A stretch of 64,000 nt of DNA from NCBI GenBank assembly GCA_964624415.1, contig CAZUWR010000001.1, positions 3,855 to 67,854 on the forward strand. The letters run 5' to 3'. The translations under genes were made by a program, and so were the position numbers. Positions 1 through 64,000 of this stretch are shown piece after piece. The stretch's first letter is position 1, and every line of letters begins with the position of its first letter. Source of the stretch: an uncultured Bdellovibrionales bacterium (lineage in GTDB: Bacteria; Patescibacteriota; Minisyncoccia; Moranbacterales; UBA1568). Under the pieces are notes generated by a model. The model was not told the DNA's origin, searched no databases, and saw only the letters and a list, made by a program, of their open reading frames with translations.

Positions 1-160
1 GGTGGAGGCGCCAGCTGATCGGGTGGCGTCTTTGGAAAAATACCAAGCACCGTCATACTTAGCAGGGTTTCCAATCGGGACTTTTTGAGGTATCGTGAAG
101 AAGTAGGCAGGAATAGGTTTTCATAGTACGGATTTTCATTCGACGTATAAGGATTTTTTT

Positions 161-1261
161 ATGCAATTCGCTCAACTCGACACAATACCACAGGTCGTCA
201 ACGTGCTCAAGGTGCTTTCCACCGGATTAATCGCTTTCATATTAGCTTTCGCTCTCACGCCATTATGGACGCATATTCTCTACAAATATAAAATCGGCAT
301 CAAGATCAAGAGTACGGATGTGAACGGTGAGAAATTGACCTATGTGAGCCAGTTGCATGCAAGCAAGTCAGGTACGCCGACAATGGGCGGGGTTATCGTG
401 TGGTTTTCCGTGTTCGTTCTGGCCTTCGCGTCACATTTTTTATTCCCCCTTATTGCCGAGTGGACGGGTAATAATGGTTGGGCGCGATTGGATTTTCTCC
501 GTCGTTCGCAGGTATGGCTGCCTTTGTTTGTGTTGGTGATGGGTGGGTTGCTGGGACTGCTCGATGACTGGATGAGCGTGCGCGGTATCGGCAAGAACAA
601 AGGTGGTGGTATGCGTTTCGCGATGCGCTTTTGGTGGCTCATCACCATAGCTTCCGCCGGCGCGTGGTGGTTTTATGCCAAGCTTGATTGGAATATACTC
701 CATATTCCCGGAGTGGGTGATTTTACCATCGGTTGGTGGTATATTCCTTTGTTTATTTTCGTCATCTTGTTTTCAGCGATTTCCTCCAATGAAACAGATG
801 GTTTGGATGGCCTCAATGGTGGCGTACTTTTGATCGCCTTCGCTTCATTCGCTCTCATCGCCTTTGCGCAGAATAAGATGGATCTTGCTTCGTTTTGCGT
901 GGCGACGACCGGGGCGCTCCTGGCCTTTTTGTGGTTCAATATCTATCCGGCGCGGTTTTTTATGGGAGACACCGGGGCGATGGCGCTCGGGACGACGCTG
1001 GGCGTGGTAGCGATGCTCACCAATTCCGTGATTGTGCTTTTCATTATTGTGTTTATCTATGTCTTGGAGTCGGGGAGCGCGGTTATTCAGCTCACCAGTA
1101 AACGGTTTTTCCATAAGAAGGTTTTTCTGGCAGCACCGTTGCACCATCATTTCGAGGCTCTGGGATGGCCAGAGCCCAAGGTGGTGATGCGCGCGTGGAT
1201 ATTTACGATTGTGACCGCGATGATCGGGGTTATTATCGGCATCCTCGGCATGGGTCGCTAG
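161..1261 (+). CDS. mraY: phospho-N-acetylmuramoyl-pentapeptide transferase
   Basis: 366-aa polytopic membrane ORF with MraY-type motifs NETDGLDGL, FMGDTGAMALG and APLHHHFE. Confidence 0.9.
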   Translation: MQFAQLDTIPQVVNVLKVLSTGLIAFILAFALTPLWTHILYKYKIGIKIKSTDVNGEKLTYVSQLHASKSGTPTMGGVIVWFSVFVLAFASHFLFPLIAEWTGNNGWARLDFLRRSQVWLPLFVLVMGGLLGLLDDWMSVRGIGKNKGGGMRFAMRFWWLITIASAGAWWFYAKLDWNILHIPGVGDFTIGWWYIPLFIFVILFSAISSNETDGLDGLNGGVLLIAFASFALIAFAQNKMDLASFCVATTGALLAFLWFNIYPARFFMGDTGAMALGTTLGVVAMLTNSVIVLFIIVFIYVLESGSAVIQLTSKRFFHKKVFLAAPLHHHFEALGWPEPKVVMRAWIFTIVTAMIGVIIGILGMGR

Positions 1262-1303
1262 AAAGAGGATTCTTCTATTTGGTACATTATTATAAAAATC
1301 TAT

Positions 1304-2359
1304 ATGAAATTACGAAATATCGGAGAGGTTAAAGAAATTGCGGGCAAGAAGATATTGGTGCGGGTGGATTTCAATATCGAGCTTGATGCCGCGCAGAATG
1401 CTGAAGAGCAATTCAAACTCGATGTCGCTAAAAAAACCATAGATTATCTTTTCAAGCGCGGCGCGGCAGCCATTGCTGTGGCGAGTCACTTCGGTCGTCC
1501 GGATGGTAAGCGTGATGAAAAGTTCTCTTTGCAGCCGCTTACGGATGATGCGCAGCGTGCCTTGGGTCGCCCGGTACGGTTCGTCGCCGATTGTCTCGGT
1601 GAGAATGTTGTCAAAGCGCTGGACGCTCTTCCAGTAGGAGAAGTGCTCCTCTTGGAAAACCTTCGTTTTTACGCCGGTGAGGAGGCGAATGATGTCGATT
1701 TCGCTGTTCGGCTTGCTGGACCGTTCGATATGTTCGTCAATGAAGCCTTCAGTGTCTGTCATCGCGCACATGCTTCCGTCGTAGCAATCACGCAGTACCT
1801 TCCCAGCTATGCCGGCTTCCGTTTGATTGAAGAAGTGGCGCAGTTGGAAACGCTGCGTGTCAGTCCGCAGCACCCGGCGGTCGCGATTATCGGGGGTGCC
1901 AAGATCGAAACGAAACTTCCGATTATCAGGATGTTTGAAAAATTATACGATTCAGTGTTGGTGGGTGGTATGATTGCTAATGAGGCAATCGATCAAAAAA
2001 TAGAGTTCGATAGCAATGTCATTTTGCCGCAGGATTTTGTCGGCGAGGGGCGTTTGGATATCGGAGCGAACACTATCGCGCAGTTTGCGGAAGTGATTGC
2101 GACCGCGAAGACTATCGTATGGAATGGCCCGATGGGTAAGTTTGAAGAGAAGCCCTACGATGCCGGTACGCATGGCGTCTTGCAGGCTATTTTGACCAAC
2201 AAGGATGCGCATGTGGTAATCGGCGGCGGAGAATCGCTCGCGGCGGTGGGACGGGAAAATGCCATCGATCGCATTGGTTTCGTGTCCACAGGAGGAGGAG
2301 CGATGCTGGACTTTTTCGGAGGTGTGACGATGCCGGGACTGGATGTATTGAAGGCTTAG
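1304..2359 (+). CDS. pgk: phosphoglycerate kinase (compact form)
   Basis: 351 aa with KKILVRVDFN, SHFGRPDG, LLENLRFY, WNGPMGKFE and STGGGAML motifs. It is shorter than the roughly 390-400 aa I expect for PGK. Confidence 0.9.
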   Translation: MKLRNIGEVKEIAGKKILVRVDFNIELDAAQNAEEQFKLDVAKKTIDYLFKRGAAAIAVASHFGRPDGKRDEKFSLQPLTDDAQRALGRPVRFVADCLGENVVKALDALPVGEVLLLENLRFYAGEEANDVDFAVRLAGPFDMFVNEAFSVCHRAHASVVAITQYLPSYAGFRLIEEVAQLETLRVSPQHPAVAIIGGAKIETKLPIIRMFEKLYDSVLVGGMIANEAIDQKIEFDSNVILPQDFVGEGRLDIGANTIAQFAEVIATAKTIVWNGPMGKFEEKPYDAGTHGVLQAILTNKDAHVVIGGGESLAAVGRENAIDRIGFVSTGGGAMLDFFGGVTMPGLDVLKA

Positions 2360-2383
2360 CAGAAGCATTTTCTGTTAATGAAC

Positions 2384-2412
2384 TTGACAAGAGGCTTTTC
2401 TTGATGTATAAT
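2384..2412 (+). promoter_or_regulatory. sigma-70-type promoter
   Basis: TTGACA (2384-2389), 17-nt spacer, TATAAT (2407-2412). Confidence 0.6.
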
Positions 2413-2483
2413 GGAAAATCGCCCTGGCAGTGTCTGGAGCGAGTTATTTACCAACAATCACAACTTACCCTAAGGAGGTCATT

Positions 2484-3032
2484 GTGAAAAAATGTGTGAG
2501 AGGAATGCTGATACTTTTGGCATCAGTAAGTTTGATCGGATGTTTTCCGCCGTATGATTTTGAACGCTCGGCCATCGAGAGTTCAAGCCGTTTCGATAAC
2601 AGCTTGATAGTAGATGATTTGGAACGCGAAGCGATGGAGAAGCAAGCTGGTGAAGCGATCATTTATCGCAACGGTGAGTTTGCTTATCAAGTCACACCAT
2701 TGCAAATGCGGTATGACAATCGCACGGGCAAAGTGTGTCGCGATTACCAGACCGATGTCATCTTCCGTGGCGATCAAAAATCCGCAAGGAAAACAGCTTG
2801 CAAGTATAGCGGGCAGTGGTATATCGTCAGTATCGATGGAAGATCCACGATACAGTCACGACCACGGTATGCTGTTGTGCAGAATTGGTATATGAATTAC
2901 GGCTCTCCGGGATTCGGTGTACCGGCATGGGCGCAGGGTTTCGGGTATGTCAGTCCGATGTTCGGCCCCATGTTCGGCGGATATCCCCGTACCGGTTTTG
3001 GAGGCGGGGTATATTTTAACGGACGATGGTGA
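2484..3032 (+). CDS. putative lipoprotein, Gly/Phe-rich C-terminus
   Basis: GTG at 2484 lies 5 nt after AAGGAGG (2472-2478). The signal peptide ends in a lipobox-like LIGC. The upstream ORF-track start at 2430 has no RBS. Confidence 0.6.
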   Translation: MKKCVRGMLILLASVSLIGCFPPYDFERSAIESSSRFDNSLIVDDLEREAMEKQAGEAIIYRNGEFAYQVTPLQMRYDNRTGKVCRDYQTDVIFRGDQKSARKTACKYSGQWYIVSIDGRSTIQSRPRYAVVQNWYMNYGSPGFGVPAWAQGFGYVSPMFGPMFGGYPRTGFGGGVYFNGRW

Positions 3033-3192
3033 AGTATATGAGGCGTTTGGATGGAGTGATATTTGCACAAGCAAGTACGCTTTCATTCCAAACGCTTTTT
3101 TCTTTGGCAAAAAACACGCTGTCGTGCGCAAACAAAGTCTTCTACCGATATATATGCTATACTATGACCGTAATATGTTAAGGAGATAATGT

Positions 3193-4458
3193 ATGTCAAA
3201 GGTACAGACGATTGTAGGACGAGAGATCCTTGATTCACGAGGGAACCCGACCGTGGAAGTGGCAGTAACACTGGAAAGCGGCGTGTCCGCGGTGGCGATG
3301 GTGCCCTCCGGAGCCTCGACCGGCGAGTGGGAGGCAGTGGAGCTGCGTGATGGTGATGCCAAACGCTATGGCGGCAAGGGTGTTTTGAACGCCGTGAAGA
3401 ATGTGAATACGGAATTGGCGCAAGCGGTTATCGGTATGGACGCTTCCGAACAACGAGCGATCGATGAGGCGATGATTGCCGTGGATGGAACGGAAAATAA
3501 AGGACGATTGGGTGCTAACGCCATCTTGGGTGTTTCTTTGGCCGTGGCTCGCGCACATGCCCTCGATTCCAAACAAACCCTGTATACCCATATCAATACG
3601 CTGCTGGCAAATGAGAGCAAAGTTGCTTTGCCGGTGCCGATGTTTAATGTCCTCAATGGCGGTATGCACAGTGACTCCGGTCTTGCGATTCAGGAATTTA
3701 AGATTGTGCCGATCGGTATCAAGCCGTACGCTGAGCAGTTGCGTGCCGGGAGCGAAATCTTTCATGCGCTGAAAAAAATCCTCGAAAAGGACGGTTTTGT
3801 AACCAGTGTGGGCGATGAAGGCGGATTCGCGCCAAGACTCCAGAGCAATGCGCAGGCCTTCGAAGTCATCATCCAGGCTATCAAAGCGGCCGGTTATGAG
3901 CCGGGCACACAGGTGGCGCTCGGCATCGATGCAGCAGCCAGCTCTTTTTACAACGATACCGAAGATCAGTATGTGCTCAAGCCCGAAGGTGTGAATATGT
4001 CTCGTGAGAGTCTGATCGCAATGTATCGTGAGTGGATGAGTAAGTACTTCATCATTTCCATCGAGGATGGTCTGCACGAGAATGACTGGGAAGGCTGGGC
4101 TACGATGAAGGAGAAACTGGAGAAGGAAAATGCCGACATAATGCTTATCGGTGATGATCTACTCGTGACCAATCCGAAACGTTTGGCCCGTGCTATCGAG
4201 GAGAAGTCTTGCAATGCGGTGCTTATCAAGCTCAATCAGATCGGTACGCTGAGCGAAACACTTGAGTGTATCCGTATGGCCCAAGCGAACAACTATCGCG
4301 TGGTGGTGTCGCATCGCTCCGGTGAGACAACGGATGATTTTATCGCCGATCTGGCCGCAGGTACCGGCGCCGGCTTCATCAAAACCGGATCGCTGTCCCG
4401 AGGAGAGCGCCTGGCGAAGTACAATCGCTTGCTCGCGATCGAAACGGAAATCGCGTAA
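3193..4458 (+). CDS. eno: enolase
   Basis: 421 aa with SRGNPTVEV, SHRSGETTD and IKTGSLSRGERLAKYNRLL motifs. AAGGAG lies upstream. Confidence 0.95.
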   Translation: MSKVQTIVGREILDSRGNPTVEVAVTLESGVSAVAMVPSGASTGEWEAVELRDGDAKRYGGKGVLNAVKNVNTELAQAVIGMDASEQRAIDEAMIAVDGTENKGRLGANAILGVSLAVARAHALDSKQTLYTHINTLLANESKVALPVPMFNVLNGGMHSDSGLAIQEFKIVPIGIKPYAEQLRAGSEIFHALKKILEKDGFVTSVGDEGGFAPRLQSNAQAFEVIIQAIKAAGYEPGTQVALGIDAAASSFYNDTEDQYVLKPEGVNMSRESLIAMYREWMSKYFIISIEDGLHENDWEGWATMKEKLEKENADIMLIGDDLLVTNPKRLARAIEEKSCNAVLIKLNQIGTLSETLECIRMAQANNYRVVVSHRSGETTDDFIADLAAGTGAGFIKTGSLSRGERLAKYNRLLAIETEIA

Positions 4459-4486
4459 GCATACCGTATCGGAATCGGTTTCGAAT

Positions 4487-4520
4487 AAGACCCGGGAGCA
4501 ACATATGTTCCCGGGTCTTT
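4487..4520. terminator. hairpin between convergent genes
   Basis: AAGACCCGGGA-loop-TCCCGGGTCTT, an 11-bp stem. The T tract is weak. Confidence 0.5.
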
Positions 4521-4546
4521 AGTTATTTCGATGGTTGTAATGCTAG

Positions 4547-5299
4547 TTAATAGCGAGTGCCTTTTGAACGGAGTTGTTGAGTAAAATAAGCGCGTAATTC
4601 GCCATAGGTTTCGATTGTTTTTGGAAATGTTATCCGCAAACTGCATCCCGGGCAGTGCACTATTTTTGATATACCATTTTCATAGCAAAAAATCAATTCG
4701 GAACCGCAGCCATGATTTTTATGAATCCCTAATACTTTCCCTTTTTTTGGCAGAGGATTCTCATCGCGTGTGTGATCAAATATGCCAGGAAGAAATCGAT
4801 CCGGGGGATTGTTCTTGTCCGGAGGAATTTCCGTCAGACAATCGCCCTCGGATGTGATGCGTATGAGTGGTAACGGTTGCGCACGCAGGATCTCTTCTTG
4901 TGTGCGTGATGCCAACACCTCATTGAGATTTTCTGTGCTGGTTTTTCGGGACACATCTGCCAGGATGCTGAACAGGCAATCCAGCCAACCCGTCATCCAT
5001 GCAGCGTTATCTCCTCTTCCGACACGCAGTATTATTTCATCGGAATACCTTGTTTGTGAAGTAAGAACGCGGAAGGGACAATGCGTGTTCACGGTAGCGT
5101 CCTCATAATCATATCCTCGTATTTCATCCATTTTTCCGACTTCGACATGATTCACATCGAAGCCTGCTGATTGCACGACCTCTAGGAGCAATGCCAGTAC
5201 TTCTTTGGAATAGGTATTCCCCTCTGAGGGACGTGTAAAGAATTTCGCGTAAAATTCTGCGAAACGTTTTGCAATATCGGTAACATTTTGAGTGTTCAT
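4547..5299 (-). CDS. hypothetical protein with C-terminal four-Cys zinc-ribbon-like motif
   Basis: ATG at 5299 is preceded by GGAGGG. The C-terminus reads HGCGSELIFC...HCPGCS. No family recognised. By eye it is AT-richer than its neighbours. Confidence 0.5.
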   Translation of the reverse strand: MNTQNVTDIAKRFAEFYAKFFTRPSEGNTYSKEVLALLLEVVQSAGFDVNHVEVGKMDEIRGYDYEDATVNTHCPFRVLTSQTRYSDEIILRVGRGDNAAWMTGWLDCLFSILADVSRKTSTENLNEVLASRTQEEILRAQPLPLIRITSEGDCLTEIPPDKNNPPDRFLPGIFDHTRDENPLPKKGKVLGIHKNHGCGSELIFCYENGISKIVHCPGCSLRITFPKTIETYGELRAYFTQQLRSKGTRY

Positions 5300-5609
5300 A
5301 TTCCCTCCAAAAGGAATGTAGTTGAAAGAACAAATACGTATCTTGGAAACAAGATAGCTATCAGACTCTAGCATAACAAGGCATATTTGTCCAATTGAAA
5401 GAACCGCCTCGTCCACTTGAGGCGATTTTTGAAGAATGCTATAGTAAAAGCATATCTCGGGTATTTTTTGAGGCAATGTAAGGAAGTCAGTTGTCCTAAA
5501 AAATCAGACAACTAAAATTGGAATGGGAGTGGTAGTGTAGTAAATAAGAAAAACATGAAAGTTTGACACAGCAAGCCGAGAAGTTTCTTATCAAATAAAA
5601 AATAATCGC

Positions 5610-6047
5610 ATGACCTTACATCAACTTCAAAAGATAGGTAACTCCTTAGACTGCCCCGTTGCCATTATTGTAAAAAATGGGAAAATTCTTCATGGTCTCA
5701 GGAATTATACTGAAGACAAGTGGAAAAAAATATCTGTCTGGACGCTTCCGGGAGGTCGATGTGACGAAGGTGAGACATTGGAACAAACTCTTCGCAGGGA
5801 AGTTGAGGAAGAGACCGGTATAACCGAGCTTAAAATTATGGATTATATCGGTGAGACTCCAGGCGCTAAAGAAGGGGATAATGCTTTTATATTTTTTGCA
5901 ACGACTAAACAGGAAGCGATACTTATGGAGCCGGAAAAATTTTCTGAATGGCGATGGGTATCGATTGATGAATACTTGCAAGGAGGCTTGTACAGCTTAA
6001 TGAATCCAGCTGCGCATGTGATGATTAGCAATTACTTAAAGAAATAA
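5610..6047 (+). CDS. NUDIX hydrolase
   Basis: The Nudix box GRCDEGETLEQTLRREVEEETGI matches Gx5Ex7REUxEExGU. Confidence 0.85.
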   Translation: MTLHQLQKIGNSLDCPVAIIVKNGKILHGLRNYTEDKWKKISVWTLPGGRCDEGETLEQTLRREVEEETGITELKIMDYIGETPGAKEGDNAFIFFATTKQEAILMEPEKFSEWRWVSIDEYLQGGLYSLMNPAAHVMISNYLKK

Positions 6048-6051
6048 CCAT

Positions 6052-7056
6052 ATGTCAAAAATCATTTGTATCGGGTCGGCGTCGAAGGATATCTTCTTTC
6101 CTACGGGAGAGGGGATTTTGATGGACACTCCGGAAGATATCACCGCGCAGAAAAAGGTGGCTTTTGAAGTGGGAGCGAAGTATCAGGTGGAAGATCGTTT
6201 TGAGGCAGTGGGCGGTGTGGCGGCCAACTGCGCGCAGGGCTTGGCGCGTTTGGGGCTGGAAGTGTCGACGTATTCGTGTGTGGGCGATGATCAGATCGGC
6301 GATTGGGTGGTGGAGTCGCTACGCGATGAGCATGTCGGGACGGAGTTGGTTGAGCGAAGGCCAGGCGCGCAGACGGACCTTTCGGCTATTTTGGTGTTCA
6401 CTCAAAACGGCGAACGGACGATTTTTTTCAACCGCGATGCCAATGAGCTCTTGCAAGTAGATGGAGAGAAATTATCGGGTGCGGAGTGGATTTTTGTGAG
6501 TGCACTCAATGGGGCATGGCAGGAGAATCTGCGGACAGCAGTGGCTGCCGCACAAGAAAACAACATCAAGCTCGCCCTCAATCCCGGTCAGCGCAATATG
6601 AAAGACGATGTGGCGACAGTACTTGAAGCGGTGAAGGTAGCGGATGTATTGCTCGTGAATAAAGATGAAGCGATAGAGCTCGTGCTCGGCATGGGACAAG
6701 CTTCTTCGGAAGCCTTGCAGGATGAGTTGTTTCTTATTAAGTCATTGCACGCGTATGGCGCGAAAGTGATCGGGATGACGGACGGTATTCGTGGAGCGTG
6801 GGGCTATGATGGCGAGTGTATCATCTTTGTCGATGTGCTCAGGCAGAAGGCGGTCGATGCGACCGGATCGGGTGATGCGTTCGGGAGCGGATTTTTGGCA
6901 GCGCAGATACAGGGGCTCGGATTAGAGCAATCGCTCCGCTTCGGTATCGTGAATGGTGGCAATGTCGTGCGTTTCTATGGCGCCAAGGAAGGATTGCTTC
7001 ATGCGGATGTTATCGAGGCGCTGGCGCAGCAGGTGAATGTTACGACGCTCTTGTAG
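6052..7056 (+). CDS. PfkB-family carbohydrate/nucleoside kinase
   Basis: 334 aa with GGVAANCA in the N-terminal region and the PfkB signature DATGSGDAFGSGFLAA near the C-terminus. Confidence 0.8.
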   Translation: MSKIICIGSASKDIFFPTGEGILMDTPEDITAQKKVAFEVGAKYQVEDRFEAVGGVAANCAQGLARLGLEVSTYSCVGDDQIGDWVVESLRDEHVGTELVERRPGAQTDLSAILVFTQNGERTIFFNRDANELLQVDGEKLSGAEWIFVSALNGAWQENLRTAVAAAQENNIKLALNPGQRNMKDDVATVLEAVKVADVLLVNKDEAIELVLGMGQASSEALQDELFLIKSLHAYGAKVIGMTDGIRGAWGYDGECIIFVDVLRQKAVDATGSGDAFGSGFLAAQIQGLGLEQSLRFGIVNGGNVVRFYGAKEGLLHADVIEALAQQVNVTTLL

Positions 7057-7116
7057 ACGCGTTTTGGTGCTATCAGGCTGGGAATAACCGATTAGAGAGG
7101 CTTTTTTGGTCACTTC

Positions 7117-7145
7117 TTGACAAAATTCGTTTTATGCGCTACACT
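7117..7145 (+). promoter_or_regulatory. sigma-70-type promoter of cspA
   Basis: TTGACA, 17-nt spacer, TACACT. It leaves a 5' UTR of about 75 nt. Confidence 0.6.
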
Positions 7146-7223
7146 GTAGAGGTGTATAGACACGAAAACAGAGTCGAGTTTTTAGCCGTTAGTATATAAA
7201 TAAGAAGTTTTAAGGAAAATCGT

Positions 7224-7421
7224 ATGCAAGGAACAATTAAGACGCTCACAGACAAGGGATTTGGTTTCATTTCTCGCGAAGGTGAGACAAAGGATCTTTT
7301 CTTCCACTCTAAGGAGTTGGTAGGAGTAACTTTCGAGGAATTGAAGGTTGGTGATGTGGTTACTTTCGAGTTGGTAGACACCCAGAAGGGTCCTGCCGCA
7401 ACAAACGTATCCCTCGCGTAA
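7224..7421 (+). CDS. cspA: cold-shock protein (CspA family)
   Basis: 65 aa with the GTIKTLTDKGFGFI RNP-1-like motif, a long 5' UTR after a consensus promoter, and a strong terminator. Confidence 0.9.
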   Translation: MQGTIKTLTDKGFGFISREGETKDLFFHSKELVGVTFEELKVGDVVTFELVDTQKGPAATNVSLA

Positions 7422-7440
7422 GCTTTTATAGCTTGAGAAA

Positions 7441-7471
7441 AAACACTCCCCTCACGGGGGGTGTTTTTTTG
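7441..7471 (+). terminator. intrinsic terminator of cspA
   Basis: ACACTCCCC-TCAC-GGGGGGTGT followed by T7. Confidence 0.8.
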
Positions 7472-7646
7472 ACGCTCATTTTCAAAGAAGCTATACTGAG
7501 AGGAGAAAGACCTTTTGAAAATAAAGTGTATTTCTTTATGAAAAGTATTTTTTCTCAGCCGAGGCGAGTACGCCAATGGCTTAAGAAAAAATCTTTTCAC
7601 AAGAAATACTATTCGAATTGTACGTATCACTAAAATAGTCTCAGCT

Positions 7647-8207
7647 ATGAATGTATCAAAGACAGCAATAGAAGGATTGCTCATTATCGAACCGAAGGCC
7701 TTTGCGGATGATCGGGGGTTTTTTATGGAAGTATATAATCACGATCGGTATGTGGAGGCAGGTATCACCGAACTGTTTGTGCAGGACAATGTCTCGGTGT
7801 CCAAGAAGGGGACACTGCGCGGACTGCATTATCAGGTGCCTCCGTTCGCTCAAGGTAAGCTGGTGCAGGTATTGCGCGGATCGGTACTCGATGTGGCAGT
7901 GGATATCCGAAGCGGCTCACCGACATTCGGGAAATATGTTGCGGTCGAGCTTTCGGCGGAGAACAAAAAACAGTTCTGGATTCCAGCGGGTTTCGCTCAT
8001 GGTTTTGTCGCTTTGGAAGACGAAACGATTTTCAGTTACAAGTGCACCAATCCGTATTCGCCGGAACATGATCGAGGTATTGTGTGGAGTGATTCGGAAA
8101 TCGGTATACAGTGGCCGTTTTCGGTTTCGGAGCTCTTGATTTCCGAGAAAGATGCCGCGCAGCCAAAGCTTAAGGATATCGCACGTGAATTCGTGCAATC
8201 GATTTGA
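7647..8207 (+). CDS. rfbC: dTDP-4-dehydrorhamnose 3,5-epimerase
   Basis: 186 aa with RGLHYQ, GKLVQVLRGSVLDVAVDIR and IPAGFAHGF motifs. Confidence 0.9.
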   Translation: MNVSKTAIEGLLIIEPKAFADDRGFFMEVYNHDRYVEAGITELFVQDNVSVSKKGTLRGLHYQVPPFAQGKLVQVLRGSVLDVAVDIRSGSPTFGKYVAVELSAENKKQFWIPAGFAHGFVALEDETIFSYKCTNPYSPEHDRGIVWSDSEIGIQWPFSVSELLISEKDAAQPKLKDIAREFVQSI

Positions 8208-8258
8208 TTTTTCTCTGCTGTAATCGCTGGGGTATGCATAAGAAAATAGGGGCAAGAA

Positions 8259-8305
8259 TTTTTCAGAACCACATGCGTACTCGCATCGGTCTTGAAAAAT
8301 TACTT
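8259..8305 (+). repeat. intercistronic long-hairpin repeat, copy 1
   Basis: TTTTTCAGAACCACATGCGTACTCGCATCGGTCTTGAAAAATTACTT, between rfbC and rfbB. Confidence 0.6.
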
Positions 8306-8350
8306 GAACATATTTTCTGACACACTTATACGAATAATAATTGTATTTTT

Positions 8351-9331
8351 ATGAAACTTTTAGTCACGGGCGGAGCGGGATTTATCGGGTCCAATTTCAT
8401 CCACTATATCCTCAAGAAATATCCCGAGTACAGCGTGGTCAATCTGGATGCTTTGACGTATGCAGGCAATCCGGAAAACGTGCGGGAGTGGGAAGGTGAC
8501 CCGCGGTATACTTTCGTTAAGGGGGATATTTGCGATGCAGAGCTTGTGGAAAAATTGGTGCAAGGTGTCGATGCTATCGTACACTTTGCTGCCGAGTCGC
8601 ATGTCGATCGCTCTATCTTGGATGCGCATTCATTCGTGCAGACCAATGTGATTGGAACGCAAACGCTTTTGGATGCCGCTCTGCACAATGACAAGAAGCG
8701 TTTTCATCATGTCTCGACCGACGAGGTCTTCGGTGCGCTCAAACCAGAAGATGAGCCGTTTTCAGAGAAGACACCCTATGACCCGCGCAGCCCGTACAGC
8801 GCTTCGAAGGCCGGATCCGATCATCTGGTGCGGGCGTATTTCCACACCCACGGACTACCGGTGACGATTTCCAATTGTTCCAATAATTATGGCCCGTATC
8901 ATTTTCCGGAAAAGCTGATACCACTGGCAATTACTAATCTAATGGAAGGGAAGCAGGTGCCGGTCTATGGCGACGGGATGCAGGTGCGCGATTGGCTTTT
9001 TGTCGAGGATCACTGCCGTGCCATCGATTTGATCGTGCATCAGGGGGCGCTCGGTGAGACCTACTGTGTGGGTGGGGCATCGGAGCGCGCCAATATCGAT
9101 ATCGTGAAGCAGCTGCTCAAGCTTATGGGCAAGGATGAAACGAGTATTGAGTATGTGACCGACCGGCTCGGGCATGATCGGCGCTATGCTATCGATTTTT
9201 CAAAAATCAAAAAAGAACTCGGATGGGAGCCGACCGTGACCCTCGAAGATGGACTCAAGCAGACCGTTGAGTGGTTTACAGAGAACGAAGGCTGGTGGCA
9301 GCGCATCAAGTCGGGGGAGTATAGAAAATAA
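8351..9331 (+). CDS. rfbB: dTDP-glucose 4,6-dehydratase
   Basis: 326 aa with the Rossmann motif VTGGAGFIGSNF, YSASKAGSD (YxxxK) and DRRYAID. Confidence 0.9.
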   Translation: MKLLVTGGAGFIGSNFIHYILKKYPEYSVVNLDALTYAGNPENVREWEGDPRYTFVKGDICDAELVEKLVQGVDAIVHFAAESHVDRSILDAHSFVQTNVIGTQTLLDAALHNDKKRFHHVSTDEVFGALKPEDEPFSEKTPYDPRSPYSASKAGSDHLVRAYFHTHGLPVTISNCSNNYGPYHFPEKLIPLAITNLMEGKQVPVYGDGMQVRDWLFVEDHCRAIDLIVHQGALGETYCVGGASERANIDIVKQLLKLMGKDETSIEYVTDRLGHDRRYAIDFSKIKKELGWEPTVTLEDGLKQTVEWFTENEGWWQRIKSGEYRK

Positions 9332-9340
9332 TGAAATAGT

Positions 9341-9829
9341 ATGCCTGATAAAAATACGGTAGTGTTACTCGAGAAAACATACCAAACAATGGTAAAGAAT
9401 AGCGAAGGAACGAAAATGTTCAACTCTCTTTTTGTTCAAACTAAAGAAACAGGGATGGTTCAGGATATTCTTCAGGACGGAATGTATTCGTGTGCGTTTT
9501 TTGTGAGTACGCTTCTTGTTATGTTTCGTGTTATTGATGAACCTTGCACGACAGTAAACTCATTACAGAAAAAAATTATTCAAGGTAAGCAAAAGTTTTA
9601 CCAAATTTCTCAGCCTGAATGTGGTGATATTGTTTTTTGGGAAGAGATTACTTTTGAGGATGGATCAAAAAACAAGCATGTCGGGCTTGCTCTCAATGCA
9701 CAAGAGGCAGTATCAACCAATTTTAGGGAAAAAAAGGTTTCTAAACATCATATAACCTTTGGAATGGATAAAGAGGGTAATCCAAAAAGAAAGATTATTG
9801 AAATGTATCGGATAAAATTTGAATCATAA
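9341..9829 (+). CDS. hypothetical protein, possible NlpC/P60-like Cys-His hydrolase
   Basis: 162 aa. YSCAFFVS followed by CGDIVFWEE...HVGLAL resembles the Cys...GDxxFx...HVG layout of NlpC/P60 enzymes. This is motif-level evidence only. Confidence 0.35.
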   Translation: MPDKNTVVLLEKTYQTMVKNSEGTKMFNSLFVQTKETGMVQDILQDGMYSCAFFVSTLLVMFRVIDEPCTTVNSLQKKIIQGKQKFYQISQPECGDIVFWEEITFEDGSKNKHVGLALNAQEAVSTNFREKKVSKHHITFGMDKEGNPKRKIIEMYRIKFES

Positions 9830-9835
9830 AAGACT

Positions 9836-10717
9836 ATGATTCAAAAAGTGTTGATTATAGGTGCACAGGGGATGCTCGGACAGGAATTGGTCCGGGTGTT
9901 TTCCGCTGACTTGCGGTATGAGGTGCACGGATGGGACAAAGATGAAATCGATGTGACGGATTTTGTTTCCGCGGAGGAGCAGATTCGCGCGCTCGGCCCG
10001 AGCATTATCCTCAATGCCGTGGCGTATAACGCTGTGGATGCATGCGAGGAAAATGATGAGGAATATGCCAAAGCGATGCTGCTCAATGCTGATGCGCCCA
10101 AGTTCTTGGCAGGCCTGTCCCGGGATATCGGAGCGATATTTGTGCACTATTCGACGGACTATGTTTTTGGCGGCAGTGAGGCGGGAGAAAACAACAAACA
10201 GGGCTTTGATGAAAGTATCGAGCCGATACCGGTGTGTCGGTACGCGGTCAGCAAACGCGAAGGGGAGAAACAAGTGCAGGCAGTGGGCGGAAAGCATTAT
10301 ATCATCCGTCTCTCGAAACTCTTCGGGAAACCAGCCTTGTCCGCAGCGGGTAAAAAGAGCTTCTTTGATGTGATGCTCGTGGCAGGCAAGACGAAGACGC
10401 AGGTCAGTGTGGTGGATGATGAAATGAGTTGTTTTACCTATGCGCCGGATCTGGCTCAAGCAAGCAAAGAACTCGTCGAATCGAGCGATGCGTATGGTGT
10501 GTATCATTTGATCAATGAGTCTCCGGTCACGTGGTTTGAAGGCGTGAAGGAACTGTATAAGCAGGCCGGAATCGCTACCGAGGTCATCCCTGTGACCAGC
10601 GATGCTTTCCCTCGCCCTGCCAAGCGCCCGACTTTTTCGGTGCTGCGCAATACTAAACGCCCACTTCTGCGTTCATATGAAAAAGCTTTGAAAGAGTTCT
10701 TACAGAAAATAGTCTAA
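9836..10717 (+). CDS. rfbD: dTDP-4-dehydrorhamnose reductase
   Basis: 293 aa with VLIIGAQGMLG, YAVSKREGE and C-terminal RPAKRPTFSVL motifs. Confidence 0.85.
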   Translation: MIQKVLIIGAQGMLGQELVRVFSADLRYEVHGWDKDEIDVTDFVSAEEQIRALGPSIILNAVAYNAVDACEENDEEYAKAMLLNADAPKFLAGLSRDIGAIFVHYSTDYVFGGSEAGENNKQGFDESIEPIPVCRYAVSKREGEKQVQAVGGKHYIIRLSKLFGKPALSAAGKKSFFDVMLVAGKTKTQVSVVDDEMSCFTYAPDLAQASKELVESSDAYGVYHLINESPVTWFEGVKELYKQAGIATEVIPVTSDAFPRPAKRPTFSVLRNTKRPLLRSYEKALKEFLQKIV

Positions 10718-10721
10718 AAGA

Positions 10722-10757
10722 AAGGCCTCTTGGAAATTACCGAAGAGGCCTTTTTTT
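10722..10757. terminator. bidirectional terminator
   Basis: AAAGGCCTCTT-loop-AAGAGGCCTTT with flanking A and T runs, between rfbD and the convergent sigma gene. Confidence 0.75.
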
Positions 10758-11640
10758 ACAGCAGATCACTGTATTGGTATCCTAATTCTTGAATTTTTTC
10801 CTGCATTAAAGCGAGTGCGGAATTTATTTTTTGGCGGATACTTTCACCAGAAACAGCATATATTTCCCCAATTTCAGCGTAGGTATGTTTGGAGTAAGTG
10901 TTCAATCCAAACTTTCGACATATCATCTCACGTATATTGGCATCGAATGTCGAGAGTACGTGATTGAGAAGAGTGGTTCTGAGTTCTTGTTTGTCGTTTA
11001 TGTCAGCGCCGATTACCTGTGTTTCTCTCCATTCACCATACTCTGATGAATGCATCAAAAGAGCGTCAAAAGATATCGCATCTTGTAAACATTTGAGAGT
11101 AAGAAGGTTTTGAACCCTATCAGCAGTCATTTTAGCAGAATCAGCCGCAGAATCTTTGTGATTCTTTGCTGCCTGTTCGTTAAGGTATTGAGCTATCTCT
11201 TCATTTGAGACATTTTCTTTGACTCTTTCAAGATAATTGCGCGCTTTAGCAGCTCTGCTTATTTGCAAAAATAAATCATGAGGGACTCCTATGAGGTTTG
11301 ATTGTTTTGCAGTGTCGCAACCGATAGCATCGCGTATCCACCATGTCGCGTAGGTGGCGAAACTAACTTCTTTTTGAGGATCGAATTTTTCTACTGCATT
11401 GATGAGTCCTAGAACACCCATCTGCCAGAGGTCATCTGCTTCAAGTAATCCTCCTTGTGTAGCCCTTTGGTATTTTGTAGTGTACCATATCACTGGTTTA
11501 TTGATGAGTCCGAGATTGGAAACAATCATTTTTTGAAACGCTTTTACATCTCCTTGTTGCGCCTGAATGCAAAGTTCGGTCTGTTCTTCTTGGTTGAGAT
11601 AAAACTTCTTTTTTGTAGCGCGTCTTTTAACGTTACTCAT
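10756..11640 (-). CDS. RNA polymerase sigma factor, sigma-70 family
   Basis: 294 aa. Region 2 reads LGLINAVEKFDPQKEVSFATYATWWIRDAI. The region 4 HTH reads YAEIGEIYAVSGESIRQ. Confidence 0.8.
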   Translation of the reverse strand: MSNVKRRATKKKFYLNQEEQTELCIQAQQGDVKAFQKMIVSNLGLINKPVIWYTTKYQRATQGGLLEADDLWQMGVLGLINAVEKFDPQKEVSFATYATWWIRDAIGCDTAKQSNLIGVPHDLFLQISRAAKARNYLERVKENVSNEEIAQYLNEQAAKNHKDSAADSAKMTADRVQNLLTLKCLQDAISFDALLMHSSEYGEWRETQVIGADINDKQELRTTLLNHVLSTFDANIREMICRKFGLNTYSKHTYAEIGEIYAVSGESIRQKINSALALMQEKIQELGYQYSDLL

Positions 11641-11845
11641 AACAATACTCCTTACGAGGTTGTATTTGGAAAGGTTCTGATGTTTTTCGGTTTAGAGTGT
11701 TGAGACCTCATAGACCTTAAAAGCGGTTTAAGTATACCATTTTTCGAAATCGTCTTCAAGGCGTGTCGAAGGCAGAAAAAAGTGGTATACTGGTTTTGTA
11801 TTCAGGCAATCAGGTCAGTAATTCGTGAGAAATAAGAGTAAAAGT

Positions 11846-13090
11846 ATGTTTACCTATACGGCGATAAAAAAAGAGGATAAAGAGGTATTGAAGGCTATCA
11901 AGGGGGAAATGAAGCGTCAGGAAGAGGGATTGGAGATGATTGCTTCGGAGAATTATGCTTCGGAAGCGGTGATTGAGGCGCTCGGGACGGTTTTGACCAA
12001 TAAATACGCCGAAGGATATCCAGGAAAGCGCTACTATGGCGGACAGGAGTTTACGGATGCGGTGGAAATCTTGGCTATACAGCGAGCGAAGAAGCTCTTC
12101 GGTGCCGAGCATGCCAATGTGCAGCCACTATCGGGTGCGGCAGCCAATATCGCTGCGTATATGGCCGTGCTCGAGCCGGGGGATACGGTGCTCGGGATGG
12201 ATCTTTCGCACGGCGGACACTTGACCCACGGGCATCCGGTGACCTCGATGTCGAAGATCTACAATTTTGTGCGGTACAAAACCGAAGCGGACGGGACTAT
12301 CGATTACAAAAAACTCGAGGCGCTCGCGATGGAAGTGAAACCCAAGCTTATCTTGGCGGGATTTTCTTCGTACACAAGACAGTTGGACTACAAGAAGTTC
12401 GCCGCTATCGGCAAGAAAGTGAAAGCGATCACGATGATGGATATGGCGCATATCGCCGGTTTGGTGGCGGGAAAGGTCGTCGATAATCCGGTCGAGTATT
12501 TCGACATCGTGACCACGACGACACACAAGACACTGCGCGGACCTCGCGGAGGAATGATTTTGTGTCGGGAAAAATTTGCTCAAGCTATCGATAAATCGGT
12601 TTTCCCAGGATTTCAGGGCGGACCGCATATGAATATCATTGCCGCCAAAGCAATCGCTTTCGGAGAGGCTTTGCAGAAGGAATTCAAAAGCTATGCCAAA
12701 CAGACGCTGAAAAATGCCAAAACACTGGAGAATGAGCTGCGTAAGCGCGGATACGAAATCGCTTTTGGCGGGACGGAAAACCATATGGTAGTAGTGGATG
12801 TGTTTGCGACACTCGGTATCGGCGGCAAAGAAGCGCAGCATATTCTGGACGAAATCGGCATCTCGGTGAATAAAAATATGATTCCCGATGATACGCGCAG
12901 CCCGTTTGATCCGAGTGGTTTGCGTATCGGTGTGCCGGCGCTCACGACGCGCGGTATGAAGGAGCGGGAAGTGAAGCTTATCGTGCAGTGGATGGATGAA
13001 GCGCTTCGCGGTCGTGAGGTCAAGAAGGTTTCCCGCGCTTTGCATCGGGAGGTCAAAGATCTGTGCGCGCGATTTCCCCTGTATGCGTAA
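11846..13090 (+). CDS. glyA: serine hydroxymethyltransferase
   Basis: LEMIASENY, YYGG and the PLP-lysine motif TTTTHKTLRGPRGG. ATG at 11846 is preferred over the GTG at 11825 used in the ORF track. Confidence 0.9.
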   Translation: MFTYTAIKKEDKEVLKAIKGEMKRQEEGLEMIASENYASEAVIEALGTVLTNKYAEGYPGKRYYGGQEFTDAVEILAIQRAKKLFGAEHANVQPLSGAAANIAAYMAVLEPGDTVLGMDLSHGGHLTHGHPVTSMSKIYNFVRYKTEADGTIDYKKLEALAMEVKPKLILAGFSSYTRQLDYKKFAAIGKKVKAITMMDMAHIAGLVAGKVVDNPVEYFDIVTTTTHKTLRGPRGGMILCREKFAQAIDKSVFPGFQGGPHMNIIAAKAIAFGEALQKEFKSYAKQTLKNAKTLENELRKRGYEIAFGGTENHMVVVDVFATLGIGGKEAQHILDEIGISVNKNMIPDDTRSPFDPSGLRIGVPALTTRGMKEREVKLIVQWMDEALRGREVKKVSRALHREVKDLCARFPLYA

Positions 13091-13141
13091 TCGATATCCT
13101 TGGTAGTATAAATAAAATTAATCAATTCTCATTGCGTTTTT

Positions 13142-13396
13142 ATGAATCAGGATATACAAAGTATACTTATTTTCACAGCATTTTTCATTTTTTTGAACGC
13201 AGTTTTTTTCGGTGGATTTATGAAGGGGAAGTTTGCCGACAAAGCTTATGATTGGAGAATGAAGCGACATTTGATAGTAGATGGCGTGAGCAAAGAAGAA
13301 TATGTTCGCAGTATAAAGAAAATCATCCCTATTTTGTTGTTTTTTGGAAATATGTTATACGCATTGTTCATCGTCGGTGTTTTATGGAGAGTTTAA
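13142..13396 (+). CDS. small membrane protein, unknown function
   Basis: 84 aa with two hydrophobic segments. AT-rich. No family recognised. Confidence 0.4.
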   Translation: MNQDIQSILIFTAFFIFLNAVFFGGFMKGKFADKAYDWRMKRHLIVDGVSKEEYVRSIKKIIPILLFFGNMLYALFIVGVLWRV

Positions 13397-13556
13397 GTTA
13401 TCGTTGTAGCTTTTTATCAAGTCATATTTGTCAAAAATGGAAAGAAGTGGTACACTTGTTCCAGTAAGAGACGAGTGAAGACTTTCGTGTTGAATTTGTT
13501 TCTTTTTTGCTTTTAATAAGCAGATTTTACTGTATAACCCCGTTAAGTGATATTTT

Positions 13557-13757
13557 ATGCCGGTACAAAAGCAACACCACACCAAAATGCGTCAAAAGCG
13601 CGGACGAGTCGGCCTGAAGGTTGTGCTCAAAAATACGCAGGAATGCCCGAAATGTAAAGCTCCTGTGCTTTCTCACAAGATGTGCCCGAAATGCGGTACC
13701 TATAAGGGAAAAGAGTTTGTCGATACCCTCAAGAAAGTCGCTCCAAAAAAGAAATAA
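13557..13757 (+). CDS. rpmF: 50S ribosomal protein L32
   Basis: 66 aa. MPVQKQHHTKMRQKR N-terminus and a CPKC...CPKC zinc ribbon. Confidence 0.85.
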   Translation: MPVQKQHHTKMRQKRGRVGLKVVLKNTQECPKCKAPVLSHKMCPKCGTYKGKEFVDTLKKVAPKKK

Positions 13758-13774
13758 CAGTTTTTTAAAATACT

Positions 13775-14305
13775 ATGGCAAATCGTCATCTTCAGAGGTC
13801 GCTGGCTATGCAGTCGCTTTTTGAGTGGGATTTTCAAGGTCAAGACAAGAATCGGACGGAGGAAATCGTGGATCGAAACGTTTTGGAGTTCGCTCTCGGA
13901 CTCGAGGATGCTTCATTTACCAAAAAGCTGGTGCAGGGCGTGATGGATCATCAGGAAGCTATCGATGCGATGATTGTACAGTGTGCCCCCGAGTGGCCTT
14001 TGGATCAGGTGACGGTTATCGATCGCAATATCTTGCGCATTGGCATTTACGAATTGGTGCATGGCAGCTATGACGATGCGCCTCCGAAGGTGGCTATCAA
14101 TGAGGCGATAGAGCTTGCTAAGACGTTCGGCGGGGATAACTCAGCCCGTTTTGTCAATGGCGTGCTCGGGACAGTCTATCGCAATATCGGCGAGCCGCTC
14201 AAGGATGACTCGACGTTCAAGCGGAAAATAGCCAAGGGAAAGAAAATGAAGGAGGAGAAAAAGGAAGAGATTGAAGAAGTTGAAACGAAACCAGTTACCG
14301 AATAA
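13775..14305 (+). CDS. nusB: transcription antitermination factor NusB
   Basis: RNILRIGIYEL and AINEAIELAKTFGGDNSARFVNGVLG motifs, plus a Lys/Glu-rich C-terminal tail. Confidence 0.85.
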   Translation: MANRHLQRSLAMQSLFEWDFQGQDKNRTEEIVDRNVLEFALGLEDASFTKKLVQGVMDHQEAIDAMIVQCAPEWPLDQVTVIDRNILRIGIYELVHGSYDDAPPKVAINEAIELAKTFGGDNSARFVNGVLGTVYRNIGEPLKDDSTFKRKIAKGKKMKEEKKEEIEEVETKPVTE

Positions 14306-14309
14306 CAGT

Positions 14310-15002
14310 ATGGATATGTTTAATGCGGACAATGTAGCAAAAAAATTGGGCATCCTTATTCATAATAAGGATCTTTTTCAGATGGCGGTCACGCATCGTT
14401 CGTATCTGAATGAGCATCGTGATCACCCTCTTAATCACAATGAACGGCTTGAATTCTTGGGTGATGCGGTTTTGGAATTGATCGTAACGGAGTATCTGTA
14501 TCACAACTATCCGAATCCGGAAGGGGAATTGACCAGTTGGCGGGCGGCGCTGGTGAACGGCGAAATGCTGGCCGTGGTGGCGCGCAGTATCGGCGTGGAG
14601 GAGTTTTTGATGATGAGCAAGGGCGAGGCCAAAGATACGGGACGAGCGAGGCAATACCTTTTGGCCAATGCGATGGAGGCGATTATCGGGGCCATCTATT
14701 TGGATCAGGGGTATGACGCTGCCAAAGACTTTATCACCAAGACGGTCTTAATTCACCTTGATGAAGTATTGAAGAGCAAGTCCTATGCCGATCCCAAGAG
14801 CCGTTTCCAAGAAGAGGCTCAGGAGCGTATGGGCATCACGCCCAATTATCACGTGTTGCGCGAGAAGGGTCCCGATCACGACAAGCATTTCGTTTCCGGG
14901 GCTTTCCTTGGGGAAGAATTGATTGCGGAAGGCGAGGGTCAATCCAAGCAAGAGGCGCAACGAGAGGCTGCCAAGAACGCCCTGGAGAAGAAGGGGTGGT
15001 AG
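14310..15002 (+). CDS. rnc: ribonuclease III
   Basis: RNase III signature NERLEFLGDAVLE and a C-terminal dsRBD (GPDHDKHF...GEGQSKQEAQREAA). ATG at 14310 avoids overlap with nusB. Confidence 0.9.
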   Translation: MDMFNADNVAKKLGILIHNKDLFQMAVTHRSYLNEHRDHPLNHNERLEFLGDAVLELIVTEYLYHNYPNPEGELTSWRAALVNGEMLAVVARSIGVEEFLMMSKGEAKDTGRARQYLLANAMEAIIGAIYLDQGYDAAKDFITKTVLIHLDEVLKSKSYADPKSRFQEEAQERMGITPNYHVLREKGPDHDKHFVSGAFLGEELIAEGEGQSKQEAQREAAKNALEKKGW

Positions 15003-15052
15003 GGGTTTGGTGAAGTAGTATTTTTAACAACCAAAGTGAGAGAGGTGGGAAA

Positions 15053-15292
15053 ATGAAACAAGATGTGATGGCGTTTTTGTATTATGCGATTGGCAGGATA
15101 TTCTTTCAGAAGAAGGTGTATCCACCGCAAATGGGCACTATCGACTATTATATAGCCAATTTTCGAGAGGCTTATATCAACTGGCTCCGAAGCGAACTCG
15201 AGCGAGAAGACCCTGTTTTTAGGGAGCAGCAAGAAATGAGGGTCTTTGCGAATGCAGTAAAATCCGCGGAGAATCCAAGTAGCGGTAAATAG
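15053..15292 (+). CDS. hypothetical protein
   Basis: 79-aa ORF with GGTGGG upstream of the ATG and a clean terminator downstream. No family recognised. Confidence 0.4.
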   Translation: MKQDVMAFLYYAIGRIFFQKKVYPPQMGTIDYYIANFREAYINWLRSELEREDPVFREQQEMRVFANAVKSAENPSSGK

Positions 15293-15350
15293 CAGTCCAG
15301 TGGATGAATATTACCCTAACTGGAATTGAAAGTAACCTTTACGATTGTAG

Positions 15351-15382
15351 AGGCTGGTATGCAATATGACCAGCCTTTTTTT
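15351..15382 (+). terminator. intrinsic terminator
   Basis: AGGCTGGT-loop-ACCAGCCT followed by T7. Confidence 0.75.
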
Positions 15383-15446
15383 CTTTGCTTTTCTTCTCAG
15401 TCATAATAAGGTACACTGAAATAAAGTCATTTGTGGCCATTTTTCT

Positions 15447-17738
15447 ATGTATCTCAAAAAACTTGAAATTTCCGGGTTCAAATCATTCGCCAACAAAACT
15501 GTGTTGGATTTTTCGTGTGACGGCAAGAGCGGCATCACGGCGGTGGTGGGGCCCAATGGGTCGGGAAAGTCCAATATCGCAGACGCTATCCGTTGGGCGC
15601 TCGGCGAGCAATCGCTCAAGAATTTGCGCGGGAAAAAATCCGAGGACGTCATTTTTGCCGGCTCGGGTTTGAAGGCGCGTTTGGGCAGCGCCTCGGTGAC
15701 GCTTCATTTCGACAATACCGACAAACGCATCCCGCTTGAGTTCGCGGATGTCGCTATCACCCGGAAACTCTTCCGGAGCGGAGAGAGTGAATACCTCATC
15801 AATGGCAGTCGTGTACGCCTTTTGGATATCGTGGATGTTTTGGCCAAGTCCGGTATCGGCAAAGACAGCTACTGCGTCATCACACAGGGTATGTCGGACG
15901 CTATCCTCAATGCCTCGCCTCTGGAACGGCGTGGGATATTTGAGGATGCGGCGGGCGTGAAGCATTATCAGATTCAAAAAGAACGATCGCTTCGCAAAAT
16001 GGAGAGCACGAAGGACAATCTGATACGGGTGGACAGCCTGCTTTTGGAAATCGAACCGCATTTGAAGAATCTCAAGCGTCAAGCGGAAAAAGCATCGCAG
16101 GGCAAGGATGTGGCAGCGTTGCTCCGTGCCAAGCAGCTGCAACTCTTCGGTTTTTTGTGGCATCGTTTCGATAGCGAGCGCTCCGGATTGGCGAGTGAGC
16201 GCGATGCATTGACGGCTAAGCTTGCTTTAATCGAAGCTCAGGTTCAGGCGCTTGATGTATCGCTTGCCAATGAATCGATACAGGCGGAAGACCAGGGCGC
16301 TATCAATGCCCTCGAGCGGCGTATCCGGGATACGCGTATCCATCTCAATGATGCAGAGCGCAATATTGCTATTGTGGACGGACGCATACAAATTGAGCAG
16401 GAACGCCGCGCGCCCAAAGAAGTGACGCAGAGCACCCCTGTTGATTTGGCCTATGTGCGGACGCGTTTGGCGGAGTTTCGCAAGGATCAGGAAACATTGA
16501 TTACTCGGCTGGGCAATGTCGAAGACCTTTCGGAGCTTCAGGATTTGAAAGAATTGGCACGAGTCATTCAGACGCGGATGTTTGAGTTGCATGAGGACGC
16601 AGGCAAAGGCGTCATCGTGACCAAGCAGACGATTACGCTGCCGGAAGAAGAGCTGCGAGCGAGCGATGTCCGGCTGGCCGAGCTTCAGTCTAAGAAAGCT
16701 ACCTTGAAACAGGAAAGCGAAGTATTCAGGAAAGAAATAGGTGAGAGTGAGACAGCTATCGCCGATGAACGAGAAAAGAGCCGGGCGAGTCGTGAGAAGT
16801 TTTTTGCTTTGGAAAAGCAGGCTCGCGAGAAGCATCACGAGCTCACTCTTCTGAAGGATGCGCTCAATGAAGCCAAGGTGCGATTGGCGCGCGTGGAAGT
16901 GCGCGAGGAAGATCTGATGGCGCAGATTAAAGAAGAGCTCGCATTGGAACCGTCGCAATTGAAGCATGATGGCGCAGCGGTCGATAAGGAAAGTATGGAG
17001 CGCGATATCGCACGTCTGAAGGTACAGCTCGAGCATATCGGCACTATCGATCCTCTGATCGTAGACGAGTATCAGGAAACACAGCAACGTTTCGAATTTT
17101 TGACCCAGGAATCGGCTGATCTGAAAAAGGCGATGGAGGCTTTACGAGAAGTGGTGCGCGAAATGGACGAGCGTATCCGCAAGGAATTCGATGTGGCTTT
17201 CAAACAGATTAGTACGGCTTTCGAGCACTATTTCTCTCTTATCTTCGGTGGAGGAAAGGCGCAGCTCGCGAGAGTACGCATCACCTCCAGGCTAAAGGAT
17301 CAGGAAGCGGATATTTCCGACGATGCCGTAGCCGATGAAACTGCCGAAACACAAGGGGATGAAAGCGCAATGCAAACGGGTATCGAAATTTTTGCGTGTC
17401 CTCCGGGGAAAAAGATTGCCAACCTCGCGATGCTTTCGGGCGGGGAGCGCTCGCTTACGTCGCTCGCCTTGCTGTTTGCCATTATCTCTCACAATCCGCC
17501 GCCATTTGCCGTGCTCGACGAGGTGGAGGCTGCTTTGGATGAGGCGAATTCACGAAAACTCAGCCGTGTTTTGCAGGAGCTTTCGCATCACACGCAATTC
17601 GTCGCCATCACGCACAATCGCGAGACCATGCGCCAGGCAACGCTCTTGTACGGTGTGACGATGGGTGAAGACGGTATTTCCAAGCTACTCTCCGTCCGTC
17701 TCGATCAGGTCGCTGATGATGGGAAAGTATTAGGGTAA
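15447..17738 (+). CDS. smc: SMC-family chromosome partition ATPase, short form without recognisable hinge
   Basis: N-terminal MYLKKLEISGFKSF and Walker A GPNGSGKSN. C-terminal signature LSGGERSLTSLALLFAI and Walker B FAVLDEVEAALD. Only 763 aa. Confidence 0.85.
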   Translation: MYLKKLEISGFKSFANKTVLDFSCDGKSGITAVVGPNGSGKSNIADAIRWALGEQSLKNLRGKKSEDVIFAGSGLKARLGSASVTLHFDNTDKRIPLEFADVAITRKLFRSGESEYLINGSRVRLLDIVDVLAKSGIGKDSYCVITQGMSDAILNASPLERRGIFEDAAGVKHYQIQKERSLRKMESTKDNLIRVDSLLLEIEPHLKNLKRQAEKASQGKDVAALLRAKQLQLFGFLWHRFDSERSGLASERDALTAKLALIEAQVQALDVSLANESIQAEDQGAINALERRIRDTRIHLNDAERNIAIVDGRIQIEQERRAPKEVTQSTPVDLAYVRTRLAEFRKDQETLITRLGNVEDLSELQDLKELARVIQTRMFELHEDAGKGVIVTKQTITLPEEELRASDVRLAELQSKKATLKQESEVFRKEIGESETAIADEREKSRASREKFFALEKQAREKHHELTLLKDALNEAKVRLARVEVREEDLMAQIKEELALEPSQLKHDGAAVDKESMERDIARLKVQLEHIGTIDPLIVDEYQETQQRFEFLTQESADLKKAMEALREVVREMDERIRKEFDVAFKQISTAFEHYFSLIFGGGKAQLARVRITSRLKDQEADISDDAVADETAETQGDESAMQTGIEIFACPPGKKIANLAMLSGGERSLTSLALLFAIISHNPPPFAVLDEVEAALDEANSRKLSRVLQELSHHTQFVAITHNRETMRQATLLYGVTMGEDGISKLLSVRLDQVADDGKVLG

Positions 17739-17744
17739 ATAAAA

Positions 17745-17780
17745 CCCCCCTCAGTCAGTGACTGAGGGGGGGGTTTTGTT
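17745..17780. terminator. bidirectional terminator after smc
   Basis: AAAACCCCCCTCAGTC-AGTG-ACTGAGGGGGGGTTTT. Confidence 0.8.
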
Positions 17781-17794
17781 GAGGTGAGAAAAAA

Positions 17795-18712
17795 TTAGAT
17801 TTTATCTTGCGGCCAATGGATGAACCAGGCGGGGACTTTTTCGATGAACGGATTGTGTACACTGATAGTAAGCTCACCGTCGTGAAAAGTCTTTTTCATC
17901 ATGAGTTCTTTTTGCCAAAACACAGAGCTTTCATCTATCATTTTAAAGGTATTTTCAATTCCTCTTTCAAAGGTATTTTCTTCAGTGGTATGTATAGACT
18001 CAGTATCTTCAGTGATAGCATATCTCAATAAAACATCTATGTAATTACCTGGAAATGACATATCTGATGAAAAATCGCTGTTTTCATGTTGCGGTGTGAT
18101 ATTTTCTACAGCGACACAATGCCATATCAGCATCAATTCCCACAGAGCCTTCGCCACCTTGGCCGTCCGATCAATTTTCGCTTCGACTTCAGCGATAACG
18201 CTCAAGAACCAATCGATATCTTCCTTTATCCCCGCAATCAAATCGTCCGTCTGCGCTTTGAAATGAGCGTACGAAGAGTAACTAGTTGGACACAGACTTG
18301 CTACAGAGAGCGCATTCTTCACATCCGTTTCCAAATTGCTGAGACCTTCTTTATCGAAACCGATACATTCAAGCGGATACTTCTCGAAAGATTCCCGCTT
18401 GGCATACGCATTTTTCAGTTCTTCCTCCCGGTATGTTTTTACGCTTTGAAATTCGCGAAGCGTTTTTAGTATTTTGGCATCGGCTAAAATATACCAACAC
18501 ACAATAAAAAAGAGCAGACACATTACCAAAATGGGAATCAGTGCCGATTTTATGGAATCTGCAAGCGCAATTTTACCTGACATGATAATCATTGGTACTA
18601 AAAAGAGTAGTACCGCGAGTAGATCTAAGCGAGGGTGTTTGTTCTTGAATGTCCATAAGGTTATTCTGACCTTCCAGATCAAAGCCGACAGTTTTTTAAG
18701 CAGAGTATTCAT
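17795..18712 (-). CDS. hypothetical membrane protein
   Basis: ATG at 18712 is preceded by GGAGG. Two N-terminal TM segments are followed by a soluble domain of about 230 aa. No family recognised. Confidence 0.5.
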   Translation of the reverse strand: MNTLLKKLSALIWKVRITLWTFKNKHPRLDLLAVLLFLVPMIIMSGKIALADSIKSALIPILVMCLLFFIVCWYILADAKILKTLREFQSVKTYREEELKNAYAKRESFEKYPLECIGFDKEGLSNLETDVKNALSVASLCPTSYSSYAHFKAQTDDLIAGIKEDIDWFLSVIAEVEAKIDRTAKVAKALWELMLIWHCVAVENITPQHENSDFSSDMSFPGNYIDVLLRYAITEDTESIHTTEENTFERGIENTFKMIDESSVFWQKELMMKKTFHDGELTISVHNPFIEKVPAWFIHWPQDKI

Positions 18713-18903
18713 GATGCCTCCAATGAGCATATTTGCGTAGGAACTAGTTTGTTGCCATATTTCGCAACGATTCATACTACCATATCAAGCGGAAAAGTCA
18801 AGGACAGAGCCTAGAGAGAACGATTTTTGACATATACACAGCACTCCATTTCTTCCATTCTTTTTTTATGGTAGACTGAAAAGAGTTACAATAAAGCTTT
18901 CTT

Positions 18904-19557
18904 ATGCATCGATTGGCCACCCTCAAAACCGCCTACTTCTTCTTAATGTATGCACTGGTACTGATTATTGTCCTGACACCCTTCCTAATACGAGGCGGCG
19001 TCTCTATTTTTTCCGAAGAGTTTGTGGAAGGAGGGCTTATTCTGTGTCTTTTAGCGGTCGGAGTGGGCATTAATTTTTTTTATGAGAGGGAATTGGACAA
19101 GCAAGAGCAATCCCTTCAGGATGCCTGGAAGCATATCGGCGCAGTCAATCTTTTAGTGGAACGGTTTCGGCTCGCTTTGACCGATGACACGGAGTATCCG
19201 AAAAACAAGAAAGAACTCCAGCTCTTTACGGCAATGATGCTCGGGAAAATACGCGGTGTCGTGCCTTGCGATGCCTTACTGCTTCGTGTGGTGGAAACGC
19301 AGACGCTCAAGACGATGTTTGAGTACAGTGAAGGTGAGGAGGTTGCTGTCCCGAAAATAGGGAATAAGGAATTGGTGAAGGAAATCAACCCTTTAGCAGA
19401 AGATATCGTTTCATCACAGTCCGATGAGGTCAAGATCAAGACCTTTGTCGTGTTCTCATCGACCGATACCACTCTGACCGAAGACCGGAGGATGTTGATA
19501 CAAAAAATCGTCAATGATTTTACTACCGTATACGTTATTTCCACGTATATACTTTAA
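18904..19557 (+). CDS. hypothetical membrane protein
   Basis: 217 aa with two N-terminal TM segments and a soluble C-terminal domain. It is divergent from the previous gene. Confidence 0.5.
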   Translation: MHRLATLKTAYFFLMYALVLIIVLTPFLIRGGVSIFSEEFVEGGLILCLLAVGVGINFFYERELDKQEQSLQDAWKHIGAVNLLVERFRLALTDDTEYPKNKKELQLFTAMMLGKIRGVVPCDALLLRVVETQTLKTMFEYSEGEEVAVPKIGNKELVKEINPLAEDIVSSQSDEVKIKTFVVFSSTDTTLTEDRRMLIQKIVNDFTTVYVISTYIL

Positions 19558-19578
19558 TACCTATCTCTCGATATTCGT

Positions 19579-20292
19579 ATGAACGATGTTTTGAAGAACA
19601 GAAGGAAAGATATCATCGTTTCCGTGGATGATTTCGGTATACGCCAGGTAGCGGAGGCTATCTTGCCGCTTGCCCAGAAAGGGAAGTTGGATCGAGTCTC
19701 CGTATTGGTCAATTATGTCGCCTCCAAAGAGCAAGCAGAGGCGCTTTTGGCGACAGGTGTCAAGATCGATCTGCATATGGAATTGATTAAACTGGTGAAA
19801 AGCGGTGAAAAAATGGAAGAGGGTGCTATATTTCGTGGGTTGAATTTTGTCATCCGGTATATGCTTGGATTCATCAAAGAGATTGATGTTGAGCGGTCAT
19901 GGACGCAGCAGATAGAGCGTTTTCATGAGCTCTTCGGACGCTATCCCGACGGTCTCAATTCTCACGAGCACCTTCACTATTTTCCAAAATTTTTCCGCAT
20001 CGCGGTGGCATTAGGTGCCCGGTATGAGATTCCTTTTGTGCGCTTTGCCCGGAAAAGCGTCGTAAGGCGACCTTTTGTCGTGGTTTCCCGGGTCATTGAT
20101 TTCTTTTGGAAGGCTGATAATAAACATTACAGCGAGCAGCGTCGTCCGAGAGATGCAGCGGATTTCTTTGTCAGCTATGACTGGTTGGATGATTTTGATG
20201 ATTTTTTGCTTCATTTGCCGCACGGGACCACGGAGATAGTTTTCCATCCCGAGCGCCCTGCCGAAGCAGCTGTCATAGAGAAGTATTTTTAG
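19579..20292 (+). CDS. YdjC/ChbG-like carbohydrate deacetylase
   Basis: N-terminal IIVSVDDFGI and later LNSHEHLHYFP resemble YdjC-family metal-binding motifs. Confidence 0.55.
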   Translation: MNDVLKNRRKDIIVSVDDFGIRQVAEAILPLAQKGKLDRVSVLVNYVASKEQAEALLATGVKIDLHMELIKLVKSGEKMEEGAIFRGLNFVIRYMLGFIKEIDVERSWTQQIERFHELFGRYPDGLNSHEHLHYFPKFFRIAVALGARYEIPFVRFARKSVVRRPFVVVSRVIDFFWKADNKHYSEQRRPRDAADFFVSYDWLDDFDDFLLHLPHGTTEIVFHPERPAEAAVIEKYF

Positions 20293-20315
20293 CAGTTGAT
20301 GTGTAAATAAGGGGT

Positions 20316-22184
20316 ATGTTGCAGTTATTGAAGAGAATCAAAAGTGAATGGATACTTTTTTGCCTTGTCATTGCTTTGGGTATTTTCGTACGATCCTATC
20401 ATTTTTCGGATTGGCTTCACTTCGAGATAGATCAGTCGTATGATACGCGATTAGTCTCTCCCGGTGTCGAAAACGGCATCAGTAGCCTTCCTTTGCTTGG
20501 TCCGACGGCTGGTGGAGGCAGGACTTTGCGTCTCGGACCCGCTTTCTATTATCTTGAGTATCTTAGCGCGAAAGTATTCGGCAACACGCCTTCCGGACAT
20601 GCCGGTATAGTCTTGGTGCTTTCGCTGCTTTCTTTGCCGCTTTTTTATCTCCTGTGCCGGCGGTATTTTTCGCGGTACCTCGCGCTCAGCTTGCTGGCGA
20701 TTTTTTCGGTTTCTTTGTATATGGTTCTGTATTCGCGATTTTCGTGGAGCCCCAATGTGCTGCCATTTTTCATGATGCTGATTATGTATGCGCTCTTGCG
20801 AAGCGTATCTTTCGATGAAAAAAGACGCGAAGTATGGTTTCTGACAGCGGTAGCAGCGGTTGCAATCATTACGCAGATACATTTCAATGCGTTTTTTATC
20901 GTACCGCCGGTTGTAGCGATTTTCCTTATGATTAAGCGACCGCGTTTCGGATGGCAGACATGGCTTTCGGCGGTCGCAATCGTCTTAGTGGTATATGCGC
21001 CGGTGATTATCAGCGATATCAAGATGAACGGACAAAACACGATGTATTTTGTTGAAAGACTTGAATTTGGAGGGCAACACAATACGAAAGCACTGGAAAA
21101 GTTGGTTCAGATAACGCAGTATCATGCTGCCGATTATTTTTTGATTGATACGGGTATCGATAAGATCAATGGAAAAAAACTGATAGGGTATGGATGGCAA
21201 CCGCGAGGAATACTTCCTTGGAGACTTATCGCGCTTGCGCTTTTATTCGGTGAGCTGTATGTGCTTACCAGCAATATCCGCAAAGAAAAGGATACACACA
21301 GAAAAGATTTTCTTATTTTCTGCGGACTGCTTTTCTCTCTTTCGTTTCTCTATTTCTTCTCGCTTGCCAAGAGCGGATTCAATATTTATCCGCGATTCTT
21401 TCTTTTGGTCAGTCCATTGGCGATTATACTGCTCGGACTAATGCTTGAGACGCTGCACCCGGAAAGAAATCGGAAGCGGTTGGCGGTGTTTGCGGCAGTT
21501 ATAGCGCTTCTTGTCACATCCAATCTTTATAAGATTAATACATATTTTTCCCAACTGTCGCATACGCAAGAGCAGCCAAGTAAAGTGATGACTGAGGATG
21601 TGCTCCCTAATACGGCGCGTGCAACGCTGTCGGAGCAGCTGGCGGTCGTTGATTTCATCCAGTCCAAGCAAGAGGAGAATGGTTTCCCGGTCTATATCAA
21701 TGCGAAACATGAGTATGAGCCGGTATTTTGGTATCATCTGGAAAGGCGCGGCATCGCGTTTCATGAATCCATCAAAAACGATGTCGCTTATCGGGAGGCG
21801 AACTATTTTCTTATCACCTTTGCCGACAAAGGATTGAAGAGCTATGCATCGCGTTTCACGATCGCGGACAAAAAAACATGTGGTGTATTCAGCGTGTATA
21901 TGCTACGTCCGAATACGGAGAGTATCACCGCAGAGCGACAAACATCGGTAGGGGAAACGCCTATACAAACCCTGCAGATAAACGAGCTTTTCACCTGGAA
22001 TAAGTTGAGGTCATCATGGAATGCTGCGACGGATGCGGCTATCGAGGCGAAAATCCAGCAAGCGGAAACAACAGATATTCAAAATGATGTGACTCAAGGA
22101 CTTTCCAGTAGTGATGAAAACACGAACGGAGATGGCTCTGGTTCTCCTGATACTCCCATCGGTGCAGTCGATGATCTGGAGTAG
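20316..22184 (+). CDS. GT39/ArnT-like polytopic glycosyltransferase
   Basis: 622 aa with about 10 or more TM segments, then a soluble C-terminal domain and an acidic low-complexity tail. The topology is typical of lipid-carrier-dependent glycosyltransferases. The family call is motif-weak. Confidence 0.5.
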   Translation: MLQLLKRIKSEWILFCLVIALGIFVRSYHFSDWLHFEIDQSYDTRLVSPGVENGISSLPLLGPTAGGGRTLRLGPAFYYLEYLSAKVFGNTPSGHAGIVLVLSLLSLPLFYLLCRRYFSRYLALSLLAIFSVSLYMVLYSRFSWSPNVLPFFMMLIMYALLRSVSFDEKRREVWFLTAVAAVAIITQIHFNAFFIVPPVVAIFLMIKRPRFGWQTWLSAVAIVLVVYAPVIISDIKMNGQNTMYFVERLEFGGQHNTKALEKLVQITQYHAADYFLIDTGIDKINGKKLIGYGWQPRGILPWRLIALALLFGELYVLTSNIRKEKDTHRKDFLIFCGLLFSLSFLYFFSLAKSGFNIYPRFFLLVSPLAIILLGLMLETLHPERNRKRLAVFAAVIALLVTSNLYKINTYFSQLSHTQEQPSKVMTEDVLPNTARATLSEQLAVVDFIQSKQEENGFPVYINAKHEYEPVFWYHLERRGIAFHESIKNDVAYREANYFLITFADKGLKSYASRFTIADKKTCGVFSVYMLRPNTESITAERQTSVGETPIQTLQINELFTWNKLRSSWNAATDAAIEAKIQQAETTDIQNDVTQGLSSSDENTNGDGSGSPDTPIGAVDDLE

Positions 22185-22223
22185 GAAAGGTATAATTTCG
22201 ATAGCATATAAAGAATTACGCGT

Positions 22224-23324
22224 ATGAAATCGTTGGTCATCAAAGTTGTGGTATGGATAGCCATTGTAAATATTTTTGCGTTCGTGGCGCTCAACCGATT
22301 CAATCTCAATGCCGATACGGCCTATCGTTGGATTTCTCCCTCGCAGTTTCCTGCAGTGCAGAGTTTCGATTTCGTGAATATGCACAATCGGTGGGATTCG
22401 TACTGGTATCTGGATATCATCCAAAACGGGTACTATTTGAAGCAGGATAATACGCTTTCCAATGTCGTCTTTTTTCCCTTGTATCCGATGTTGATGAAAC
22501 TGGTCGGGACGATTCTTTTTGGGCACTTTATCTTGGCCGGGTGGCTGATCAGTAGCGTTTCGCTGGTACTGGCCTGCACGTACCTGTATCGGATCATACG
22601 CGAGTTTCATCCTGATATCGATCCGGAGCTTCCAGTACTTCTGATGCTCGTCTTTCCAACCGCTTTTTTCCTTAACGTCGTGTATACGGAAGCCTTGTTC
22701 CTGCTACTGACAACCGGGTGTTTTTACTACACATTGCGCCGGCAATTCTGGCATGCGGGAGCCTTTGCTCTTTTCGGTGCATTGACACACAGCAACGGTG
22801 TTTTTCTGGCACTGCCTATTTTCTGGGAGACGGTCCAGCTACATGGATGGAAATCGCTTTTCACGCAGAGAATTTTTCCGATGGCGCTCGCTCCGATAGG
22901 GATGATCTCATTTCTCGCTTTCGATTATTTCAAATTTCACGACCCGCTTTTGTTCTTCAAGATCGAGAGCGCCTGGGGACGATCGTTTTCTATTAATTAT
23001 GATCATTTCTCGCTTTTTTCGCATCCGTCGATTATCAATATGGGTATCGATATCGTATTTACGATACTTATTATCACAGCGGTAGTGCTGGTATACCAGC
23101 GTCTTTCGAGGATGTATGCCGTATTTATGTCATTGACCGTTTTCGCCGCGCTCTCATCGGGGACGCTGATGAGTATCGGCCGCTATAGTCTCGCTTTGTT
23201 TCCACTTTTCATCCTTCTTGCCACCATCAAGAACAAAACCGTTCTGCAGGCGTGGATTTTCGGTTCAGCTCTTTTTCTTGCGATGGACATCACGCTCTTT
23301 GTGACGAATTATTGGGCAGGGTAG
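22224..23324 (+). CDS. PIG-V-like / GT-C mannosyltransferase-family membrane protein
   Basis: 366 aa, polytopic. The RWDSYWYLDIIQNGY motif is characteristic of the PIG-V-type mannosyltransferase family, as I remember it. Confidence 0.5.
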   Translation: MKSLVIKVVVWIAIVNIFAFVALNRFNLNADTAYRWISPSQFPAVQSFDFVNMHNRWDSYWYLDIIQNGYYLKQDNTLSNVVFFPLYPMLMKLVGTILFGHFILAGWLISSVSLVLACTYLYRIIREFHPDIDPELPVLLMLVFPTAFFLNVVYTEALFLLLTTGCFYYTLRRQFWHAGAFALFGALTHSNGVFLALPIFWETVQLHGWKSLFTQRIFPMALAPIGMISFLAFDYFKFHDPLLFFKIESAWGRSFSINYDHFSLFSHPSIINMGIDIVFTILIITAVVLVYQRLSRMYAVFMSLTVFAALSSGTLMSIGRYSLALFPLFILLATIKNKTVLQAWIFGSALFLAMDITLFVTNYWAG

Positions 23325-23668
23325 AAAATGATACCGGCTGTTCCTATGAATGTGAAAATTTTCGTAATACGGCGGATATTCATAGTTTCTTCATATTGGA
23401 TAAGTAAACTATATTCAGTAGACTTTTTACGAGTATGTGAATTATGAAAATTGAAACCGCTTATTCGAAATCAAATCGAACAGTCGAGTATAAGGATGCA
23501 ACAAAAAATGTTAAACAAGGTGCCTGAGATAACATTGTATTTTTTGGGTTATCAAGGTGTTGTGTGCGACGGTGGGTGAGACTATTTCCGATTTCCCTAA
23601 TGTCAAAAAGACGGGAGCATATTAGTATGGAGGTATTGTATCGGGTAATCAGTAAGCCGTTTTGTTTT

Positions 23669-24115
23669 ATGAAAAAATATGCCTACATCATGACACTTGC
23701 AGGGATGGCGTTTATCAATGCGGCTTACCTGAGTTACAAGGCCTATGTGTTTCAATATGTGAGCAAGGTTGATTTCTCGACCTTCTGCAGTTTCTCGGGC
23801 ACTAATTCGTGCTCCAATGTCTTAGCGAGTCCGTATTCTTTGGTATTCGGTATCCCATTCCCATGGATCGCTCTGATCGTCTATCCTGTCTTATTTTTCT
23901 TGGCTTGGCAAGGCTTCCGGAAATCCTCGTATGCTCAGGCGGAGATCTTGGCTGTGTTAGCGGGTCTTGGGATGTGCTTCAACGGGTTTATCATTTATAG
24001 AGAGATCACTATCATTCACGCGTACTGCCTCTTATGCCTTCTTTGTTCTATAATCATTATAACTATCTTTACGCTCTCATTGCTTCTCTTACGCGAAGCG
24101 AAACGGCTGCTTTAA
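23669..24115 (+). CDS. vitamin K epoxide reductase (VKOR) family protein
   Basis: Four TM segments, a loop Cys pair (CSFSGTNSC) and a CLLC redox motif in the last TM. ATG at 23669 is preferred to the longer track ORF. Confidence 0.7.
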   Translation: MKKYAYIMTLAGMAFINAAYLSYKAYVFQYVSKVDFSTFCSFSGTNSCSNVLASPYSLVFGIPFPWIALIVYPVLFFLAWQGFRKSSYAQAEILAVLAGLGMCFNGFIIYREITIIHAYCLLCLLCSIIIITIFTLSLLLLREAKRLL

Positions 24116-24126
24116 AAAGATTGCAT

Positions 24127-24792
24127 ATGCGTATCCTTATTGTGGAAGATAATCAAAAATTGGCGACCTATCTGAAGAAAGCTTTGGAAAGCCAAAGCTA
24201 TGCTGTCGATGTGGTGCATGATGGAATAAAAGGAGAAATTCGCGCAAGGTGCGGCGAATACGATGCTGTCATTTTGGATGTGATGCTACCAGAAAAAGAT
24301 GGTATCGCTGTTTGTAAAGGTTTACGCGAAGGGAACATCAATATGCCGGTACTGATGCTCACTGCCAAAGGGGACATTGGCGATAGGGTTGAGGGATTGG
24401 ATAGTGGTGCCGATGATTATCTGGTAAAACCCTTTGAGTTGGAAGAATTGTTGGCACGTATCCGAGCACTGCTTCGCCGACCTCAGGAGAAATATCCAGA
24501 GATTTTGACAGTGCGGGATATTATAATCAATAACGCTACTCGTTCGGTTGAGAAAAACGGGAAAATGATTTTGCTGACACTCAAAGAATATGCGGTATTG
24601 GAATATCTTATACTTAATAAAGGCCGAGCGATGACGAGAGAGCAGATATTGGAACATTGTTGGGATTTCGCGTTCGATTCTTTCAGTAATATCGTGGATG
24701 TGTATATCAAACAGGTAAGAAAAAAACTCAATGACAAAGATGGAATATATATTAAGACCGTTCGAGGTATTGGTTACAAGTTTGAGGATTAG
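24127..24792 (+). CDS. OmpR-family response regulator
   Basis: MRILIVEDN receiver start, DVMLP phospho-acceptor region and a C-terminal winged helix (VRGIGYKF). Confidence 0.9.
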   Translation: MRILIVEDNQKLATYLKKALESQSYAVDVVHDGIKGEIRARCGEYDAVILDVMLPEKDGIAVCKGLREGNINMPVLMLTAKGDIGDRVEGLDSGADDYLVKPFELEELLARIRALLRRPQEKYPEILTVRDIIINNATRSVEKNGKMILLTLKEYAVLEYLILNKGRAMTREQILEHCWDFAFDSFSNIVDVYIKQVRKKLNDKDGIYIKTVRGIGYKFED

Positions 24793-25780
24793 CGCTATCA
24801 ATATAGCAAGAATCAAACTGACGATTTTTTATGAAGCGGTCGTTTTTTTGATACTAGCGCTTTTCAGTGTTGGCGTATACGGGCTCTTCGATAAATCGTT
24901 GGGTGAGGATTTGGGATATCCTCAGTTAGGTATCGGTATTCAGTTGCTGGGACATACCAAGACAGAGCTCGCCAAGGATATCATTGTGGAGGAAAAACAG
25001 AGATTGTTAGTTATTCTCCTGCTATTGGATGGCGTTATTCTTGTAGTTGCCGGAGGAATGAGCTTTGTTTTGGCAGGATATACATTGAAACCGATTCAGG
25101 AAAGTTATGATCGCCAGAAGAAGTTTTTGGCCGACGCTGCTCATGAGTTTCGGACGCCGCTTTCGGTAATGAAGACAGGTATGCAGGTCGCACTCAAAGA
25201 AAGGTTGAATCATGATGGGTATGCACGGATCATGAAAGAGTCCGTCGAGGAAATCGATTTTCTGAACGCGATGGTCGATGACCTTCTCTTTTTGGCGAAG
25301 AGCGACTATTCGAAAAAAACACCATTTACCGAGGTTGATTTTGAGGCGATGATTGAAAAACAGGTCACAGTTATGCAATCGTATGCGAAAGAGAAGCAGG
25401 TTACGCTAACGATTGAAGGGCTCGAGGGTATGAGGGTGTTTGGCAATGAGGCGCATCTGAAACGGCTTCTGACAAATCTGATACACAATGCCATCGATTA
25501 TAATATTCCCGGGGGGAAGGTAGGCGTTTCCTGCTGGAAGGATAGGCATTGGGCACACTTAACAGTGTTTGATACCGGCGTCGGTATTTCGCAGGGCAAT
25601 CTGAAACATATATTCGATCGATTTTATAAGGCGGATTCTTCCCGCGCGAAAAAATCAGGCGGGGCGGGTCTGGGGCTGTCTATCGTACAAGGAATCGTCA
25701 GATCCCATCATGGGCAGATTCATCTTGAGAGTATTGTTGGACAAGGAACAACCGTATTCATAATGTTGCCATTGGCGTAA
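24782..25780 (+). CDS. sensor histidine kinase
   Basis: Two TM segments, H-box HEFRTPLSV, N-box NLIHNAIDYN, G1 DTGVGIS and G2 GGAGLGLSIV. The start is uncertain: TTG at 24782 or ATG at 24731, both overlapping the regulator. Confidence 0.85.
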   Translation: MRISAINIARIKLTIFYEAVVFLILALFSVGVYGLFDKSLGEDLGYPQLGIGIQLLGHTKTELAKDIIVEEKQRLLVILLLLDGVILVVAGGMSFVLAGYTLKPIQESYDRQKKFLADAAHEFRTPLSVMKTGMQVALKERLNHDGYARIMKESVEEIDFLNAMVDDLLFLAKSDYSKKTPFTEVDFEAMIEKQVTVMQSYAKEKQVTLTIEGLEGMRVFGNEAHLKRLLTNLIHNAIDYNIPGGKVGVSCWKDRHWAHLTVFDTGVGISQGNLKHIFDRFYKADSSRAKKSGGAGLGLSIVQGIVRSHHGQIHLESIVGQGTTVFIMLPLA

Positions 25781-25906
25781 TGATCCCAGAGAGAATATCT
25801 TCATGTGATTTTCATCTTTGCGTTCTATACTGTCTTATGTAATCCTTTATACGGAGTTGTTGATGTGTAACATAATACGGTTATGCGCGGCGGACTCATA
25901 AGAAGT

Positions 25907-26239
25907 ATGAATAAGAAAAAAGCGATGATGGTAGGCGGACTGGCAATGGCCATTATGTTGTCGAGCAATGTTCTCGGTGCCCATGCTTCGACGACGAAAA
26001 GCACGAGCGACAAAACCGAAAAAGGAACAGTCGTATCGGTCTCTTCGGATTCATTTGATCTGAAGGCGAACAATAAGACTTATACGGTAAAAACGAGTGA
26101 TACGACGGTATTTAAGGATAAGAAGGGCGCTACCACTATGAAGTTGAGCGACATCAAAAAAGGCGACACCGTAAAGGCGAAGGGTGTTTTGACCAAGATG
26201 AAGCTGTCTGCCAAAAGCGTAACCGAATTTTCTCGGTAA
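25907..26239 (+). CDS. secreted small protein (DUF5666-like pattern)
   Basis: Signal peptide MNKKKAMMVGGLAMAIMLSSNVLGAHA. It shares the pattern GxVxS...SFxxK...T.V...SD(I/L)..G..V..G with the C-terminus of the protein at 39260-39748. Confidence 0.55.
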   Translation: MNKKKAMMVGGLAMAIMLSSNVLGAHASTTKSTSDKTEKGTVVSVSSDSFDLKANNKTYTVKTSDTTVFKDKKGATTMKLSDIKKGDTVKAKGVLTKMKLSAKSVTEFSR

Positions 26240-26342
26240 GTAGCTCCCGGAAGAGTTTATACAGGGAGTGATGTTTATGCATTACACTCCCTGTGTTTTC
26301 TATTCAGAAAGATGTCTTTTTAGAACCAAAAAACTGCGCATA

Positions 26343-26371
26343 TTGACAGTTTTGAGGCTATAGAGTAGACT
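26343..26371 (+). promoter_or_regulatory. sigma-70-type promoter of rpsP
   Basis: TTGACA, 17-nt spacer, TAGACT. Confidence 0.5.
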
Positions 26372-26408
26372 AGGGGAAGACTTTAAACGGTGTAATCGAT
26401 AGTATATT

Positions 26409-26729
26409 ATGTTGACGATTCGTTTCAATCGAACAGGGAAAAAGAACCATGCCCAATTCCGCGTGGTAGTACAGGAACACACGGTGGCTCCCGGAGGACG
26501 CCATGTCGAGGTGCTCGGAAGCTATGATCCCCATCAGAAAAAGGCTGTACTGAAGGCAGAACGTATCACTTATTGGTTGGGACAGGGTGCTCAGATGTCC
26601 GATTCCGCGTTCAACTTATGCGTCAAAGAAGGTGTGGTCAAGGCCGACAAGAAACGCGCTGTGAAAATAGCTCGTCCGGTCAAGGCGGTTGAAGAAGCCC
26701 CAGCTCCTGTGGCTGAAGTAAAAGCATAG
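26409..26729 (+). CDS. rpsP: 30S ribosomal protein S16
   Basis: MLTIRFNRTGKKNHAQFRVVV N-terminus, 106 aa. Confidence 0.9.
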   Translation: MLTIRFNRTGKKNHAQFRVVVQEHTVAPGGRHVEVLGSYDPHQKKAVLKAERITYWLGQGAQMSDSAFNLCVKEGVVKADKKRAVKIARPVKAVEEAPAPVAEVKA

Positions 26730-26916
26730 AGAGGCTTCTGTCATTGTGGACAGAGTGCTGTATCGAGGTTTTCCCGGTACACTACCTTGTTCAGAATGAT
26801 AGAGTACAATCGAATATTTTCCGTAGATCCAAGGCATTTGTAAGTCCTTGAGAGGAAGTGCCGATAAACGAATCTCTAGAGGGATAGTATATCGGGTCGA
26901 GCTCTTGCTCTTATGT

Positions 26917-26944
26917 ATCTGCGGAAAAGAACGCAGATTTTTTA
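26917..26944 (+). terminator. intrinsic terminator/attenuator upstream of rplJ
   Basis: ATCTGCG-GAAAAGAA-CGCAGAT followed by T6. It lies 190 nt after the rpsP stop and 57 nt before the rplJ ATG. Confidence 0.65.
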
Positions 26945-27000
26945 ATGGAATAAAACTTTCTCATTTGGCACTCAAATGAAAAAGTTTTAAAGAAGAATGT

Positions 27001-27522
27001 ATGCAAACAAAAGTACAGAAAGAAGAATTGATTGCTCGTATCGTCGAGAAAATCACCGCTTCGAAAGCTATGGTGTTTGCTGATTTCAAGGGATTGACCG
27101 TGAAGGAAGTGACAACGCTCAAGCGAGAGTTGCGCACGACCGGATCCAGTATGGTCGTTCTGAAGAAAACATTACTCAATATCGCTTTGGAAAAGGCTGG
27201 TGTTGAGGTTAATGGTCGCAAATTGCATGGTCAGGTAGCAGTTGCTTTCTCTGCTGACGAGGTATCTGCCGCAAAGGCGGTCGCCAACTTTGCCAAGCCG
27301 TTCAAGGATAAGAAGATTATCGTTGGGGGATCATTGGGAACGAAGGCGTTGTCAGTTGAGGAGGTGAAGGCTTTGGCACTTCTGCCAACGCAAGACGAGA
27401 TGCGCGCCAAGCTCTTGGGAACATTGCAGGCGCCTATTGCCAGCTTTGTCCGCGTATTGGATGGCAATATCAGTGGTTTTGTCCGCGTGTTGCAAGCAGT
27501 TGCTGATAGCAAGACCGCATAG
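27001..27522 (+). CDS. rplJ: 50S ribosomal protein L10
   Basis: 173 aa. The K-E-E-L-I...VFADFKGLTV motif, and its position directly upstream of rplL. Confidence 0.85.
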   Translation: MQTKVQKEELIARIVEKITASKAMVFADFKGLTVKEVTTLKRELRTTGSSMVVLKKTLLNIALEKAGVEVNGRKLHGQVAVAFSADEVSAAKAVANFAKPFKDKKIIVGGSLGTKALSVEEVKALALLPTQDEMRAKLLGTLQAPIASFVRVLDGNISGFVRVLQAVADSKTA

Positions 27523-27585
27523 CAGGAAGGATTTACGCGTTTGAACGTGGTTTTATAAAGGATAATTTATTGTAAGTATAATCGT

Positions 27586-27987
27586 ATGACTGAAGAGAAA
27601 AAAGACGTAGTAGTGCCGGCAAAGTTCGAGAAGATCGTTGCTGAGATCGAAAAGATGAGCGTGCTTGATTTGTCTGAGCTCGTGAAGGTGCTTGAGGACA
27701 AGTTCGGTGTTAGCGCTGCTGCTCCTGTTATGATGGGTGCTGCTCCTGCTGCTGCCGCTGAAGCCGCTGAAGAGAAGAGCGATTTCGATGTTGAATTGAC
27801 TGCTGCCGGTGCTCAGAAGATTAATGTTATCAAAGCTGTCCGTGAAATCACCGGACTTGGTTTGAAAGAAGCTAAGGACCTTGTTGACGCTGCTCCAAAG
27901 GTAATCAAGGAGAAGGTTGCTAAGACCGATGCTGAAACCATGAAGAAGAAGTTGGAAGAAGCTGGTGCTACCGTAGTATTGAAATAG
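27586..27987 (+). CDS. rplL: 50S ribosomal protein L7/L12
   Basis: Ala-rich hinge ([13 protein letters not shown]) and a C-terminal domain [20 protein letters not shown]. Confidence 0.95.
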
Positions 27988-28025
27988 TCTTTACTTTCAA
28001 GTATCAGTCTCAATCGCGCATAAAA

Positions 28026-28056
28026 GACGAGCCTTTCGGCTCGTCTTTTTGTTGTT
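28026..28056 (+). terminator. intrinsic terminator of rplL
   Basis: GACGAGCC-TTTC-GGCTCGTC followed by a T run. Confidence 0.8.
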
Positions 28057-28107
28057 TTTATGGTATCATTAAGACATATCGTTTTTATTTTCTAACACTT
28101 TATTCTC

Positions 28108-28749
28108 ATGGAATTTTTCGGATTCAACCTTATCGATTTTGTGAAAGCAGCAGGGTATACGGGCGTCTTTGCGGTTATCTTTGCTGAGACCGGACTCTTT
28201 TTGGGATTTTTTTTACCGGGAGATAGTCTTTTATTTGTCGCGGGTTTTCTTGCGTCACAAGGACTGCTCAATATCTGGGTACTGACCATTTTGCTTTTTG
28301 TGGCAGCGGTAACCGGCAATATCTTGGGATATGCTTTCGGGTACAAGATCGGCCCGGCAATTTTCAATAAGGAAGACTCGCTTCTTTTCAAACAGTCTCA
28401 CGTACGGAAGGCCCAACTTTTCTATGACAGGTACGGCGGGAAGGTGGTTATGATTGCAAGGTTCATTCCCATTGTCCGTACCTTTGCTCCGATTTTGGCC
28501 GGCGTAGCACAGATGAAAAAATCGGTATTTCTCTTTTACAATATTGTAGGGGCTTTGGTGTGGACACTCGGATTGACCCTGCTTGGCTTTTGGCTGGGGA
28601 ATGTGATTCCCAATATCGACCACTATCTGTTGCCGATTGTCGGGGCGATTATTGTCGCGTCTATCCTTCCGGGTGTTATAGGGTATTTCCGAGAGCGAAA
28701 CAAAACTCGCAACACGGTCGACGAAACCATCACTGGCGAAACGTCTTAA
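28108..28749 (+). CDS. DedA-family membrane protein
   Basis: ETGLFLGFFLPGDSLLFVAGFLA and RFIPIVRTFAP motifs. Confidence 0.85.
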   Translation: MEFFGFNLIDFVKAAGYTGVFAVIFAETGLFLGFFLPGDSLLFVAGFLASQGLLNIWVLTILLFVAAVTGNILGYAFGYKIGPAIFNKEDSLLFKQSHVRKAQLFYDRYGGKVVMIARFIPIVRTFAPILAGVAQMKKSVFLFYNIVGALVWTLGLTLLGFWLGNVIPNIDHYLLPIVGAIIVASILPGVIGYFRERNKTRNTVDETITGETS

Positions 28750-28918
28750 TCAACTGGTTTGAGGTATATAAAAAGGCCTCACGTTCCCTTGATTCTCTAC
28801 ACCCACTCTGGGTCAGGAATCCTTTGAAATGAAGCCTCTCGGAGGTCGGCTGGGTACTTCTCAGACCACTGCCTCCTCTACCTCGTGATACGCATATATT
28901 TCCATTTTATTTCACCCT

Positions 28919-29488
28919 ATGCCATTTGATGCATTGTTTGAAAGCAAGTCAGATGAGGAAATTGCGGAACTTGTTCCTGATAACAAGGAGTATTTCGGCG
29001 TGATTATCCGTCGGTATGAGGGTAAGTTGATGCGCTATGTAAAACGTATCGGCGGAGGGAGGCAGGAGTCGGTCGAGGATGTCGTGCAGAATATTTTTAT
29101 TAAGGCATACGTAAATATAGAGAGTTTTCGGAAGGGACAGAAGTTCTCGAGCTGGCTATACGGTATCGCCCATAATGAATGTATCGATTACTGGCGTCGG
29201 AATAAGAAACACACCAATATTTCTTTGGATGAAAATGTTGAGTTGGCAGCGGTTTTAGCCTCGAGCGAAGATATCGAGCACGATCTTTTTGTGAAAGAAG
29301 AAGGCTTGCTGGTAAGGAAGGCGCTTGATCAGTTGCCGGTGAAATTCAAAGAAGTGCTGGTATTGCGGTACTTGGAAGATAAGGATTATCAGGAGATAAG
29401 CGATATTCTCAAAAAACCGGTTTCAACGGTCGGCACGCTTATTCATCGGGCGAAGGCTTTGCTTAAGCAACTTATCAAGAATACGTAA
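28919..29488 (+). CDS. ECF-type RNA polymerase sigma factor
   Basis: 189 aa. Region 2 reads FSSWLYGIAHNECIDYWRR. Region 4 reads VLVLRYLEDKDYQEISDILKKPVSTVGTLIHRAK. Confidence 0.85.
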   Translation: MPFDALFESKSDEEIAELVPDNKEYFGVIIRRYEGKLMRYVKRIGGGRQESVEDVVQNIFIKAYVNIESFRKGQKFSSWLYGIAHNECIDYWRRNKKHTNISLDENVELAAVLASSEDIEHDLFVKEEGLLVRKALDQLPVKFKEVLVLRYLEDKDYQEISDILKKPVSTVGTLIHRAKALLKQLIKNT

Positions 29489-29941
29489 ATGGACCTCGAA
29501 CACAAGATACTGCAAAAAATCGAAAAGGAAAATATCCGCACTCGGTCACGGTGGTTTTTTTATGGAAAAGATGGTGGTAAAATCGCTATCGCGCTTATTT
29601 TGATTGCTGTCTCAGCCATATTTTGCGGGATATCGATTGCCTTGACCGTTCATCTGGCCAGGGAGATTTCTTTCGCGAATTTTCCGTACAGTTTGGTCAT
29701 ATTCTCTATGATTGCGGCATTTTTAGCTTATGAATCATTCGTTCGATCATTTTCTTTTTATAAAACGCAGATATCATTCGGTGTCGCGATTTTGTGTTTG
29801 ATCACATTCTCATTCGGATATGCTTTATTCACTTTCGGCCACGCAGAGCGATTGGAGCGGCGATTTCAGCATTCACCCGTTTATCATCGGGCGGTACCGC
29901 ATTCATTTCCGGAACACGAGCGATTTGAGAGAAGGGATTGA
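29489..29941 (+). CDS. putative membrane anti-sigma factor
   Basis: The ATG abuts the sigma stop (TAAATG). 150 aa with 3-4 TM segments. The call rests on position only. Confidence 0.4.
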   Translation: MDLEHKILQKIEKENIRTRSRWFFYGKDGGKIAIALILIAVSAIFCGISIALTVHLAREISFANFPYSLVIFSMIAAFLAYESFVRSFSFYKTQISFGVAILCLITFSFGYALFTFGHAERLERRFQHSPVYHRAVPHSFPEHERFERRD

Positions 29942-29998
29942 ATTTGGTATACTGAAAAAAGAATACGACGGTTTCAACTAGCAATATAAAATACTTCT

Positions 29999-30394
29999 AT
30001 GGCAAATATACAAGCGCGTCTTTTATTAACCCTTATCACTTTGGTAGCATTTACGGGGCCGTTTATCGGCGTTATGATCCTTGAGAATGTGAAGCGTGAT
30101 ACTAAATTGATCGCCAATCAGGAAGCAGTCGCATCCGTGAAAAAAGATACTGATGCGGCTCGGTATGAGTATTATTTGGGTATAGCAGAGCAGCGGGAAG
30201 TGCTTCGGAAATCGATGGCGGATGCGAAAACCGAGTATGATAAGCTCATTTCCGACCAACCCCAGCTGGTTAAAGACAACCAAAAAACTGTGACTCAGAC
30301 GACGACGGTACCGGTAGTGACACAAAAGGTGACAAGCGTTCCCGTGACAACCTATAGCGCGCCAAAGAGCTCCACCAAGACGAAGACTTCATAA
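29999..30394 (+). CDS. membrane-anchored protein with Thr/Val-rich tail
   Basis: 131 aa with an N-terminal TM, a coiled segment and the TVTQTTTVPVVTQKVTSVPVTT low-complexity C-terminus. Confidence 0.45.
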   Translation: MANIQARLLLTLITLVAFTGPFIGVMILENVKRDTKLIANQEAVASVKKDTDAARYEYYLGIAEQREVLRKSMADAKTEYDKLISDQPQLVKDNQKTVTQTTTVPVVTQKVTSVPVTTYSAPKSSTKTKTS

Positions 30395-30402
30395 AGATAC
30401 CT

Positions 30403-30912
30403 ATGATGATGCCTATGCGATTTTCATTGAAAGCATTTCTTTTTTTCGTAAGCGCCTCGATACTGGGTGTTGTTTCGGGTAATTTTGTGTCGAAATCTTT
30501 GTGGTATCAAGGCCCGGTCGTTTCCGTGGCATCGGCTGAAGATGATGAGTATGAAAATGAAAGTGATGATGATAATCGTTCGTCATCTTCCGGTACGTCG
30601 ACATCAGGCTCGAAAGCTACAGCGACAACTACGATGAAGCAAGTGGTACAGAATGTCACGACGTATAAGCAGGTCACCACAACCACAGAGGTTACTCCTG
30701 AAGAATATCAGAGGGATACGGATGGCGATGGGCTAGTGGATGCCATTGATCCCAATCCTTCCGTCAAGCAGAATGAGTTTTTTACTGATATTGATGGAGA
30801 TGGTGTCCCAAATGCCTTCGATAAGCACCATGATGAGGATGATTTTGCGTTTTTTGATGATATGGATACCGATACAAATAACAACGGCATACTCGATTCG
30901 TATGAGCAGTAA
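30403..30912 (+). CDS. secreted/anchored protein with thrombospondin-type-3-like Ca-binding repeats
   Basis: N-terminal hydrophobic segment, a Ser/Thr-rich linker and the repeats DTDGDGLVDAIDPNP, DIDGDGVPNAFD and DTDTNNNGILD. Confidence 0.55.
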   Translation: MMMPMRFSLKAFLFFVSASILGVVSGNFVSKSLWYQGPVVSVASAEDDEYENESDDDNRSSSSGTSTSGSKATATTTMKQVVQNVTTYKQVTTTTEVTPEEYQRDTDGDGLVDAIDPNPSVKQNEFFTDIDGDGVPNAFDKHHDEDDFAFFDDMDTDTNNNGILDSYEQ

Positions 30913-30929
30913 TGGGTGAGTAATATTGT

Positions 30930-31856
30930 ATGGATGAATGGACGAGTGTCAGAAAAGAAGTGTTTGGGGATATTATGAACACGGACATTGTCTGTGAAAT
31001 TATGTGTATGAGGGGCGATGAGGACCAGGCCAAGCTTCTACTGGAAGAAACTTTCACGATGTTTCGTGATTTCGAGTCGCGGTATAGCCGATTTGTCAAG
31101 GAGAATGAATTGTGGCAGCTCAATATCAGCGAAAAAATAGCGGTTTCCGAGGAATTGTTCGAGATATTGCGTGAGGCGAAGCGGTATTATGAGATGACAG
31201 GAGGTATTTTTGATCCCAGTATACTGCAAGCGCTCGAGTCTTCCGGGTATGTTGGCGCGTACGATAGCCATTTTTTCTCTCAAGAACAGTGCGATTTTTC
31301 GCAAGTCATACTCGATGAATCAAAACTAATTATAACAAAACCCAAAAACCTGATGATTGATTTGGGGGGTATTGGTAAAGGATTCATAGTAGATAAGGCC
31401 GCACGCTTTCTTGGTACGCATTTTGAAAACGTGTTGGTTGATGCAGGTGGGGACATTGCGGTGCGAGGAGTGAATGTCAAGGAAGGGTATGCCTATTGGG
31501 CTGTTGATATTGAAGATCCAGAGCATCCGGAAGGATCCGTAGCGCTGCTTCTTTTGAAAGACTGCGCTGTGGCGACATCCGGCAGGAACCGCAAACGCTG
31601 GGTACAGGATGGTCGGACAAAGCATCATATTATCGATCCAGCGACCGGAGTGAGTGCTTCAGAGGAACTGCTCTCAGTGAGCGTCATCGCTCCGAACGCT
31701 ATAGAAGCCGATGTGTTTGCTAAGACGCTGTTTATCGCCGGCAAAGAAAAAGGGATGGCGATGGCCGAAGATTTGAAACTGCCGGCTGTATTCATCGACA
31801 AGGAAGGTCTGGTCACACGTAATCATTATACACAAACCTATGTTTGGAAACCGTAA
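30930..31856 (+). CDS. apbE: FAD:protein FMN transferase (ApbE family)
   Basis: DLGGIGKGF, VATSG and HHIIDPATG motifs. No obvious signal peptide or lipobox. Confidence 0.8.
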   Translation: MDEWTSVRKEVFGDIMNTDIVCEIMCMRGDEDQAKLLLEETFTMFRDFESRYSRFVKENELWQLNISEKIAVSEELFEILREAKRYYEMTGGIFDPSILQALESSGYVGAYDSHFFSQEQCDFSQVILDESKLIITKPKNLMIDLGGIGKGFIVDKAARFLGTHFENVLVDAGGDIAVRGVNVKEGYAYWAVDIEDPEHPEGSVALLLLKDCAVATSGRNRKRWVQDGRTKHHIIDPATGVSASEELLSVSVIAPNAIEADVFAKTLFIAGKEKGMAMAEDLKLPAVFIDKEGLVTRNHYTQTYVWKP

Positions 31857-32295
31857 TATTTTTTCTTTAAGTTCACATTTACTCATTATTGCGGCAGTGT
31901 TTGCGATGAGCACATGTACGACGCATGCCGCACTCAAAGATAGCGATGTGGACGGTATCACCGATGAGGCGGAAACCGCCACCTATAACACCAATCCGCA
32001 GAAAAGCGATACGGACGGTGATGGTTTTGATGATGGATATGAGGTGGTCAACCACACTGATCCGCTCGATGCAAAAAGCACGCCGTTTGCGGTACCGGAA
32101 ACTTCTTCCGGCGTGGTTCGCATCGCGCATTCCATACCGAACACGTGGCTGCTGGGTATACTTGGCGGAATGACAGTCATAGTTTTGCTCTCAGTGATGT
32201 TGCTGAGGCGTTTTCGCCCTCAAACGGAATCAGCTGTAGCGGCGCCAACACCAATACCATCGGTATCGGCATCGACACCACCCACTGTACAATAG
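31840..32295 (+). CDS. surface protein with Ca-binding DxDxDG repeats and C-terminal TM anchor
   Basis: Signal-like N-terminus, DSDVDGITDEAE and DTDGDGFDDGYE repeats, and the TM segment WLLGILGGMTVIVLLSVML. Confidence 0.55.
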   Translation: MFGNRNIFSLSSHLLIIAAVFAMSTCTTHAALKDSDVDGITDEAETATYNTNPQKSDTDGDGFDDGYEVVNHTDPLDAKSTPFAVPETSSGVVRIAHSIPNTWLLGILGGMTVIVLLSVMLLRRFRPQTESAVAAPTPIPSVSASTPPTVQ

Positions 32296-32359
32296 GACTC
32301 TTTGTATCGGCGTGATATACTAAACGAGTCAATAATTCATATATAATAGAGTTACATTT

Positions 32360-32635
32360 ATGGAAAAGAAAAATGTGGGAAAATGCGATCGAATGATACG
32401 CATCGTAGTCGGTATCGTATTGATTGTTCTGGCATTCAATGTGCTCAAAGGATTATTCTCAGCGCTCGCTTATCTGGTGGCGGCAATCGTTTTGGTGACC
32501 GGCTTGGCAAGGTACTGCCCGATGTATAGGGTTTTTGGTTGTGACTCAACTAAGTGCTGCTGCAAGATGTGCGGATCGTGCAAGAATGAGAATAAAGATG
32601 TATCGGTAGAGGAAGAGAAGAAAATGCAGGAGTAA
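32360..32635 (+). CDS. DUF2892 (YgaP-like) membrane protein with Cys-rich tail
   Basis: GKCDRMIRIVVG...LARYCPMYRVFG pattern, and the C-terminal CDSTKCCCKMCGSC. Confidence 0.6.
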   Translation: MEKKNVGKCDRMIRIVVGIVLIVLAFNVLKGLFSALAYLVAAIVLVTGLARYCPMYRVFGCDSTKCCCKMCGSCKNENKDVSVEEEKKMQE

Positions 32636-32795
32636 TGTGTCTGATATAAGTAACCATCTATAATCTTTTCGTTTTTTGCTTTTGTATAGTGTTCTTTCGA
32701 ACTGCCGGGTCAAAGACGAAAGGTGAGAAAAAATACTATCAAAAGCCAAAAAACCAAGAGGTAGAAGATTTTGAACAGTTGCTAAGAGTATTATT

Positions 32796-33146
32796 ATGAA
32801 AAAATACACGGGCAGTTGCCACTGCGGAGCAGTTCGATATGAGGTTGAAACGGATCTGGCAAAGGTTATCTCCTGCAATTGTTCGCATTGTCATAAGAAA
32901 GGATTTCTGCTTCATTTTGTGCCTGCGACGCAGTTCATCCTGCTTTCCGGGGAAGAGAATCTGACGGATTATCGGTTCAATACCGAAAAGATTGCGCACT
33001 TGTTTTGCAAGACATGCGGGGTGCAGTCATTTGGAAGAGGCGCGGGCAAGGATGGCGTGCCTATGGTGGCGGTAAACGCGCGTTGTCTGGATAATGTAGA
33101 TACCGACACACTGGAAGTCACTAAGGTGGATGGCAAGAGTATGTGA
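32796..33146 (+). CDS. GFA/CENP-V family zinc protein
   Basis: GSCHCGAVRYEV, CNCSHCHKKG and FCKTCG Cys clusters typical of the glutathione-dependent formaldehyde-activating (GFA) fold. Confidence 0.75.
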   Translation: MKKYTGSCHCGAVRYEVETDLAKVISCNCSHCHKKGFLLHFVPATQFILLSGEENLTDYRFNTEKIAHLFCKTCGVQSFGRGAGKDGVPMVAVNARCLDNVDTDTLEVTKVDGKSM

Positions 33147-33148
33147 CC

Positions 33149-33244
33149 TTGACAAAAGTCAATTATGGGTGTATAAAGAAATGTCTTATCAGTGAGATGC
33201 CTTACTGATCGAAAGACCAATGAAATTGAAATGAGGAGAAAAAG
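33149..33244 (+). promoter_or_regulatory. promoter plus conserved hairpin leader, copy A
   Basis: TTGACA (33149-33154), 17-nt spacer, TATAAA, then GTCTTATCAGTGAG...ACTGATCGAAAGACCAATGAA and a GAGGAG RBS. It is about 80 percent identical by eye to copy B. Confidence 0.6.
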
Positions 33245-33415
33245 ATGGCCCTGTTACCGTATCCCATTGAGTGTCTTATTTGTAAATACATGAAAATGGA
33301 GGATCCTTGCCCTAGGTGTAAGGGCGAGCGTTCAGAAGATCGAGAACCTTCTGATGTCGAGATACAAAAACAACTCTTTGAACAGGATGTTGAGGAGGTT
33401 GCACAAAATTGTTAA
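33245..33415 (+). CDS. 56-aa zinc-ribbon-like acidic protein (not in ORF track)
   Basis: ATG at 33245 lies 7 nt after GAGGAG. The protein is MALLPYPIECLICKYMKMEDPCPRCKG followed by an acidic tail. It has its own consensus promoter with leader, and a terminator. Confidence 0.5.
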   Translation: MALLPYPIECLICKYMKMEDPCPRCKGERSEDREPSDVEIQKQLFEQDVEEVAQNC

Positions 33416-33423
33416 AAGGGTTC

Positions 33424-33460
33424 GCGTCGGAAGGTATATGCCATTCGACGCGCTTTTTTA
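33424..33460 (+). terminator. intrinsic terminator
   Basis: GCGTCGGA-loop-TTCGACGC followed by GCTTTTTT. It overlaps the nrdG stop codon. Confidence 0.65.
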
Positions 33461-34168
33461 TTCCCGGATACTGATGGAATCGAGATAGGGAAGCATTGTT
33501 TTTCGGATGGCATGCAGGTCGAGCTTATGTGTACCGATACGCTCGCGGAGGGTTTCGTCGGCAATTTTGAGCGGGCGGAAAGCCTGGAGGACATAGCTTT
33601 CGGCGCCGGCGATCCACTGCGCGATATCGAGGAAATCTTCGGGCGTGTGGATGCTGGGGACGACGGTGGTACGAAATTCATACGGCATACCGGAGGACAT
33701 CAGCAGTTTCACGGACTTCTCGAAGCGTTTGATGGGGATGGATGTGACACCGGATGCGAGCGGATACTTTTTTTGGCTGTGCTTGATATCCATCGCCCAA
33801 AAGTCCACCAAACCCGTGGCGAGGAGCGCTTCCACCTTGTCGGGGAAGATGCCGTTGGTATCGAGCTTGACGAGAAAGCCAAGGTCTTTGACACGGCGGA
33901 TGAAGTCGAGCAGGTCGGCGTGCAAGGTGGGCTCGCCGCCGGTAATGACCACGCCCTCGAGCAGTCCTTGGCGGGTCGCGAGAAATTCGAAAAACTCCTC
34001 TTCGCGATTGACGGTGAACAATTCCGAGGGACTGCCCGGGACGGCAGTGATGAGCTCGGGGTTGTGGCAATAGGGGCAACGAAGCGCGCAACCGGGCGTG
34101 AACACGATAGTGGCCAAGTGATCAGGGTAGTCGATAAGGGTGAGCGGTTCGAAGCCAGCGATACGCAT
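33458..34168 (-). CDS. nrdG: anaerobic ribonucleoside-triphosphate reductase activating protein (radical SAM)
   Basis: GCALRCPYCHNPEL is a CxxxCxxC cluster. GGEPTL motif. Adjacent to nrdD. Confidence 0.9.
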   Translation of the reverse strand: MRIAGFEPLTLIDYPDHLATIVFTPGCALRCPYCHNPELITAVPGSPSELFTVNREEEFFEFLATRQGLLEGVVITGGEPTLHADLLDFIRRVKDLGFLVKLDTNGIFPDKVEALLATGLVDFWAMDIKHSQKKYPLASGVTSIPIKRFEKSVKLLMSSGMPYEFRTTVVPSIHTPEDFLDIAQWIAGAESYVLQAFRPLKIADETLRERIGTHKLDLHAIRKTMLPYLDSISIRE

Positions 34169-34172
34169 AGGA

Positions 34173-34261
34173 TTGACAAAAGTCGGTTACGGGTGTATAA
34201 TACGGTGTCTTATCAGTGAGGAATCTGACTGAGGAAAGACCAATGAACGAGGAGAGTACAA
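34173..34261 (+). promoter_or_regulatory. promoter plus conserved hairpin leader, copy B
   Basis: TTGACA (34173-34178), 17-nt spacer, TATAAT (34196-34201), then GTCTTATCAGTGAG...ACTGAGGAAAGACCAATGAA and a GAGGAG RBS. Confidence 0.6.
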
Positions 34262-34630
34262 ATGAATATAGCTTTTTTACAAGTACCAGAGATTGACGAT
34301 TTGGCCGCTTTTGAGGATTGGCTCAAAGGAGAGGGGTATTTTCTCTCACAGATAGCTATAGAAGCCACTGTGAAAGAAATGATAGAGATCGAGCATACAC
34401 CGTGTATCGTCGTGTCAGTAGATGATATTAGTTTAGATCCTAGTTTACTAGTGCTAGACTGTCACAATCAAAGATTTATTATTTGGAGCACTCTCGAAAA
34501 TGAACTTGCGAATATTTCTGATATGTTTGGCTACTCTTATTGGGTGGCGGTGAATGTGGAAAATCAAGAACAGGATCCTTTAACTGAATCAGATGATAAG
34601 GATGATTTGGAAAATTATCTTTGGAATTGA
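34262..34630 (+). CDS. hypothetical acidic protein
   Basis: 122 aa with GAGGAG RBS, a consensus promoter with leader, and a terminator. No family recognised. Confidence 0.5.
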   Translation: MNIAFLQVPEIDDLAAFEDWLKGEGYFLSQIAIEATVKEMIEIEHTPCIVVSVDDISLDPSLLVLDCHNQRFIIWSTLENELANISDMFGYSYWVAVNVENQEQDPLTESDDKDDLENYLWN

Positions 34631-34637
34631 CGCCCGC

Positions 34638-34680
34638 GCGCCGGAGAGAGGTTAGCAACCTTTCTCCCGGCGCTGTTTTT
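34638..34680 (+). terminator. intrinsic terminator
   Basis: GCGCCGGAGAGAGGTT-AGCA-AACCTTTCTCCCGGCGC followed by a T run. It sits between the 122-aa ORF and the nrdD stop. Confidence 0.7.
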
Positions 34681-34686
34681 TTATCC

Positions 34687-36900
34687 TCACATCCGTGTCG
34701 CTTCCGCAGTGGCGAGAGAGATGTCCGAGACATACTCATTGCGATCGCCATACTCGGCGCGCTTGCCATTGTTCCACTGCTCGACGGGGCGGATATAGCC
34801 CACGACGCGTGAGTAGACTTCGGCTGGGCGCTCGCAGTGCGGGCAGATCGGTTGTTCGCCGGTCAAGTAGCCGTGCTCGGCGCAGATGCTGAAGGTCGGT
34901 GTGAGGGTGAAGTATGGCAGACTGTATTTTTCGGTGATAAGCTTGACCAGTTTTTTGGCTGTTTCGATGCCGTTGATTTTCTCTCCCAAAAATCCGTGTA
35001 GCACCGTGCCTCCCGTGTAGAGGGTTTGGAGGCCGTCTTGCAGATCGAGCGCTTCGAAGATATCGCTCGTGTGCCCCACGGGAATATGCGATGAGTTGGT
35101 GTAGTATGGGGCGGTTTGCTCGGATTGTACGGAAGCCTCATTGGCCACGATAATGTCTGGGTGGAATTTCTTGTCCAAAAGAGCGAGGCGATAAGCGGTG
35201 CCTTCGGCCGGTGTGGCTTCGAGGTTGTAGAGATTGCCGGTTTCTTTCTGATAGCCTTCCAGACGCTTGCGCATATGCGTGAGGATTTTTTTCGCGAAGG
35301 CTTGGCCTTTGGCGGTAGTGATATCGACTTGCGCGCCGAGGAGATTTTGGATGGCTTCGTTGGTGCCGACCAAACCGATAGTGCCGAAGTGATTTTGCCA
35401 GTAGGTGCCGAAGCGTTCCTTGATAGCGGAGAGGTAGAATTTGGTGTAGGGGTACAGACCCTTGTCCGTGAGGCGCTCGACGACGGTGCGCTTCATCTCA
35501 AGGCTTGTCTTGGCAAGGTCCATCTGATGGTCGAGTCGCGCGAAGAAGTCTTTTTCACTGGAAGCAAGATAGCCCAGGCGAGGAAGGTTGATGGTCACCA
35601 CACCAATGGAACCGGTGAGGGGATTGGCGCCGAAGAGTCCGCCACCGCGCTTGCGCAGTTCGCGATTATCGAGGCGCAATCGACAACACATACTGCGTGC
35701 ATCATCGGGATGCATATCCGAATTGACGAAGTTGGCGAAGTATGGGATGCCGTATTTGACCGTCATCTCCCACACGGGATTGAAGCTCTTGTCGTCCCAA
35801 TCAAAGTCCTTGGTGATATTGTAGGTCGGAATCGGGAAAGTGAAGATGCGTCCCGAGGCATCGCCTTCTGTCATCACTTCGGCGAAGGCGCGGTTGATCA
35901 TCGCCATTTCTTTGGGAAAATCGGCGTAGGTTTCTTTCTGGACTTCGCCTCCGCGGACGACATGTTCTTTGGCGAGCATCGCGGGCGCGGTGATGTCCAT
36001 CGTGATATTGGAAAACGGTGTCTGGAAGCCGACGCGCGTGGCGACATTCATATTGAACACGAAGGATTGGATGTCTTGCTTGACCTGCGCGTAACTGAGT
36101 TTGTCGTAGCGGATGAACGGGGCGAGCAGGGTGTCGAAACTCGAGAAGGCCTGCGCTCCGGCCACTTCGCCTTGGAGAGTGTAGATGAAATTGACCATCT
36201 GCCCGAGGATGGCGCTGAAGTGTTTGGCGGGTTTGCACGCCACCTTGCCTGGGACACCGGTGAAGCCGCGACGGATAAGGTCTTGCAGATCCCAACCGCA
36301 ACAGTATGCGGCGACGAGCTGCAAATCGTGGATGTGCAGGTCGCCCGATTCGTGCGCTTCGCGGATATCGGCCGTGTAGATGCGATTCATCCAGTACTTG
36401 GCACTGATAGCAGACGAAACATAGTTGTTCAGTCCCTGGAGAGAATAAGCCATATTGGCATTTTCTTTGACCTTCCAGTCGAGATTGCCGAGATAGTTGT
36501 CGATGAGCGAGACAGCATTGTCCAGAGCGGTTTCCGCTTCGCGTGCTTGACGCCTTTGCTCGCGGTAGAGGATGTAGGCTTTGGCGGTTTCTTCGAAGTC
36601 CAGTATCATCAGGACTTTTTCGGTGCAGTCCTGTACATTCTCGATAGTCGGCACAAAGGATTTCTTGGTGGCTTTGTGAAAGGTGCGCGCCTGTTTGTCT
36701 AGGAGTGCGACGACTTTTTTTGAAATACGTCGCGCATCCTTAAGAGATCCTTCCTGAGTAGCTTTGAAAGCCTTGCTGACGGCTTGGGTTATTTTGTCCG
36801 CTTTGAAAGAAACTCTGCGGCCGTCGCGTTTGATGAGGTGTTTGACACAGACGGCTTTGGACGAAACAGTGGCGGACGGCGTGGCGATAGTGCGTGGCAT
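34687..36900 (-). CDS. nrdD: anaerobic ribonucleoside-triphosphate reductase (class III) with N-terminal ATP-cone
   Basis: ATP-cone VIKRDGRRVSFKADKI, C-terminal zinc site CPHC and the glycyl-radical motif SRVVGYIRPV. ATG at 36900 is preferred to the track start at 36960. Confidence 0.9.
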   Translation of the reverse strand: MPRTIATPSATVSSKAVCVKHLIKRDGRRVSFKADKITQAVSKAFKATQEGSLKDARRISKKVVALLDKQARTFHKATKKSFVPTIENVQDCTEKVLMILDFEETAKAYILYREQRRQAREAETALDNAVSLIDNYLGNLDWKVKENANMAYSLQGLNNYVSSAISAKYWMNRIYTADIREAHESGDLHIHDLQLVAAYCCGWDLQDLIRRGFTGVPGKVACKPAKHFSAILGQMVNFIYTLQGEVAGAQAFSSFDTLLAPFIRYDKLSYAQVKQDIQSFVFNMNVATRVGFQTPFSNITMDITAPAMLAKEHVVRGGEVQKETYADFPKEMAMINRAFAEVMTEGDASGRIFTFPIPTYNITKDFDWDDKSFNPVWEMTVKYGIPYFANFVNSDMHPDDARSMCCRLRLDNRELRKRGGGLFGANPLTGSIGVVTINLPRLGYLASSEKDFFARLDHQMDLAKTSLEMKRTVVERLTDKGLYPYTKFYLSAIKERFGTYWQNHFGTIGLVGTNEAIQNLLGAQVDITTAKGQAFAKKILTHMRKRLEGYQKETGNLYNLEATPAEGTAYRLALLDKKFHPDIIVANEASVQSEQTAPYYTNSSHIPVGHTSDIFEALDLQDGLQTLYTGGTVLHGFLGEKINGIETAKKLVKLITEKYSLPYFTLTPTFSICAEHGYLTGEQPICPHCERPAEVYSRVVGYIRPVEQWNNGKRAEYGDRNEYVSDISLATAEATRM

Positions 36901-37016
36901 AATTGTGTTTTTATTAGGCAACCTGATGAATAAATTCCCCCAATAAACATTTTTCAACACGACGTCTTGTGGTAAAAAATGAAGAAACGCTACGACAGGT
37001 AGTGGTTTCTGACTCT

Positions 37017-37044
37017 ATTATAGTCCTCTTGAGAAACTGCGCAA
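37017..37044 (-). promoter_or_regulatory. candidate nrdD promoter
   Basis: On the minus strand: TTGCGC, 16-nt spacer, TATAAT. It lies about 115 nt upstream of the ATG at 36900. Confidence 0.35.
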
Positions 37045-37111
37045 GTTTGGCTTTGCAGGGCTTAGGGTGTAAGATGGAAGGGAACTTCGTAACCATTTTT
37101 GTATCAATCAT

Positions 37112-37552
37112 ATGGAGATAAAAGAACTCGGACACATCGTTTTGTACGTGACCAATTTGGCTCGTTTGGCCGATTTTTACCGAGATACCCTAGGGTTTCG
37201 GGAAATCTCCCGCGACCGGCAGACAGCGCTTTTTTCCTCCGGTCGTACGCATCACGAGTTGCTCTTGATCGAAATCGGGGGCGCGCCGAAAAGCAAGCAC
37301 GGCGTCGAGCCCGGACTCTACCATATCGGGCTGAAAATAGGGGATAGCACGGAGAGTGTGAAGCAGGCCTACCAGGAATTGACAGAAAAGGGCGTGACCA
37401 TCGTCGGATCCGCCGATCACAGTGTTACTCACAGCCTCTATATTCTCGATCCTGACGGCAATGAACTGGAACTGTATGCTGATGTGTCCGATGAGTGGAA
37501 AACGAACCCCAAGGCCATTCTGAAACCGACGCAGTACCTTTCTTTGGAATAA
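37112..37552 (+). CDS. VOC-family (glyoxalase/bleomycin-resistance/dioxygenase fold) protein
   Basis: 146 aa. LGHIVLYVTNLARLADFYRDTLGF and YHIGLKI motifs. Confidence 0.7.
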   Translation: MEIKELGHIVLYVTNLARLADFYRDTLGFREISRDRQTALFSSGRTHHELLLIEIGGAPKSKHGVEPGLYHIGLKIGDSTESVKQAYQELTEKGVTIVGSADHSVTHSLYILDPDGNELELYADVSDEWKTNPKAILKPTQYLSLE

Positions 37553-37556
37553 TCGT

Positions 37557-38132
37557 ATGATTTACACAGAGAAAATACTGCGAGCAATCAAATTCGCTAT
37601 CAAGACGCACGACGTCTATCAGAAGCAGACCCGCAAAGGAAAGGGTATTGCGTATATCACGCATCCTTTGACTGCAGGGATTATCCTCTCGAGCGCTGGT
37701 GCCTCCGAGGATGTGGTGGTGGCGGGGATTTTGCACGATACCATCGAAGATAGTATTTCCGAGAAAAAAGTGACCGAGGCGATGCTTTCAGAGCGATTTG
37801 GTGCGCATGTATCGCAATTGGTCTCAAGCGTAACAGAACACGATAAGGATTTGTCCTGGGATGAACGCAAGCAGGCAGCGCTCGAACATATCACACACTT
37901 TTCGCATGATTCGCTTCTGGTGAAATCGGCGGATATCGTCAGTAATGTGTCCGAGCTTATTGATGATTACGCACGGCATAAGGATGCGGTATTTTCCCGC
38001 TTCAATGCTCCGAAAGAAAAAGTGCTCAGACACCAAATAGCGATTATTGATGCCATTCTTTTGTGTTGGCCGGACAATCCTTTGGCGGCGGACCTGGCAT
38101 ATTTGCAGGATGGCTTGAGGATGATGCAATGA
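37557..38132 (+). CDS. HD-domain hydrolase of the RelA/SpoT (p)ppGpp-hydrolase type
   Basis: HPLTAGIIL...VVAGILHDTIEDS matches the SpoT-type HD motif. 191 aa, so a stand-alone small hydrolase. Confidence 0.7.
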   Translation: MIYTEKILRAIKFAIKTHDVYQKQTRKGKGIAYITHPLTAGIILSSAGASEDVVVAGILHDTIEDSISEKKVTEAMLSERFGAHVSQLVSSVTEHDKDLSWDERKQAALEHITHFSHDSLLVKSADIVSNVSELIDDYARHKDAVFSRFNAPKEKVLRHQIAIIDAILLCWPDNPLAADLAYLQDGLRMMQ

Positions 38133-38219
38133 GATCGTTTGCGATAAGGAAAAAGATTGACACTCGTTTTGATGTGGCGTACGATGGGAGCAGTTCTTTT
38201 TGAGAGGGTAGGTATAGGT

Positions 38220-38876
38220 ATGAAAAGGGTTATTGTAACCTGCGGCCCGCGTGGGGCTGGAAAATCAACGTTTTGTGATGCTGTAGCAGAAGCGTATCCT
38301 CATATACGCATAGTCAGCCGGGATGCGATCTCTTTAGAGCGTTTTGGAACCGTCTGTTTGGATCCACGTTCCGGATTGCAAGAGCGCGTGATGAAGCTGT
38401 CATATGCGGCAGTGCAGAATATTTTATCGGATACGTTTAGTGACAGTTTTATTATCTTCGATTGTTGGAACGGGTTTCCTCAGCAGCGCAGACAGATAGT
38501 GCGCAAACTCAGAAGACTAGGGGCTGAGAGCGTATGGGCATGGTATTTTATAACGCCGGTGGAGGTGTGTTCTGATTGGTTTTGCAAGCGTGAGTCTTTG
38601 GAGTACGGAGCACTGAGTGCAGAAGTTCTCGCGCAAAGATGCGTTGTGGGCTATGATCTGTTTCATGGTCAAGCGTATGATTTGAAGGAACAGTGCGATA
38701 CTTTGCTCGATAATAAGTACGAGGCTGGCTTGCCGCGAAGCTGCTCTGATGATGACGCATTCGATTATGTGCAATGCATCAACCCTGCGCAGAATCTATC
38801 ATTATTATCGGAGGTCTTACTCCCTATGAATCATAGTGGCATAAGCGGTTTTCACGATTATGCCAACATACATTAA
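38220..38876 (+). CDS. P-loop kinase-like ATPase (AAA_33/zeta-like)
   Basis: MKRVIVTCGPRGAGKST Walker A, then SRD and IIFDCWN (Walker B-like). ATG at 38220. Confidence 0.55.
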   Translation: MKRVIVTCGPRGAGKSTFCDAVAEAYPHIRIVSRDAISLERFGTVCLDPRSGLQERVMKLSYAAVQNILSDTFSDSFIIFDCWNGFPQQRRQIVRKLRRLGAESVWAWYFITPVEVCSDWFCKRESLEYGALSAEVLAQRCVVGYDLFHGQAYDLKEQCDTLLDNKYEAGLPRSCSDDDAFDYVQCINPAQNLSLLSEVLLPMNHSGISGFHDYANIH

Positions 38877-38940
38877 TATATAGCTAGAGCACAATGGTGC
38901 CCTAGCTATTTTTTGTAAAAGAGTATCATTTGTAGGGATG

Positions 38941-39108
38941 TTACATTCCCCGAGCAAACTTATACGCGAAGTAGATGCCGGCGATGCCTCCGACACCGCT
39001 CCAAAAGACGGATTCCATCGAGAAAGCGCTACCACCCCACAAAAGAGGGAGGACACTGCCCGCGTAGGTGCCGATCATACCCCCCGTCATAACAATGGTT
39101 TTTTGCAT
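38941..39108 (-). CDS. 55-aa two-TM small membrane protein
   Basis: MQKTIVMTGGMIGTYAGSVLPLLWGG...GVGGIAGIYFAYKF. The 115-aa track ORF was trimmed because its 5' end overlaps the 39260 gene start. Confidence 0.45.
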   Translation of the reverse strand: MQKTIVMTGGMIGTYAGSVLPLLWGGSAFSMESVFWSGVGGIAGIYFAYKFARGM

Positions 39109-39259
39109 ATCGCAAGTGTTAATACGTATGCTTTCAGTATAGCGTGATGCGGCTTTTGTGTCTAAAAGATGAGAAAGCGTGAGATTTTTCCCCTGCGGAT
39201 GCGTATGAGACTGTGTGGCAGATACAGAGTCTGGCACGTTAATATAATGTAATACAGAG

Positions 39260-39748
39260 ATGAGTATGAATAAGAAACAAGTAATCATCGCTTTTGTCGG
39301 CGGTGTGTTGGTTTTGGTAGTCGGTGTTGGCGCTGGCTTTTACGGTGGGATGAAGGCATCGTCTAAGCGCAGCGCGTTTGCTGGCATATCACAGAATGAG
39401 GGAGGATATTCTCGCGGTATGATGAATGGTCAGGGCCCTCAACAGGGTCGCCAGTGGAGCAATGATGCCGATGGTCAGCGAGGAGCTGGTCGTCAGGGCG
39501 GTATGATGGGTAATCGCGGCGGTCTGCTGATGGGAGAAATCGTCTCCAAGGATGATAAGAGCTTCAATGTGAAGATGGCGGATGGAAGTTCGAAAATCAT
39601 CTTTTACGCGGATGCGACTACGGTGGGCAAGTCGACACCGGCAACCGCTTCCGATCTTTCGGTCGGGCAGCAGGTGAGGATCAATGGTCAGGATAATGCC
39701 GATGGCAGTGTCCTCGCACAGAATATCCAGATTACGCAGGGACAGTAA
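39260..39748 (+). CDS. secreted Gly/Gln-rich protein with DUF5666-like C-terminal domain
   Basis: N-terminal TM or signal segment, a GGMMGNRGG low-complexity region, and a C-terminal pattern shared with the protein at 25907-26239. Confidence 0.55.
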   Translation: MSMNKKQVIIAFVGGVLVLVVGVGAGFYGGMKASSKRSAFAGISQNEGGYSRGMMNGQGPQQGRQWSNDADGQRGAGRQGGMMGNRGGLLMGEIVSKDDKSFNVKMADGSSKIIFYADATTVGKSTPATASDLSVGQQVRINGQDNADGSVLAQNIQITQGQ

Positions 39749-39785
39749 TTGTATTCCCGCTCTCCATTTGGAGTGTAGAGAATAA

Positions 39786-39820
39786 CCAAAAAACCACCTT
39801 TTCGGAGCGTGGTTTTTTGG
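39786..39820. terminator. bidirectional terminator
   Basis: CCAAAAAACCAC-loop-GTGGTTTTTTGG between convergent genes. Confidence 0.75.
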
Positions 39821-39826
39821 TGTAGT

Positions 39827-40660
39827 TTATTTGTCGGATTCCGATTCAATGAGATTTATCGGTTCTATGTCGTGACGAAACTCAAGCGCTGCCAGTGTTG
39901 TTTTATCAAACTTCGTTACCGCTCCAATAGCATTGCGCAATTTTTTTCTTCGTAAAGTAAGACTATTAAATTGTTCTTCGGTTAGATCTCCATTTGAATT
40001 CCATTGTCTCAGAGATTCTCCGGGTGTTATTTTACTCAGAGTTTGTATTTGTGTAGTAATACTGTTAAGAAGAGGCTTTACTTCTTCTCGGATCGATCTG
40101 GCGAGTTCGATATTTGTTTGCTCTCGAGCTATCACATCGTCGAGGTTTGTGGATCCGAAAATTTGCTCCGCTTCAGTGAGTACGTTTTCTAAATGAGTAA
40201 TAGCAAGCTCGATGCTTTCTGCGTCGATATTTTCGTTTGGCAATTCCGTCTCTTGTGATACTTTTTGAGATAATTCATTCGTTTTTTTATCGATATTTTT
40301 AGCAATATCTGTCCATGACTCAGTGGTTTCATCATACTCAGATATATTTTCTGCACTGCACGGATAGCCAGTCTCCAATGTTCCTACATAGTATGCGACA
40401 TCAATACAGGTTTGCGCCGATTGAGTTTCTAAATAATCGCCTTTGCGTTTGTAGGTATATTGTGAAGCATCGCCGGCTTCGTCTACGGTCGCAACTTCGT
40501 AAAGATACACGCCTTTTTCATCTTCAAGCGTGCGCAACACTTCGAAATTTTCTTGACCGATAAGACTTTCCATCTTTACTTTGATTTCCTCCAAAGAGGG
40601 GATGTGAGGTTCTGTTTCGATGTTTGGCGTTGGGTTTTCAAAAGGATTTCCAAAAGACAT
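39827..40660 (-). CDS. hypothetical acidic protein
   Basis: 277-aa uninterrupted ORF. No family recognised. AT-richer by eye. Confidence 0.5.
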   Translation of the reverse strand: MSFGNPFENPTPNIETEPHIPSLEEIKVKMESLIGQENFEVLRTLEDEKGVYLYEVATVDEAGDASQYTYKRKGDYLETQSAQTCIDVAYYVGTLETGYPCSAENISEYDETTESWTDIAKNIDKKTNELSQKVSQETELPNENIDAESIELAITHLENVLTEAEQIFGSTNLDDVIAREQTNIELARSIREEVKPLLNSITTQIQTLSKITPGESLRQWNSNGDLTEEQFNSLTLRRKKLRNAIGAVTKFDKTTLAALEFRHDIEPINLIESESDK

Positions 40661-40705
40661 AGGCGTATATGGAAGGAAGTTATGCGAGAGGGAAGCGACT
40701 TAAAC

Positions 40706-40861
40706 TTAGCTATGAAGCATGATAAAAGCGACAAGCTTGGGTACCCAGAACTTGGTCGTGGCCAAAAGCCCAATACCGAGGATGATGAGAACAAGCAGAA
40801 TGATCTGCAAGGTGCTCGGATGCGCGTGCTCGCAGTTTTCTTGTTGGCAGTTGAGGTGCAT
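40706..40861 (-). CDS. possible 51-aa single-TM protein (not in ORF track)
   Basis: MHLNCQQENCEHAHPSTLQIILLVLIILGIGLLATTKFW... No clear SD sequence. Confidence 0.25.
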   Translation of the reverse strand: MHLNCQQENCEHAHPSTLQIILLVLIILGIGLLATTKFWVPKLVAFIMLHS

Positions 40862-40880
40862 AGAGGTTATTGTTAGTTTT

Positions 40881-41552
40881 TTAAAGCCTAATTCTTGCTA
40901 ATTTTTTTAATTTTTGACCTATAACACTGAATGAGATGTTTAAATTTAAGTCTTTTATGTGTTGTTTGGCGTCATTAATTGGCTTCATTGGCTTATAATC
41001 AGCGATATATTGTCTTTGCATAAAAGCGTCGTCAAATATCTTTGTTCTTTGAAAAAAATCATTAATTTTTTCTTCCGCATTTCCAGGTGAGTCAATAAAC
41101 TCTTTTGTATAGTCAGCAAAAATTCTGTATTTATTGGCCCTTATTTGCTCTTCGTTTTTCTGAAAAAACGTTTTATTATATCTTATCGCCTCATCAATTA
41201 GTGCACATTTATTATAGAAATCGGTTATTGTATCCCATTCATCCCTATCGAAATCTTTGATAAATTGGTACTTATATTTACTCCAACTTTCTGTTTGCAT
41301 TGGATATATATTTTCTAATAGGAATGACGGTTCTTGATCAAGAGTGTCCTTGATTATTCTTAATGTTTTTTCCGCACTTCTTAATTCATAAAAGATAGTA
41401 TTTGCTGCTGCTCTTTTGTGATCACCTTGCTGTATGCGATAGAGTAAAAAAATTCCTAATCCTACAATAGCAACAAAGAAATTCGAGTCAAAAAATCGGA
41501 TTAAGACTGTAAATAATTCTGAATGAAGAATACTGGAAAGTACTTGAACCAT
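40881..41552 (-). CDS. hypothetical protein with N-terminal TM segment
   Basis: 223 aa. Strongly AT-rich by eye. It lies immediately 3' of tRNA-Gln. No family recognised. Confidence 0.5.
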   Translation of the reverse strand: MVQVLSSILHSELFTVLIRFFDSNFFVAIVGLGIFLLYRIQQGDHKRAAANTIFYELRSAEKTLRIIKDTLDQEPSFLLENIYPMQTESWSKYKYQFIKDFDRDEWDTITDFYNKCALIDEAIRYNKTFFQKNEEQIRANKYRIFADYTKEFIDSPGNAEEKINDFFQRTKIFDDAFMQRQYIADYKPMKPINDAKQHIKDLNLNISFSVIGQKLKKLARIRL

Positions 41553-41609
41553 TTTATAGAATCATAGTGTTTATGGTTTGTTGGTGTTTACACACAAGGA
41601 TATTGTTGT

Positions 41610-41680
41610 TGGGGAGGAAGGGATCGAACCTTCGCATGGGGGCTTCAAAGGCCCCTGCCTTACCGCTTGGCTACTCCCCA
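41610..41680 (-). tRNA. tRNA-Gln (anticodon UUG), CCA not encoded
   Basis: The reverse complement reads TGGGGAG-TA-GCCAAGCGGTAAGGCA-G-GGGGC-CTTTGAA-GCCCC-CATGC-GAAGG-TTCGATC-CCTTC-CTCCCCA. It has a 7-bp acceptor stem, a GGTTCGATCC T-arm and the anticodon loop CU-UUG-AA. Confidence 0.9.
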
Positions 41681-41707
41681 ATAATGACTTTTTCTCTTAT
41701 AGACAAA

Positions 41708-41734
41708 GATCCTTCGACTACGCTCAGGATGACA
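41708..41734 (+). repeat. GTCATCC...GGATC palindromic element, half copy
   Basis: GATCCTTCGACTACGCTCAGGATGACA is identical to 59188-59214. It is intergenic, between dnaX and tRNA-Gln. Confidence 0.65.
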
Positions 41735-41843
41735 ATCATGAGTTTTTTGTAAATATTCAGAGAAGAGACTCTGAAACGACCTGCCCGAAATGCAACGCAT
41801 AACTTTGCAGGCGGGGTTCAGAATAACATCCTCATTTCAAAAA

Positions 41844-43493
41844 TCAGGCGACGATCTCACCACCGAGAATGCTCATCGCTTCGGTCAAAATCGGGCTGAT
41901 CGGAGCTTGCGCGACGGGTGCTGATTGAGGTGTCGCGCTCTCGTCCAAGACCACTTTGATCTTTGTTTTTGACTCTAAAATTGTATCAAAAGCGCTCTCT
42001 ACTGTCAATTTGTTCTCGACGGCATTGATTTTGTCTTTGTACATCGGGAACTTGGCGCCGAGCACGACACTACCGCCATCGCCGATATACAAGGGTCTGC
42101 AATTGCCGAGAGTGAGGGCGAGCGAGGAGTTGAGCTCGCGCACTTTGGCGATGATAGATTGCCAGTGGTCTTTGACCGTGTCTATGCTTACGGCAGCTGT
42201 TTCTGTGGGTGCAGTTGTTGGTATGACCGGTTCGGCGGCTGGCGAGGTGAGGGGTTGTGTGCCGATTACATAGGGGGCTGCGGGTTCTTTAACAAGCGAT
42301 GCTTGAGTAAGTGTTGTTTGTTGTTTGTTGTTTGTTGTTAATTGTTGACTGTTCTCCGTTTTCTGTTTATTGTTCACTGTTTGCTGTTGATTGCTCACGG
42401 ACTCAGGCACAAGAAACTTGACCACAGCGATTTCGAGCGGGAACTGGGCGATGGAGGCAATACGGATTTCTTTGCGCGCCGATGAGAAGAGATCGATGAG
42501 CGTGATGATCCCGGAGGTGGTGAGGCTTTCCGCACAAGCGGTGAGCGTATCGATGTGCTCTCGCGTCATTTCGAGGGCGAGGGTGTCGGCAAGGGTGCGG
42601 TCGACACTGATAAGAAGCATCTGCCGAAGCGAGTGTAGGAGGGAATTGACGAAGATATACAGATCGGCACCAGTTTCCACCAGTTGATTGATAAGGGCGA
42701 TAGCATTTTCCATCTCCCCGTGCGTGAGATGCGCCAGAAGCGTATCGACTTTTTGTTGATCGGTGATGCCGAGTATGGAGGAGACTTCGTCGGTCGTGAT
42801 AGTTTTGTCTTCGAGACTGATGACCTGCGTGAGGAGGGATTCGGCATCGCGCATACCACCCTCGGCGGCAAGGGCGATCATCTCGAGCGCAGGCTTGTCG
42901 ATAGCTACTCCCTCGCTTGCAGCGATACCGGCGAGCTTTTCGATGATATGATCGAGCGGAAGGCGTGAGAAATCGAAGCGCTGGCAGCGGGAAAGGATGG
43001 TCTCGGGGACTTTGTGTAAAGAGGTGGTAGCGAGAATGAAGATGACATGCTTGGGTGGCTCCTCGAGTGTCTTAAGGAGCGCGTTGAAAGCGCCGATGGA
43101 GAGCATATGTACTTCATCGATGATATAGACCTTGAAGGGCGCTTGTGTTGGGAGGAGTTTGATAGAGTCGCGCAGTTCGCGAATATTGTCCACGCCGGTA
43201 TTGGAAGCGGCATCGATTTCAATTACATCAAGCGAGCTTCCGCTCGCCATAGCGAGGCAGTGAGCGCACTGAAGACAGGGTTCCACACCTTTCCGATCAA
43301 GACAGGTGACTGCTTTTGCCAAAAGCCTGGCAGTGGTGGTTTTACCGGTACCGCGCGGCCCCGTAAAGAGATAAGCCTGGCCGAGGCGATCGTTTTTGAG
43401 GGCATTGGTGATGGTTTTGATGATATGGGTTTGCCCGATGACATCGGAAAATTGTTGCGGGCGGTATTTGCGGTACAGTGTATTGGTAGACAT
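41844..43493 (-). CDS. dnaX: DNA polymerase III subunit gamma/tau
   Basis: YRKYRPQQFSDVIGQ, Walker A GPRGTGKTT, zinc module CLQCAHC, DEVHMLS and SRC motifs. Gln/Asn/Thr-rich linker after domain III. The start is ATG at 43493 or TTG at 43508. Confidence 0.9.
   Translation of the reverse strand: MSTNTLYRKYRPQQFSDVIGQTHIIKTITNALKNDRLGQAYLFTGPRGTGKTTTARLLAKAVTCLDRKGVEPCLQCAHCLAMASGSSLDVIEIDAASNTGVDNIRELRDSIKLLPTQAPFKVYIIDEVHMLSIGAFNALLKTLEEPPKHVIFILATTSLHKVPETILSRCQRFDFSRLPLDHIIEKLAGIAASEGVAIDKPALEMIALAAEGGMRDAESLLTQVISLEDKTITTDEVSSILGITDQQKVDTLLAHLTHGEMENAIALINQLVETGADLYIFVNSLLHSLRQMLLISVDRTLADTLALEMTREHIDTLTACAESLTTSGIITLIDLFSSARKEIRIASIAQFPLEIAVVKFLVPESVSNQQQTVNNKQKTENSQQLTTNNKQQTTLTQASLVKEPAAPYVIGTQPLTSPAAEPVIPTTAPTETAAVSIDTVKDHWQSIIAKVRELNSSLALTLGNCRPLYIGDGGSVVLGAKFPMYKDKINAVENKLTVESAFDTILESKTKIKVVLDESATPQSAPVAQAPISPILTEAMSILGGEIVA
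42313..42352 (+). repeat. heptanucleotide tandem repeat plus A/C-rich element in the dnaX linker
   Basis: (GTTGTTT)x3 plus GTTGTTA at 42313-42340. The segment 42320-42352 matches dnaE 61738-61767. Confidence 0.65.
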
Positions 43494-43592
43494 AAGGAAT
43501 AGGGTCAAAAATCAAAGCATATACACCTAGTATAGCATATGCAAAACCTCCCTGTTCAGGAGGCTTTGTAGAAAGATGATATGTCTGCGCTC

Positions 43593-44201
43593 TTATCGTT
43601 TGAATACCCAGAGTTTGTACCCGATGAAGTTCCAGGTCAGGACGAGTATGGAAGCGGTGGCGGAAGCGATGGAAGCCCAGGCTTTGTCGGTGATATTTCC
43701 GGGAGAGGTGACGATGTTGATCATTATCCAGGTGATACCGGCATTGATAACGAGGCCGACGATACTGACGAGCCAGAATTGGAGCACTTCTTTGCTCTTC
43801 GCCTCGCCTTGTTTTTCAAATGACCAGTACTTGTTCCAGATAAAGCTATTGATGATAGCAGCATTGACCGAGACGATTTTGAATCCGAGTATCGCGTTTC
43901 CGGTCGCGATATCCGTCATATAGATGAAAACATTGAAAATACCCAAATCAATAATGGTATTGGTCACGCCGATGATGCCGAATTTGCTGAGTTGGAAAAA
44001 AAACCTGAGGCGGTTGATGCGAGAGGCGATGAAATACGCGAGACTGATGCCGAGTGTGGCGAGAAGCGCGATGATAAAAACGAAAGCGAGATAGGGGATA
44101 GGAATTTTTGATCCGAGATTGGTGATGATGATAGGAGCTAAAAGTCCGATAAAGGCGCCGTTGATAGCGGCGAATGACAGGTCACGGAGGCGTAGGGTCA
44201 T
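43593..44201 (-). CDS. GtrA-family membrane protein
   Basis: 202 aa with 4-5 TM segments and a KFGIIGVTNTIIDLGIFNVF motif. Confidence 0.7.
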   Translation of the reverse strand: MTLRLRDLSFAAINGAFIGLLAPIIITNLGSKIPIPYLAFVFIIALLATLGISLAYFIASRINRLRFFFQLSKFGIIGVTNTIIDLGIFNVFIYMTDIATGNAILGFKIVSVNAAIINSFIWNKYWSFEKQGEAKSKEVLQFWLVSIVGLVINAGITWIMINIVTSPGNITDKAWASIASATASILVLTWNFIGYKLWVFKR

Positions 44202-44259
44202 AGCGGTGAGGGTAAGTGTGATGAGTTAGGGATGAGGATGAGAGTGATGTGCTGTATTA

Positions 44260-45075
44260 CTATTCGCTTTTTTTCATTTCATTTTCGATTTCTTCAAGAT
44301 CCTTGACCCACTCATCGACGACCGCCTGCTTGTCTTCATCAGGAGCAGCTTCTTTGGCTTTGGATTTCTTGGCTGGTTTGGCTTTTTCTTCTGTTTCTTC
44401 TGGGTCGGTGGCTTCCGTATGAGTCGGCGCATCATCGTGCAAGTCTTCTTTCCACGCATGCATATCTTGCGGAGCAGCGTGCTCTCGAGGAGGCATCCAA
44501 TGCGACATTTTTTGGCTGCCTTTCTGGAGGATGTTTTCGATCGATGCCCAGGTGGCCTCGGTATCGCGCGGGAAGACGATAGCGACTTCATCGCCCGGCT
44601 CGCCCTTGAAATATGTGACGGATGCGAGAAGGACTTTGTATGGCCGTCCATCAGCGAGGATGCAGTAGTTGCCGTTTTCATCCTGACTGATGATACCCAA
44701 AGCGTGCTTGCGCTCGACTGGGCCGATCTGCTTGTAGATGAAAGAACCTTCGGGAGTGATGGTCAATTTGAGTACATCGCCTTCGATGAGTTTTGATTTG
44801 GAAGCGTAGTTGGCAGGGACAGGGTATTGCTTGCCATCGGTACCGAGCATGATCTGCCCGTCAAACATGCCTTCAACGACGGTGCCATCGGTCACTTCTT
44901 CTACCTTTCGTTTGCGACCGACTTTCTTCTTGCCTTCAATCTGAAGCAGCATGGCCTTGGCGCCCTGTATGGTTTTTTCCGCGCTGTTGATCATATCGCG
45001 CAGAGCCTGAATTTTTTGAGTAGCCTCTTTTTCTTTGGTTTCCGCGTCTTGAGGCGCATCGTTGTGTTGTATCAT
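44260..45075 (-). CDS. hypothetical protein (coiled N-terminus, beta-rich core, Lys/Glu-rich tail)
   Basis: 271-aa ORF. The core reads GKQYPVPANYASKSKLIEGDVLKLTI. No family name recognised. Confidence 0.5.
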   Translation of the reverse strand: MIQHNDAPQDAETKEKEATQKIQALRDMINSAEKTIQGAKAMLLQIEGKKKVGRKRKVEEVTDGTVVEGMFDGQIMLGTDGKQYPVPANYASKSKLIEGDVLKLTITPEGSFIYKQIGPVERKHALGIISQDENGNYCILADGRPYKVLLASVTYFKGEPGDEVAIVFPRDTEATWASIENILQKGSQKMSHWMPPREHAAPQDMHAWKEDLHDDAPTHTEATDPEETEEKAKPAKKSKAKEAAPDEDKQAVVDEWVKDLEEIENEMKKSE

Positions 45076-45247
45076 CTTGTTTGCGGCGAATCACTTTTCA
45101 TTTCTCTAAAGTATGAAAAGCGTCTGCTTTTTTATTTTTATTTTACATATTCAGTATAGCATATTCTCTCTCAAGCGAGCAAGAGAATTTTAGTATAGAG
45201 TTTGCGACGGTAAATTTTGTAATGTATAGTGAAGTTAATTATTTATT

Positions 45248-47218
45248 ATGAATTATATGTATACACGAAGAGTATTATTGGCAGGCATCGGAGTATGTGT
45301 AGGTCTGTTTATTCTGGCGTGGTTTTGGGTAGCTCGATCGATATTTTTTCGCTCTACCGATATGACTATTCCTACGCAGAACATCTCTTCAGTTCACGTA
45401 CCTTCCTCAACGAAGGATGTAGAAAATATAACGGTGCCTGTTGGTGAATCCTCTGCATACGCACCTCCGGAAATGAAAACCTTCACAGAGTTTTCCAAGG
45501 ACGATATCCGTAAGGGGCAAGTGACATGGCAGGAACCTCAGGATATGGGTGATTTGGGGTGGACCTCTCACGATGTGTATACTGGAAAATATCAGAGTAA
45601 GAATGGGTATGCTTACTCCGGGGGTGTTAAATATTTGAAAGTTGGTACAGTGAAAGAGGGGATGTACACCGGGTCTGAAGTCATCGTCGTTTTTTCTTGG
45701 CTCTACACCGGAGATTTTCCAAGGGGTGAGTCGCCTGATATTCAGCATTACTTACGAAAAGATGGTAAGGTAACGCTGCTTACACATGCTGCTACGGCTA
45801 ATGGAGTCGAAGTTCCTTTGCCGACTTCAGATGTTAAGGCTGATGATTCCTCTCAAGATGATGATGCAAAAGCATTAATCCTGAAAGCTTCGAATGAAGT
45901 TGTTGATAATGAAACAAGAATTGAGGATTTAGCTCTGTATCCAACCGAATTCCAGGGTAGGAATAGCCGTGAAACATTTGTTAATAATGGGTATGCTGAT
46001 AGAGCGGTTTTTTCAAGTAAGGGTCTTAAGCTAGCGTTTGAAAGTTTGGAATTTGGACAGGTGTGGATGACGGATACGTCGTTCAAGGGAGAAATCCGCA
46101 CAGAGTTAAATAGTTATCAGGGTCGCGTGTATGATTCTAAGCCAGATAAAGATGGTAAAGACACTTTTAAAAGAGTAAAGAAGTATTACGATCCAGTTGT
46201 ATCGGGTGGATTTTATCTGAAACGTCCGGATGGTATTATGGAGGCGTACCGTTTGAAGTTCGATATTTTCGATATATTTGATCGACAAGGTGTACTCCAG
46301 GCGACATGGAATGATGGCTCAAAGAACACAACTTCGTATGAAGAATATCCGGGAGGATGTGGTATGACGGAGTATGTGTACGATAAGACAAACAGTGTCA
46401 GTATTAAAAAGGATTTAGTGATAATCGGAAAGACGGAGCAAGGAGATCTTTTGTATGGGTATAGGGAAAGCAATTCTGCATTGAAAAAGTATTTTGATGA
46501 AACATACTTACCGTCCCTTGGCAGGCAATCAAGTGCGGATTTGGGCATGGACAGAAATCAGCTTTGGAAAGAATTTCTGCAGAAGCGCCCAATAGTGTTG
46601 TGGCAGGATTCTTTTGGCCGCTTACTGGCGTTCTATAATACTGATACCATACCTTTGGCTGAATGCGGTAAACCGGTAGTATATCTGTACCCGGAAAAGA
46701 GTGCGGATGTTTCGGTAAGAGTCTTTCCGAGCGAAGGTGTGAGTGTTTCTGATCCTGCTTACAATGATGGTTGGGATGTTGTGGCGCAGCCAGATGGTAC
46801 CCTTATGAATAAGATGGATGGAAAAAATTACCCCTATCTATTTTGGGAAGGCGGAAGTGATACGCTTTACCAGACTCCTGAACAAGGATTTGTGGCTGCA
46901 AAAGAAGATCTGAGTGTATTTTTTGATGAGAAATTAAGCCAGCTTGGACTCTCAGCTAAAGAATCATCTGATTTCAAAGAATTTTGGATTCCGAAGATGA
47001 CCGAGAAAAGTAAGCCTTACTATTTCATTACTTTTCTTTCTCGTGCACAAATTGATAGATTGGCTCCTCTTGCAATAAATCCGAAGCCAGATACGATTAT
47101 CCGTGTCATGATGGATTATGAAGGACTGGATTCGTGGAAGGCTGTGCCGGGTTATGCTATCAAAACACCGAAGAGAGAAGGGTTTACCGCGGTTGAATGG
47201 GGGGGAAGAATGAAATAA
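45248..47218 (+). CDS. large membrane-anchored extracytoplasmic protein, unknown function
   Basis: 656 aa with an N-terminal TM. The conserved-looking C-terminal block reads KPVVYLYPE...YLFWEG...FWIPKM. Confidence 0.55.
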   Translation: MNYMYTRRVLLAGIGVCVGLFILAWFWVARSIFFRSTDMTIPTQNISSVHVPSSTKDVENITVPVGESSAYAPPEMKTFTEFSKDDIRKGQVTWQEPQDMGDLGWTSHDVYTGKYQSKNGYAYSGGVKYLKVGTVKEGMYTGSEVIVVFSWLYTGDFPRGESPDIQHYLRKDGKVTLLTHAATANGVEVPLPTSDVKADDSSQDDDAKALILKASNEVVDNETRIEDLALYPTEFQGRNSRETFVNNGYADRAVFSSKGLKLAFESLEFGQVWMTDTSFKGEIRTELNSYQGRVYDSKPDKDGKDTFKRVKKYYDPVVSGGFYLKRPDGIMEAYRLKFDIFDIFDRQGVLQATWNDGSKNTTSYEEYPGGCGMTEYVYDKTNSVSIKKDLVIIGKTEQGDLLYGYRESNSALKKYFDETYLPSLGRQSSADLGMDRNQLWKEFLQKRPIVLWQDSFGRLLAFYNTDTIPLAECGKPVVYLYPEKSADVSVRVFPSEGVSVSDPAYNDGWDVVAQPDGTLMNKMDGKNYPYLFWEGGSDTLYQTPEQGFVAAKEDLSVFFDEKLSQLGLSAKESSDFKEFWIPKMTEKSKPYYFITFLSRAQIDRLAPLAINPKPDTIIRVMMDYEGLDSWKAVPGYAIKTPKREGFTAVEWGGRMK

Positions 47219-47225
47219 AGCGGAT

Positions 47226-48836
47226 ATGAAAATATTGAGTGACCGCAAAATCATATACTATCTGTTGTTGGCTGGTGGCATAATCGCTACCAGCCTTTCG
47301 TACGCTTTTTTGAAAAGTGTTGATATTCAATCAAGCCTTACAAATGGAACGGAAAAAAAGAGCAGTGAACAATCTTTGTCAATCGTTTCTTTTATTACGC
47401 CCCATCATCTCGCTGCTAAAGAGTTTATGCATAAGATTTTTCATGATGTCAGCGATGCGGTCGGAGGTGATTCAATCGATCGTGTTATCTTGATAAGTCC
47501 GAATCATTTTAATATCGGAAAAAGTTGGGTGATCGGTTCTGAAAAAAGTTGGGAGACTCCCTTTGGTATGTTGTATGCGGATGCTGGTATGAGCAGTCAT
47601 CTTAAGGATGGGGTTTTTTTTGGCCAAGATATTTTTGAGCGTGAACATGGGATAAGGAATATCCTACCCTTCGTAAAAGAGTATTTTCCACAGGCTGCTG
47701 TAGTACCATTGGCTTTACGCGATGGATTTTCTGATGAAGGGGTAGATGCATTAGCACAAAGACTTGCACAATTATCAAGTCCGCATACGATCCTCATTGT
47801 TTCAGCTGACTTTTCTCATTACTTAGACTGGAATTTTTCTCGTTTTCATGATGCTAAAGCTAAAGAGATTCTCAGTCGTATGGATATGGATCATATCGGG
47901 TTACTGGACGTGGATTGCGCATCATGTTTGCGTGTCGCTATGCAATATTCAAGAATTCGCCATGCTGATCATTTTCAATTTGTTTCCCGATCGAGTTCTT
48001 TGGAGCTGGCTGGGTCAAATAGAGTCGGCGAAGAAACAAGTCATATAACCGGGTATTTTTCTTCGCAACTATCGCAGTCAGATGATGCATTGGATACAAC
48101 ACGTCTTCTGTTTTCCGGACAAGTCACACCGCAGGCCATGACTGAAAGTGCAAGAAGAATGTTTATGGGTCAAGATTTCAATATTTTTGAACAGGATGGC
48201 AGTATTGTATCGAATGTTTTCGATGACACTTCTTACAACTCGTCTTTGCATGTTTTGCAAAATTATTCACTGATGGATGATAAAGAATTATCTTCCGCAC
48301 GGATAATACACGGAAAACGGTTTGTGTTTGTTGATGCTGATATGCGAATTTCCGATGATGCCTCCGCGCAACGCGTATTGAATGAGGTGAGCGAGGCAAA
48401 ACAGCACAGTGATTTTGTGGTGGCTTTGTGGAGCAAAGATAAACAATCCCGAGGTTCTATGGGAAATGCTGACGCACAAAGGAAGCAGGCTCATGATCTT
48501 ATCGATGCAGGAGCGGATGTTGTGATTGGTTTGCGGGCTCAGAATTTTGAACCGATCGAGATATATAATAATAAAGCGATTTTTTCTTCTTTGGGCTATA
48601 ATGCCTCGCAGTGTAGGCTTTACAATCGTATGTGTGCAGGCGTGCAACTAGGGATAGGTTTTTCTTCGGATGCGATAGAATATGTTCTTATGCCCATTAT
48701 GAAGCAAAAAGATGGGCAAATTGTATTAGCAAAAAGTCCGGAAAGGGATATTATCCTTAAAAAGTTATCGGATACAAGGATCAGTAATTCGATGAAGCAA
48801 TCACTGCAAGAGGGGATGTTTACCTTACATAAATAG
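47226..48836 (+). CDS. Memo/AmmeMemoRadiSam-B-like domain fused to degenerate CapA-like (metallophosphatase) domain
   Basis: N-terminal TM. The Memo-like motifs are FITPHHLAA, ILISPNHF, EHGIRNILPF and VSADFSHYL. The C-terminal AHDLIDAGADVVIGLRAQNFEPIEIYNNKAIFSSLG resembles CapA, but GLRAQN stands where GHHPH is expected. Confidence 0.5.
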   Translation: MKILSDRKIIYYLLLAGGIIATSLSYAFLKSVDIQSSLTNGTEKKSSEQSLSIVSFITPHHLAAKEFMHKIFHDVSDAVGGDSIDRVILISPNHFNIGKSWVIGSEKSWETPFGMLYADAGMSSHLKDGVFFGQDIFEREHGIRNILPFVKEYFPQAAVVPLALRDGFSDEGVDALAQRLAQLSSPHTILIVSADFSHYLDWNFSRFHDAKAKEILSRMDMDHIGLLDVDCASCLRVAMQYSRIRHADHFQFVSRSSSLELAGSNRVGEETSHITGYFSSQLSQSDDALDTTRLLFSGQVTPQAMTESARRMFMGQDFNIFEQDGSIVSNVFDDTSYNSSLHVLQNYSLMDDKELSSARIIHGKRFVFVDADMRISDDASAQRVLNEVSEAKQHSDFVVALWSKDKQSRGSMGNADAQRKQAHDLIDAGADVVIGLRAQNFEPIEIYNNKAIFSSLGYNASQCRLYNRMCAGVQLGIGFSSDAIEYVLMPIMKQKDGQIVLAKSPERDIILKKLSDTRISNSMKQSLQEGMFTLHK

Positions 48837-48930
48837 CTTGTTTGGTTATAGTAGTTAAGTGCCCCTCTCAGTTTTTGAGTATAAAAATAGCGGCTCAACA
48901 TACACAATCGTATGTTTCGCCGCACTCATT

Positions 48931-49272
48931 TCAATCTTCGCAGATAGTTCGTTTATTGCATTGTCGCCATTGGAGCACACATTTTTCTAGAACATCCAAA
49001 TAGTGTCGGACACAAATACCCTTACCACCCGATTCCAGGTCTAAAGGATTGCCTCTGGTGACCTGAAAGCTATTATCGTCATCCGGCGTCTCATGACAGA
49101 TGATTTTACCTTTGACTACGACGTAGCAGGCACCGCCGCCCATCATACCAATGTATGGTCCTGGCACCTCGACGGTTTGCCCTGGCGGAATCGCAACATC
49201 TTCGCCGTATCCTACTCTGGTATCAAAGCAGAACGCGATGATTGCATAACCCGTGTTATTTGTGACTTGCAT
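48931..49272 (-). CDS. hypothetical Cys-rich protein
   Basis: 113-aa ORF with 8 Cys. No family recognised. Confidence 0.4.
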   Translation of the reverse strand: MQVTNNTGYAIIAFCFDTRVGYGEDVAIPPGQTVEVPGPYIGMMGGGACYVVVKGKIICHETPDDDNSFQVTRGNPLDLESGGKGICVRHYLDVLEKCVLQWRQCNKRTICED

Positions 49273-49502
49273 CTGTATCTTCTCTGAAAATGTCGGTAAC
49301 TTTCCGACAGCGTATTGTAGGACAGTAAGCCTTCGATGTCAATATATGGGGTATAGCGTGTTTCGTTTGACAATAAGGAATGATTGGAGTACACTGGTGA
49401 ATAGAAAAGCCTGTGGGGGCTTTTTAAAAAACCCAAATTTCCATATTTCCGTAAAGTGGCTTATACAAGCATTTTATAGACATATCGGACCCAATACACG
49501 CT

Positions 49503-49691
49503 ATGAGCAACATCCTGAAGTTTATACAAGAAGCGAAAGTCGAGCTGATGAAGGTCACCTGGCCAAACAAGCAGCAGATCATCCAAAGCACGGTGCTGGT
49601 GGTCGGTTTGACCTTTGTGATGGCGGTTTTCCTCGGAGGACTGGACTATGGTTTTGGATATATTCTCAAATCATTTATCACCACAAAGTAG
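49503..49691 (+). CDS. secE: preprotein translocase subunit SecE
   Basis: 62 aa with FIQEAKVELMKVTWPNKQQ followed by a single TM. It lies directly upstream of nusG. Confidence 0.85.
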   Translation: MSNILKFIQEAKVELMKVTWPNKQQIIQSTVLVVGLTFVMAVFLGGLDYGFGYILKSFITTK

Positions 49692-49748
49692 GACTTTTGA
49701 ATTTGGCACCTAATACATCGGTTTAAACATATTTTTAAATAACATCGT

Positions 49749-50294
49749 ATGGCAAAGCAAACTCAACATCACGGACGCGCCTGGTATGTGCTCCATACCT
49801 ATTCGGGATACGAGGACAATGTGTCCCGCAACCTCAAGCAGCGTATCGAATCTATGGATATGCAGGAGCTCATCTTCGATGTCATCGTCCCGAAGGAGAA
49901 GAAGATCAAGATCAAGGCGGGTAAGCGCACAGTGATCGAGGAGCGCATTTATCCGGGGTATGTGCTGGTGGATATGGTGGTGACGGACGCATCCTGGTAT
50001 GTGGTACGCAATACGCCAAATGTGACCGGTTTCATCGGACTGGGTACGACACCGACACCGGTAGACCCACGAGAAATCGAGCAGCTCAAGAAGCGTATGG
50101 GTGTGGAAGAGCCGAAGTACAAGATGGACGTCAAGCTCAATGATCCTGTCAAAATCACCGAAGGACCGTTCAAGAACTTCGAGGGCAAGATTCAGGAAGT
50201 GGACGAAGAGCGAGGCAAGGTTAAAGTGTTGGTTTCCTTGTTCGGACGTGAGACACCGGTTGAATTGGACTTCCTCCAGATTAAAAAGGTGTAA
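49749..50294 (+). CDS. nusG: transcription termination/antitermination factor NusG
   Basis: The NGN domain start WYVLHTYSGYE and a C-terminal KOW (GPFKNFEGKIQEVD). Confidence 0.9.
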   Translation: MAKQTQHHGRAWYVLHTYSGYEDNVSRNLKQRIESMDMQELIFDVIVPKEKKIKIKAGKRTVIEERIYPGYVLVDMVVTDASWYVVRNTPNVTGFIGLGTTPTPVDPREIEQLKKRMGVEEPKYKMDVKLNDPVKITEGPFKNFEGKIQEVDEERGKVKVLVSLFGRETPVELDFLQIKKV

Positions 50295-50339
50295 TGACAG
50301 TATTTCAGGTATAATAAGGTTTGCTAAAGAATTAAAGTT

Positions 50340-50765
50340 ATGGCGAAGAAAATCAAGACGATTATCAAGTTGCAAATCCAGGGCGGAAAGGCGAATCCAG
50401 CTCCTCCAGTCGGACCAGCACTCGGTCAGCACGGTCTCAATATCCAGGATTTTTGCGCGAAGTTCAATGACGCGACCCGGGATAAGATGGGCGATGTGAT
50501 TCCTGCAGAAATCACCGTATACGATGATCGCACTTTCACGTTCGTACTCAAGACTCCTCCTGCTGCTGAGCTGCTCAAGAAGGCTGCCAAGGCAACTAAG
50601 GGTGCTGCTAATCCGCTCAAAGAAAAGGTGGGAACGGTTACAACAGAGCAGTTGCGAGAAATCGCGGAGACCAAGATGGAGGATTTGAACGCGAACGATG
50701 TGGATATGGCGATGCGAATCGTCGCCGGAACTGCCCGTTCGATGGGTATTAAGGTAAGCGAGTAG
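50340..50765 (+). CDS. rplK: 50S ribosomal protein L11
   Basis: [24 protein letters not shown] motif. Confidence 0.95.
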
Positions 50766-50795
50766 TTTTTGTAAGTAATTTTCTTGTGAAAAAGA

Positions 50796-50843
50796 TTTTT
50801 TCATGACCACATGTGTACTCACATCGGTCTGGAAAAAATACTT
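50796..50843 (+). repeat. intercistronic long-hairpin repeat, copy 2
   Basis: TTTTTTCATGACCACATGTGTACTCACATCGGTCTGGAAAAAATACTT, between rplK and rplA. The inner stem ATGTG/CACAT differs from ATGCG/CGCAT in copy 1. Confidence 0.6.
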
Positions 50844-50942
50844 TTTTAGCAAGAAAATAGCAACATTAAATATTGAGGAAGAGATTAATTTTTATCACAG
50901 TGGGAGCTTCGTTCGGCGAGGCGTCTGTACCACAACAAACAT

Positions 50943-51632
50943 ATGATACGAGGAAAAAAATACCGCGCAGCCGTTGAGAAGATCGAGAAGGAAAAAGACT
51001 ATTCTTTGGAAGAAGCTTTGACTTTCGTGAAGAGCAATGTGCTTGCAAAATTCGACGAGTCTGTTGAAGTGCACTTTAAGCTCGGCATCAACCCAAGCAA
51101 GGGTGAGGAGCAGGTCCGCTCTACCGCTATTTTGCCGCACGGTGTCGGACGATCCAAGAAGGTGGCCGTCATCACGACGACCAAGATGTCTGAGGCCAAG
51201 GAGGCTGGCGCCGATCTGATCGGTGGCGAAGAATTGATCGAGGATATCAAAAACGGGAAAGTGGTCGCCGGTGTCGATTTTGATATCGTTGTGGCTACTC
51301 CGGAAGCGATGCCGAAGCTCGCGAGTGTCGCGAAAATCCTCGGACCGAAAGGTTTGATGCCGAACCCGAAGACGGAAACGGTGACGACCAAGGTCAAGGA
51401 CGTCGTGGATGCCTTGAAGAAGGGAAGTAAGGTAAGCTTCAAAAACGACAAGAGCGGAAACATCCATCAGGTGATCGGTAAGCTTTCATTTGATGTCGCG
51501 CAGCTCAAAGACAATTATCAGGCAGTATTCGATGTTCTGCAAAAAGCCAAGCCCGAGACGATGAAGGGTTGCTATATCCAGTCTATCGCTCTGTGCTCGA
51601 CTATGGGACCGGCTGTCAAAATCAAGGCGTAA
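50943..51632 (+). CDS. rplA: 50S ribosomal protein L1
   Basis: 229 aa with KLGPKGLMPNPK-type and GKLSF motifs. It follows rplK. Confidence 0.9.
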   Translation: MIRGKKYRAAVEKIEKEKDYSLEEALTFVKSNVLAKFDESVEVHFKLGINPSKGEEQVRSTAILPHGVGRSKKVAVITTTKMSEAKEAGADLIGGEELIEDIKNGKVVAGVDFDIVVATPEAMPKLASVAKILGPKGLMPNPKTETVTTKVKDVVDALKKGSKVSFKNDKSGNIHQVIGKLSFDVAQLKDNYQAVFDVLQKAKPETMKGCYIQSIALCSTMGPAVKIKA

Positions 51633-51642
51633 CGTTTGGCGC

Positions 51643-51702
51643 TGTCATACTGAGCGTAGTCGACCGCGTGTCGCCTTTAGCTTTAGCGGTGGCACAAGGA
51701 TC
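51643..51702 (+). repeat. GTCATCC...GGATC-family element, opposite orientation, interrupted
   Basis: TGTCATACTGAGCGTAGTCGA, then 32 nt, then AAGGATC. It lies downstream of rplA. Confidence 0.5.
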
Positions 51703-51748
51703 TTAAGTTGATAGAAGATGTCAAAATGAATTCGGCATGACAGACAAG

Positions 51749-51776
51749 AATCGCTCTTTTGGGAGCGGTTTTTTGT
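51749..51776 (+). terminator. intrinsic terminator of rplA
   Basis: AATCGCTC-TTTTGG-GAGCGGTT followed by a T run. Confidence 0.65.
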
Positions 51777-51863
51777 TGACAATCAAGTGATAGTGGGTAA
51801 TAATGGAATATCCATTCGTGGATAGGCAGACAGTTATTTTCAAATTAAATAGAGGGGGATGAT

Positions 51864-52190
51864 ATGGATGATAGATTATCTGAGGAAATAGTGTCTCATA
51901 AAGAGTGCCAGCGATTGTTCTACGAAGCTATTTTACGGGTCTTGGGAGAAAAACAGGTAAACAGACTTTCCTATACGGAAGTCCAGAGAATATTTGTAGA
52001 AAGTGGTTTTTGTAAGATATCTGGACATAGGGGCTCTCAGTTGGCGATTGTTTTATATGCCGGAAAAGTTTCAAGAAGTCGCAAGAAGGTATATTTTGAA
52101 GAACTGGGTATATGCGAACGCGCATATACCTTTAATGTGGCGATAATTCGTCAAAAACTTGAAATTGAGGAGATACAAAATGAAAAATAA
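51864..52190 (+). CDS. hypothetical protein
   Basis: 108-aa ORF with a GGGGGA RBS. It overlaps the next gene by 11 nt. No family recognised. Confidence 0.4.
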   Translation: MDDRLSEEIVSHKECQRLFYEAILRVLGEKQVNRLSYTEVQRIFVESGFCKISGHRGSQLAIVLYAGKVSRSRKKVYFEELGICERAYTFNVAIIRQKLEIEEIQNEK

Positions 52191-52947
52191 TCCATATATC
52201 GGAGTAACTGGTTTTATGCAGAGAGGGGAAGTGGATGCAGTTCTCCAATCTGTTCCCGAAGAAGCGAAGCGATGGCTGATGATCGGCGTCCTGGTCAGCT
52301 CCAAAACGCTCGATGGTGTTCCGAATAAGTGGCCGGGAAGATATCCGAGTGTCGATACGATTGCAGGAATTTTTCACGAACATCCGGCGGCGTTTAATCT
52401 CGTCCATTTTTCTACCGATACGCCCGAGCGATTGCTTGAGCAGATGGTGAGAATTACAGAATTGGGTGGCGAGCATTTCCATGGCTTTCAGTTGAATATG
52501 AAATGGCCGGATTCTGGAATTATCCGTAGATATAAGGATGAGTTCCCTGATAAAGCTATCGTGCTTCAATGCGGTCACTCGGCCTTGAAGGCGGTTGGTT
52601 TTAATCCATCACGACTTTCTGCGGCGGTGAGAAATTACGAGGGTATCTGCGACTATGTACTCATTGATCTTAGTGGCGGCCTTGGAAAACCGCTGGATGT
52701 TTATGATAGTGCCCGGTACTTGGCCTATTTGAATGTTGATATCTCGATGAATCTGGGAATTGCCGGTGGATTGAACGCGGATACGCTTACCGAATTGTTT
52801 GTGCCGATTGCGAGGGCATTTCCAAATATAAGTATAGATGCGGAGGGGAAGCTTCGTACTGATACTGACAATCTCGATATTCAAAAGGCAAAAGCCTTTG
52901 TCTCTTCTGCTTATGATATTTGTAGCAAGTATGATGATGAATTCTAA
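52180..52947 (+). CDS. TIM-barrel protein resembling phosphoribosylanthranilate isomerase (TrpF-like)
   Basis: ATG at 52180 follows GAGGAG. The pattern GVTGF...HGFQLN...VLIDLSGGLGKPLD...LGIAGGLNADTL...SIDAEG parallels the PRAI layout (QLHG, D..GG.G, LAGGL). This is motif-level evidence only. Confidence 0.4.
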   Translation: MKNNPYIGVTGFMQRGEVDAVLQSVPEEAKRWLMIGVLVSSKTLDGVPNKWPGRYPSVDTIAGIFHEHPAAFNLVHFSTDTPERLLEQMVRITELGGEHFHGFQLNMKWPDSGIIRRYKDEFPDKAIVLQCGHSALKAVGFNPSRLSAAVRNYEGICDYVLIDLSGGLGKPLDVYDSARYLAYLNVDISMNLGIAGGLNADTLTELFVPIARAFPNISIDAEGKLRTDTDNLDIQKAKAFVSSAYDICSKYDDEF

Positions 52948-53125
52948 ATAGCTGCCAATGAGCGGTACGGTCGAAAGCGAGGTGTCTTATATAAGCACCT
53001 TGCTTTTTTCTTTCTACTCGAAAGTGAGAGCATCTTTTCGCCTGATGAGGGCGGTTTTTTGTTTTGTCCGGATATGATACAATAGGTGAGTAGAGTCAAA
53101 TATAAGCCTTTAAAGAGATACTGCT

Positions 53126-53806
53126 ATGGCGCATTTTGAGATAGAAATCAAAAGTTTACTGGGTGATGTGGCTAATGCCGACGCTTTTCGCGAGAAGCTT
53201 TTCGCCTTGCCGGACGGCGCGAAATTGAAAGGGAAAAACTCCCAATTGAATCACTACTTCATCCTGGACGATGCTCAGACATTGCTTGATGCCGTGGCGC
53301 ATTTTTTTTCCGAGGAACATCAGGCGAGTTTGAAAAAAGTTTTGCTAGAAGGAAAGAAGCATTCTATTCGGACACGCGAAGTCGATGGGAAAGTCCTGCT
53401 CGTCGTGAAAGCATCCATTGGTGATGATGGATCGAGCTCGAACGGCATATCGAGAATGGAATTTGAGCAGGAAGTCCCGGGCGTTTCTTTGGTGGCATTG
53501 GACGAGGTGCTCTTGAAGGCTGGTCTGAAGTATCAGGCGAAGTGGTCTCGGGAGCGCGAGGAATACACGCTGGGCGATGTGTCTGTGTGTCTGGATAAGA
53601 ATGCCGGCTACGGGTATCTGGTCGAATTTGAGAAGGTGATCCACGATGCGAGCGAAGCGGAGGAGACAAAGCGATCGCTCTTTGAGTTGATGGAGAAGCT
53701 TGATGTCGAAGAATTACCGCAGGATCGATTGGAGAGGATGTTCGCCCATTACAATGCGCACTGGGATGAATACTACGGGACAGATAATGTGTTTACTATA
53801 GAATAA
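53126..53806 (+). CDS. CYTH-domain protein (class IV adenylate cyclase / triphosphatase fold)
   Basis: N-terminal ExExK motif (HFEIEIKS) and later acidic strands (FEQEV, LVEFEKV). Confidence 0.65.
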   Translation: MAHFEIEIKSLLGDVANADAFREKLFALPDGAKLKGKNSQLNHYFILDDAQTLLDAVAHFFSEEHQASLKKVLLEGKKHSIRTREVDGKVLLVVKASIGDDGSSSNGISRMEFEQEVPGVSLVALDEVLLKAGLKYQAKWSREREEYTLGDVSVCLDKNAGYGYLVEFEKVIHDASEAEETKRSLFELMEKLDVEELPQDRLERMFAHYNAHWDEYYGTDNVFTIE

Positions 53807-53834
53807 ACAATAAATCATTTATTACAGTACGACT

Positions 53835-54398
53835 ATGTTTCTTTCGGATATCGATATACGCAAAGCGGTTGAGGATGGACGGATAACTATCAAGGATTTC
53901 GATGAGACGCGGTTGCAGCCGGCCAGTTACGATGTGCTCTTGGGGAATAAGTTTGTGATCACCGATGCTCACTCTACGGAGGCGATCGATCCAGTGAAAA
54001 AGGTTTTTCCCAAGACACGGGAGATTATCGTGGAGGACGGCGAGAGTTTCGTGCTGCATCCGCATATGTCGGTGCTCGGTACGCTCAAAGACTATGTCGG
54101 CACAAAAGAATTCCTCATTCAGCTGTCGGGCAAGAGCAGCTTGGCGCGTATAGGCCTGGCGGTGCACAATACGGCTGGCATCATCAATCCGGGTCATTTC
54201 CTGCATATGACGCTCGAGCTCGCCAATTTCAATACCGTGCCGATTATTTTGCGGCCTGGTATGCCGATCGCGCAGTTCACTTTCTCGGAACTGACGCATT
54301 CGGTGCAGCACGATTACAGCGAGGTCGGTCGGTTTAACGGCGATAACTGGAAAAAGAATTTCGCCCCTCCGAAGAAAAGAAAAGCCGTCAAAAAATAA
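53835..54398 (+). CDS. dcd: dCTP deaminase
   Basis: MFLSDIDIRKAVEDGRITI, LQPASYDVLLG, GKSSLARIGL and ELAN motifs. Confidence 0.9.
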   Translation: MFLSDIDIRKAVEDGRITIKDFDETRLQPASYDVLLGNKFVITDAHSTEAIDPVKKVFPKTREIIVEDGESFVLHPHMSVLGTLKDYVGTKEFLIQLSGKSSLARIGLAVHNTAGIINPGHFLHMTLELANFNTVPIILRPGMPIAQFTFSELTHSVQHDYSEVGRFNGDNWKKNFAPPKKRKAVKK

Positions 54399-54417
54399 CT
54401 GATTTTCAAACACCATT

Positions 54418-55413
54418 ATGACTCCAAATAAACATCCTGAGCAGCAGTATCTGGATCTGTTGCAAGACATTCTCGACAATGGCATCAAACAGACGGATAA
54501 AGGCACGGGCGATGTGACATACAGCGTCTTTGGTCGGCAGATCCGATTCGATTTGAAAGACGGGTTCCCATTGCTCACAACCAAGAAAGTGTATTGGAAG
54601 GGTGTGCTGCATGAGTTGTATTGGTTCTTGTCAGGACAATCGAATGTGGAATACCTCATCGATAACGATGTGCATATTTGGGATGATTATCCATACAAGA
54701 TATATCGTGAGCGTGTGCTCAAAGAGGGTTTGCAAGAAATGACCAAAGAGGAATTTGTGGAGAAGGTAAAGACTGACGATGTGTTTGCAGAGAAGTATGG
54801 CACTCTGAAGCATATCTACGGTGAAATGTGGCGGCACTGGCCAGCTAAGGACGGCCGCGGAATCGACCAGCTTCGTTGGGCGGTCAACGAAATCACACAG
54901 GATCCGGATTGTCACAATGCTATTGTGAATTCATGGAATCCTGAATACTTGTACGCGATGGCAAAACCGGAAGAAGCATCGCGATTCCCGATCTGCCACA
55001 GTATGTATCAGCTCAATGTCAAAGATGGCAAAGTATCGCTTCAACTCTATCAACGATCGGCTGATATGTTTTTGGGTGTGCCGTTCAATATCGCCAGCTA
55101 TGCTTTGCTTGTATTGATTATTGCGCGAGCGACAGGTTATGAGCCTGGGGAATTCATCCACACGTTTGGGGATGTGCATATTTACGGTGATCATATCGAG
55201 CAGGTAAAAGAACAATTGGCGCGCAATCCTCATCCGTTTCCAACAGTAAATATCAGTGAAGACGTGAAAGATATCGATGACTTCCGACCTGAACACGCTA
55301 CGCTTTCGAACTATGTCTCGCATGACCCTATCAAAGCGAAGCTTGCCGCAGTGGGTGGTGTGACGACCGATGACTGGAAGCAGCATGTTGGTAAGAAAGA
55401 TAAAAATGCCTAA
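54418..55413 (+). CDS. thyA: thymidylate synthase (ThyA, long form)
   Basis: DRTGTG-like KGTGDVTYSVFG, active-site PICHSMYQ, LYQRSADMFLGVPFNIASYALL and GDVHIY motifs. There is an internal insert and a C-terminal extension of about 20 aa. Confidence 0.9.
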   Translation: MTPNKHPEQQYLDLLQDILDNGIKQTDKGTGDVTYSVFGRQIRFDLKDGFPLLTTKKVYWKGVLHELYWFLSGQSNVEYLIDNDVHIWDDYPYKIYRERVLKEGLQEMTKEEFVEKVKTDDVFAEKYGTLKHIYGEMWRHWPAKDGRGIDQLRWAVNEITQDPDCHNAIVNSWNPEYLYAMAKPEEASRFPICHSMYQLNVKDGKVSLQLYQRSADMFLGVPFNIASYALLVLIIARATGYEPGEFIHTFGDVHIYGDHIEQVKEQLARNPHPFPTVNISEDVKDIDDFRPEHATLSNYVSHDPIKAKLAAVGGVTTDDWKQHVGKKDKNA

Positions 55414-55434
55414 GTTTGTATCAAAAGAACCTCT

Positions 55435-55929
55435 ATGAGACTTTCTATCATCGCCGCCATCGGCAAGCATCGCGAACTGGGCAAAAACAATGCGCTTCTG
55501 TGGGATATACCCGAGGATATGCGTCATTTTCGCGAGCTCACCACCGGGCATACGGTGCTGATGGGGCAGAAGACCTATGAATCCATCGGAAGGCCTCTGC
55601 CGAATCGCCGCAATATCATCCTGACGATAGACAAAAGTTTCACGGCCGAGGGGTGCATCATTTGCTATTCGCTGGAAGAAGCCTTGGCGAAAGCGCGGGA
55701 AATTGAGCCGGAAGAGGCGTTTGTTATCGGCGGAGGCTCAGTCTATGCGCAGGCGCTCCCTTTCGCGGAGAGACTGTACCTGACCCTGGTGGATGGTACA
55801 TTCGAAGCAGATGTCTTTTTCCCTTATTACAAAGCCTTTTCTCGGGTTATCGAGCGCAGGGATGGTGGTGATGAGAATTATAAGTATTCCTTTATTGTAT
55901 TGGAAAAGGTGGTTAAAGATTGTAAATAA
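55435..55929 (+). CDS. folA: dihydrofolate reductase
   Basis: IIAAIGKHRELGKNNALLWDIPEDMRHFRELTTGHTVLMGQKTYESIGRPLPNRRNIILT. Confidence 0.9.
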   Translation: MRLSIIAAIGKHRELGKNNALLWDIPEDMRHFRELTTGHTVLMGQKTYESIGRPLPNRRNIILTIDKSFTAEGCIICYSLEEALAKAREIEPEEAFVIGGGSVYAQALPFAERLYLTLVDGTFEADVFFPYYKAFSRVIERRDGGDENYKYSFIVLEKVVKDCK

Positions 55930-55953
55930 GCTCTAGTTGTGATATTTTAGGAA

Positions 55954-56277
55954 GTGAAGACCCTGTTAAATTTGAGGTGTATATGTATGGGAGAATTGGT
56001 TTGGAGAAGAATTATTGTTATATCATTGGTGAGTGTGATTATAGGTGGTTTTGCCGAAATCATTCTTATGCCAGTATTTTATAGGATCAGCTACTCTTTT
56101 GGTGGAGTGACCATGTTTTATTTTCCAGTTATTGCGAGTATACTTGGCGCTGTCATCTTATCATGCAGGAAGACTGATCGACACCGCATTCTTACTGGTA
56201 TCGTAACCTTTCTCATTTCGATCGCACTATTTTTTTTGTCTTTTCCTATCCTTTGGTATCTTTATTTTGGACTTTAG
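55954..56277 (+). CDS. small membrane protein, unknown function
   Basis: Three TM segments. The start is uncertain: GTG at 55954 or ATG at 55987. Confidence 0.4.
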   Translation: MKTLLNLRCICMGELVWRRIIVISLVSVIIGGFAEIILMPVFYRISYSFGGVTMFYFPVIASILGAVILSCRKTDRHRILTGIVTFLISIALFFLSFPILWYLYFGL

Positions 56278-56304
56278 TTTTATTAAGCTGTTATCTGAAC
56301 TTTT

Positions 56305-57774
56305 ATGAAATACACACCTGTCATCGGCATGGAAGTGCATGTCGAATTGAAGACCAAATCCAAGATGTTTTGCTCGTGCAAGAACGGCTTGGGACTGGAG
56401 AAAACCCCCAATGTCAATATCTGCCCCGTGTGCACCGCGCAGCCGGGGACACTGCCCGTGCCCAATCGCCAGGCGATAGAATTCGTGCAGAAGGCCGGAC
56501 TGGCACTCAATTGTGATATACGCCTCTTGTCGAAATTCGATCGCAAGAACTATTTTTACCCGGATATTCCCAAGGGCTATCAGATTTCCCAGTACGATGA
56601 GCCGCTGTGCGAGAAAGGCGTCATCAGTATCGACGGGAAGGACATCCGCATCACGCGTATCCATATGGAGGAGGATACCGGGAAATCCAATCATCCCAAT
56701 GGCGCAGACTATACACTGGTAGATTTCAATCGTGCCGGTGTGCCGCTGATGGAATTGGTGACCGAGGCAGACTTGTCGAATGGCAAGGAAACTCGCGCTT
56801 TCTGTCAGCGCCTGCAGCAGACGCTGCGCTATATCGGTATCTCGGATGCGGATATGGAGAAAGGGCAGATGCGTTGCGAGGTGAACATATCCCTCCACAA
56901 GGAGGGTGCCGATCGCTTGAGCGGTACCAAAGCGGAGATCAAAAATATCAATTCATTCCGCGCTGTCGAACGGGCTATCGATTTCGAAATCAAGCGCCAG
57001 TCGGAGCTTTTGGATGCGGGAGAAAAAGTGGTGCAAGAAACTCGCGGGTGGGATGAAAACAAGAGCGCGACCGTCTCGCAGCGCAAGAAGGAATCCGCGC
57101 ATGACTATCGCTACTTCCCGGAGCCGGATATCCCGCCGCTTCACTTCACGCAAGACTATGTGGAGGCATTGCGCGCTTCTTTGCCGGAGCTTCCGCAGGC
57201 CAAAGAAGTGCGTTTCCAGGAGGAATACAAGCTCAATGTCGATGACGCGATTATGCTCGCTTCCGATAAGGATTTGGCGGCATATTTTGAAAATGTCATT
57301 ACCGAACTTTCAGCCAAGATCGATGCCAAAGAAGTGAGCGCGACCCTGGAGAAACTTGTCAAGCTCACCGCTAACTATATCATTTCAGAACTGCGCAAGC
57401 ACTTTATCAAGACCGGCGAAACCATCCGCGATATCCGTATCACTCCCGAGAACTTCGCCGAGCTCATCGGTTTCATCGGGGATGGCAAGATCAACTCCAG
57501 TGCCGCCCAGACGGTACTTGAAATTATGTATCAGGGTGAGGATAGCGATCCATCGCATATCATCGAGGAAAAAAACCTGGGACAGATGAGTGATGCCTCT
57601 GCGCTCGAAACCGTCGTAGATGCTGTCTTGGCAGCCAATCAGCAGTCGGTGGAGGACTACAAGAATGGCAAACAAGCGGCCTTCCAGTTCCTTATCGGGC
57701 AGGTGATGAAGGAAACCAAAGGCAAGGCCAATCCGCAGGTGGCGGGCGAATCGCTCAAGAAGCGTCTTCAGTAG
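56305..57774 (+). CDS. gatB: Asp-tRNA(Asn)/Glu-tRNA(Gln) amidotransferase subunit B
   Basis: PVIGMEVHVELKTKSKMFCSC, NRAGVPLMELVTE and C-terminal GKANPQ motifs. Confidence 0.9.
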   Translation: MKYTPVIGMEVHVELKTKSKMFCSCKNGLGLEKTPNVNICPVCTAQPGTLPVPNRQAIEFVQKAGLALNCDIRLLSKFDRKNYFYPDIPKGYQISQYDEPLCEKGVISIDGKDIRITRIHMEEDTGKSNHPNGADYTLVDFNRAGVPLMELVTEADLSNGKETRAFCQRLQQTLRYIGISDADMEKGQMRCEVNISLHKEGADRLSGTKAEIKNINSFRAVERAIDFEIKRQSELLDAGEKVVQETRGWDENKSATVSQRKKESAHDYRYFPEPDIPPLHFTQDYVEALRASLPELPQAKEVRFQEEYKLNVDDAIMLASDKDLAAYFENVITELSAKIDAKEVSATLEKLVKLTANYIISELRKHFIKTGETIRDIRITPENFAELIGFIGDGKINSSAAQTVLEIMYQGEDSDPSHIIEEKNLGQMSDASALETVVDAVLAANQQSVEDYKNGKQAAFQFLIGQVMKETKGKANPQVAGESLKKRLQ

Positions 57775-57851
57775 ATGTGCGATACAAAGAATACAAAAAC
57801 CGCTTTCCGGCTCAGGAGAGCGGTTTTTAAGTACACTTTTGTCACTATCTC

Positions 57852-57880
57852 TTGACAAAATGAGGAGAGGGTGCTATAGT
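57852..57880 (+). promoter_or_regulatory. sigma-70-type promoter
   Basis: TTGACA, 17-nt spacer, TATAGT. Confidence 0.55.
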
Positions 57881-57939
57881 GAAGGAGCAGTACCCAAAAG
57901 ACAATAATTACATAAAAATCAAAAAACAGGAGAAGTGCT

Positions 57940-58038
57940 ATGAGCACGTTTTTAGAATTAGTATTTCTAGGGGTTATTTTTTTCTTTGTATTGAAGGCGC
58001 ATAAAAATAATACGGCGCCCTTAAATACTGATGAGTAG
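57940..58038 (+). CDS. possible 32-aa single-TM peptide (not in ORF track)
   Basis: AGGAG lies 6 nt upstream. The peptide is MSTFLELVFLGVIFFFVLKAHKNN... It lies downstream of a TTGACA-17-TATAGT promoter. Confidence 0.35.
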   Translation: MSTFLELVFLGVIFFFVLKAHKNNTAPLNTDE

Positions 58039-58047
58039 GAGAACGAA

Positions 58048-58224
58048 ATGACTGTAAAACAAATACTGGCTAAATTTTCAGCAAAAGAAGAGGGTGATAA
58101 TGGGAATTTTGGACTGGAAGATGCTCAAGAGCACAATGTCCAAGAGCATCAAAAAACTCTTCCCGCATTGCTCTTGCGGGATGCTGAAAATTTCAAAGAT
58201 TACCAGTGGCAACACTTTTTTTAA
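58048..58224 (+). CDS. possible 58-aa acidic protein (not in ORF track)
   Basis: AGGAG overlaps the stop of the preceding peptide, so the two are translationally coupled. A GC hairpin lies downstream. Confidence 0.35.
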   Translation: MTVKQILAKFSAKEEGDNGNFGLEDAQEHNVQEHQKTLPALLLRDAENFKDYQWQHFF

Positions 58225-58275
58225 ATAGAGCTAGGCGCCGCGTACTGAACTTCAGTCCGGCGCCAAAAATTTTAT

Positions 58276-58303
58276 TTGACAACTTTCTTAGGAGGAGTAT
58301 ACT
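58276..58303 (+). promoter_or_regulatory. sigma-70-type promoter
   Basis: TTGACA, 16-nt spacer, TATACT. Confidence 0.5.
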
Positions 58304-58309
58304 TGAAAC

Positions 58310-58382
58310 TAATGAAAAGAAAGCTCAACATTTTAGCAGTCTATACGAAGTGATATCATCACCCCTGTGGGTGATTTTTTTT
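58310..58382 (+). ncRNA. candidate ~75-nt small RNA or attenuator
   Basis: The segment lies between the promoter at 58276-58303 and the intrinsic terminator at 58358-58382. The only ORF is 13 codons and has no SD within the predicted transcript. Confidence 0.3.
58358..58382 (+). terminator. intrinsic terminator
   Basis: ATCACCC-CTGT-GGGTGAT followed by T8. Confidence 0.75.
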
Positions 58383-58447
58383 GAGCCGATTTTCGCACTT
58401 GTTGTTTAACAACAGAATAATCAAATATTGAGTAAGGAGAATGTGTT

Positions 58448-58741
58448 ATGAATGATTCTAAAATGAGACAACCATCATTAAACTTTCTGGTAGAATCTCC
58501 AGCTTGTGACCTGATGCCCGATGGTGGTTGGTGTGATGTGCCTTTTCTACGGAGTTTACTCCCTTCAGAGCAAAGATGTAATTGCGCAAAGTACGGAAAG
58601 TGCATTATACGGGAATTGCCAAAAATCGATAATCATTCTATGGTTACGATACTTTTTTATAATCAAGCACAGGGAACCCCTGTTCCTGTTGATAAAATTC
58701 GATCAGCAATCAGTTTATATTGTGAAGCTCACAGTGTTTGA
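58448..58741 (+). CDS. hypothetical Cys-rich small protein
   Basis: 97 aa with 7 Cys. AAGGAG RBS and a bidirectional terminator downstream. Confidence 0.45.
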   Translation: MNDSKMRQPSLNFLVESPACDLMPDGGWCDVPFLRSLLPSEQRCNCAKYGKCIIRELPKIDNHSMVTILFYNQAQGTPVPVDKIRSAISLYCEAHSV

Positions 58742-58751
58742 ATGGCACAAT

Positions 58752-58783
58752 AAAAGGTGATGATATAAAATTCATCACCTTTT
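58752..58783. terminator. bidirectional terminator
   Basis: AAAAGGTGATGA-loop-TCATCACCTTTT between the 97-aa ORF and convergent miaA. Confidence 0.75.
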
Positions 58784-58789
58784 AGCTTT

Positions 58790-59779
58790 TTAGAAGAAGA
58801 TCTCTGTTTCCGAGGCAGCCTCTATCCAGTGGATATCAGCGCCCTGTTTTTCCCATCGGCGCAGCCAAGTGCGCTGTCTTTTGGCATAGTGGACGATGTC
58901 GAAGAAAAGTTTTTCTTTCATTGTCGGTTCGTCGATGTTTCCCTGCAAGAAGCGAGCTATCCATCGGTATTCAAGACCGAAGGCCTCCAGTTTTTCCCAT
59001 GCCGCGCCATGCTCGTGGAGGCGCCGCACTTCTTCGATCATGCCCTGATCGAAGCGTTCGTCCAGGCGTTTTCGTATATTCGCATCCAGGATGTCTTTTG
59101 GAGGATTGAACGCGATAATGAAATAGTTGCTTTGATTGATATATTGAGGTTTGGGATGTGTCATTCCGATCGTAGCGGAGGAATCCGAGATCCTTCGACT
59201 ACGCTCAGGATGACATATCATGGGGTTGCTCTGCAGTGAAGGGACTTTTCCAAGTGATTGTACGATTTCCAGAGCCCGGATAAGCCGGATGGGATTGTTT
59301 CTATCGATAGTTAGGGCTCTTTCCGGATCGATGGCTTGCAGTTTTGCAAAGAGTTCTTGGATAGAAAGGTGCGAAAGTTCTTTGCGCAGTATGAGATCGG
59401 GCAAGACCTCCGGGAAGGATTGGTTATCGATGAGCGCCTGCGCCCAAAAAAGCGTACCTCCGCAGAGGATGGGGAGTTTGCCGCGGCTTCGGATGTCTCG
59501 GATGATTGCTTGGGCATCACATTTGAAGTCCGTGACATTGTACTCCTCGTGCGGCTCGCGAATATCGAGGAGGTGATGCTGAGCGAGCGACTGCTCTTCG
59601 GTAGTCACCTTACCCGTCCCGATATCCATTCCGCAGTACACCTGTCGGCTGTCGGCTGAAATAATCTCGCCATCGTATTTGAGGGCCAGTGAAATTGCCA
59701 AAGAAGACTTGCCCGAGGCTGTCGGCCCGACGATGGCAAGGGTTTGTGATCTGTCGAATTTTCTTGACGTATGATTCAT
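58790..59779 (-). CDS. miaA: tRNA dimethylallyltransferase, carrying an in-frame 57-nt palindromic element
   Basis: P-loop GPTASGKSS, SADSRQVY, GGTLFW and RLIRALEI motifs. The segment CHPERSRRISDSSATIGMT is encoded by the repeat at 59158-59214. Confidence 0.9.
   Translation of the reverse strand: MNHTSRKFDRSQTLAIVGPTASGKSSLAISLALKYDGEIISADSRQVYCGMDIGTGKVTTEEQSLAQHHLLDIREPHEEYNVTDFKCDAQAIIRDIRSRGKLPILCGGTLFWAQALIDNQSFPEVLPDLILRKELSHLSIQELFAKLQAIDPERALTIDRNNPIRLIRALEIVQSLGKVPSLQSNPMICHPERSRRISDSSATIGMTHPKPQYINQSNYFIIAFNPPKDILDANIRKRLDERFDQGMIEEVRRLHEHGAAWEKLEAFGLEYRWIARFLQGNIDEPTMKEKLFFDIVHYAKRQRTWLRRWEKQGADIHWIEAASETEIFF
59158..59214 (+). repeat. 57-nt palindromic element (two inverted GTCATYC...GGAWTC arms) inside miaA
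   Basis: TGTCATTCCGATCGTAGCGGAGGAATC-CGA-GATCCTTCGACTACGCTCAGGATGACA. Its length is divisible by 3 and the reading frame is preserved. Confidence 0.7.
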
Positions 59780-59806
59780 AGTATGTTAGTATAGGCTATT
59801 CAGAAT

Positions 59807-59873
59807 GGAAATGCAAGCGGTTTTCTGAACGTAGAAAAAGTACTTGCTGAACGGGCTGAAGTTTGGCTCTTTA
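59807..59873 (+). promoter_or_regulatory. conserved structured 5' leader, copy 1 of 3
   Basis: GGAAATGCAAGCGGTTTTCTGAACGTAGAAAAAGTACTTGCTGAACGGGCTGAAGTTTGGCTCTTTA. It aligns with 61042-61107 over its whole length and with 60733-60774 over the 5' core. Confidence 0.5.
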
Positions 59874-59896
59874 TCAATTGAATACGAGGTAATGAT

Positions 59897-60280
59897 ATGC
59901 ATACTGTAGCGCAAAAATTGGCATTGCTAACAGCCATCGTAACGGTGATAGGAGGAGTTACAGCAAGTCTGTATTATAGGCAAGTATGGATACTACCTTT
60001 GACTGTGTTTGTCATGAGGGGAACAGAGATGCTTCTTCATATTGAAACAGAGATGACATTGATATATTCTTCGGAGGAACTCGGAAAAAGGGTTGCTCGA
60101 TGGATATTTATCTTGACTGTTCTTGCGGCGGTAATCGGTATTTTTGATACCACTACAGCAGGTATAGTCTGTTTTGTAATGATATTTCTCGTCTCATGTA
60201 AACTCGCTCAAACTCTGGCAATCTACATCAAAAAATATGATCAAATTTACGATTTCCACAAGGTTTTTAGTGAGGAATAA
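59897..60280 (+). CDS. hypothetical 4-TM membrane protein
   Basis: 127 aa, preceded by conserved leader copy 1 and a GAGG RBS. Confidence 0.45.
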   Translation: MHTVAQKLALLTAIVTVIGGVTASLYYRQVWILPLTVFVMRGTEMLLHIETEMTLIYSSEELGKRVARWIFILTVLAAVIGIFDTTTAGIVCFVMIFLVSCKLAQTLAIYIKKYDQIYDFHKVFSEE

Positions 60281-60291
60281 GGAGTAGTGTG

Positions 60292-60591
60292 ATGAAGAGA
60301 AAACAAAAAACGAAAACAAAAAAATGCATATCTATCTCCGAGGAGTATTTTCAGGAACTCCTAAACTTTCTTCAAAAATCGTATAAGAACTTACTCGAAT
60401 ACGCGTTTTATAAAGAGGCTGAGATCTTTTTGGGCGCTATAAAAGCCATGAAGAAAGGGTGTTTCGGAAAGGCAAAAAAACTTTTTCAAAGGTTAACTGC
60501 CGATGTCCAAAGAACTCTTAGCGAAGGGTATCAGGAGGATGATTACATGCGATCAGTACGTAATCTTAAGCCCGCGATAGATGAATTGTGA
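60292..60591 (+). CDS. hypothetical Lys-rich helical protein
   Basis: 99 aa. AAGGAG lies 7 nt upstream of the ATG at 60292. Confidence 0.4.
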   Translation: MKRKQKTKTKKCISISEEYFQELLNFLQKSYKNLLEYAFYKEAEIFLGAIKAMKKGCFGKAKKLFQRLTADVQRTLSEGYQEDDYMRSVRNLKPAIDEL

Positions 60592-60687
60592 TTTGAAAGA
60601 TGAAGATGTAAAGCCGAAACGTCAATGACGGAGTAGGCTTTTATACTACCCGAAAATGCTTCTTTGAGCCGTATTTGTCAGATATGA

Positions 60688-60716
60688 TTGACAAATGTTG
60701 CGGCGTATGCTATACT
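60688..60716 (+). promoter_or_regulatory. sigma-70-type promoter
   Basis: TTGACA, 17-nt spacer, TATACT. Confidence 0.55.
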
Positions 60717-60732
60717 GGGTTTTTCACGTCAG

Positions 60733-60795
60733 CAATGCGGGCAGTTTTCCCAAGACGGAAAAGCGCTTGCGAACTAACCTGAAAACAGGTTTTTT
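60733..60795 (+). promoter_or_regulatory. conserved structured 5' leader, copy 2 of 3, ending in an intrinsic terminator
   Basis: CAATGCGGGCAGTTTTCCCAAGACGGAAAAGCGCTTGCGAAC, followed by AACCTG-AAAA-CAGGTT-TTTTT. Confidence 0.5.
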
Positions 60796-60819
60796 GAAAC
60801 TCTTATGGAGGATGCAGCT

Positions 60820-60972
60820 ATGACGCTGTCAACAATACTGATATGGGTAGTTTTCCTTTTTATTGTCTATTTATTTTATCTGGCGATGAAGGGAACGAAA
60901 CCAGTAGGGTGTTCTGTGTGGGTACAAATGAATAAATATGCCCCGCACAAAACCGATACCACGTTCGATTAA
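60820..60972 (+). CDS. possible 50-aa single-TM peptide (not in ORF track)
   Basis: GGAGGA RBS. The peptide is MTLSTILIWVVFLFIVYLFYLAMKG... It lies downstream of a promoter and leader copy 2. Confidence 0.4.
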   Translation: MTLSTILIWVVFLFIVYLFYLAMKGTKPVGCSVWVQMNKYAPHKTDTTFD

Positions 60973-61041
60973 AATCAGTAGTCGACGACGGAGGTCTCAT
61001 ATTCTTACATCAAGAAGAGGCCTCCGAAAATTATTCACACC

Positions 61042-61107
61042 GGAAATGCGAGCGGTTTTCCGAAACGGAACAAATGCTTGCCGACCGGGCTGAAGTTTGG
61101 CTCTTTA
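61042..61107 (+). promoter_or_regulatory. conserved structured 5' leader, copy 3 of 3
   Basis: GGAAATGCGAGCGGTTTTCCGAAACGGAACAAATGCTTGCCGACCGGGCTGAAGTTTGGCTCTTTA. Confidence 0.5.
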
Positions 61108-61129
61108 AAAATTTTACGAGGATATGATT

Positions 61130-61411
61130 ATGAATGTTGTATTTATGATAGAGTGTATAACACTTTGCGTAATGGGTCATGGACACGGATATGCTATGAA
61201 TTGGCTGGTAATTGAGGATATGACAGAAAATGATTTTAAAGACGAAAATATTCAAGAATGGATTCTATTGAATATTTTCAAAAAAGGAACAATACCAATT
61301 GGCCAGGATATTGTGACCGTGAAAAAATCGATGTTTTCTGATGGGCATGAAGTTGACGGATTCAGTGAATCCAAGAGCTTTAAGGTGAAGTTTTCACTAG
61401 AAAGAGTGTAG
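61130..61411 (+). CDS. hypothetical protein
   Basis: 93 aa (95 aa if translation starts at 61124). It is preceded by leader copy 3, whose RBS-to-ATG spacing matches copy 1. Confidence 0.4.
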   Translation: MNVVFMIECITLCVMGHGHGYAMNWLVIEDMTENDFKDENIQEWILLNIFKKGTIPIGQDIVTVKKSMFSDGHEVDGFSESKSFKVKFSLERV

Positions 61412-61427
61412 TCAGCGATAAAGTCGC

Positions 61428-61459
61428 AAGAGCCTGCTTAAACATAAAAGCAGGCTCTT
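61428..61459. terminator. hairpin between convergent genes
   Basis: AAGAGCCTGCTT-loop-AAGCAGGCTCTT, a 12-bp stem. Confidence 0.55.
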
Positions 61460-61476
61460 AAAAATGTGCAAAAAAC

Positions 61477-64000
61477 CTACTCCACACTGGCAACTCCGGC
61501 AATATCCGCGAGTTGTTTTTTTGTATCTTCGGTCGCTTCGATGGTGTGCGGGGTGTGTATGGTGGCGCCCTGGACGCGGACATAGACGGGCGTCTCGCCC
61601 TTGGGGAGACGGGCGAGGGTAGCGGAGACGGTTTCGAGGAGCTGTTTGCTTACAGCGCTGTCTTGGAGAGTGATGGTGAGGCGGAGATTTTTACCGGATC
61701 CCGCATCAAGTACGGGATGACTTAGATGATGTTGTCCGTTGGTTGTTGGTTGTTGATTGTTGACTGTCTGTGGTTCGTTTTTCGCTCGTGTCAAGAGGAC
61801 TCGCTTGAAAGTCTCGACGGACTGCAAATCGACTTTCTCGGCATCCTCGGCGAGTATTTTTGGGACGCCGTCTTCATTGGAAAGTCTGCCCTGCACGATG
61901 ACGAGTTCGTCTTCTATCCACATACCGCCGGTTTTTTCTACAGCGCGCGGGAAGACGAGCACTTCGACGCGCCCGGTCAGGTCTTCGAGGCTGACGAAAA
62001 ACATTTCTTGCTGGCGTTTGGTGTAGGTTTTGCGCACGGTGCTGATGACACCGCCCACTTTGACGCTGATACCGCTCTCTCGCTTTTCCAAATCATGAAT
62101 CGGAATGGTAATCTGATCGAAGTATTCCTTGAAATCGCTGACCGGATGATCGCTGACATAGAGGCCGAGGAGTTCCTTTTCCCACTTGAGCTTTTGTTTT
62201 TTCTCGATAGGTGGCACGTTTTCGAGGCGTAGCTCGGAGGTTTCGATCGGCATGCTTCCGAAGAGGCTGTCGGTGTGAGTTTCTTTTATCTTCTGCAGAT
62301 TGCGGGAGTGTTTGAGGATTTTGTCGATGCTGGCAAGGAGCTGACTGCGCTCGCCGAAAGCATCGAGGGCGCCCACTTTTGAGAGAGCTTCGAGGGATTT
62401 CTTGTTGAGGTCTTTGGTCTGGACACGCTCGACGAAATCGGCGATGGAGCGGAACTTTCCACCGCGCTTGCGCTCTTTGACGATTTCTTCAGCAGCTACT
62501 TTGCCGACGTTTTTGATGGCATTGAGTCCGAAGCGGATACGCTCTTTTCCTTCGGCATCCGGGACAACGGCAAATTCCTCGAAGCTTTCATTGACATCCG
62601 GTGGCAAGACCTCGATGCCCATCTCGCGGCATTCATTGACCTCGATAGCGATGCGATCCGTCGTGTCCTGGTCGGAGGTGAGGAGGGCGGCCATAAAGGA
62701 TGCCGGGTAATGTGCTTTAAGGTAGGCGGTCTGATAGCCGATGAGCGCATAGCAGGCAGCGTGCGAACGGTTGAAACCATATCCGGCGAACGGTTCGATA
62801 AACGCGAAGACTCCCTCGGCTATATCTTTGCTGATGCCTTGCTCACCGCAACGCGCCACGAATTTGATGCGCTGCTCTTGAATGAGCTCGAGGATTTTTT
62901 TGCCCATCGCTTTGCGAAGCACATCGGCTTCGCCGAGGGTGAAGCCGGCCAGGTCGCGGGCGATTTGCATCACTTGCTCCTGATAGACGGCCACGCCATA
63001 GGTAGTGGCGAGTATCGGTTCAAGTTTCGGGTGCAGGTACTTCACGGTTTTGCGTCCGTGTTTGCCATCGATAAAATCAGGGATCCAGTCCATCGGTCCC
63101 GGACGGTAGAGGGCGACCATAGCGATGATGTCTTCGAGGACGGTCGGCTTAAGCTGGCGCAGGTAGCGCTTCATACCATTGCTTTCCAGCTGGAAGACGC
63201 CGGTCGTGTGGGCCTTTTGGAGTAGCTCATAGGTTTTTTCGTCATCGATAGGGAGGCGATCCATAATGTCGGAAATGGAAGCGGTCTTCGGGTCAAGGCC
63301 GATACGGATGATGAGTTCGTCGAGTTTGCCCAATGCGCGGATGATGCGGATGGTGTTTTGCATGATGGTGAGGTTTTTGAGTCCCAAAAAGTCCATCTTG
63401 AGCAAGCCGATCTTTTCCACGGCGCTGAATTTGGTGGAGGAAGCATACTGTGTCACGGTGCCTTCTCGTGTGCCGGAGATTTTTTGGATGGGGGTGTATT
63501 CGGTGACCGGGTCTTTGGTGATCACCACGCCGCAGGCATGCATCGAGGCATGGCGCGCGAGACCTTCGAGGTTTTTGGCCACGTCGATGAGCTTGCGCGC
63601 TTCCGGATCCGCATCGTAGAGTTTTTTGAAATCCACCGCTTCTTCGAGCGCTTTTTTCATCGTGGAAAACATCGGGATGAGTTTGGCGACTTGATCGCAG
63701 AGCGCATACGAATAGCCCAGTGCACGACCCGTGTCGCGGATAGCCGCGCGCGCCGCCATTGTTCCGAAGGTGATGATCTGTGCGACGTGATCGTGGCCGT
63801 ATTTTTCGCGGACATAGTTGAGCACATCATCGCGACGATCATCGGCGAAGTCCATATCGACATCGGGCATCGAGATACGTTCCGGATTGAGGAATCGCTC
63901 GAAGAGGAGATCGTATTCGATTGGATCCATGTTGGTGATACCGGTGAGGTAGGCGACGAAACTTCCCGCCGCCGAGCCGCGTCCCGGCCCCACCATGATC
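61477..64000 (-). CDS. dnaE: DNA polymerase III alpha subunit (5'-truncated by window edge)
   Basis: GPGRGSAAGS, MPDVDMDF, FNRSHAACYA and HhH/OB regions. The C-terminal extension contains repeat-derived NNQQPTTN and SHPVLDAGSGK. Confidence 0.9.
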   Translation of the reverse strand, partial: IMVGPGRGSAAGSFVAYLTGITNMDPIEYDLLFERFLNPERISMPDVDMDFADDRRDDVLNYVREKYGHDHVAQIITFGTMAARAAIRDTGRALGYSYALCDQVAKLIPMFSTMKKALEEAVDFKKLYDADPEARKLIDVAKNLEGLARHASMHACGVVITKDPVTEYTPIQKISGTREGTVTQYASSTKFSAVEKIGLLKMDFLGLKNLTIMQNTIRIIRALGKLDELIIRIGLDPKTASISDIMDRLPIDDEKTYELLQKAHTTGVFQLESNGMKRYLRQLKPTVLEDIIAMVALYRPGPMDWIPDFIDGKHGRKTVKYLHPKLEPILATTYGVAVYQEQVMQIARDLAGFTLGEADVLRKAMGKKILELIQEQRIKFVARCGEQGISKDIAEGVFAFIEPFAGYGFNRSHAACYALIGYQTAYLKAHYPASFMAALLTSDQDTTDRIAIEVNECREMGIEVLPPDVNESFEEFAVVPDAEGKERIRFGLNAIKNVGKVAAEEIVKERKRGGKFRSIADFVERVQTKDLNKKSLEALSKVGALDAFGERSQLLASIDKILKHSRNLQKIKETHTDSLFGSMPIETSELRLENVPPIEKKQKLKWEKELLGLYVSDHPVSDFKEYFDQITIPIHDLEKRESGISVKVGGVISTVRKTYTKRQQEMFFVSLEDLTGRVEVLVFPRAVEKTGGMWIEDELVIVQGRLSNEDGVPKILAEDAEKVDLQSVETFKRVLLTRAKNEPQTVNNQQPTTNGQHHLSHPVLDAGSGKNLRLTITLQDSAVSKQLLETVSATLARLPKGETPVYVRVQGATIHTPHTIEATEDTKKQLADIAGVASVE
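61695..61720 (+). repeat. GTCATCC...GGATCC hairpin element inside dnaE
   Basis: GGATCCCGCATCAAGTACGGGATGAC has an ATCCCG/CGGGAT stem. It encodes SHPVLDAGS on the minus strand. Confidence 0.55.
61738..61767 (+). repeat. A/C-rich element in dnaE shared with dnaX
   Basis: On the coding strand, ACAGTCAACAATCAACAACCAACAACCAAC compares with ACAGTCAACAATTAACAACAAACAACAAAC in dnaX. Confidence 0.6.

Follow-up and report, generated by a model that had tools for sequence, protein, structure and literature searches.

RESULTS

A palindromic repeat lies on both sides of rfbC and between rplK and rplA

The DNA analyzed here is a 64-kb stretch, referred to in its entirety as the window, from an uncultured bacterium that homologues of its L1 assign to the Candidatus Moranbacteria (Moraniibacteriota; CPR/Patescibacteria). 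Among the proteins that it encodes are RfbC and RfbB of the rhamnose operon, which follow a cold-shock (csp) gene, and the ribosomal proteins L11 and L1 (Table 1). The rfbC-rfbB and rplK-rplA spacers each hold a 47-nt sequence that the initial annotation had described as a hairpin-forming repeat, and direct reading of the window confirmed both. Longer folds revealed that this 47-nt unit is a real core but not the whole of the repeat. The full unit is an imperfect palindrome of 78 to 82 nt, and the interval first noted in the rfbC-rfbB spacer (8259 to 8305) lies within the full copy 1.

The 64-kb window was searched with a covariance model for which copies 1 and 2 were the sole input. The model scored copy 1 at 73.7 bits and copy 2 at 74.1 bits and also identified a third copy with the pairing kept (45.9 bits, E = 1e-7), which is new and had been missed in the initial annotation. 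The core of copy 3 (GATTTTTTCTTAAGCCATTGGCGTACTCGCCTCGGCTGAGAAAAAATAC) retains GATTTTTTC, CCA, GnGTACTCnC, TCGG, and GAAAAAATAC. The total in the window is therefore three copies in both orientations, with copies 1 and 3 located within 700 nt of each other around rfbC.

Table 1. Positions of the repeat copies and of the genes and sites discussed in the text
Feature	Position	Strand	Remarks
Copy 1, full 78-nt imperfect palindrome	8241-8318	+	rfbC-rfbB spacer; core 8256-8303
Copy 2, full 81-nt imperfect palindrome	50778-50858	+	rplK/L11-rplA/L1 spacer; core 50794-50841
Copy 3, full 82-nt imperfect palindrome	7528-7609	-	rfbC 5' UTR; core 7545-7593
Doubtful fourth candidate	5461-5505	-	Only the ends GATTTTTT...AAAAAATAC match; interior unrelated
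rfbC	7647-8207		Neighbor of copy 1
rfbB	8351-9331		Neighbor of copy 1
rplK (L11)	50340-50765		Neighbor of copy 2; nusG upstream
rplA (L1)	50943-51632		Neighbor of copy 2
Promoter-like site	7469-7497	+	TTGACG-17-TATACT; 10/12 consensus; upstream of copy 3 and rfbC
RNase III gene	14310-15002	+	Pfam Ribonucleas_3_3 1.5e-41, Ribonuclease_3 2.2e-26, dsrm 1.2e-15

Beyond the 47-nt core, copies 2 and 3 share flanks of 12 to 14 nt (TTTCTTGTGAAAAGATTTTTTC and GAAAAAATACTTTT), with TTTCTTGTGAAAA(A)GA upstream and TACTTTT downstream. The outermost arms, of 8 to 10 nt, are ATTTTCTTG...CAAGAAAAT in copies 2 and 3 and AAGAAAATA...TATTTTCT in copy 1, so that relative to the asymmetric core the arms of copy 1 are swapped.

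Pattern searches of the window, judged against dinucleotide-preserving shuffles with an expectation of zero, matched copies 1 and 2 only. This was the case both for a degenerate 25-nt pattern of the core, in which as many as 3 mismatches were tolerated (no match expected from 100 shuffles), and for the pattern T-run..ACC..GGT..A-run. Searches of the window with the flank and loop motifs found no further copies. The candidate at 5461 to 5505 scored 17 to 19 bits (E = 0.2 to 0.4) and folds weakly (z = -2.8). We rejected it as a fourth copy because its end runs alone match, as such runs likewise do inside coding genes of relatives; the match is probably due to chance.

The repeat folds into a long hairpin with compensated stems

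The hairpin originally described, in which a T-run/A-run stem is followed by ACC/GGT and by a 5-bp inner stem closed by a TACT loop, was reproduced in both copies 1 and 2. Folded as RNA, their 47-nt cores reach -16.9 and -18.1 kcal/mol (z = -4.65 and -4.98), and none of 200 shuffles folded as well. Extended DNA folds gave -20.2 kcal/mol (z = -6.1) for copy 1, z = -6.4 for copy 2, and -25.4 kcal/mol (z = -7.6) for copy 3. As full-length RNA, the three copies form hairpins of -31 to -40 kcal/mol with 31 to 35 predicted pairs (copy 1, -30.9 kcal/mol and 31 pairs; copy 2, -33.7 kcal/mol). The minus strand of the 47-nt core folds equally well or better. At full length, the RNA of the element strand is 1 to 5 kcal/mol more stable than that of the opposite strand in all three copies, a slight edge that is a weak hint of strand-specific structure.

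At the center of the unit lies the TACT loop, which is closed by a G-C pair, and GTACTC is kept in all three copies. Stem I (4 to 5 bp) varies with compensation and is followed by an asymmetric internal loop, a CC/GG-based stem II, and a stem III formed by the T-run and A-run (8 to 9 bp). A bulged A on the 3' side and two outer AT-rich stems complete the architecture. Conservation is highest in the loop, the bulged A, and the internal-loop bases; it is lower toward the termini, and the outermost arms are the least conserved part. All three copies are short, imperfect, hairpin-forming palindromes outside genes, in intergenic or UTR sequence.

Alignment of copies 1 and 2 bore out the two substitutions on which the initial annotation had relied, namely, a double change in the inner stem (ATGCG/CGCAT to ATGTG/CACAT) and a change from A.C to G-C. 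It also revealed an unlisted compensatory change, from A-T to T-A, in the second pair of the T-run/A-run stem. Copy 3 adds ACC/GGT to GCC/GGC and, in the inner stem, T-A to G-C. Across the three-copy alignment, 7 of the 19 core pairs are changed on both sides and 93% of cells pair, whereas pairing falls to about 50% when the partners are slid by one column; these figures are indicative only, since the alignment of three sequences was fitted to the model. The initial annotation took such changes to argue for selection on structure. Selection on an RNA structure in a fixed sense orientation is not supported, since copy 3 is inverted and the two strands differ little in folding. Compensation alone is no pointer to RNA function because compensated palindromes also arise at the DNA level, for example, when a transposase recognizes hairpins in single-stranded DNA or through template switching within a strand, which is known to produce compensated changes in quasi-palindromes.

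Copies 1 and 2 are in the sense orientation, and copy 3 is antisense to rfbC

The proposal that the copies share one orientation relative to the flanking genes applies to copies 1 and 2, which are in the sense orientation, but fails for the set as a whole because copy 3 is inverted. A promoter-like site follows the terminator of the csp gene, and copy 3 lies about 30 nt downstream of it. This sequence is conserved in two relatives (L029 and L030), and a third (L027) keeps the -10 hexamer. Because copy 3 is downstream of a conserved promoter-like site, we place it in the rfbC 5' UTR, in antisense orientation; use of the site as a promoter is inferred from its sequence. No good promoter-like site was seen near copies 1 and 2, which lie inside operons.

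Other sequence signals were considered and rejected. We found no consistent -35/-10 pair in or just after the three copies, which excludes a promoter carried by the element. An intrinsic terminator would have the opposite polarity, and a terminator scanner called none of the three sites. The shared flank resembles a CRP-like TGTGA-N6-TCACA box, but the second half-site is absent. Integron attC sites were dismissed from a reading of the sequence, which contains no RYYYAAC/GTTRRRY core sites and is flanked by core housekeeping genes.

On the minus strand, positions 7438 to 7550 gave a sub-threshold Rfam match to the Bacteroides small RNA BTnc231 (37.6 bits versus a gathering threshold of 80.4; E = 7e-6 for a 1-kb search). 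At one end the match takes in the 3' part of copy 3, and at the other it reaches the bidirectional csp terminator. The minus strand also has weak promoter-like sites at 7659 to 7632 and 7644 to 7617, and there may be a short antisense transcript that contains copy 3 in the sense orientation.

The window also encodes an RNase III with a domain that binds double-stranded RNA. With 31 to 35 predicted pairs, the transcribed hairpins exceed the approximately 20 bp of double-stranded RNA that an RNase III substrate requires. From the predicted folds, a link between this enzyme and the repeat is plausible.

Relatives lack the repeat at all three sites

The orthologous spacers of the relatives recovered lack the element at all three sites. 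The initial annotation had named such a lack, together with the absence of further copies, as counting against its proposal; the first was observed, but copy 3 is a further copy and keeps the pairing. The L11-L1 spacer is 177 nt long in the window, compared with 57 nt in L009, 72 nt in L012, 147 nt in L010, and 119 nt in L026, relatives whose L1 is 87%, 81%, 86%, and 98% identical to that of the window, respectively. The whole element is absent from this site in L009 and L012. The spacer of L010 lacks the hairpin and contains an unrelated insert. All of these relatives share with the window a 34-nt motif that is conserved immediately ahead of the start codon of rplA.

This motif, GTGGGAGCTTCGTTCGGCGAGGCGTCTGTACCAC (50900 to 50933), lies directly upstream of the rplA start and is nearly invariant in all Moranbacteria relatives examined. 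It presumably resembles an L1-binding autoregulatory leader that mimics the 23S L1 stalk; an Rfam search at this motif returned no family even at E = 10.

The closest relative found, L026, is 93.4% identical in DNA over 1,934 nt, and its flanks align cleanly. It lacks positions 50790 to 50832 of the window (43 nt, the core hairpin) and 50765 to 50779, and it keeps the outer palindrome TTCTTGTGAAAAAAATACTTTTTTAGCAAGAA, an A-run/T-run hairpin. The comparison exposes an imperfect direct repeat of 9 to 10 nt (TGTGAAAAA / TCTGGAAAAA) that is also part of the palindrome. The difference may equally represent insertion of the core into an older AT hairpin or deletion between TGTGAAAAA and TCTGGAAAAA. 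Deletion between direct repeats is the usual route by which long palindromes are lost.

At the rhamnose operon, the rfbC-rfbB spacer is 7 nt in three relatives with 85% identity (L029, L030, and L031), versus 143 nt in the window, and the csp-rfbC spacer of these relatives is 111 nt, versus 225 nt. Copy 3 is absent from L029 and L030. In the 93% relative (L027/L028; L028 and L026 share an ENA sample), the inserts on both flanks of rfbC are quite different, including that at the copy 3 site in L027. Two covariance models searched over about 80 kb of relatives' DNA found no family member. Occupied and empty orthologous sites were thus seen at L11-L1, csp-rfbC, and rfbC-rfbB, and judged from these alignments, the element is lineage specific at all three. 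Because it is absent from the orthologous spacers of relatives, it is not a conserved part of the regulation of these operons.

The flanks of rfbC differ among relatives in other ways and seem to be insertion hot spots in this clade. In L027 (1 to 213 and 763 to 970), the rfbC 5' UTR, next to an rfbC that is 93% identical, holds a different insert of about 170 nt with inverted repeats GTCATCCTGAAC...GTTCAGGATGAC and ATGCTGAA...TTCAGCAT around a GC hairpin, and the rfbC-rfbB spacer contains a small open reading frame with two CxxC motifs. Within 8194 to 8340 of the window, the last rfbC codons differ from those of relatives. The ancestral rfbC 3' end (CTTTTATACAGAAATAA in L029) persists as noncoding CTTATACGAATAATAA at 8325 to 8340, downstream of copy 1; therefore, approximately 130 nt was inserted into the end of rfbC, creating a new RfbC C terminus. 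Between rfbB and rfbD, which are adjacent in L029, the window has an extra 162-amino-acid open reading frame (9341 to 9829) with no Pfam match.

Searches beyond the window

The initial annotation had suggested comparison with Rfam, and no family matched the element at either the gathering or the E-value threshold. Sub-threshold matches were limited to generic long-hairpin (miRNA precursor) models, which delimit 50775 to 50861. In species-representative genomes, the pattern ACCACATNNGTACTNNCATCGGT, a weak test because it was too strict for copy 3 itself to pass, gave 5 matches. All were dismissed as chance, as their NN positions are unpaired and the T-run/A-run flanks are absent. The pattern TTTCN{2,7}CCANNNNNGTACTCNNNNTCGGN{2,7}GAAA gave 13 chance matches in JGI metagenomes and none in viral contigs. 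A blastn search of phage and plasmid collections returned nothing relevant, and Pfam identified no transposase, RAYT, or integrase among the approximately 50 proteins of the window that were scanned. A full-text literature search on CPR/Patescibacteria found no report of REP or MITE families.

Logan contigs added 796 nt beyond the window and no new copy. In the run from the source sample (SRR12487045; loci L006, L007, and L008/L032), one contig ends at 8297 and another starts at 8277, giving a 21-nt overlap inside copy 1; a third starts at 50822, inside the core of copy 2; and one runs straight through copy 3. The breaks fit interruptions of assembly induced by repeats or heterogeneity, and they could be caused by other near-identical copies, strain heterogeneity, or poor coverage of hairpins.

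Other repeats in the window

The Logan contig that starts in copy 2 has a computed end at about 59216, at the second copy of another repeat. This is a 28-nt exact direct repeat, AGATCCTTCGACTACGCTCAGGATGACA, found at 41707 to 41734 and 59188 to 59215, 17.5 kb apart. Its first copy adjoins a tRNA (41609 to 41680, minus strand), and its second is preceded by an inverted related unit, GTCATTCCGATCGTAGCGGAGGAATC; the pair may represent a second palindromic repeat family or island boundaries. A 60-nt repeat (33149 to 33208 and 34173 to 34232; 78% identity) contains a near-consensus promoter, TTGACA-17-TATAAA/TATAAT, followed by a hairpin, CTTATCAGTGAG...CTTACTGA. Its copies flank a radical-SAM gene (33458 to 34168, minus strand) next to a 737-amino-acid minus-strand open reading frame (34687 to 36900) that, by synteny with relatives, is probably NrdD. 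Degenerate TGTTGTT-type repeats with a period of 7/14 at 42312 to 42401, inside a minus-strand open reading frame (41844 to 43493), probably encode a low-complexity protein segment.

DISCUSSION

The hairpin is probably the core of an approximately 80-nt, lineage-specific, nonautonomous palindromic repeat of the REP or MITE type, dispersed in the noncoding, transcribed DNA of one Candidatus Moranbacteria lineage. Because there are three copies, in both orientations, that are missing from the same sites in relatives, a small mobile or unstable repeat of an ordinary kind is the most likely reading, and a conserved RNA regulator is disfavored. Copies would arise by the copying and insertion of a DNA hairpin, likely through a transposase that is encoded elsewhere in the genome and recognizes the folded single strand. 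Such recognition would account for a conserved loop and conserved unpaired bases alongside covarying stems. By analogy with the action of RAYT or IS200/IS605 enzymes on REPs, the conserved loop, bulged A, and internal loop suggest recognition of this kind. The palindromes would also be prone to deletion between short flanking direct repeats, such as TGTGAAAAA / TCTGGAAAAA at the L11-L1 site. Several observations stand against a mobile repeat. The swapped arms of copy 1 are not explained by a simple cut-and-paste unit, and no clear target-site duplication can be defined at a site where L026 retains the outer palindrome. The center rather than the termini is most conserved, unlike in classical MITEs. 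Only three copies are present in 64 kb, with none in the pattern scans of genomes, metagenomes, and viruses, and the roughly 50 window proteins scanned include no transposase, RAYT, or integrase.

The main rival is a selected cis-acting RNA element, in which a hairpin between cistrons acts in processing or stability (for example, as an RNase III site or as a barrier to 3' exonucleases) and tunes rfbC relative to rfbB and L11 relative to L1. The conserved loop and unpaired bases with covarying stems, the position of all three copies in transcribed noncoding DNA, the stability of the 31- to 35-pair hairpins (-31 to -40 kcal/mol) and its slight bias to the element strand, and the RNase III encoded in the window all speak for such an element, and in Neisseria, RNase III binds or cleaves transcribed Correia elements (PMC2649163). 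However, copy 3 runs against the direction of rfbC transcription, its strands and those of the other copies differ little in folding, and Rfam offers no matching family. In addition, every relative recovered lacks the element in its orthologous spacers, including the one with a 98% identical L1; we therefore regard this reading as unlikely. The inverted copy 3 poses no difficulty for a double-stranded DNA-binding site or cruciform, which works either way round and through which a lineage-specific protein would act on neighboring promoters or topology; candidates are a global regulator, a nucleoid-associated protein, or a gyrase-type or IHF-type site. Phased A-tracts and T-tracts flanking a GC core with GTAC would suit such a site, as would the location of copy 3 about 30 nt downstream of the promoter-like site. 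Against this, 78 to 82 bp is far longer than a normal operator, and the operon-internal positions of copies 1 and 2 lack a good promoter-like site nearby. Moreover, compensated stems lose the base identity that a reader of double-stranded DNA would need, and the conserved asymmetric loop and bulge point to a folded single strand rather than a duplex. We give this explanation the slightest probability of all.

The copies could also be functionless, nonmobile relics of local rearrangement, gene conversion, or template switching at AT-rich spacers. There are only three of them, two within 700 nt around rfbC, whose flanks are rearrangement hot spots with inserts that differ from relative to relative; at the L11-L1 site, L026 already forms a hairpin of an A-run and a T-run; and the outer arms of copy 1 are swapped. 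Independent events would not be expected, however, to yield a core of about 48 nt with identical loop, bulge, and internal-loop bases at sites 42 kb apart, or the 12- to 14-nt flanks shared by copies 2 and 3, and this makes an origin as local relics very unlikely. A distinctly small chance, smaller than that of the RNA element, attaches to an undescribed system in CPR. This would be either a hairpin-recognizing mobilization system, in which a REP-like repeat without GTAG is served by its own Y1/HUH-type or other enzyme, or a regulatory system in which a protein-bound RNA hairpin with a GTACTC loop was recently recruited for operon stoichiometry.

CPR/Patescibacteria have small, streamlined genomes, which are usually considered repeat-poor. 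If the reading as a mobile or unstable repeat is true, recent expansion or decay in one Moranbacteria lineage would indicate that miniature selfish DNA persists even in CPR. In practical terms, the repeat appears to break short-read assemblies, it lengthens the spacers of ribosomal-protein and rhamnose operons, and its compensatory changes can lead to its being taken for a regulatory RNA. Transcription of each copy would, as a side effect, put a hairpin of 30 to 35 bp into mRNA, in the rfbC 5' UTR, at the rfbC-rfbB junction, and at the rplK-rplA junction. A transcribed hairpin is a putative RNase III substrate or exonuclease barrier and therefore could uncouple the expression of flanking genes. 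Processing or stabilization at the rfbC-rfbB and rplK-rplA junctions is plausible by analogy with transcribed Correia elements in Neisseria, which RNase III binds or cleaves (PMC2649163). Should RNase III process the hairpins, L11/L1 and RfbC/RfbB expression would be coupled differently in this strain only.

Among known systems, intrinsic terminators resemble the repeat in that both are GC-containing hairpins in intergenic spacers, with A-runs and T-runs on either side. Here, however, both strands read as T-run, stem, and A-run, with no T-tract after the stem, whereas the intrinsic terminators of this genome read as A-run, stem, and T-run. The resemblance to REP/REPIN elements, which are mobilized by RAYT tyrosine transposases (Bertels and Rainey 2011, PMC3116915; Di Nocera et al. 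2013, PMC3733652), is closer. Like these, the repeat is an imperfect palindrome that is extragenic, mostly in transcribed DNA, found in both orientations, and species specific, and its structure is conserved with compensated stems. Moreover, the 80-nt unit can be read as two inverted sub-palindromes (GAAAAAnnTTTTTTC) in one long hairpin, like a REPIN doublet. The hallmark of REPs, an unpaired GTAG (or CGTC) tag at one end of the palindrome (PMC3733652), was not seen on direct reading of the three copies. The ends of the element are GA(T/A)TTTTTC...GAAAAA(A/T)TAC, with GTAT/GTAA on the other strand, and the only GTAG nearby is in the L11 stop-codon context of copy 2. The repeat also differs from REP/REPIN in its host, a CPR bacterium with a small genome. 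REPs number tens to hundreds per genome; three copies of this repeat were found in the 64 kb of the window, and no RAYT (IS200/IS605-like Y1 transposase) was found among the approximately 50 proteins scanned there.

Correia elements (CREE/NEMIS) of Neisseria, and MITEs generally, are palindromic units of about 80 to 150 bp between or next to genes, as is this repeat. Correia elements further resemble it in their presence/absence polymorphism between close strains and their transcription into long hairpins, which in Neisseria bind RNase III and are cleaved or protected by it (PMC2649163). Their 26-bp terminal inverted repeats are well conserved, their core is variable, and they have a TA target duplication, whereas here the center is most conserved and the outer arms vary, with no definable target duplication. 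As to the terminal inverted repeats of MITEs, the whole unit is palindromic here, but conservation is lowest in its outermost arms, which copy 1 has swapped. As to a target-site duplication, the comparison with L026 leaves the TGTGAAAAA / TCTGGAAAAA repeat, which fits deletion by slippage equally well. A parent insertion sequence was found neither in the phage and plasmid collections nor, as a transposase, in the window. ERIC, RUP, and RPE are other bacterial MITEs of a similar kind. With its conserved center and covarying stems, the repeat described here fits recognition of a folded strand better than it fits a classical terminal-repeat MITE.

What the first reader, a model, noticed from the sequence alone, without database searches (positions are those of the whole stretch)
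15447..17738. SMC ortholog of only 763 aa with no recognisable hinge
The head domains are canonical SMC: FKSF, Walker A GPNGSGKSN, LSGGERSL and Walker B FAVLDEVEAALD. About 430 residues lie between the heads.

Those residues are continuous heptad-like, charged sequence. I see no hinge-type block in them: no Gly-rich dimerisation motif and no globular segment of about 150 aa. The midpoint is a short HEDAGKGVIVTKQTITLPEEE stretch.

Bacterial SMC proteins are normally about 1100-1200 aa, with a hinge that mediates dimerisation and DNA entry. A mini-SMC without a hinge would have to dimerise differently (RecN- or Rad50-like apex?), yet it has no CxxC zinc hook.
Basis: partly seen in the sequence, partly recalled or inferred. 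Interest (0 to 1): 0.5.

Follow-up and report, generated by a model that had tools for sequence, protein, structure and literature searches.

The report
Hinge-less short-armed SMC of Moranbacteria
This gene is the bacterium's ordinary chromosome-organising SMC ATPase, but it and its relatives across a large group of tiny-genome bacteria have lost the central "hinge" domain thought to define SMC proteins, and the arm tip is instead a small, previously undescribed strand-plus-helical-hairpin module.

Summary
ORF 15447-17738 (+) encodes a 763-aa protein with canonical SMC heads. It scores above NCBI's trusted cutoff for bacterial SMC (660.8 vs 567.35 bits). It sits in the conserved rpmF-nusB-rnc-smc position and ends at a strong terminator hairpin. 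No hinge is detectable with Pfam at E<=10, a hinge HMM built from hinge-bearing candidate-phyla (CPR/Patescibacteria) SMCs, or profile-profile comparison.

It is not an artefact. The 119 closest homologues (60-82% identity) from separate assemblies are 745-799 aa and hinge-less; those that carry a name are mostly Moranbacteria. Of the 150 closest 50%-identity cluster representatives, 139 lack a hinge (about 750, 880 and 1045 aa). Seven proteins of about 1000 aa keep it.

Residues 322-399 are predicted (pLDDT 89) as strand, helical hairpin, strand. The true turn is at 357-360, and the module has no PDB counterpart.

Hinge-less SMC orthologues also turned up in Saccharibacteria, Uhrbacteria, a SAR86 single-cell genome and a Pelagibacter MAG.

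Most likely this is the sole chromosomal SMC, dimerising through its ATP-engaged heads. Dimerisation through the new apex is likely but unproven. ScpAB partners and a second SMC in the same genome could not be checked. One 2025 paper describes marine hinge-less SMCs; I found none for CPR.

The parts
15447..17738 (+). smc gene, 763 aa plus stop codon; hinge-less SMC orthologue
   Evidence: ORF listing. Pfam SMC_N 1.7e-67 with no SMC_hinge. TIGR02168 660.8 bits against a cutoff of 567.35.
15447..15956 (+). N-terminal half of the ATPase head (aa 1-170), including FKSF (11-14), Walker A (35-43, nt 15549-15575) and the Q-loop Q147
   Evidence: Motif positions. Residues 1-216 align to residues 1-212 of B. 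subtilis Smc head chains (5xg3, 3zgx) at 1.4e-63 and 1.2e-63. Mean top-residue frequency is 0.90 within the clade.
15957..16409 (+). N-terminal arm helix (aa 171-321), with a break at 282-283
   Evidence: AlphaFold2 helices 172-281 and 284-320, block pLDDT mostly 84-93 in the head-proximal part, falling to 74-86 beyond residue 270. Collinear with TIGR02168 profile positions 1-358 and with residues 1-326 of hinge-bearing P0173.
16410..16643 (+). Apex module (aa 322-399): strand 324-331, helix 334-356, turn 357-360 (nt 16515-16526), helix 361-385, strand 389-396. It stands where hinge-bearing SMCs carry the hinge.
16590..16652 (+). It is the end of apex helix B, the conserved G386-x-G388, the return strand, and L398-P399.
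16644..17246 (+). C-terminal arm helix (aa 400-600), with breaks at 499-513 and 533-537. Residues 465-559 (nt 16839-17123) match a B. subtilis Smc fusion fragment, PDB 5nmo, which I recall as the Smc joint structure.
   Evidence: AlphaFold2 helices 400-498, 514-532 and 538-600. PDB 5nmo_A match at 1e-5 over query 465-559.
17247..17735 (+). C-terminal half of the ATPase head (aa 601-763): signature LSGGERSL (663-670, nt 17433-17456), Walker B plus D-loop FAVLDEVEAALD (687-698, nt 17505-17540), H-loop H723
   Evidence: Residues 641-755 align to the B. subtilis Smc head at 2.8e-35.
17271..17366 (+). Acidic, variable loop inserted in the C-terminal head (aa 609-640). It is predicted to be disordered and has no counterpart in the aligned B. 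subtilis head.
   Evidence: pLDDT 33-34. It falls in the gap between HMMER domains 2 and 3 against 5xg3. Top-residue frequency is 0.38 with 14% gaps.
17745..17771 (.). Terminator-like hairpin readable on both strands (12-bp stem, 9 G-C pairs), lying between the convergent genes smc and ORF 17795-18775(-)
13557..15002 (+). Upstream conserved neighbours: rpmF (13557-13757), nusB (13775-14305) and rnc (14271-15002)
   Evidence: ORFs. The same rpmF-nusB-rnc-smc order with Pfam labels is found in relatives L001, L002 and L003.

Best explanation
This is the chromosomal SMC ATPase of a Moranbacteria (Patescibacteria/CPR) bacterium. It descends from a hinge-bearing, already short-armed CPR SMC and has lost the hinge together with the distal arm.

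Retained parts:
- A complete ABC-type head with Walker A, Q-loop, signature motif, Walker B/D-loop and H-loop.
- The head-proximal coiled coil, including a stretch (465-559) that matches a B. subtilis Smc arm fragment, PDB 5nmo (the joint structure, as I recall it).
- About 150 residues of antiparallel arm, roughly 22 nm. With the tip this makes about 28 nm, against about 47-49 nm in B. subtilis Smc.

The arm ends in a two-stranded beta ladder capped by a 23+25-residue helical hairpin.

Proposed mechanism:
1. Two subunits engage through their heads and sandwich two ATP molecules. This is inferred from the intact signature motif and from general ABC/SMC knowledge.
2. DNA is clamped on the engaged heads (inferred).
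3. The heads are presumably bridged by a kleisin (not shown).
4. The arm tips are most likely held together by the new apex module, for example two hairpins packing into a four-helix bundle with the strands extending into a sheet. The dimer would then remain a closed, rod-like ring without a hinge. This last step is inference only.

My confidence by part: about 0.9 that this is the orthologous, functional, naturally hinge-less SMC; about 0.45 that the apex module is the replacement dimerisation element.
For: Identity and orthology:
- TIGR02168 scores 660.8 bits against a cutoff of 567.35.
- The best PDB matches are B. subtilis Smc heads at 1e-116, and a B. subtilis Smc fusion fragment (5nmo) matches at 1e-5.
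- All ATPase motifs are intact.
- The rpmF-nusB-rnc-smc order is conserved at 82% and 61% identity.
- The window holds no second SMC, MukB or RecN.

Hinge absence:
-.

Purifying selection and reality of the gene:
- 119 homologues of the same length at 60-82% identity.
- Heads are 90% conserved per column within the clade.
- A terminator-like hairpin follows the stop codon.

Descent from a hinge-bearing form:
- Against hinge-bearing P0173 (1002 aa), query 1-323 aligns to 1-326 and query 334-754 aligns to 578-996. This is equivalent to deleting P0173 residues 327-577.

The apex is a real, selected structure:
- Two independent models give the same topology, and the apex-only model has pLDDT 89.1.
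- Within the clade the module is better conserved (0.69-0.72) than the arm segments on either side (0.60 and 0.52).
- Seven positions are invariant.
- Beyond the a/d seam there are extra conserved hydrophobic positions: Y336, I352, F370, V373 and an aromatic at 379. The strands are hydrophobic on both faces (V326 I327, V329 I330, I395 I396). This is more buried surface than a lone two-helix hairpin needs.

Precedent:
- The key resources table of Burmann et al. 2017 lists B. subtilis strains in which the Smc hinge is replaced by the Pyrococcus Rad50 zinc hook, and the paper reports that short arms can be functional (PMC5344682). That the zinc-hook chimeras retain function is my recollection, not something the retrieved passages state.
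Against: - No dimer prediction or experiment supports apex-apex contact. The monomer model satisfies the strands within one chain.
- Across the wider hinge-less CPR family (35-55% identity) the apex is no better conserved than the rest of the arm. The strands and the turn are gapped in 23-38% of sequences. Any apex interface is therefore clade-specific or evolves quickly.
- ScpA and ScpB were not found in the 64-kb window and could not be sought in the rest of the genome.
- A second, hinge-bearing SMC elsewhere in the genome is not excluded.
- The full-length AlphaFold2 model is only moderate: pLDDT 71.8, pTM 0.43, and 53-65 in the apex.
Confidence: 0.6

Rival explanations
1. It is the same orthologous hinge-less SMC, but the arm tips do not associate. 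The apex module only caps and stabilises a free coiled-coil end. The complex is held together solely at the heads, by the ATP sandwich and possibly a kleisin. It would then work as an open clamp or tweezer, more like RecF or hook-less Rad50 heads, and not as a closed ring.
For: - The apex is poorly conserved and often gapped across the broader hinge-less family.
- Apex regions in Saccharibacteria, Uhrbacteria, SAR86 and Pelagibacter proteins differ from one another.
- The module has no detectable similarity to any known dimerisation domain.
- Hinge-less forms exist with three different arm lengths. This suggests that arm-tip geometry is not tightly constrained.
Against: - Within the clade the apex is better conserved than the flanking arm. 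It carries invariant residues and surplus hydrophobic positions.
- From general knowledge: every SMC-family protein studied so far joins its arm tips in some way, through a hinge, a zinc hook, or the RecN coiled-coil tips.
- Long arms of about 28 nm would have no obvious purpose if they were free.
Confidence: 0.25
2. It is a specialised paralogue, for example a RecN-like or repair- or defence-related SMC-like ATPase. A canonical full-length SMC elsewhere in the genome would then do the chromosome-organising job.
For: - Only 64 kb of the genome is visible; the identical protein's contig is 272 kb.
- Hinge-bearing SMCs of about 1000 aa do exist in other Patescibacteria. Both hinge-bearing and hinge-less proteins carry the name Buchananbacteria.
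- The PADLOC model 'mad3' matches the head at 221 bits.
Against: - The protein scores above the SMC equivalog cutoff, far above RecN (26 against 408), Rad50 (36 against 700) and ASRP (45 against 300).
- It occupies the conserved rnc-smc position in three relatives' contigs.
- Its neighbours are housekeeping genes, not defence genes.
- The hinge-bearing and hinge-less Buchananbacteria proteins come from different assemblies.
- None of the named proteins among the 120 best hits to hinge-bearing P0173 is from Moranbacteria.
- The marine study likewise found no co-occurrence of hinge-less and regular SMC in single-cell genomes (PMC12153180).
Confidence: 0.07
3. It is an assembly or deletion artefact, or a decaying pseudogene.
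For: None beyond the unusual length.
Against: - 119 independent homologues have the same architecture.
- 68 separate 50%-identity clusters fall at 720-799 aa.
- The motifs are intact.
- The heads are strongly conserved.
- The reading frame is uninterrupted and a terminator-like hairpin follows the stop.
Confidence: 0.01

Closest known systems
Canonical bacterial Smc of Smc-ScpAB (B. subtilis Smc, TIGR02168 SMC_prok_B)
   Same: - Head sequence: the N-head aligns at 1e-63 and the C-head at about 1e-35.
- All ATPase motifs are present.
- A stretch of the C-terminal arm (465-559) matches the B. subtilis Smc fragment 5nmo.
- The arm is an antiparallel coiled coil.
- The gene lies after rnc. The rnc-smc-ftsY order in B. 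subtilis is from my own knowledge.
   Different: - There is no hinge domain.
- The arm has about 150 paired residues plus a 78-residue tip, against about 344 in B. subtilis (PMC5344682).
- The C-terminal head carries an extra acidic loop at 609-640.
- ftsY is not downstream.
Engineered Mini-Smc and Smc with the hinge replaced by the Rad50 zinc hook (Burmann et al. 2017, PMC5344682)
   Same: - Shortened arms.
- In the chimeras, a non-hinge element at the arm tip.
- The paper shows that shortened Smc arms can work in some length regimes. The zinc-hook strains appear in its key resources table.
   Different: - Those proteins are laboratory constructs, and each keeps a proven dimerisation element (hinge or zinc hook).
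- This protein is natural and has neither.
- Its arm length falls between the natural arm-length modes of 163 and 238 residues reported for hinge-bearing Smc.
'Hinge-less' SMC cluster from ocean metagenomes (Environ Microbiome 2025, PMC12153180)
   Same: - SMC-type heads, a coiled coil folded back with no hinge, and no CxxC hook.
- No co-occurring regular SMC was detected.
   Different: - That cluster is marine and was assigned to Actinomycetes. This protein is from Moranbacteria/CPR.
- In a rough head-domain tree, the marine SAR86 and Pelagibacter hinge-less proteins I found fall outside the CPR group. Hinge loss is therefore probably recurrent.
- The apex module described here was not reported there.
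RecN
   Same: An SMC-family ATPase with short arms and no hinge. From my own knowledge, RecN dimerises through its coiled-coil tips.
   Different: TIGR00634 scores 26 bits against a cutoff of 408. The head is SMC-type, and the arms are about twice as long.
Rad50/SbcC
   Same: An ABC head, a long antiparallel coiled coil and a non-hinge apex.
   Different: - There is no CxxC zinc hook.
- Rad50 and SbcC models score 24-36 bits against cutoffs of 478-1420.
- There is no Mre11/SbcD neighbour.
SMCs with channel-less hinges (MukB, Wadjet II/III JetC, Acetobacter Smc; PMC12647877)
   Same: They depart from the canonical doughnut-shaped hinge.
   Different: They keep a hinge-derived dimerisation domain and tend to have longer arms. 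Here the hinge is gone and the arms are shorter.

Membership tests
Bacterial SMC (Smc of Smc-ScpAB; TIGR02168 / PF02463 + PF06470) | Bipartite ABC ATPase head: N-terminal Walker A; C-terminal signature motif, Walker B and H-loop | tested here: met
Bacterial SMC (Smc of Smc-ScpAB; TIGR02168 / PF02463 + PF06470) | Score above the curated equivalog cutoff of TIGR02168 | tested here: met
   660.8 bits against 567.35.
Bacterial SMC (Smc of Smc-ScpAB; TIGR02168 / PF02463 + PF06470) | Long intramolecular antiparallel coiled-coil arm with a head-proximal joint | tested here: met
   AlphaFold2 helices 172-320 and 400-600. A B. subtilis Smc fusion fragment (5nmo, recalled as the joint structure) matches at 1e-5. 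The arm is much shorter than the canonical one.
Bacterial SMC (Smc of Smc-ScpAB; TIGR02168 / PF02463 + PF06470) | Central hinge dimerisation domain (PF06470, Gly-rich motif) | tested here: not met
   No Pfam hit at E<=10. The lineage-specific hinge HMM scores <=5.5 bits here, against 235-273 bits on the seven hinge-bearing CPR proteins. hhalign probability is 0.1%. No Gly motif is present.
Bacterial SMC (Smc of Smc-ScpAB; TIGR02168 / PF02463 + PF06470) | Conserved chromosomal position next to rnc | tested here: met
Bacterial SMC (Smc of Smc-ScpAB; TIGR02168 / PF02463 + PF06470) | Kleisin ScpA and the kite protein ScpB encoded in the same genome | not testable with these tools
   None was found among the roughly 60 ORFs of the window. 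The rest of the genome cannot be reached.
RecN | TIGR00634 equivalog score; about 550 aa with short arms | tested here: not met
   26.3 bits against a cutoff of 407.85.
Rad50/SbcC | CxxC zinc hook at the coiled-coil apex | tested here: not met
   No CxxC; there are only three isolated cysteines.
Rad50/SbcC | Family HMM score and an adjacent Mre11/SbcD nuclease gene | tested here: not met
   24-36 bits against cutoffs of 478-1420. There is no nuclease neighbour.
Defence SMC-like ATPases (Lamassu LmuB, Wadjet JetC, MADS mad3) | Full-length match to the defence model, plus partner genes of the system next to it | tested here: not met
   The mad3 match (221 bits) is carried mainly by the head, with the best stretch at 2-209. 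LmuB scores 66 bits and JetC 46 bits. The neighbours are rnc, nusB and housekeeping or membrane genes, and the two adjacent ORFs have no PADLOC hit.
Marine 'hinge-less SMC' clade of PMC12153180 | SMC heads, a folded-back coiled coil without a hinge, and no CxxC | tested here: met
   compared with the description.
Marine 'hinge-less SMC' clade of PMC12153180 | Membership in that monophyletic, Actinomycetes-affiliated cluster | not tested
Named homologues of this protein are Moranbacteria/Patescibacteria.

The most novel reading that the evidence does not exclude
Hinge loss is not a curiosity of one gene. It may be a recurrent, stable state of the sole chromosomal SMC in several groups with small, streamlined genomes: much of the Patescibacteria, at least some SAR86 and Pelagibacter, and the marine clade of PMC12153180.

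If so, the hinge is dispensable for the core SMC function. These proteins would be natural minimal SMC motors. They would either be closed by new, lineage-specific arm-tip modules such as the strand/hairpin/strand apex found here, or work as open, non-ring dimers.
Probability: 0.5. Interest if true: 0.8.

Novelty: new variant of a known kind. Interest (0 to 1): 0.62.

Why it matters
The hinge is treated as a defining part of SMC proteins. It is the constitutive dimerisation interface, a proposed DNA entry gate and, most recently, a selective gate for bypassing obstacles (PMC12647877).

Natural hinge-less SMC orthologues, maintained across a large bacterial radiation, would show which hinge functions are dispensable. 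They would also provide small (about 750 aa), evolution-tested minimal SMCs for structural and single-molecule work.

They run against the reported trend that losing the hinge channel goes with longer arms. Here the arms are shorter.

There is a practical point too. NCBI names many of these proteins 'AAA family ATPase'. Surveys that rely on product names or on PF06470 will therefore score these lineages as lacking SMC.

Saccharibacteria and Pelagibacter have cultivated members (my own knowledge). That could make the question experimentally tractable if the cultivated strains share the trait, which I did not check.

Tried and rejected
- **Vestigial hinge.** The apex profile A4 against the CPR hinge profile A5 with hhalign gave probability 0.1%. 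The hinge HMM run with --max gave <=5.5 bits. Rejected.
- **The ~880-aa relatives carry a degenerate hinge and this protein only a remnant.** Rejected. Six such proteins have no Pfam hinge and none matches the hinge HMM. The alignment shows that their extra ~120 residues are coiled-coil-like modules on both sides of the shared apical hairpin.
- **ScpA/ScpB.**
  - Pfam on about 60 window ORFs found none.
  - A regex and a phmmer search, using a B. subtilis ScpA sequence recalled from memory and not verified, also found nothing.
  - The genome outside the window could not be searched.
- **The window protein's own contig.** It is not on record for the look-up of encoding contigs.
- **The genome-contig scan.** It gives anecdotes about distribution, not a survey.
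- **Hinge-profile protein search.** It returned only short fragments and said nothing about Moranbacteria.
- **Co-occurrence of hinge-bearing and hinge-less SMC in Buchananbacteria.** The four proteins checked come from different assemblies, so the test is uninformative.
- **Head-domain NJ tree.** It is star-like and has no support values. It interleaves the length classes and nests hinge-bearing sequences among hinge-less ones. I use it only to say that the SAR86 and Pelagibacter proteins fall outside the CPR group.
- **Defence-system reading.** Rejected on genomic context, despite the mad3 head match.
- **Literature searches for CPR, Patescibacteria, Saccharibacteria or SAR11 hinge-less SMC.** Nothing was found.
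Full report
**1. The observation**

The window holds an uninterrupted ORF at 15447..17738 (+) that starts with ATG and encodes 763 aa.
- FKSF at 11-14
- Walker A GPNGSGKSN at 35-43
- the Q-loop at Q147
- signature LSGGERSL at 663-670
- Walker B/D-loop FAVLDEVEAALD at 687-698
- the H-loop at H723
- the 'midpoint' peptide at 382-402

There is no CxxC. The only cysteines are C24, C143 and C651. There is no Gly-rich hinge motif.

Pfam reports SMC_N (1.7e-67, spanning 2-745) and no SMC_hinge even at E<=10. NCBIfam places the protein in the bacterial SMC equivalog TIGR02168 at 660.8 bits, above the curated cutoff of 567.35. RecN (26 against 408), Rad50/SbcC (24-36 against 478-1420) and the archaeal ASRP family (45 against 300) are far below theirs. 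The best solved-structure matches are B. subtilis Smc head constructs (1e-116). A B. subtilis Smc fusion fragment, 5nmo, matches residues 465-559; I recall that entry as the Smc joint structure. No hinge structure is matched.

**2. The short length is real**

The identical protein is on record from a 272-kb contig. The next 119 best homologues, at 60-82% identity and from separate assemblies with contigs up to 939 kb, are all 745-799 aa. None carries the hinge Pfam domain. Where a source names them, most are Candidatus Moranbacteria/Moraniibacteriota and one is labelled Patescibacteria group. That phylum sits in the Parcubacteria group of the Patescibacteria.

The gene follows rpmF-nusB-rnc. 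The same order is found in relatives at 82% and 61% identity (L001, L002, L003). rnc-smc is also the B. subtilis arrangement (my own knowledge). A hairpin with a 12-bp stem and 9 G-C pairs lies 7 nt after the stop codon.

The other ORFs tested in the window, about 60, are mostly housekeeping genes: pgk, eno, rmlC/D, glyA, dnaX, dnaE, gatB, thyA, folA, dcd, miaA, L1, L10, nrdD/G. About a dozen have no Pfam match. None is a second SMC, MukB, RecN, ScpA or ScpB.

**3. How far hinge loss extends**

I ran an exhaustive HMMER search of 1.84 billion cluster representatives. The 150 closest fall into length classes:
- 68 at 720-799 aa, collinear with the query in a single stretch
- 69 at 800-960 aa
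- 9 at 960 aa or more
- 4 shorter fragments

I expected the ~880-aa class to carry the hinge. It does not. Six of them have no Pfam hinge, and neither does a 1043-aa protein, whereas the 1002-aa P0173 has one at 414-531.

An iterated search with the P0173 hinge, and an HMM built from seven CPR hinges, separate the set cleanly. Seven proteins of 995-1035 aa score 235-273 bits. Two distant controls (L037, L017) score 25-35 bits. Every other protein scores <=5.5 bits.

The alignment shows that the longer hinge-less classes have extra coiled-coil-like modules on both sides of a shared apical hairpin. These modules often begin with a 'G-x-x-D-L-x-aromatic-L' break motif. Here the corresponding sequence is S-T-P-V-D-L-A-Y-V at 329-337.

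Named hinge-bearing CPR SMCs (~1000-1050 aa) come from Buchananbacteria, Falkowbacteria and Magasanikbacteria. Named hinge-less ~890-aa proteins come from Buchananbacteria and Parcubacteria. The four Buchananbacteria proteins I traced come from different assemblies, so co-occurrence is neither shown nor excluded.

- Uhrbacteria
- Saccharibacteria
- Patescibacteria UBA2100
- two MAGs labelled Gammaproteobacteria
- a SAR86 single-cell genome (727 aa, 33% GC locus)
- a Candidatus Pelagibacter MAG (814 aa, 28% GC locus)

Of the nine of these scanned with Pfam, all lack the hinge domain, while an Anaerolineae control has it. Four of them were also run against NCBIfam: three pass the SMC equivalog cutoff (SAR86 826 bits, Pelagibacter 681, one of the Gammaproteobacteria-labelled MAGs 616) and one Saccharibacteria protein falls just below it at 527.

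In a rough head-domain NJ tree the SAR86 and Pelagibacter proteins fall outside the CPR group. Loss has therefore probably happened more than once. The tree is too poorly resolved to count events.

**4. Anatomy of this protein**

AlphaFold2 with a 52-sequence family alignment gives the following (pLDDT 71.8):
- helical arms at 172-281, 284-320, 400-498, 514-532 and 538-600
- a disordered acidic loop at 609-640 inside the C-terminal head

The centre is not a plain hairpin. A second model of residues 291-430 alone (20-sequence alignment) is confident: pLDDT 89.1 with no residue below 70. It has the same topology:
- helix 292-321
- strand 324-331
- helix 334-356
- turn 357-360
- helix 361-385
- strand 389-396
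- helix 400-429

So the arm is about 150 paired residues, roughly 22 nm at 0.148 nm per residue (textbook value). It is interrupted by a two-stranded ladder and capped by a short helical hairpin.

Within the Moranbacteria clade the module is better conserved (0.69-0.72 per column) than the arm on either side (0.60 and 0.52). Seven positions are invariant: P331, V332, D333, V337, Q348, L351 and A371. G386, G388, L398 and P399 are nearly invariant.

Both helices show a regular a/d seam. Extra conserved hydrophobic positions lie outside the seam (Y336, I352, F370, V373 and an aromatic at 379), and the strands are hydrophobic on both faces. That is more buried surface than an isolated two-helix hairpin needs.

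The module has no detectable relation to the hinge (hhalign probability 0.1%). It has no specific counterpart among solved structures.

Across the wider hinge-less family (35-55% identity) the apex is not better conserved than the rest of the arm, and the strands are often gapped. Apex regions in other lineages differ.

**5. Origin**

Against hinge-bearing P0173, residues 1-323 align to 1-326 and residues 334-754 align to 578-996. The protein therefore looks like a short-armed CPR SMC that lost its distal N-terminal arm, its hinge and the first part of the return helix (about 250 residues).

If the 334-400 alignment is taken at face value, the apical hairpin could be the orphaned part of the former C-terminal arm folded back on itself. 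Coiled-coil alignments are unreliable, so I rate this as a weak hypothesis.

**6. How it most likely works**

*Shown:*
- a complete SMC-type ATPase head
- a conserved head-proximal coiled coil, including a match to the B. subtilis Smc fragment 5nmo
- no hinge and no zinc hook
- a clade-conserved apex module
- purifying selection across many genomes

*Inferred from established ABC/SMC knowledge:*
- Two heads sandwich two ATP molecules through Walker A and the signature motif.
- DNA is clamped on the engaged heads.
- A kleisin probably bridges them.

*Inferred from this analysis only:*
- The apex module replaces the hinge as the arm-tip dimerisation element.

The main rival is an open dimer held only at the heads. 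A paralogue reading and an artefact reading are unlikely, for the reasons given above.

**7. Comparison with what is known**

- The protein works like Smc of Smc-ScpAB and passes its equivalog model. It fails one defining feature, the hinge. I therefore file it as a variant, not a standard member.
- Burmann et al. 2017 showed that B. subtilis Smc tolerates shortened arms in some length regimes. Their key resources table lists strains in which the hinge is replaced by the Rad50 zinc hook. They found natural arm-length modes at 163, 238, 341, 423 and 515 residues, but only among sequences that have a hinge (PMC5344682).
- A 2025 ocean-metagenome study described an abundant 'hinge-less SMC' cluster assigned to Actinomycetes and regarded it as new biology (PMC12153180).
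- A 2025 study proposes that the hinge channel is a gate for obstacle bypass, and notes that channel-less hinges go with longer arms (PMC12647877). The CPR proteins go the other way.
- I found no paper on hinge-less SMC in CPR, Saccharibacteria or SAR11 in the searchable library. That library does not cover subscription-only literature.

**8. Verdict**

The finding is real.

New here:
- the CPR-wide extent of hinge loss
- the three hinge-less length classes
- the conserved smc-locus context
- the predicted strand/hairpin/strand apex

Still open: ScpAB partnership, whether this is the only SMC in the genome, and the oligomeric state.

Noticed in passing
L013:552-2735 (SAR86 single-cell genome AG-349-N21); L015:4001-6445 (Candidatus Pelagibacter MAG): Hinge-less SMC orthologues of 727 and 814 aa occur in two abundant marine lineages with small genomes. 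They score 826 and 681 bits on TIGR02168 and have no PF06470 domain. The locus GC contents of 33% and 28% fit the taxon labels. They may be related to the abundant marine hinge-less cluster of PMC12153180.
   Followed up: partly
L006, L008, L012 (uncultured Candidatus Saccharibacteria); L005 (Uhrbacteria); L011 (Patescibacteria UBA2100): Hinge-less SMCs of about 717-761 aa also occur in other CPR phyla. Saccharibacteria include cultivable strains (my own knowledge), which may offer an experimental system. In L006 the ORF stops at 615 aa, although the tblastn match continues to query residue 754. This could be a frameshift, a sequencing error or a recoded stop.
   Followed up: partly
P0134, P0148, P0153, P0195 (about 870-900 aa); P0214, P0229 (1043-1050 aa): Longer hinge-less SMC classes look as if they were built by adding coiled-coil modules on both sides of the shared apical hairpin. 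Each module often starts with a 'G-x-x-D-L-x-aromatic-L' break motif, and P0214 and P0229 carry it twice. This suggests that arm length changes by gain or loss of whole modules.
   Followed up: partly
window 17271-17366 (aa 609-640): An acidic, low-confidence, highly variable loop (RVRITSRLKDQEADISDDAVADETAETQGDES...) is inserted in the C-terminal head. It lies between the FGGG strand and the PPGKK strand and has no counterpart in the aligned B. subtilis Smc head.
   Followed up: no
window 17795-26900: About 9 kb lies between smc and rplJ that is absent in relatives L001 and L002, where smc is followed within about 2.1 kb (L001) or about 0.75 kb (L002) by rpsP and rplJ. The segment holds two membrane or unknown ORFs (17795-18775 on the minus strand, 18904-19557), a YdjC-like gene, a PMT_2 glycosyltransferase, a 366-aa ORF with no Pfam match, a VKOR gene and a response-regulator/histidine-kinase pair.
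   Followed up: no
window 15003-15446: The rnc-smc intergenic gap is unusually long at 445 nt, against about 320 and 180 nt in L001 and L002. It has no Rfam match and no plus-strand promoter-like site in the simple scan.
   Followed up: partly
Database names of P0002, P0021, P0038, P0059, P0322, P0328 and others: NCBI names many hinge-less and some hinge-bearing CPR SMCs 'AAA family ATPase', even though the hinge-less ones tested here, and the hinge-bearing P0173, pass the TIGR02168 cutoff. Surveys based on product names would score these lineages as lacking SMC.
   Followed up: no
PADLOC model PDLC04135 (mad3) against window 15447-17738: The MADS defence model mad3 matches the housekeeping SMC at 221 bits, with the best stretch over the head (2-209). 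It could produce false defence-system calls on ordinary smc genes.
   Followed up: no
L004, L010 (MAGs labelled uncultured Gammaproteobacteria): Their hinge-less SMCs are 39% identical to the Moranbacteria protein. In the head tree they fall within the CPR group, in the same sub-cluster as the Uhrbacteria protein L005. The contigs may be mis-binned CPR DNA, or the gene may have been transferred.
   Followed up: no
window 33458-36960 (-): An anaerobic ribonucleotide reductase NrdD (757 aa, with an ATP-cone) lies next to a radical-SAM protein that is probably its activase. The same pair is present in relative L001.
   Followed up: no

Follow-up and report, generated by a model that had tools for sequence, protein, structure and literature searches.

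Organization of the nrdD-nrdG locus

The 64-kb window, meaning the whole stretch of DNA that was analysed, carries nrdD and nrdG on the − strand and two small ORFs, each behind a copy of the same promoter-leader unit, on the + strand (Table 1). The nrdD product matched the NRDD domain with E = 7.6e-194, and homologues of the nrdG product from Candidatus Moranbacteria (84-50% identical) are named NrdG, the anaerobic ribonucleotide reductase (RNR) activase. Apart from the length of the repeats, all the sequence features proposed in the initial annotation were recovered: nrdG lying between the two repeats on the opposite strand, as borne out by its Radical_SAM and Fer4_12 matches and by the names of its homologues; near-perfect promoters; leader hairpins that fold in both copies; a GAGGAG ribosome-binding site in each; and two small acidic ORFs, one encoding a 56-aa CxxC...CxxC protein and one a 122-aa protein, each ending in its own terminator.

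Table 1. Features of the nrdD-nrdG region, in window coordinates.
Feature	Position	Strand	Description	Basis
Copy 1 promoter (predicted)	33149..33177	+	TTGACA 33149-33154, 17-nt spacer, TATAAA 33172-33177	sequence, alignments, covariance model
Copy 1 leader hairpin	33183..33217	+	GUCUUAUCAGUGAG-AUGC-CUUACUGAUCGAAAGAC	fold
Copy 1 tail	33218..33244	+	unstructured, A-rich CAAUGAA (shared up to 33224), then copy-specific stretch with GAGGAG	unpaired in fold
ORF56 (putative)	33245..33415	+	56 aa, acidic, CxxC-x8-CxxC (zinc-ribbon)	
ORF56 terminator	33421..33459	+	A tract before hairpin, U tract after	fold -21.8 kcal/mol on +, -14.5 on −
nrdG	33458..34168	-	anaerobic ribonucleotide reductase activase, 236 aa	Pfam Radical_SAM, Fer4_12
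Copy 2 promoter (predicted)	34173..34201	+	TTGACA 34173-34178, 17-nt spacer, TATAAT 34196-34201	sequence, covariance model
Copy 2 leader hairpin	34207..34240	+	GUCUUAUCAGUGAG-GAAU-CUGACUGAGGAAAGAC	fold
Copy 2 tail	34241..34261	+	CAAUGAA, then GAGGAG	
ORF122	34262..34630	+	122 aa, acidic, clade-restricted family, disordered acidic C-terminal tail	
ORF122 terminator	34638..34682	+	adjoins nrdD stop codon	fold -27.2 kcal/mol
nrdD	34687..36900	-	class III ribonucleotide reductase, 737 aa from ATG 36900	Pfam NRDD, ATP-cone; gene call, identical contig L001

A cassette made up of a promoter, a hairpin, a small acidic ORF and a terminator splits nrdD from nrdG. In close relatives that are free of the cassette the two genes are spaced 4-37 nt apart, and in every genome that bears one it lies on the opposite strand and exactly fills the nrdD-nrdG gap. 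Comparison with these relatives showed that the copy 2 unit belongs to a cassette inserted between nrdD and nrdG; this cassette, whose ORFs the initial annotation had proposed looking for in orthologous nrdDG loci, is present in some close relatives and absent from others. The ORF content of the cassette varies (L002, L018 and L003) with its architecture unchanged.

An IS200/IS605-like element or an integron attC site was rejected as an account of the cassette: its left and right hairpins share no sequence relationship, there is no GTTRRRY core, and no transposase or integrase gene lies nearby. We also discarded two 28-nt direct repeats (41707 and 59188) as attachment sites beside a tRNA, since both seem to belong to a dispersed palindromic repeat. 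No NrdR box was found near nrdDG; for the consensus, which we take to be acaCwAtATaTwGtgt, the window held a single match with 3 mismatches, at 21037, and this is at chance level (37 of 100 shuffles). Searching the literature for nrdD, nrdG and Patescibacteria turned up nothing of relevance.

A promoter-leader unit in two copies

The repeats had been described as about 90 nt long and about 80% identical. Their identity was as described, with 61 of 76 positions (80%) identical, but their length was not, since the conserved core spans only 76 nt of the + strand (copy 1, 33149-33224; copy 2, 34173-34247). Past CCAATGAA, only the GAGGAG ribosome-binding site is common to the two copies. When aligned over ~120 columns they had a mean column identity of 82% (repeat family D2). 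Few of the mismatches fall in the -35 and -10 boxes or in the stems: these elements make up 38 of the 76 positions and contain 2 of the 15 mismatches (permutation P = 0.002).

Each half of the motif had 2 exact matches in the 64-kb window, compared to 0 in 100 shuffles. A covariance model scored copy 2 at 94.7 bits and copy 1 at 92.3 bits and found no additional copies in the window, where its next-best match, at 19 bits, was an unrelated consensus promoter. No additional copies were found elsewhere in ~160 kb of related loci. Of the further copies that the initial annotation had suggested looking for, none that would define a regulon was found in the window, in the related loci or in exact-pattern scans of public collections. 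Among these scans, a DNA pattern so strict that L004 and L006 would be missed (TATCAGTGAGN{3,6}CTNACTGAN{1,4}GAAAGACC) had 0 matches in genome contigs. A relaxed pattern, itself blind to variants like L009, L002 and L018 (GTCTTATCAGTGRGN{3,6}TNACTGA), had 1 match in genome contigs, which fell within a Desulfobacterales coding region and was judged to be chance, and 0 in viral contigs; of its 4 matches in metagenome contigs, 2 were the known nrd loci L015 and L016 and the others, in coding sequence, were also judged to be chance.

Both predicted promoters are of sigma-70 type by the usual criterion (TTGACA and TATAAT, 16-18 nt apart), copy 2 matching the consensus at 12/12 positions and copy 1 at 11/12, each with a 17-nt spacer. 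The copy 2 promoter is kept in L003, L004, L006 and L009, and the copy 1 promoter starts 2 nt past the stop codon of a GFA-domain gene. Only 4 nt separate the -35 box of copy 2 from the ATG of nrdG, a gene that has no GGAGG-type ribosome-binding site.

In both copies and all relatives, a hairpin of 34-35 nt starts 5 nt after the -10 hexamer, and its first base, a G, is predicted from the position of the -10 box to be the transcription start. The copy 1 hairpin folded with a minimum free energy of -14.4 kcal/mol (z = -5.3), and that of copy 2 with one of -12.2 kcal/mol (z = -2.3). The ribosome-binding sites (33233-33238 and 34249-34254) lie 6-7 nt 5' of the ATGs, and the stretch AACGAGGAGA of the copy 2 tail is also present in orthologues. 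A leader peptide starting at the ATG within CCAATGAA was rejected, as this ATG is not conserved and is ACG or ACA in L004, L006 and L009. K-turn or CsrA-type GGA motifs were likewise rejected, none being consistently present in the leader when the alignment was inspected by eye.

Conservation in relatives and age of the duplication

Four other Candidatus Moranbacteria lineages, among them those represented by L003/L016, L004/L005 and L006/L007, carry the module at the same site, again 4 nt from the start codon of nrdG. A sixth copy, 3' of nrdG, is found in L009, which is more distantly related. Copies in relatives scored 74-96 bits with the covariance model. Conservation of the transcribed hairpin, beyond that of the -35 and -10 boxes, had been a central claim of the initial annotation, and the hairpin is indeed kept in the orthologous loci; lack of conservation and a strain-specific duplication, two of the outcomes it had named as speaking against regulation, are therefore not what was found.

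Core identity between copy 1 and copy 2 was 80%, compared to 81% between copy 2 and L004, 80% between copy 2 and L006, and 78% between copy 1 and L003. The two copies are thus no closer to each other than copy 2 is to its orthologues in other species (80-81%), and, judged by these identities, the duplication is old rather than recent. The earlier suggestion of a recombination footprint around nrdG survives in part, as the cassette that contains copy 2 is an insertion with a presence/absence distribution, but a recent duplication does not fit.

The cassettes of L002 and L018 contain different ORFs, and their hairpins have different inner stems. Both hairpins still open with GUCU at the predicted +1 and close with AGAC.

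The hairpin as a probable RNA structure

Across the six alignable leaders, 97% of the pair cells held standard pairs, compared to 38-51% when the partners were slid. Covariation comprised one compensatory change, from U-A to C-G, and four one-sided changes through G·U. In this structure-aware alignment, of the kind proposed earlier, the covariation is weak: it rests on six sequences and 1 double change, and its score was reached by 84 of 500 shuffles. The loops all differ (GAAU, AUGC, AACA, AAAA, GAAAA and ACAAU).

The hairpin has + strand polarity. The + strand RNA was more stable than the − strand RNA by 2.6-8.3 kcal/mol in 7 of 8 leaders (copy 1, -13.6 compared to -9.4 kcal/mol), and the asymmetries between the arms are G·U pairs on the + strand. 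The pattern of conservation fits an RNA structure formed by the + strand.

These observations bear on whether the inverted repeat could instead be a duplex DNA operator, at which a dimeric repressor covering +1 to +35 would switch both small genes. The location is the classic one for a repressor, with an 8-bp inverted repeat and a 4-5 bp spacer directly after the -10 box at two genes, as in the palindromes over the start bound by LexA and in LacI-type roadblocks, and the arm sequences are highly conserved. Unlike the half-sites of such operators, however, those found here differ exactly where RNA pairing on the + strand tolerates G·U, and the arms, at 13 interrupted base pairs, are longer than usual half-sites. 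The palindrome also begins at the predicted +1 in 6 of 7 alignable cases; in the six typical leaders the arms cease to be complementary precisely at the predicted +1 G. In L002 a perfect 15-bp palindrome reaches ~5 bp upstream of the predicted +1, which is more in keeping with a palindrome in DNA than with one in RNA. Against an operator, the sequence at this site is a different one in L002 and L018, and L009 carries a symmetric double change. No linked regulator is apparent either: no transcription-factor gene accompanies the cassette, the nearby ECF-type sigma factor genes also occur in cassette-free loci, and there is no NrdR box. We consider an operator distinctly improbable.

Apparent sequence constraint in the basal stem

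Nine basal pairs are invariant in the six leaders. The invariant elements are the basal GUCUU/AAGAC, UCAG/CUGA and one bulged A, compared to only 45-72% identity at free positions. Because these pairs are invariant and GUCU/AGAC persists even in L002 and L018, the basal stem seems to be constrained in sequence and not by pairing alone, which a pure stabilizer would not need.

This constraint is one attraction of a model, the protein-binding version of the control proposed in the initial annotation, in which the hairpin is the site of a lineage-specific RNA-binding regulator, possibly a cassette protein acting on its own message, that would coordinate the small proteins after initiation. The presence of the same leader on two unrelated ORFs in one genome points the same way. 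We nevertheless regard this model as unlikely: we found no candidate for the regulator, both the loop and the internal loop vary, and the leader occurs only twice in 64 kb and nowhere else in the related loci. RNA binders are not usually as strongly acidic as the cassette proteins, and constraints on the initial transcribed sequence, combined with pairing, can also yield an invariant basal stem.

A ligand-binding RNA, which the initial annotation had offered as one form of post-initiation control, fared less well. An RNA that senses a ligand or temperature, such as a small riboswitch, would be in keeping with a conserved structured 5' leader beside nucleotide-metabolism genes, and since the leader falls outside Rfam a new class is conceivable. 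With Rfam 15 the only match in the whole window was the tRNA at 41609-41680, and a permissive search of 33100-34300 returned only chance-level matches to unrelated families (best E = 0.8-9). The module shares a conserved structured 5' untranslated region with the cis-regulatory leaders and riboswitches of Rfam, but it has neither a family at marginal score nor an aptamer-like core nor an expression platform. It is a single interrupted hairpin whose loop and 3' internal loop vary, and there are no conserved unpaired nucleotides to form a pocket, with only one bulged A invariant in the six sequences. All minimum-free-energy and centroid folds leave the ribosome-binding site free, the hairpin is not followed by a U tract, and no terminator/anti-terminator alternative was seen. 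In addition, the genes driven are unrelated orphan proteins and not metabolic genes or transporters. This anatomy comes close to refuting a riboswitch, which we consider extremely improbable.

Cassette ORFs, terminators and possible antisense transcription

ORF122 was initially taken to be an orphan, as a word-indexed protein search returned only itself; this was rejected when homologues were found in related loci and by exhaustive phmmer (L004 (P0124), L006 and P0128). The family shares the motifs FExWLxxEGFxLxQIA, PCI and YWVAVN, and its dN/dS of 0.27-0.39 shows that ORF122 is protein-coding and under purifying selection. An AlphaFold model of ORF122 had a pLDDT of 44 from the single sequence, which was useless, and of 68 with a 3-sequence alignment. 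For ORF56 no homologues were found anywhere, the word-indexed search again returning only the query, and its putative coding status is suggested by the ribosome-binding site, the ORF and the terminator. BLASTP similarity was absent between ORF56 and the second-cistron zinc-ribbon ORF of L004, so we do not claim a common origin for them. The cassette ORFs had no match in Pfam, PHROGs, PADLOC or PDB sequences, and no relatives of them were found in viral contigs.

Both terminators consist of a G+C-rich hairpin followed by UUUUUU(U), in line with the criterion for intrinsic terminators. The ORF56 terminator looks bidirectional and may also end nrdG, whose stop codon lies within its U tract. The ORF122 terminator keeps its position in relatives, with compensated stems, and has a U tract only on the + strand, so read-through from nrdD to nrdG is still possible; in 6 of 6 genomes the intergenic terminator has its U tract on the cassette strand only.

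The arrangement raises the possibility that convergent antisense transcription, through interference or sense-antisense pairing, tunes the nrdG:nrdD ratio, with the ORFs and leader secondary. The strong promoter 4 nt from the nrdG start would fire toward nrdD, across the only route to nrdG (read-through from nrdD, which the strand-specific U tract leaves open). The opposite-strand cassette that exactly fills the gap in every genome bearing it, the variable ORF content within a constant architecture, and the short nrdD-nrdG spacing in cassette-free relatives, which is consistent with coupled expression, all agree with such a role. As in excludon-like loci with convergent promoters, a predicted strong opposite-strand promoter lies inside the nrdD-nrdG operon, and the cassette transcript would be the full complement of the only plausible leader for nrdG. 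In contrast to those loci, the antisense unit here encodes a protein under selection, so the protein matters. Furthermore, copy 1 and the L009 copy, both 3' of nrdG and behind a seemingly bidirectional terminator, overlap no nrd transcript and yet keep the same promoter and hairpin, and conservation of the hairpin is left unexplained. As the primary explanation we hold antisense control to be improbable, and it could hold in addition to the preferred one given below.

A candidate 5'-terminal stem-loop expression module

We favor the interpretation that the module is a 5'-terminal stem-loop within a strong expression unit, associated with lineage-specific small-gene cassettes beside nrdG in a subclade of Candidatus Moranbacteria, and assign it a probability of roughly 0.5. 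Each module combines a predicted consensus promoter of sigma-70 type, a stem-loop of 34-35 nt that opens on the predicted +1, a short spacer that is A-rich and single-stranded, and a strong ribosome-binding site. The stem-loop would base-pair the 5' end of the mRNA and may thereby shield it from 5'-end-dependent decay, whether by triphosphate removal or by RNase E or RNase J attack. Such shielding, combined with a consensus promoter and the ribosome-binding site, would give high, constitutive expression of a small acidic protein. The 76-nt promoter-leader unit would have been reused long ago before an unrelated ORF, that of the zinc-ribbon protein, on the far side of nrdG, giving the two copies.

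Hairpins at or near the 5' end are known to stabilize bacterial mRNAs, including ompA, papA, bla and aprE, and RppH requires unpaired 5' nucleotides (PMC3997798). The module resembles the 5'-terminal stabilizers of E. coli ompA and papA, the one appended to bla, and that of B. subtilis aprE (PMC3997798) in that its hairpin lies <=1-2 nt from the predicted 5' end, with an unstructured spacer and then a strong ribosome-binding site after it. Loop sequence also appears unimportant, and the related cassettes L002 and L018 place different stems at the same position. It differs from those stabilizers in that both the start and the stabilization are predictions here, the basal stem is more conserved than a structural element needs, and the hairpin travels with the promoter as a 76-nt unit reused before unrelated ORFs. 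The host is also different, being an uncultivated candidate-phyla-radiation bacterium.

If the stem-loop interpretation is right, the module would be a compact, naturally reused 76-nt expression unit from a candidate-phyla-radiation bacterium, a concrete case that can be tested and a potential part for use in heterologous expression. To our knowledge, almost nothing is known of transcript starts, leaders or mRNA decay in the candidate phyla radiation. Current knowledge is not overturned by this module, which is real but fairly ordinary, and its value is descriptive and moderate. Of more interest to biology may be the opposite-strand small-gene cassette between nrdD and nrdG, which has been repeatedly kept, altered or lost, and which raises the questions of how nrdG is expressed in these genomes and whether the small acidic proteins are linked to anaerobic nucleotide reduction at all.

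One speculative answer would join several of these elements. The cassette proteins end in C-terminal acidic-aromatic tails (DDLENYLWN, DLGxDLFD, DDFADDY and EDERDYFDF), which we take to resemble the partner-binding tails of class I RNR beta subunits and of single-stranded-DNA-binding proteins. The small proteins might then be co-regulated accessory proteins of class III RNR, with the hairpin as the handle for a regulator, the acidic tails docking on NrdD or NrdG, and antisense transcription setting the dose of nrdG; we treat this combination as a long shot.

Among the near-consensus promoter-like sites in the window, 6 of 9 are followed by a hairpin that opens at predicted transcript nucleotide 1-2, compared to 24% of random 40-mers (P ~0.009, post hoc), and the pairing of a promoter with such a hairpin is possibly a general habit of this genome.

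A promoter and leader unit repeated on both sides of nrdG

The sequence features described in the initial annotation were all present. nrdG lies on the − strand between two repeats, followed by nrdD. Each repeat opens with a TTGACA, 17-nt spacer, TATAA(A/T) promoter (12/12 consensus matches in copy 2), and 5 nt past the -10 box the leader reads GUCUU-A-UCAGUGAG-(4-nt loop)-CUNACUGA-(3-4 nt)-AAGAC, then CAAUGAA. A GAGGAG ribosome-binding site stands 6-7 nt before the ATG of a small ORF, a 56-aa CxxC...CxxC protein (ORF56) for copy 1 and a 122-aa acidic protein (ORF122) for copy 2, and a strong intrinsic terminator follows each. Pairwise alignment gave 80% identity over 76 nt, with 15 mismatches that steer clear of the -35 box, -10 box and stems (P = 0.002). 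The motif halves occurred exactly twice in the window and never in shuffles, and a covariance model scored the copies at 92-95 bits versus 19 bits for the best remaining window match.

Both units are tightly packed: copy 1 starts 2 nt past the stop codon of a GFA-domain gene, 4 nt separate copy 2 from the nrdG ATG, and the ORF122 terminator runs right up to the stop codon of nrdD. Their G+C content is ~40%, versus 55-60% in nrdDG. Similarity stops right after CCAAUGAA; beyond it, the ribosome-binding-site context of copy 1 is its own and its ORF is unrelated, which makes promoter, hairpin and tail the exact extent of the reused unit. By eye, the starts of the GFA-domain gene, nrdG and a glyoxalase gene lack an upstream GGAGG-type site, in contrast to the GAGGAG of both cassette ORFs. 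An ATG inside CCAATGAA opens a 4-codon upstream ORF in copy 1 (MKLK, its stop codon within the ribosome-binding site) and an out-of-frame 18-codon one in copy 2; it is missing in L004, L006 and L009, and is probably not functional.

Coordinates of features in the window and in nrdDG loci of related genomes (L numbers)
Feature	Locus	Position	Strand
Copy 1 repeat core (aligns unambiguously with copy 2)	window	33149-33224	+
Copy 2 repeat core (aligns unambiguously with copy 1)	window	34173-34247	+
Cassette	window	34169-34686	
Cassette	L002	7277-8000	
Cassette	L003	5152-5495	
Cassette	L004	7317-8000	
Cassette	L006	7379-8000	
Cassette	L018	4759-5087	
Copy 1 upstream ORF	window	33221-33235	
Copy 2 upstream ORF	window	34244-34300	
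GFA-domain gene start	window	32780-32798	
nrdG start	window	34166-34185	−
Glyoxalase gene start	window	37095-37114	
Shadow ORF	window	33512-34219	+
ORF122 C-terminus	window	34592-34630	
Zinc-ribbon second cistron	L004	~7385-7600	− (of locus)
234-aa ORF	L010	2711-3415	same as nrdD and nrdG
Split nrdD	L011	5418-7916	
Promoter-like sites (among others)	window	2384-2450; 51776; 60688	
Promoter-like site	window	49342	−
Dispersed palindromic units	window	41707-41734; 59160-59186; 59188-59215	
Dispersed palindromic units	L009	8780-8830; 9215-9260	
TGTTGTT-type repeats (family D1)	window	42312-42401; 61727-61767	

The cassette in related genomes

NrdG homologues placed the window in Candidatus Moranbacteria (candidate phyla radiation), and nrdDG loci of eleven relatives were compared. 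As in the window, a cassette of promoter, hairpin, ORF and terminator lies on the opposite strand between nrdD and nrdG in L002 (84% NrdG identity to the window), L003=L016 (82%), L004=L005 (79%), L006=L007 (76%) and L018 (73%). It is self-contained, and missing in the equally close relatives L017 (79%), L019 (76%), L008 (72%) and L009 (67%), where only 4-37 nt separate the two genes, indicating that the cassette came between an nrdD and an nrdG that were once coupled. In L017 the 37-nt spacer still agrees at 18/19 positions with the nrdD-proximal half of an L004-type terminator, which points to secondary loss.

The promoter-hairpin units of L003, L004 and L006 are clearly orthologous to copy 2, which refutes a strain-specific duplication. 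Nor is the duplication recent, as had been offered as an alternative: the identity between the two copies does not exceed that of copy 2 with its L004 (81%) and L006 (80%) orthologues, so the event is old, and both copies have been kept under the same constraints. The ORF56 unit occurred only in the window genome among sampled relatives. L002 and L018 share the window's architecture with other inner stems and other ORFs. In L009 nrdD and nrdG are adjacent, yet a 74-bit copy of the module downstream of nrdG, in the relative position of copy 1, drives a 66-aa acidic ORF. Inverted CCTGTCATTGCGA...GGCAATCCC units flank this cassette, hinting at possible movement. Exact-pattern scans of public genome, metagenome and viral collections, to which only near-consensus copies are visible, found none outside known nrd loci.

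Insertions seem to recur at the nrdD-nrdG junction; the more distant relative L010 carries an ORF without family match there. In L011 (CP064974.1, a complete Moranbacteria genome), nrdD was called as two ORFs ~170 nt apart, one of 692 aa and the other an 83-aa NRDD fragment, which could reflect a frameshift, an intervening sequence or an assembly problem.

Structure and reading of the leader

The hairpin folds at -14.4 (copy 1) and -12.2 kcal/mol (copy 2), leaving the ribosome-binding site unpaired in both. Across six alignable leaders, standard pairs fill 97% of pair cells, versus 38-51% with the 3' partners slid. Variation is limited to four apical pairs, with one compensatory change (U-A to C-G, L009), four one-sided changes via G·U and one G-G mismatch (window copy 2); covariation statistics are weak at six sequences and one double change, with 84/500 shuffles reaching the observed score. 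Because arm asymmetries are G·U, folding of the + strand RNA is favoured over that of the − strand RNA by 2.6-8.3 kcal/mol in 7/8 leaders. This polarity argues for RNA structure in the cassette mRNA and against structure in an nrdG leader.

Complementarity ends exactly at the G 5 nt past the -10 hexamer, the expected start site, so the hairpin is predicted at the extreme 5' end of the mRNA. The classical 5'-terminal stem-loops of ompA, papA, bla constructs and aprE, which stabilise mRNA by blocking RppH and 5'-end-dependent RNases (PMC3997798), share this anatomy. The leader thus fits a 5'-end hairpin that would stabilise the cassette mRNA as part of a portable strong-expression module, and is a clade-restricted newcomer to a known element type. 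Of the shared protein- or ligand-binding RNA first proposed, what stands is a conserved transcript-level element that is no strain-specific accident. The anatomy does not fit a ligand sensor or regulon-wide control element: no two leaders share a loop sequence, the internal loop varies, the folds contain no alternative pairing with the ribosome-binding site, and an Rfam search matched no family.

The nine basal pairs are invariant, yet free positions are only 45-72% identical, and GUCU/AGAC is also kept in L002 and L018, so some sequence-specific constraint seems to exist, which the initial transcribed sequence or a bound protein might impose. An RNA-binding regulator on the hairpin could explain both patterns, and we consider it unlikely. 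We regard a DNA operator as very unlikely: a perfect 15-bp palindrome in L002 reaches ~5 bp farther upstream than the predicted start, consistent with a palindrome at the DNA level or with a template-switch mutation perfecting an inverted repeat, but the G·U asymmetries and + strand stability argue mildly against it. Basal-pair invariance, GUCU/AGAC retention, the L002 palindrome and weak covariation keep both rivals live beside mRNA stabilisation.

Consequences for nrdG expression

Cassette-bearing genomes have 4-5 nt between the nrdG ATG and the cassette -35 box, leaving no room for a promoter of its own, so nrdG transcription presumably must cross the cassette in antisense. The nrdD-side terminator has its U tract on the cassette strand only (6/6 cassette-bearing genomes), making read-through from nrdD into nrdG possible. 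Convergent transcription might additionally modulate nrdG, a quite unlikely effect that would leave the conserved hairpin unexplained, since copy 1 and the L009 copy lie outside any nrd transcript. A 235-aa shadow ORF runs antisense to nrdG, and in L001, a Logan contig identical to the window, the gene caller picked it over nrdG; window NrdG itself was not among the protein-search matches.

Cassette proteins

ORF122 is not an orphan, as homologues 36-46% identical occur in L004 (P0124), L006 and protein P0128, with dN/dS of 0.27-0.39 in the family. The family had no match in Pfam, PHROGs, PADLOC, PDB sequences or viral contigs. In a predicted model of moderate confidence (pLDDT 68), a compact alpha/beta domain carries an acidic tail that is disordered, and a fold search with this model gave no significant match. 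Cassette content otherwise varies: L002 has a 186-aa membrane protein, L018 a 52-aa acidic ORF and L003 a 57-aa chimeric ORF. Behind its ORF122 homologue, L004 encodes a 71-aa CxxC...CxxCxxC zinc-ribbon protein as second cistron, whereas zinc-ribbon ORF56 has its own promoter-leader copy; BLASTP detected no similarity between the two, and a protein search found no ORF56 homologue at all. Acidic tails with aromatic residues end cassette proteins of differing sequence (ORF122 and the L003, L006, L009 and L018 ORFs): DDKDDLENYLWN, DLGEDLFD, DLGKDLFD, EDERDYFDF and DDFADDY. We take these to resemble the partner-docking tails of ribonucleotide reductase beta subunits and single-stranded-DNA-binding proteins.

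Other promoters and repeats in the window

In an exploratory, post hoc count, 6/9 near-consensus (TTGACA-17-TATAAT) promoter-like sites in the window were followed by a hairpin that opens on the first or second nucleotide of the predicted transcript, versus 24% of random 40-mers, so this habit may extend across the genome. A TG immediately preceding TATAAT recurs at 2384, 33149 and 34173. Dispersed palindromic units occur in the window and L009, and short D1 repeats at two window sites. AGATCCTTCGACTACGCTCAGGATGACA occurs twice at 100% identity, once adjoining a tRNA gene, and GTCATTCCGATCGTAGCGGAGGAATC is a further, related repeat unit.
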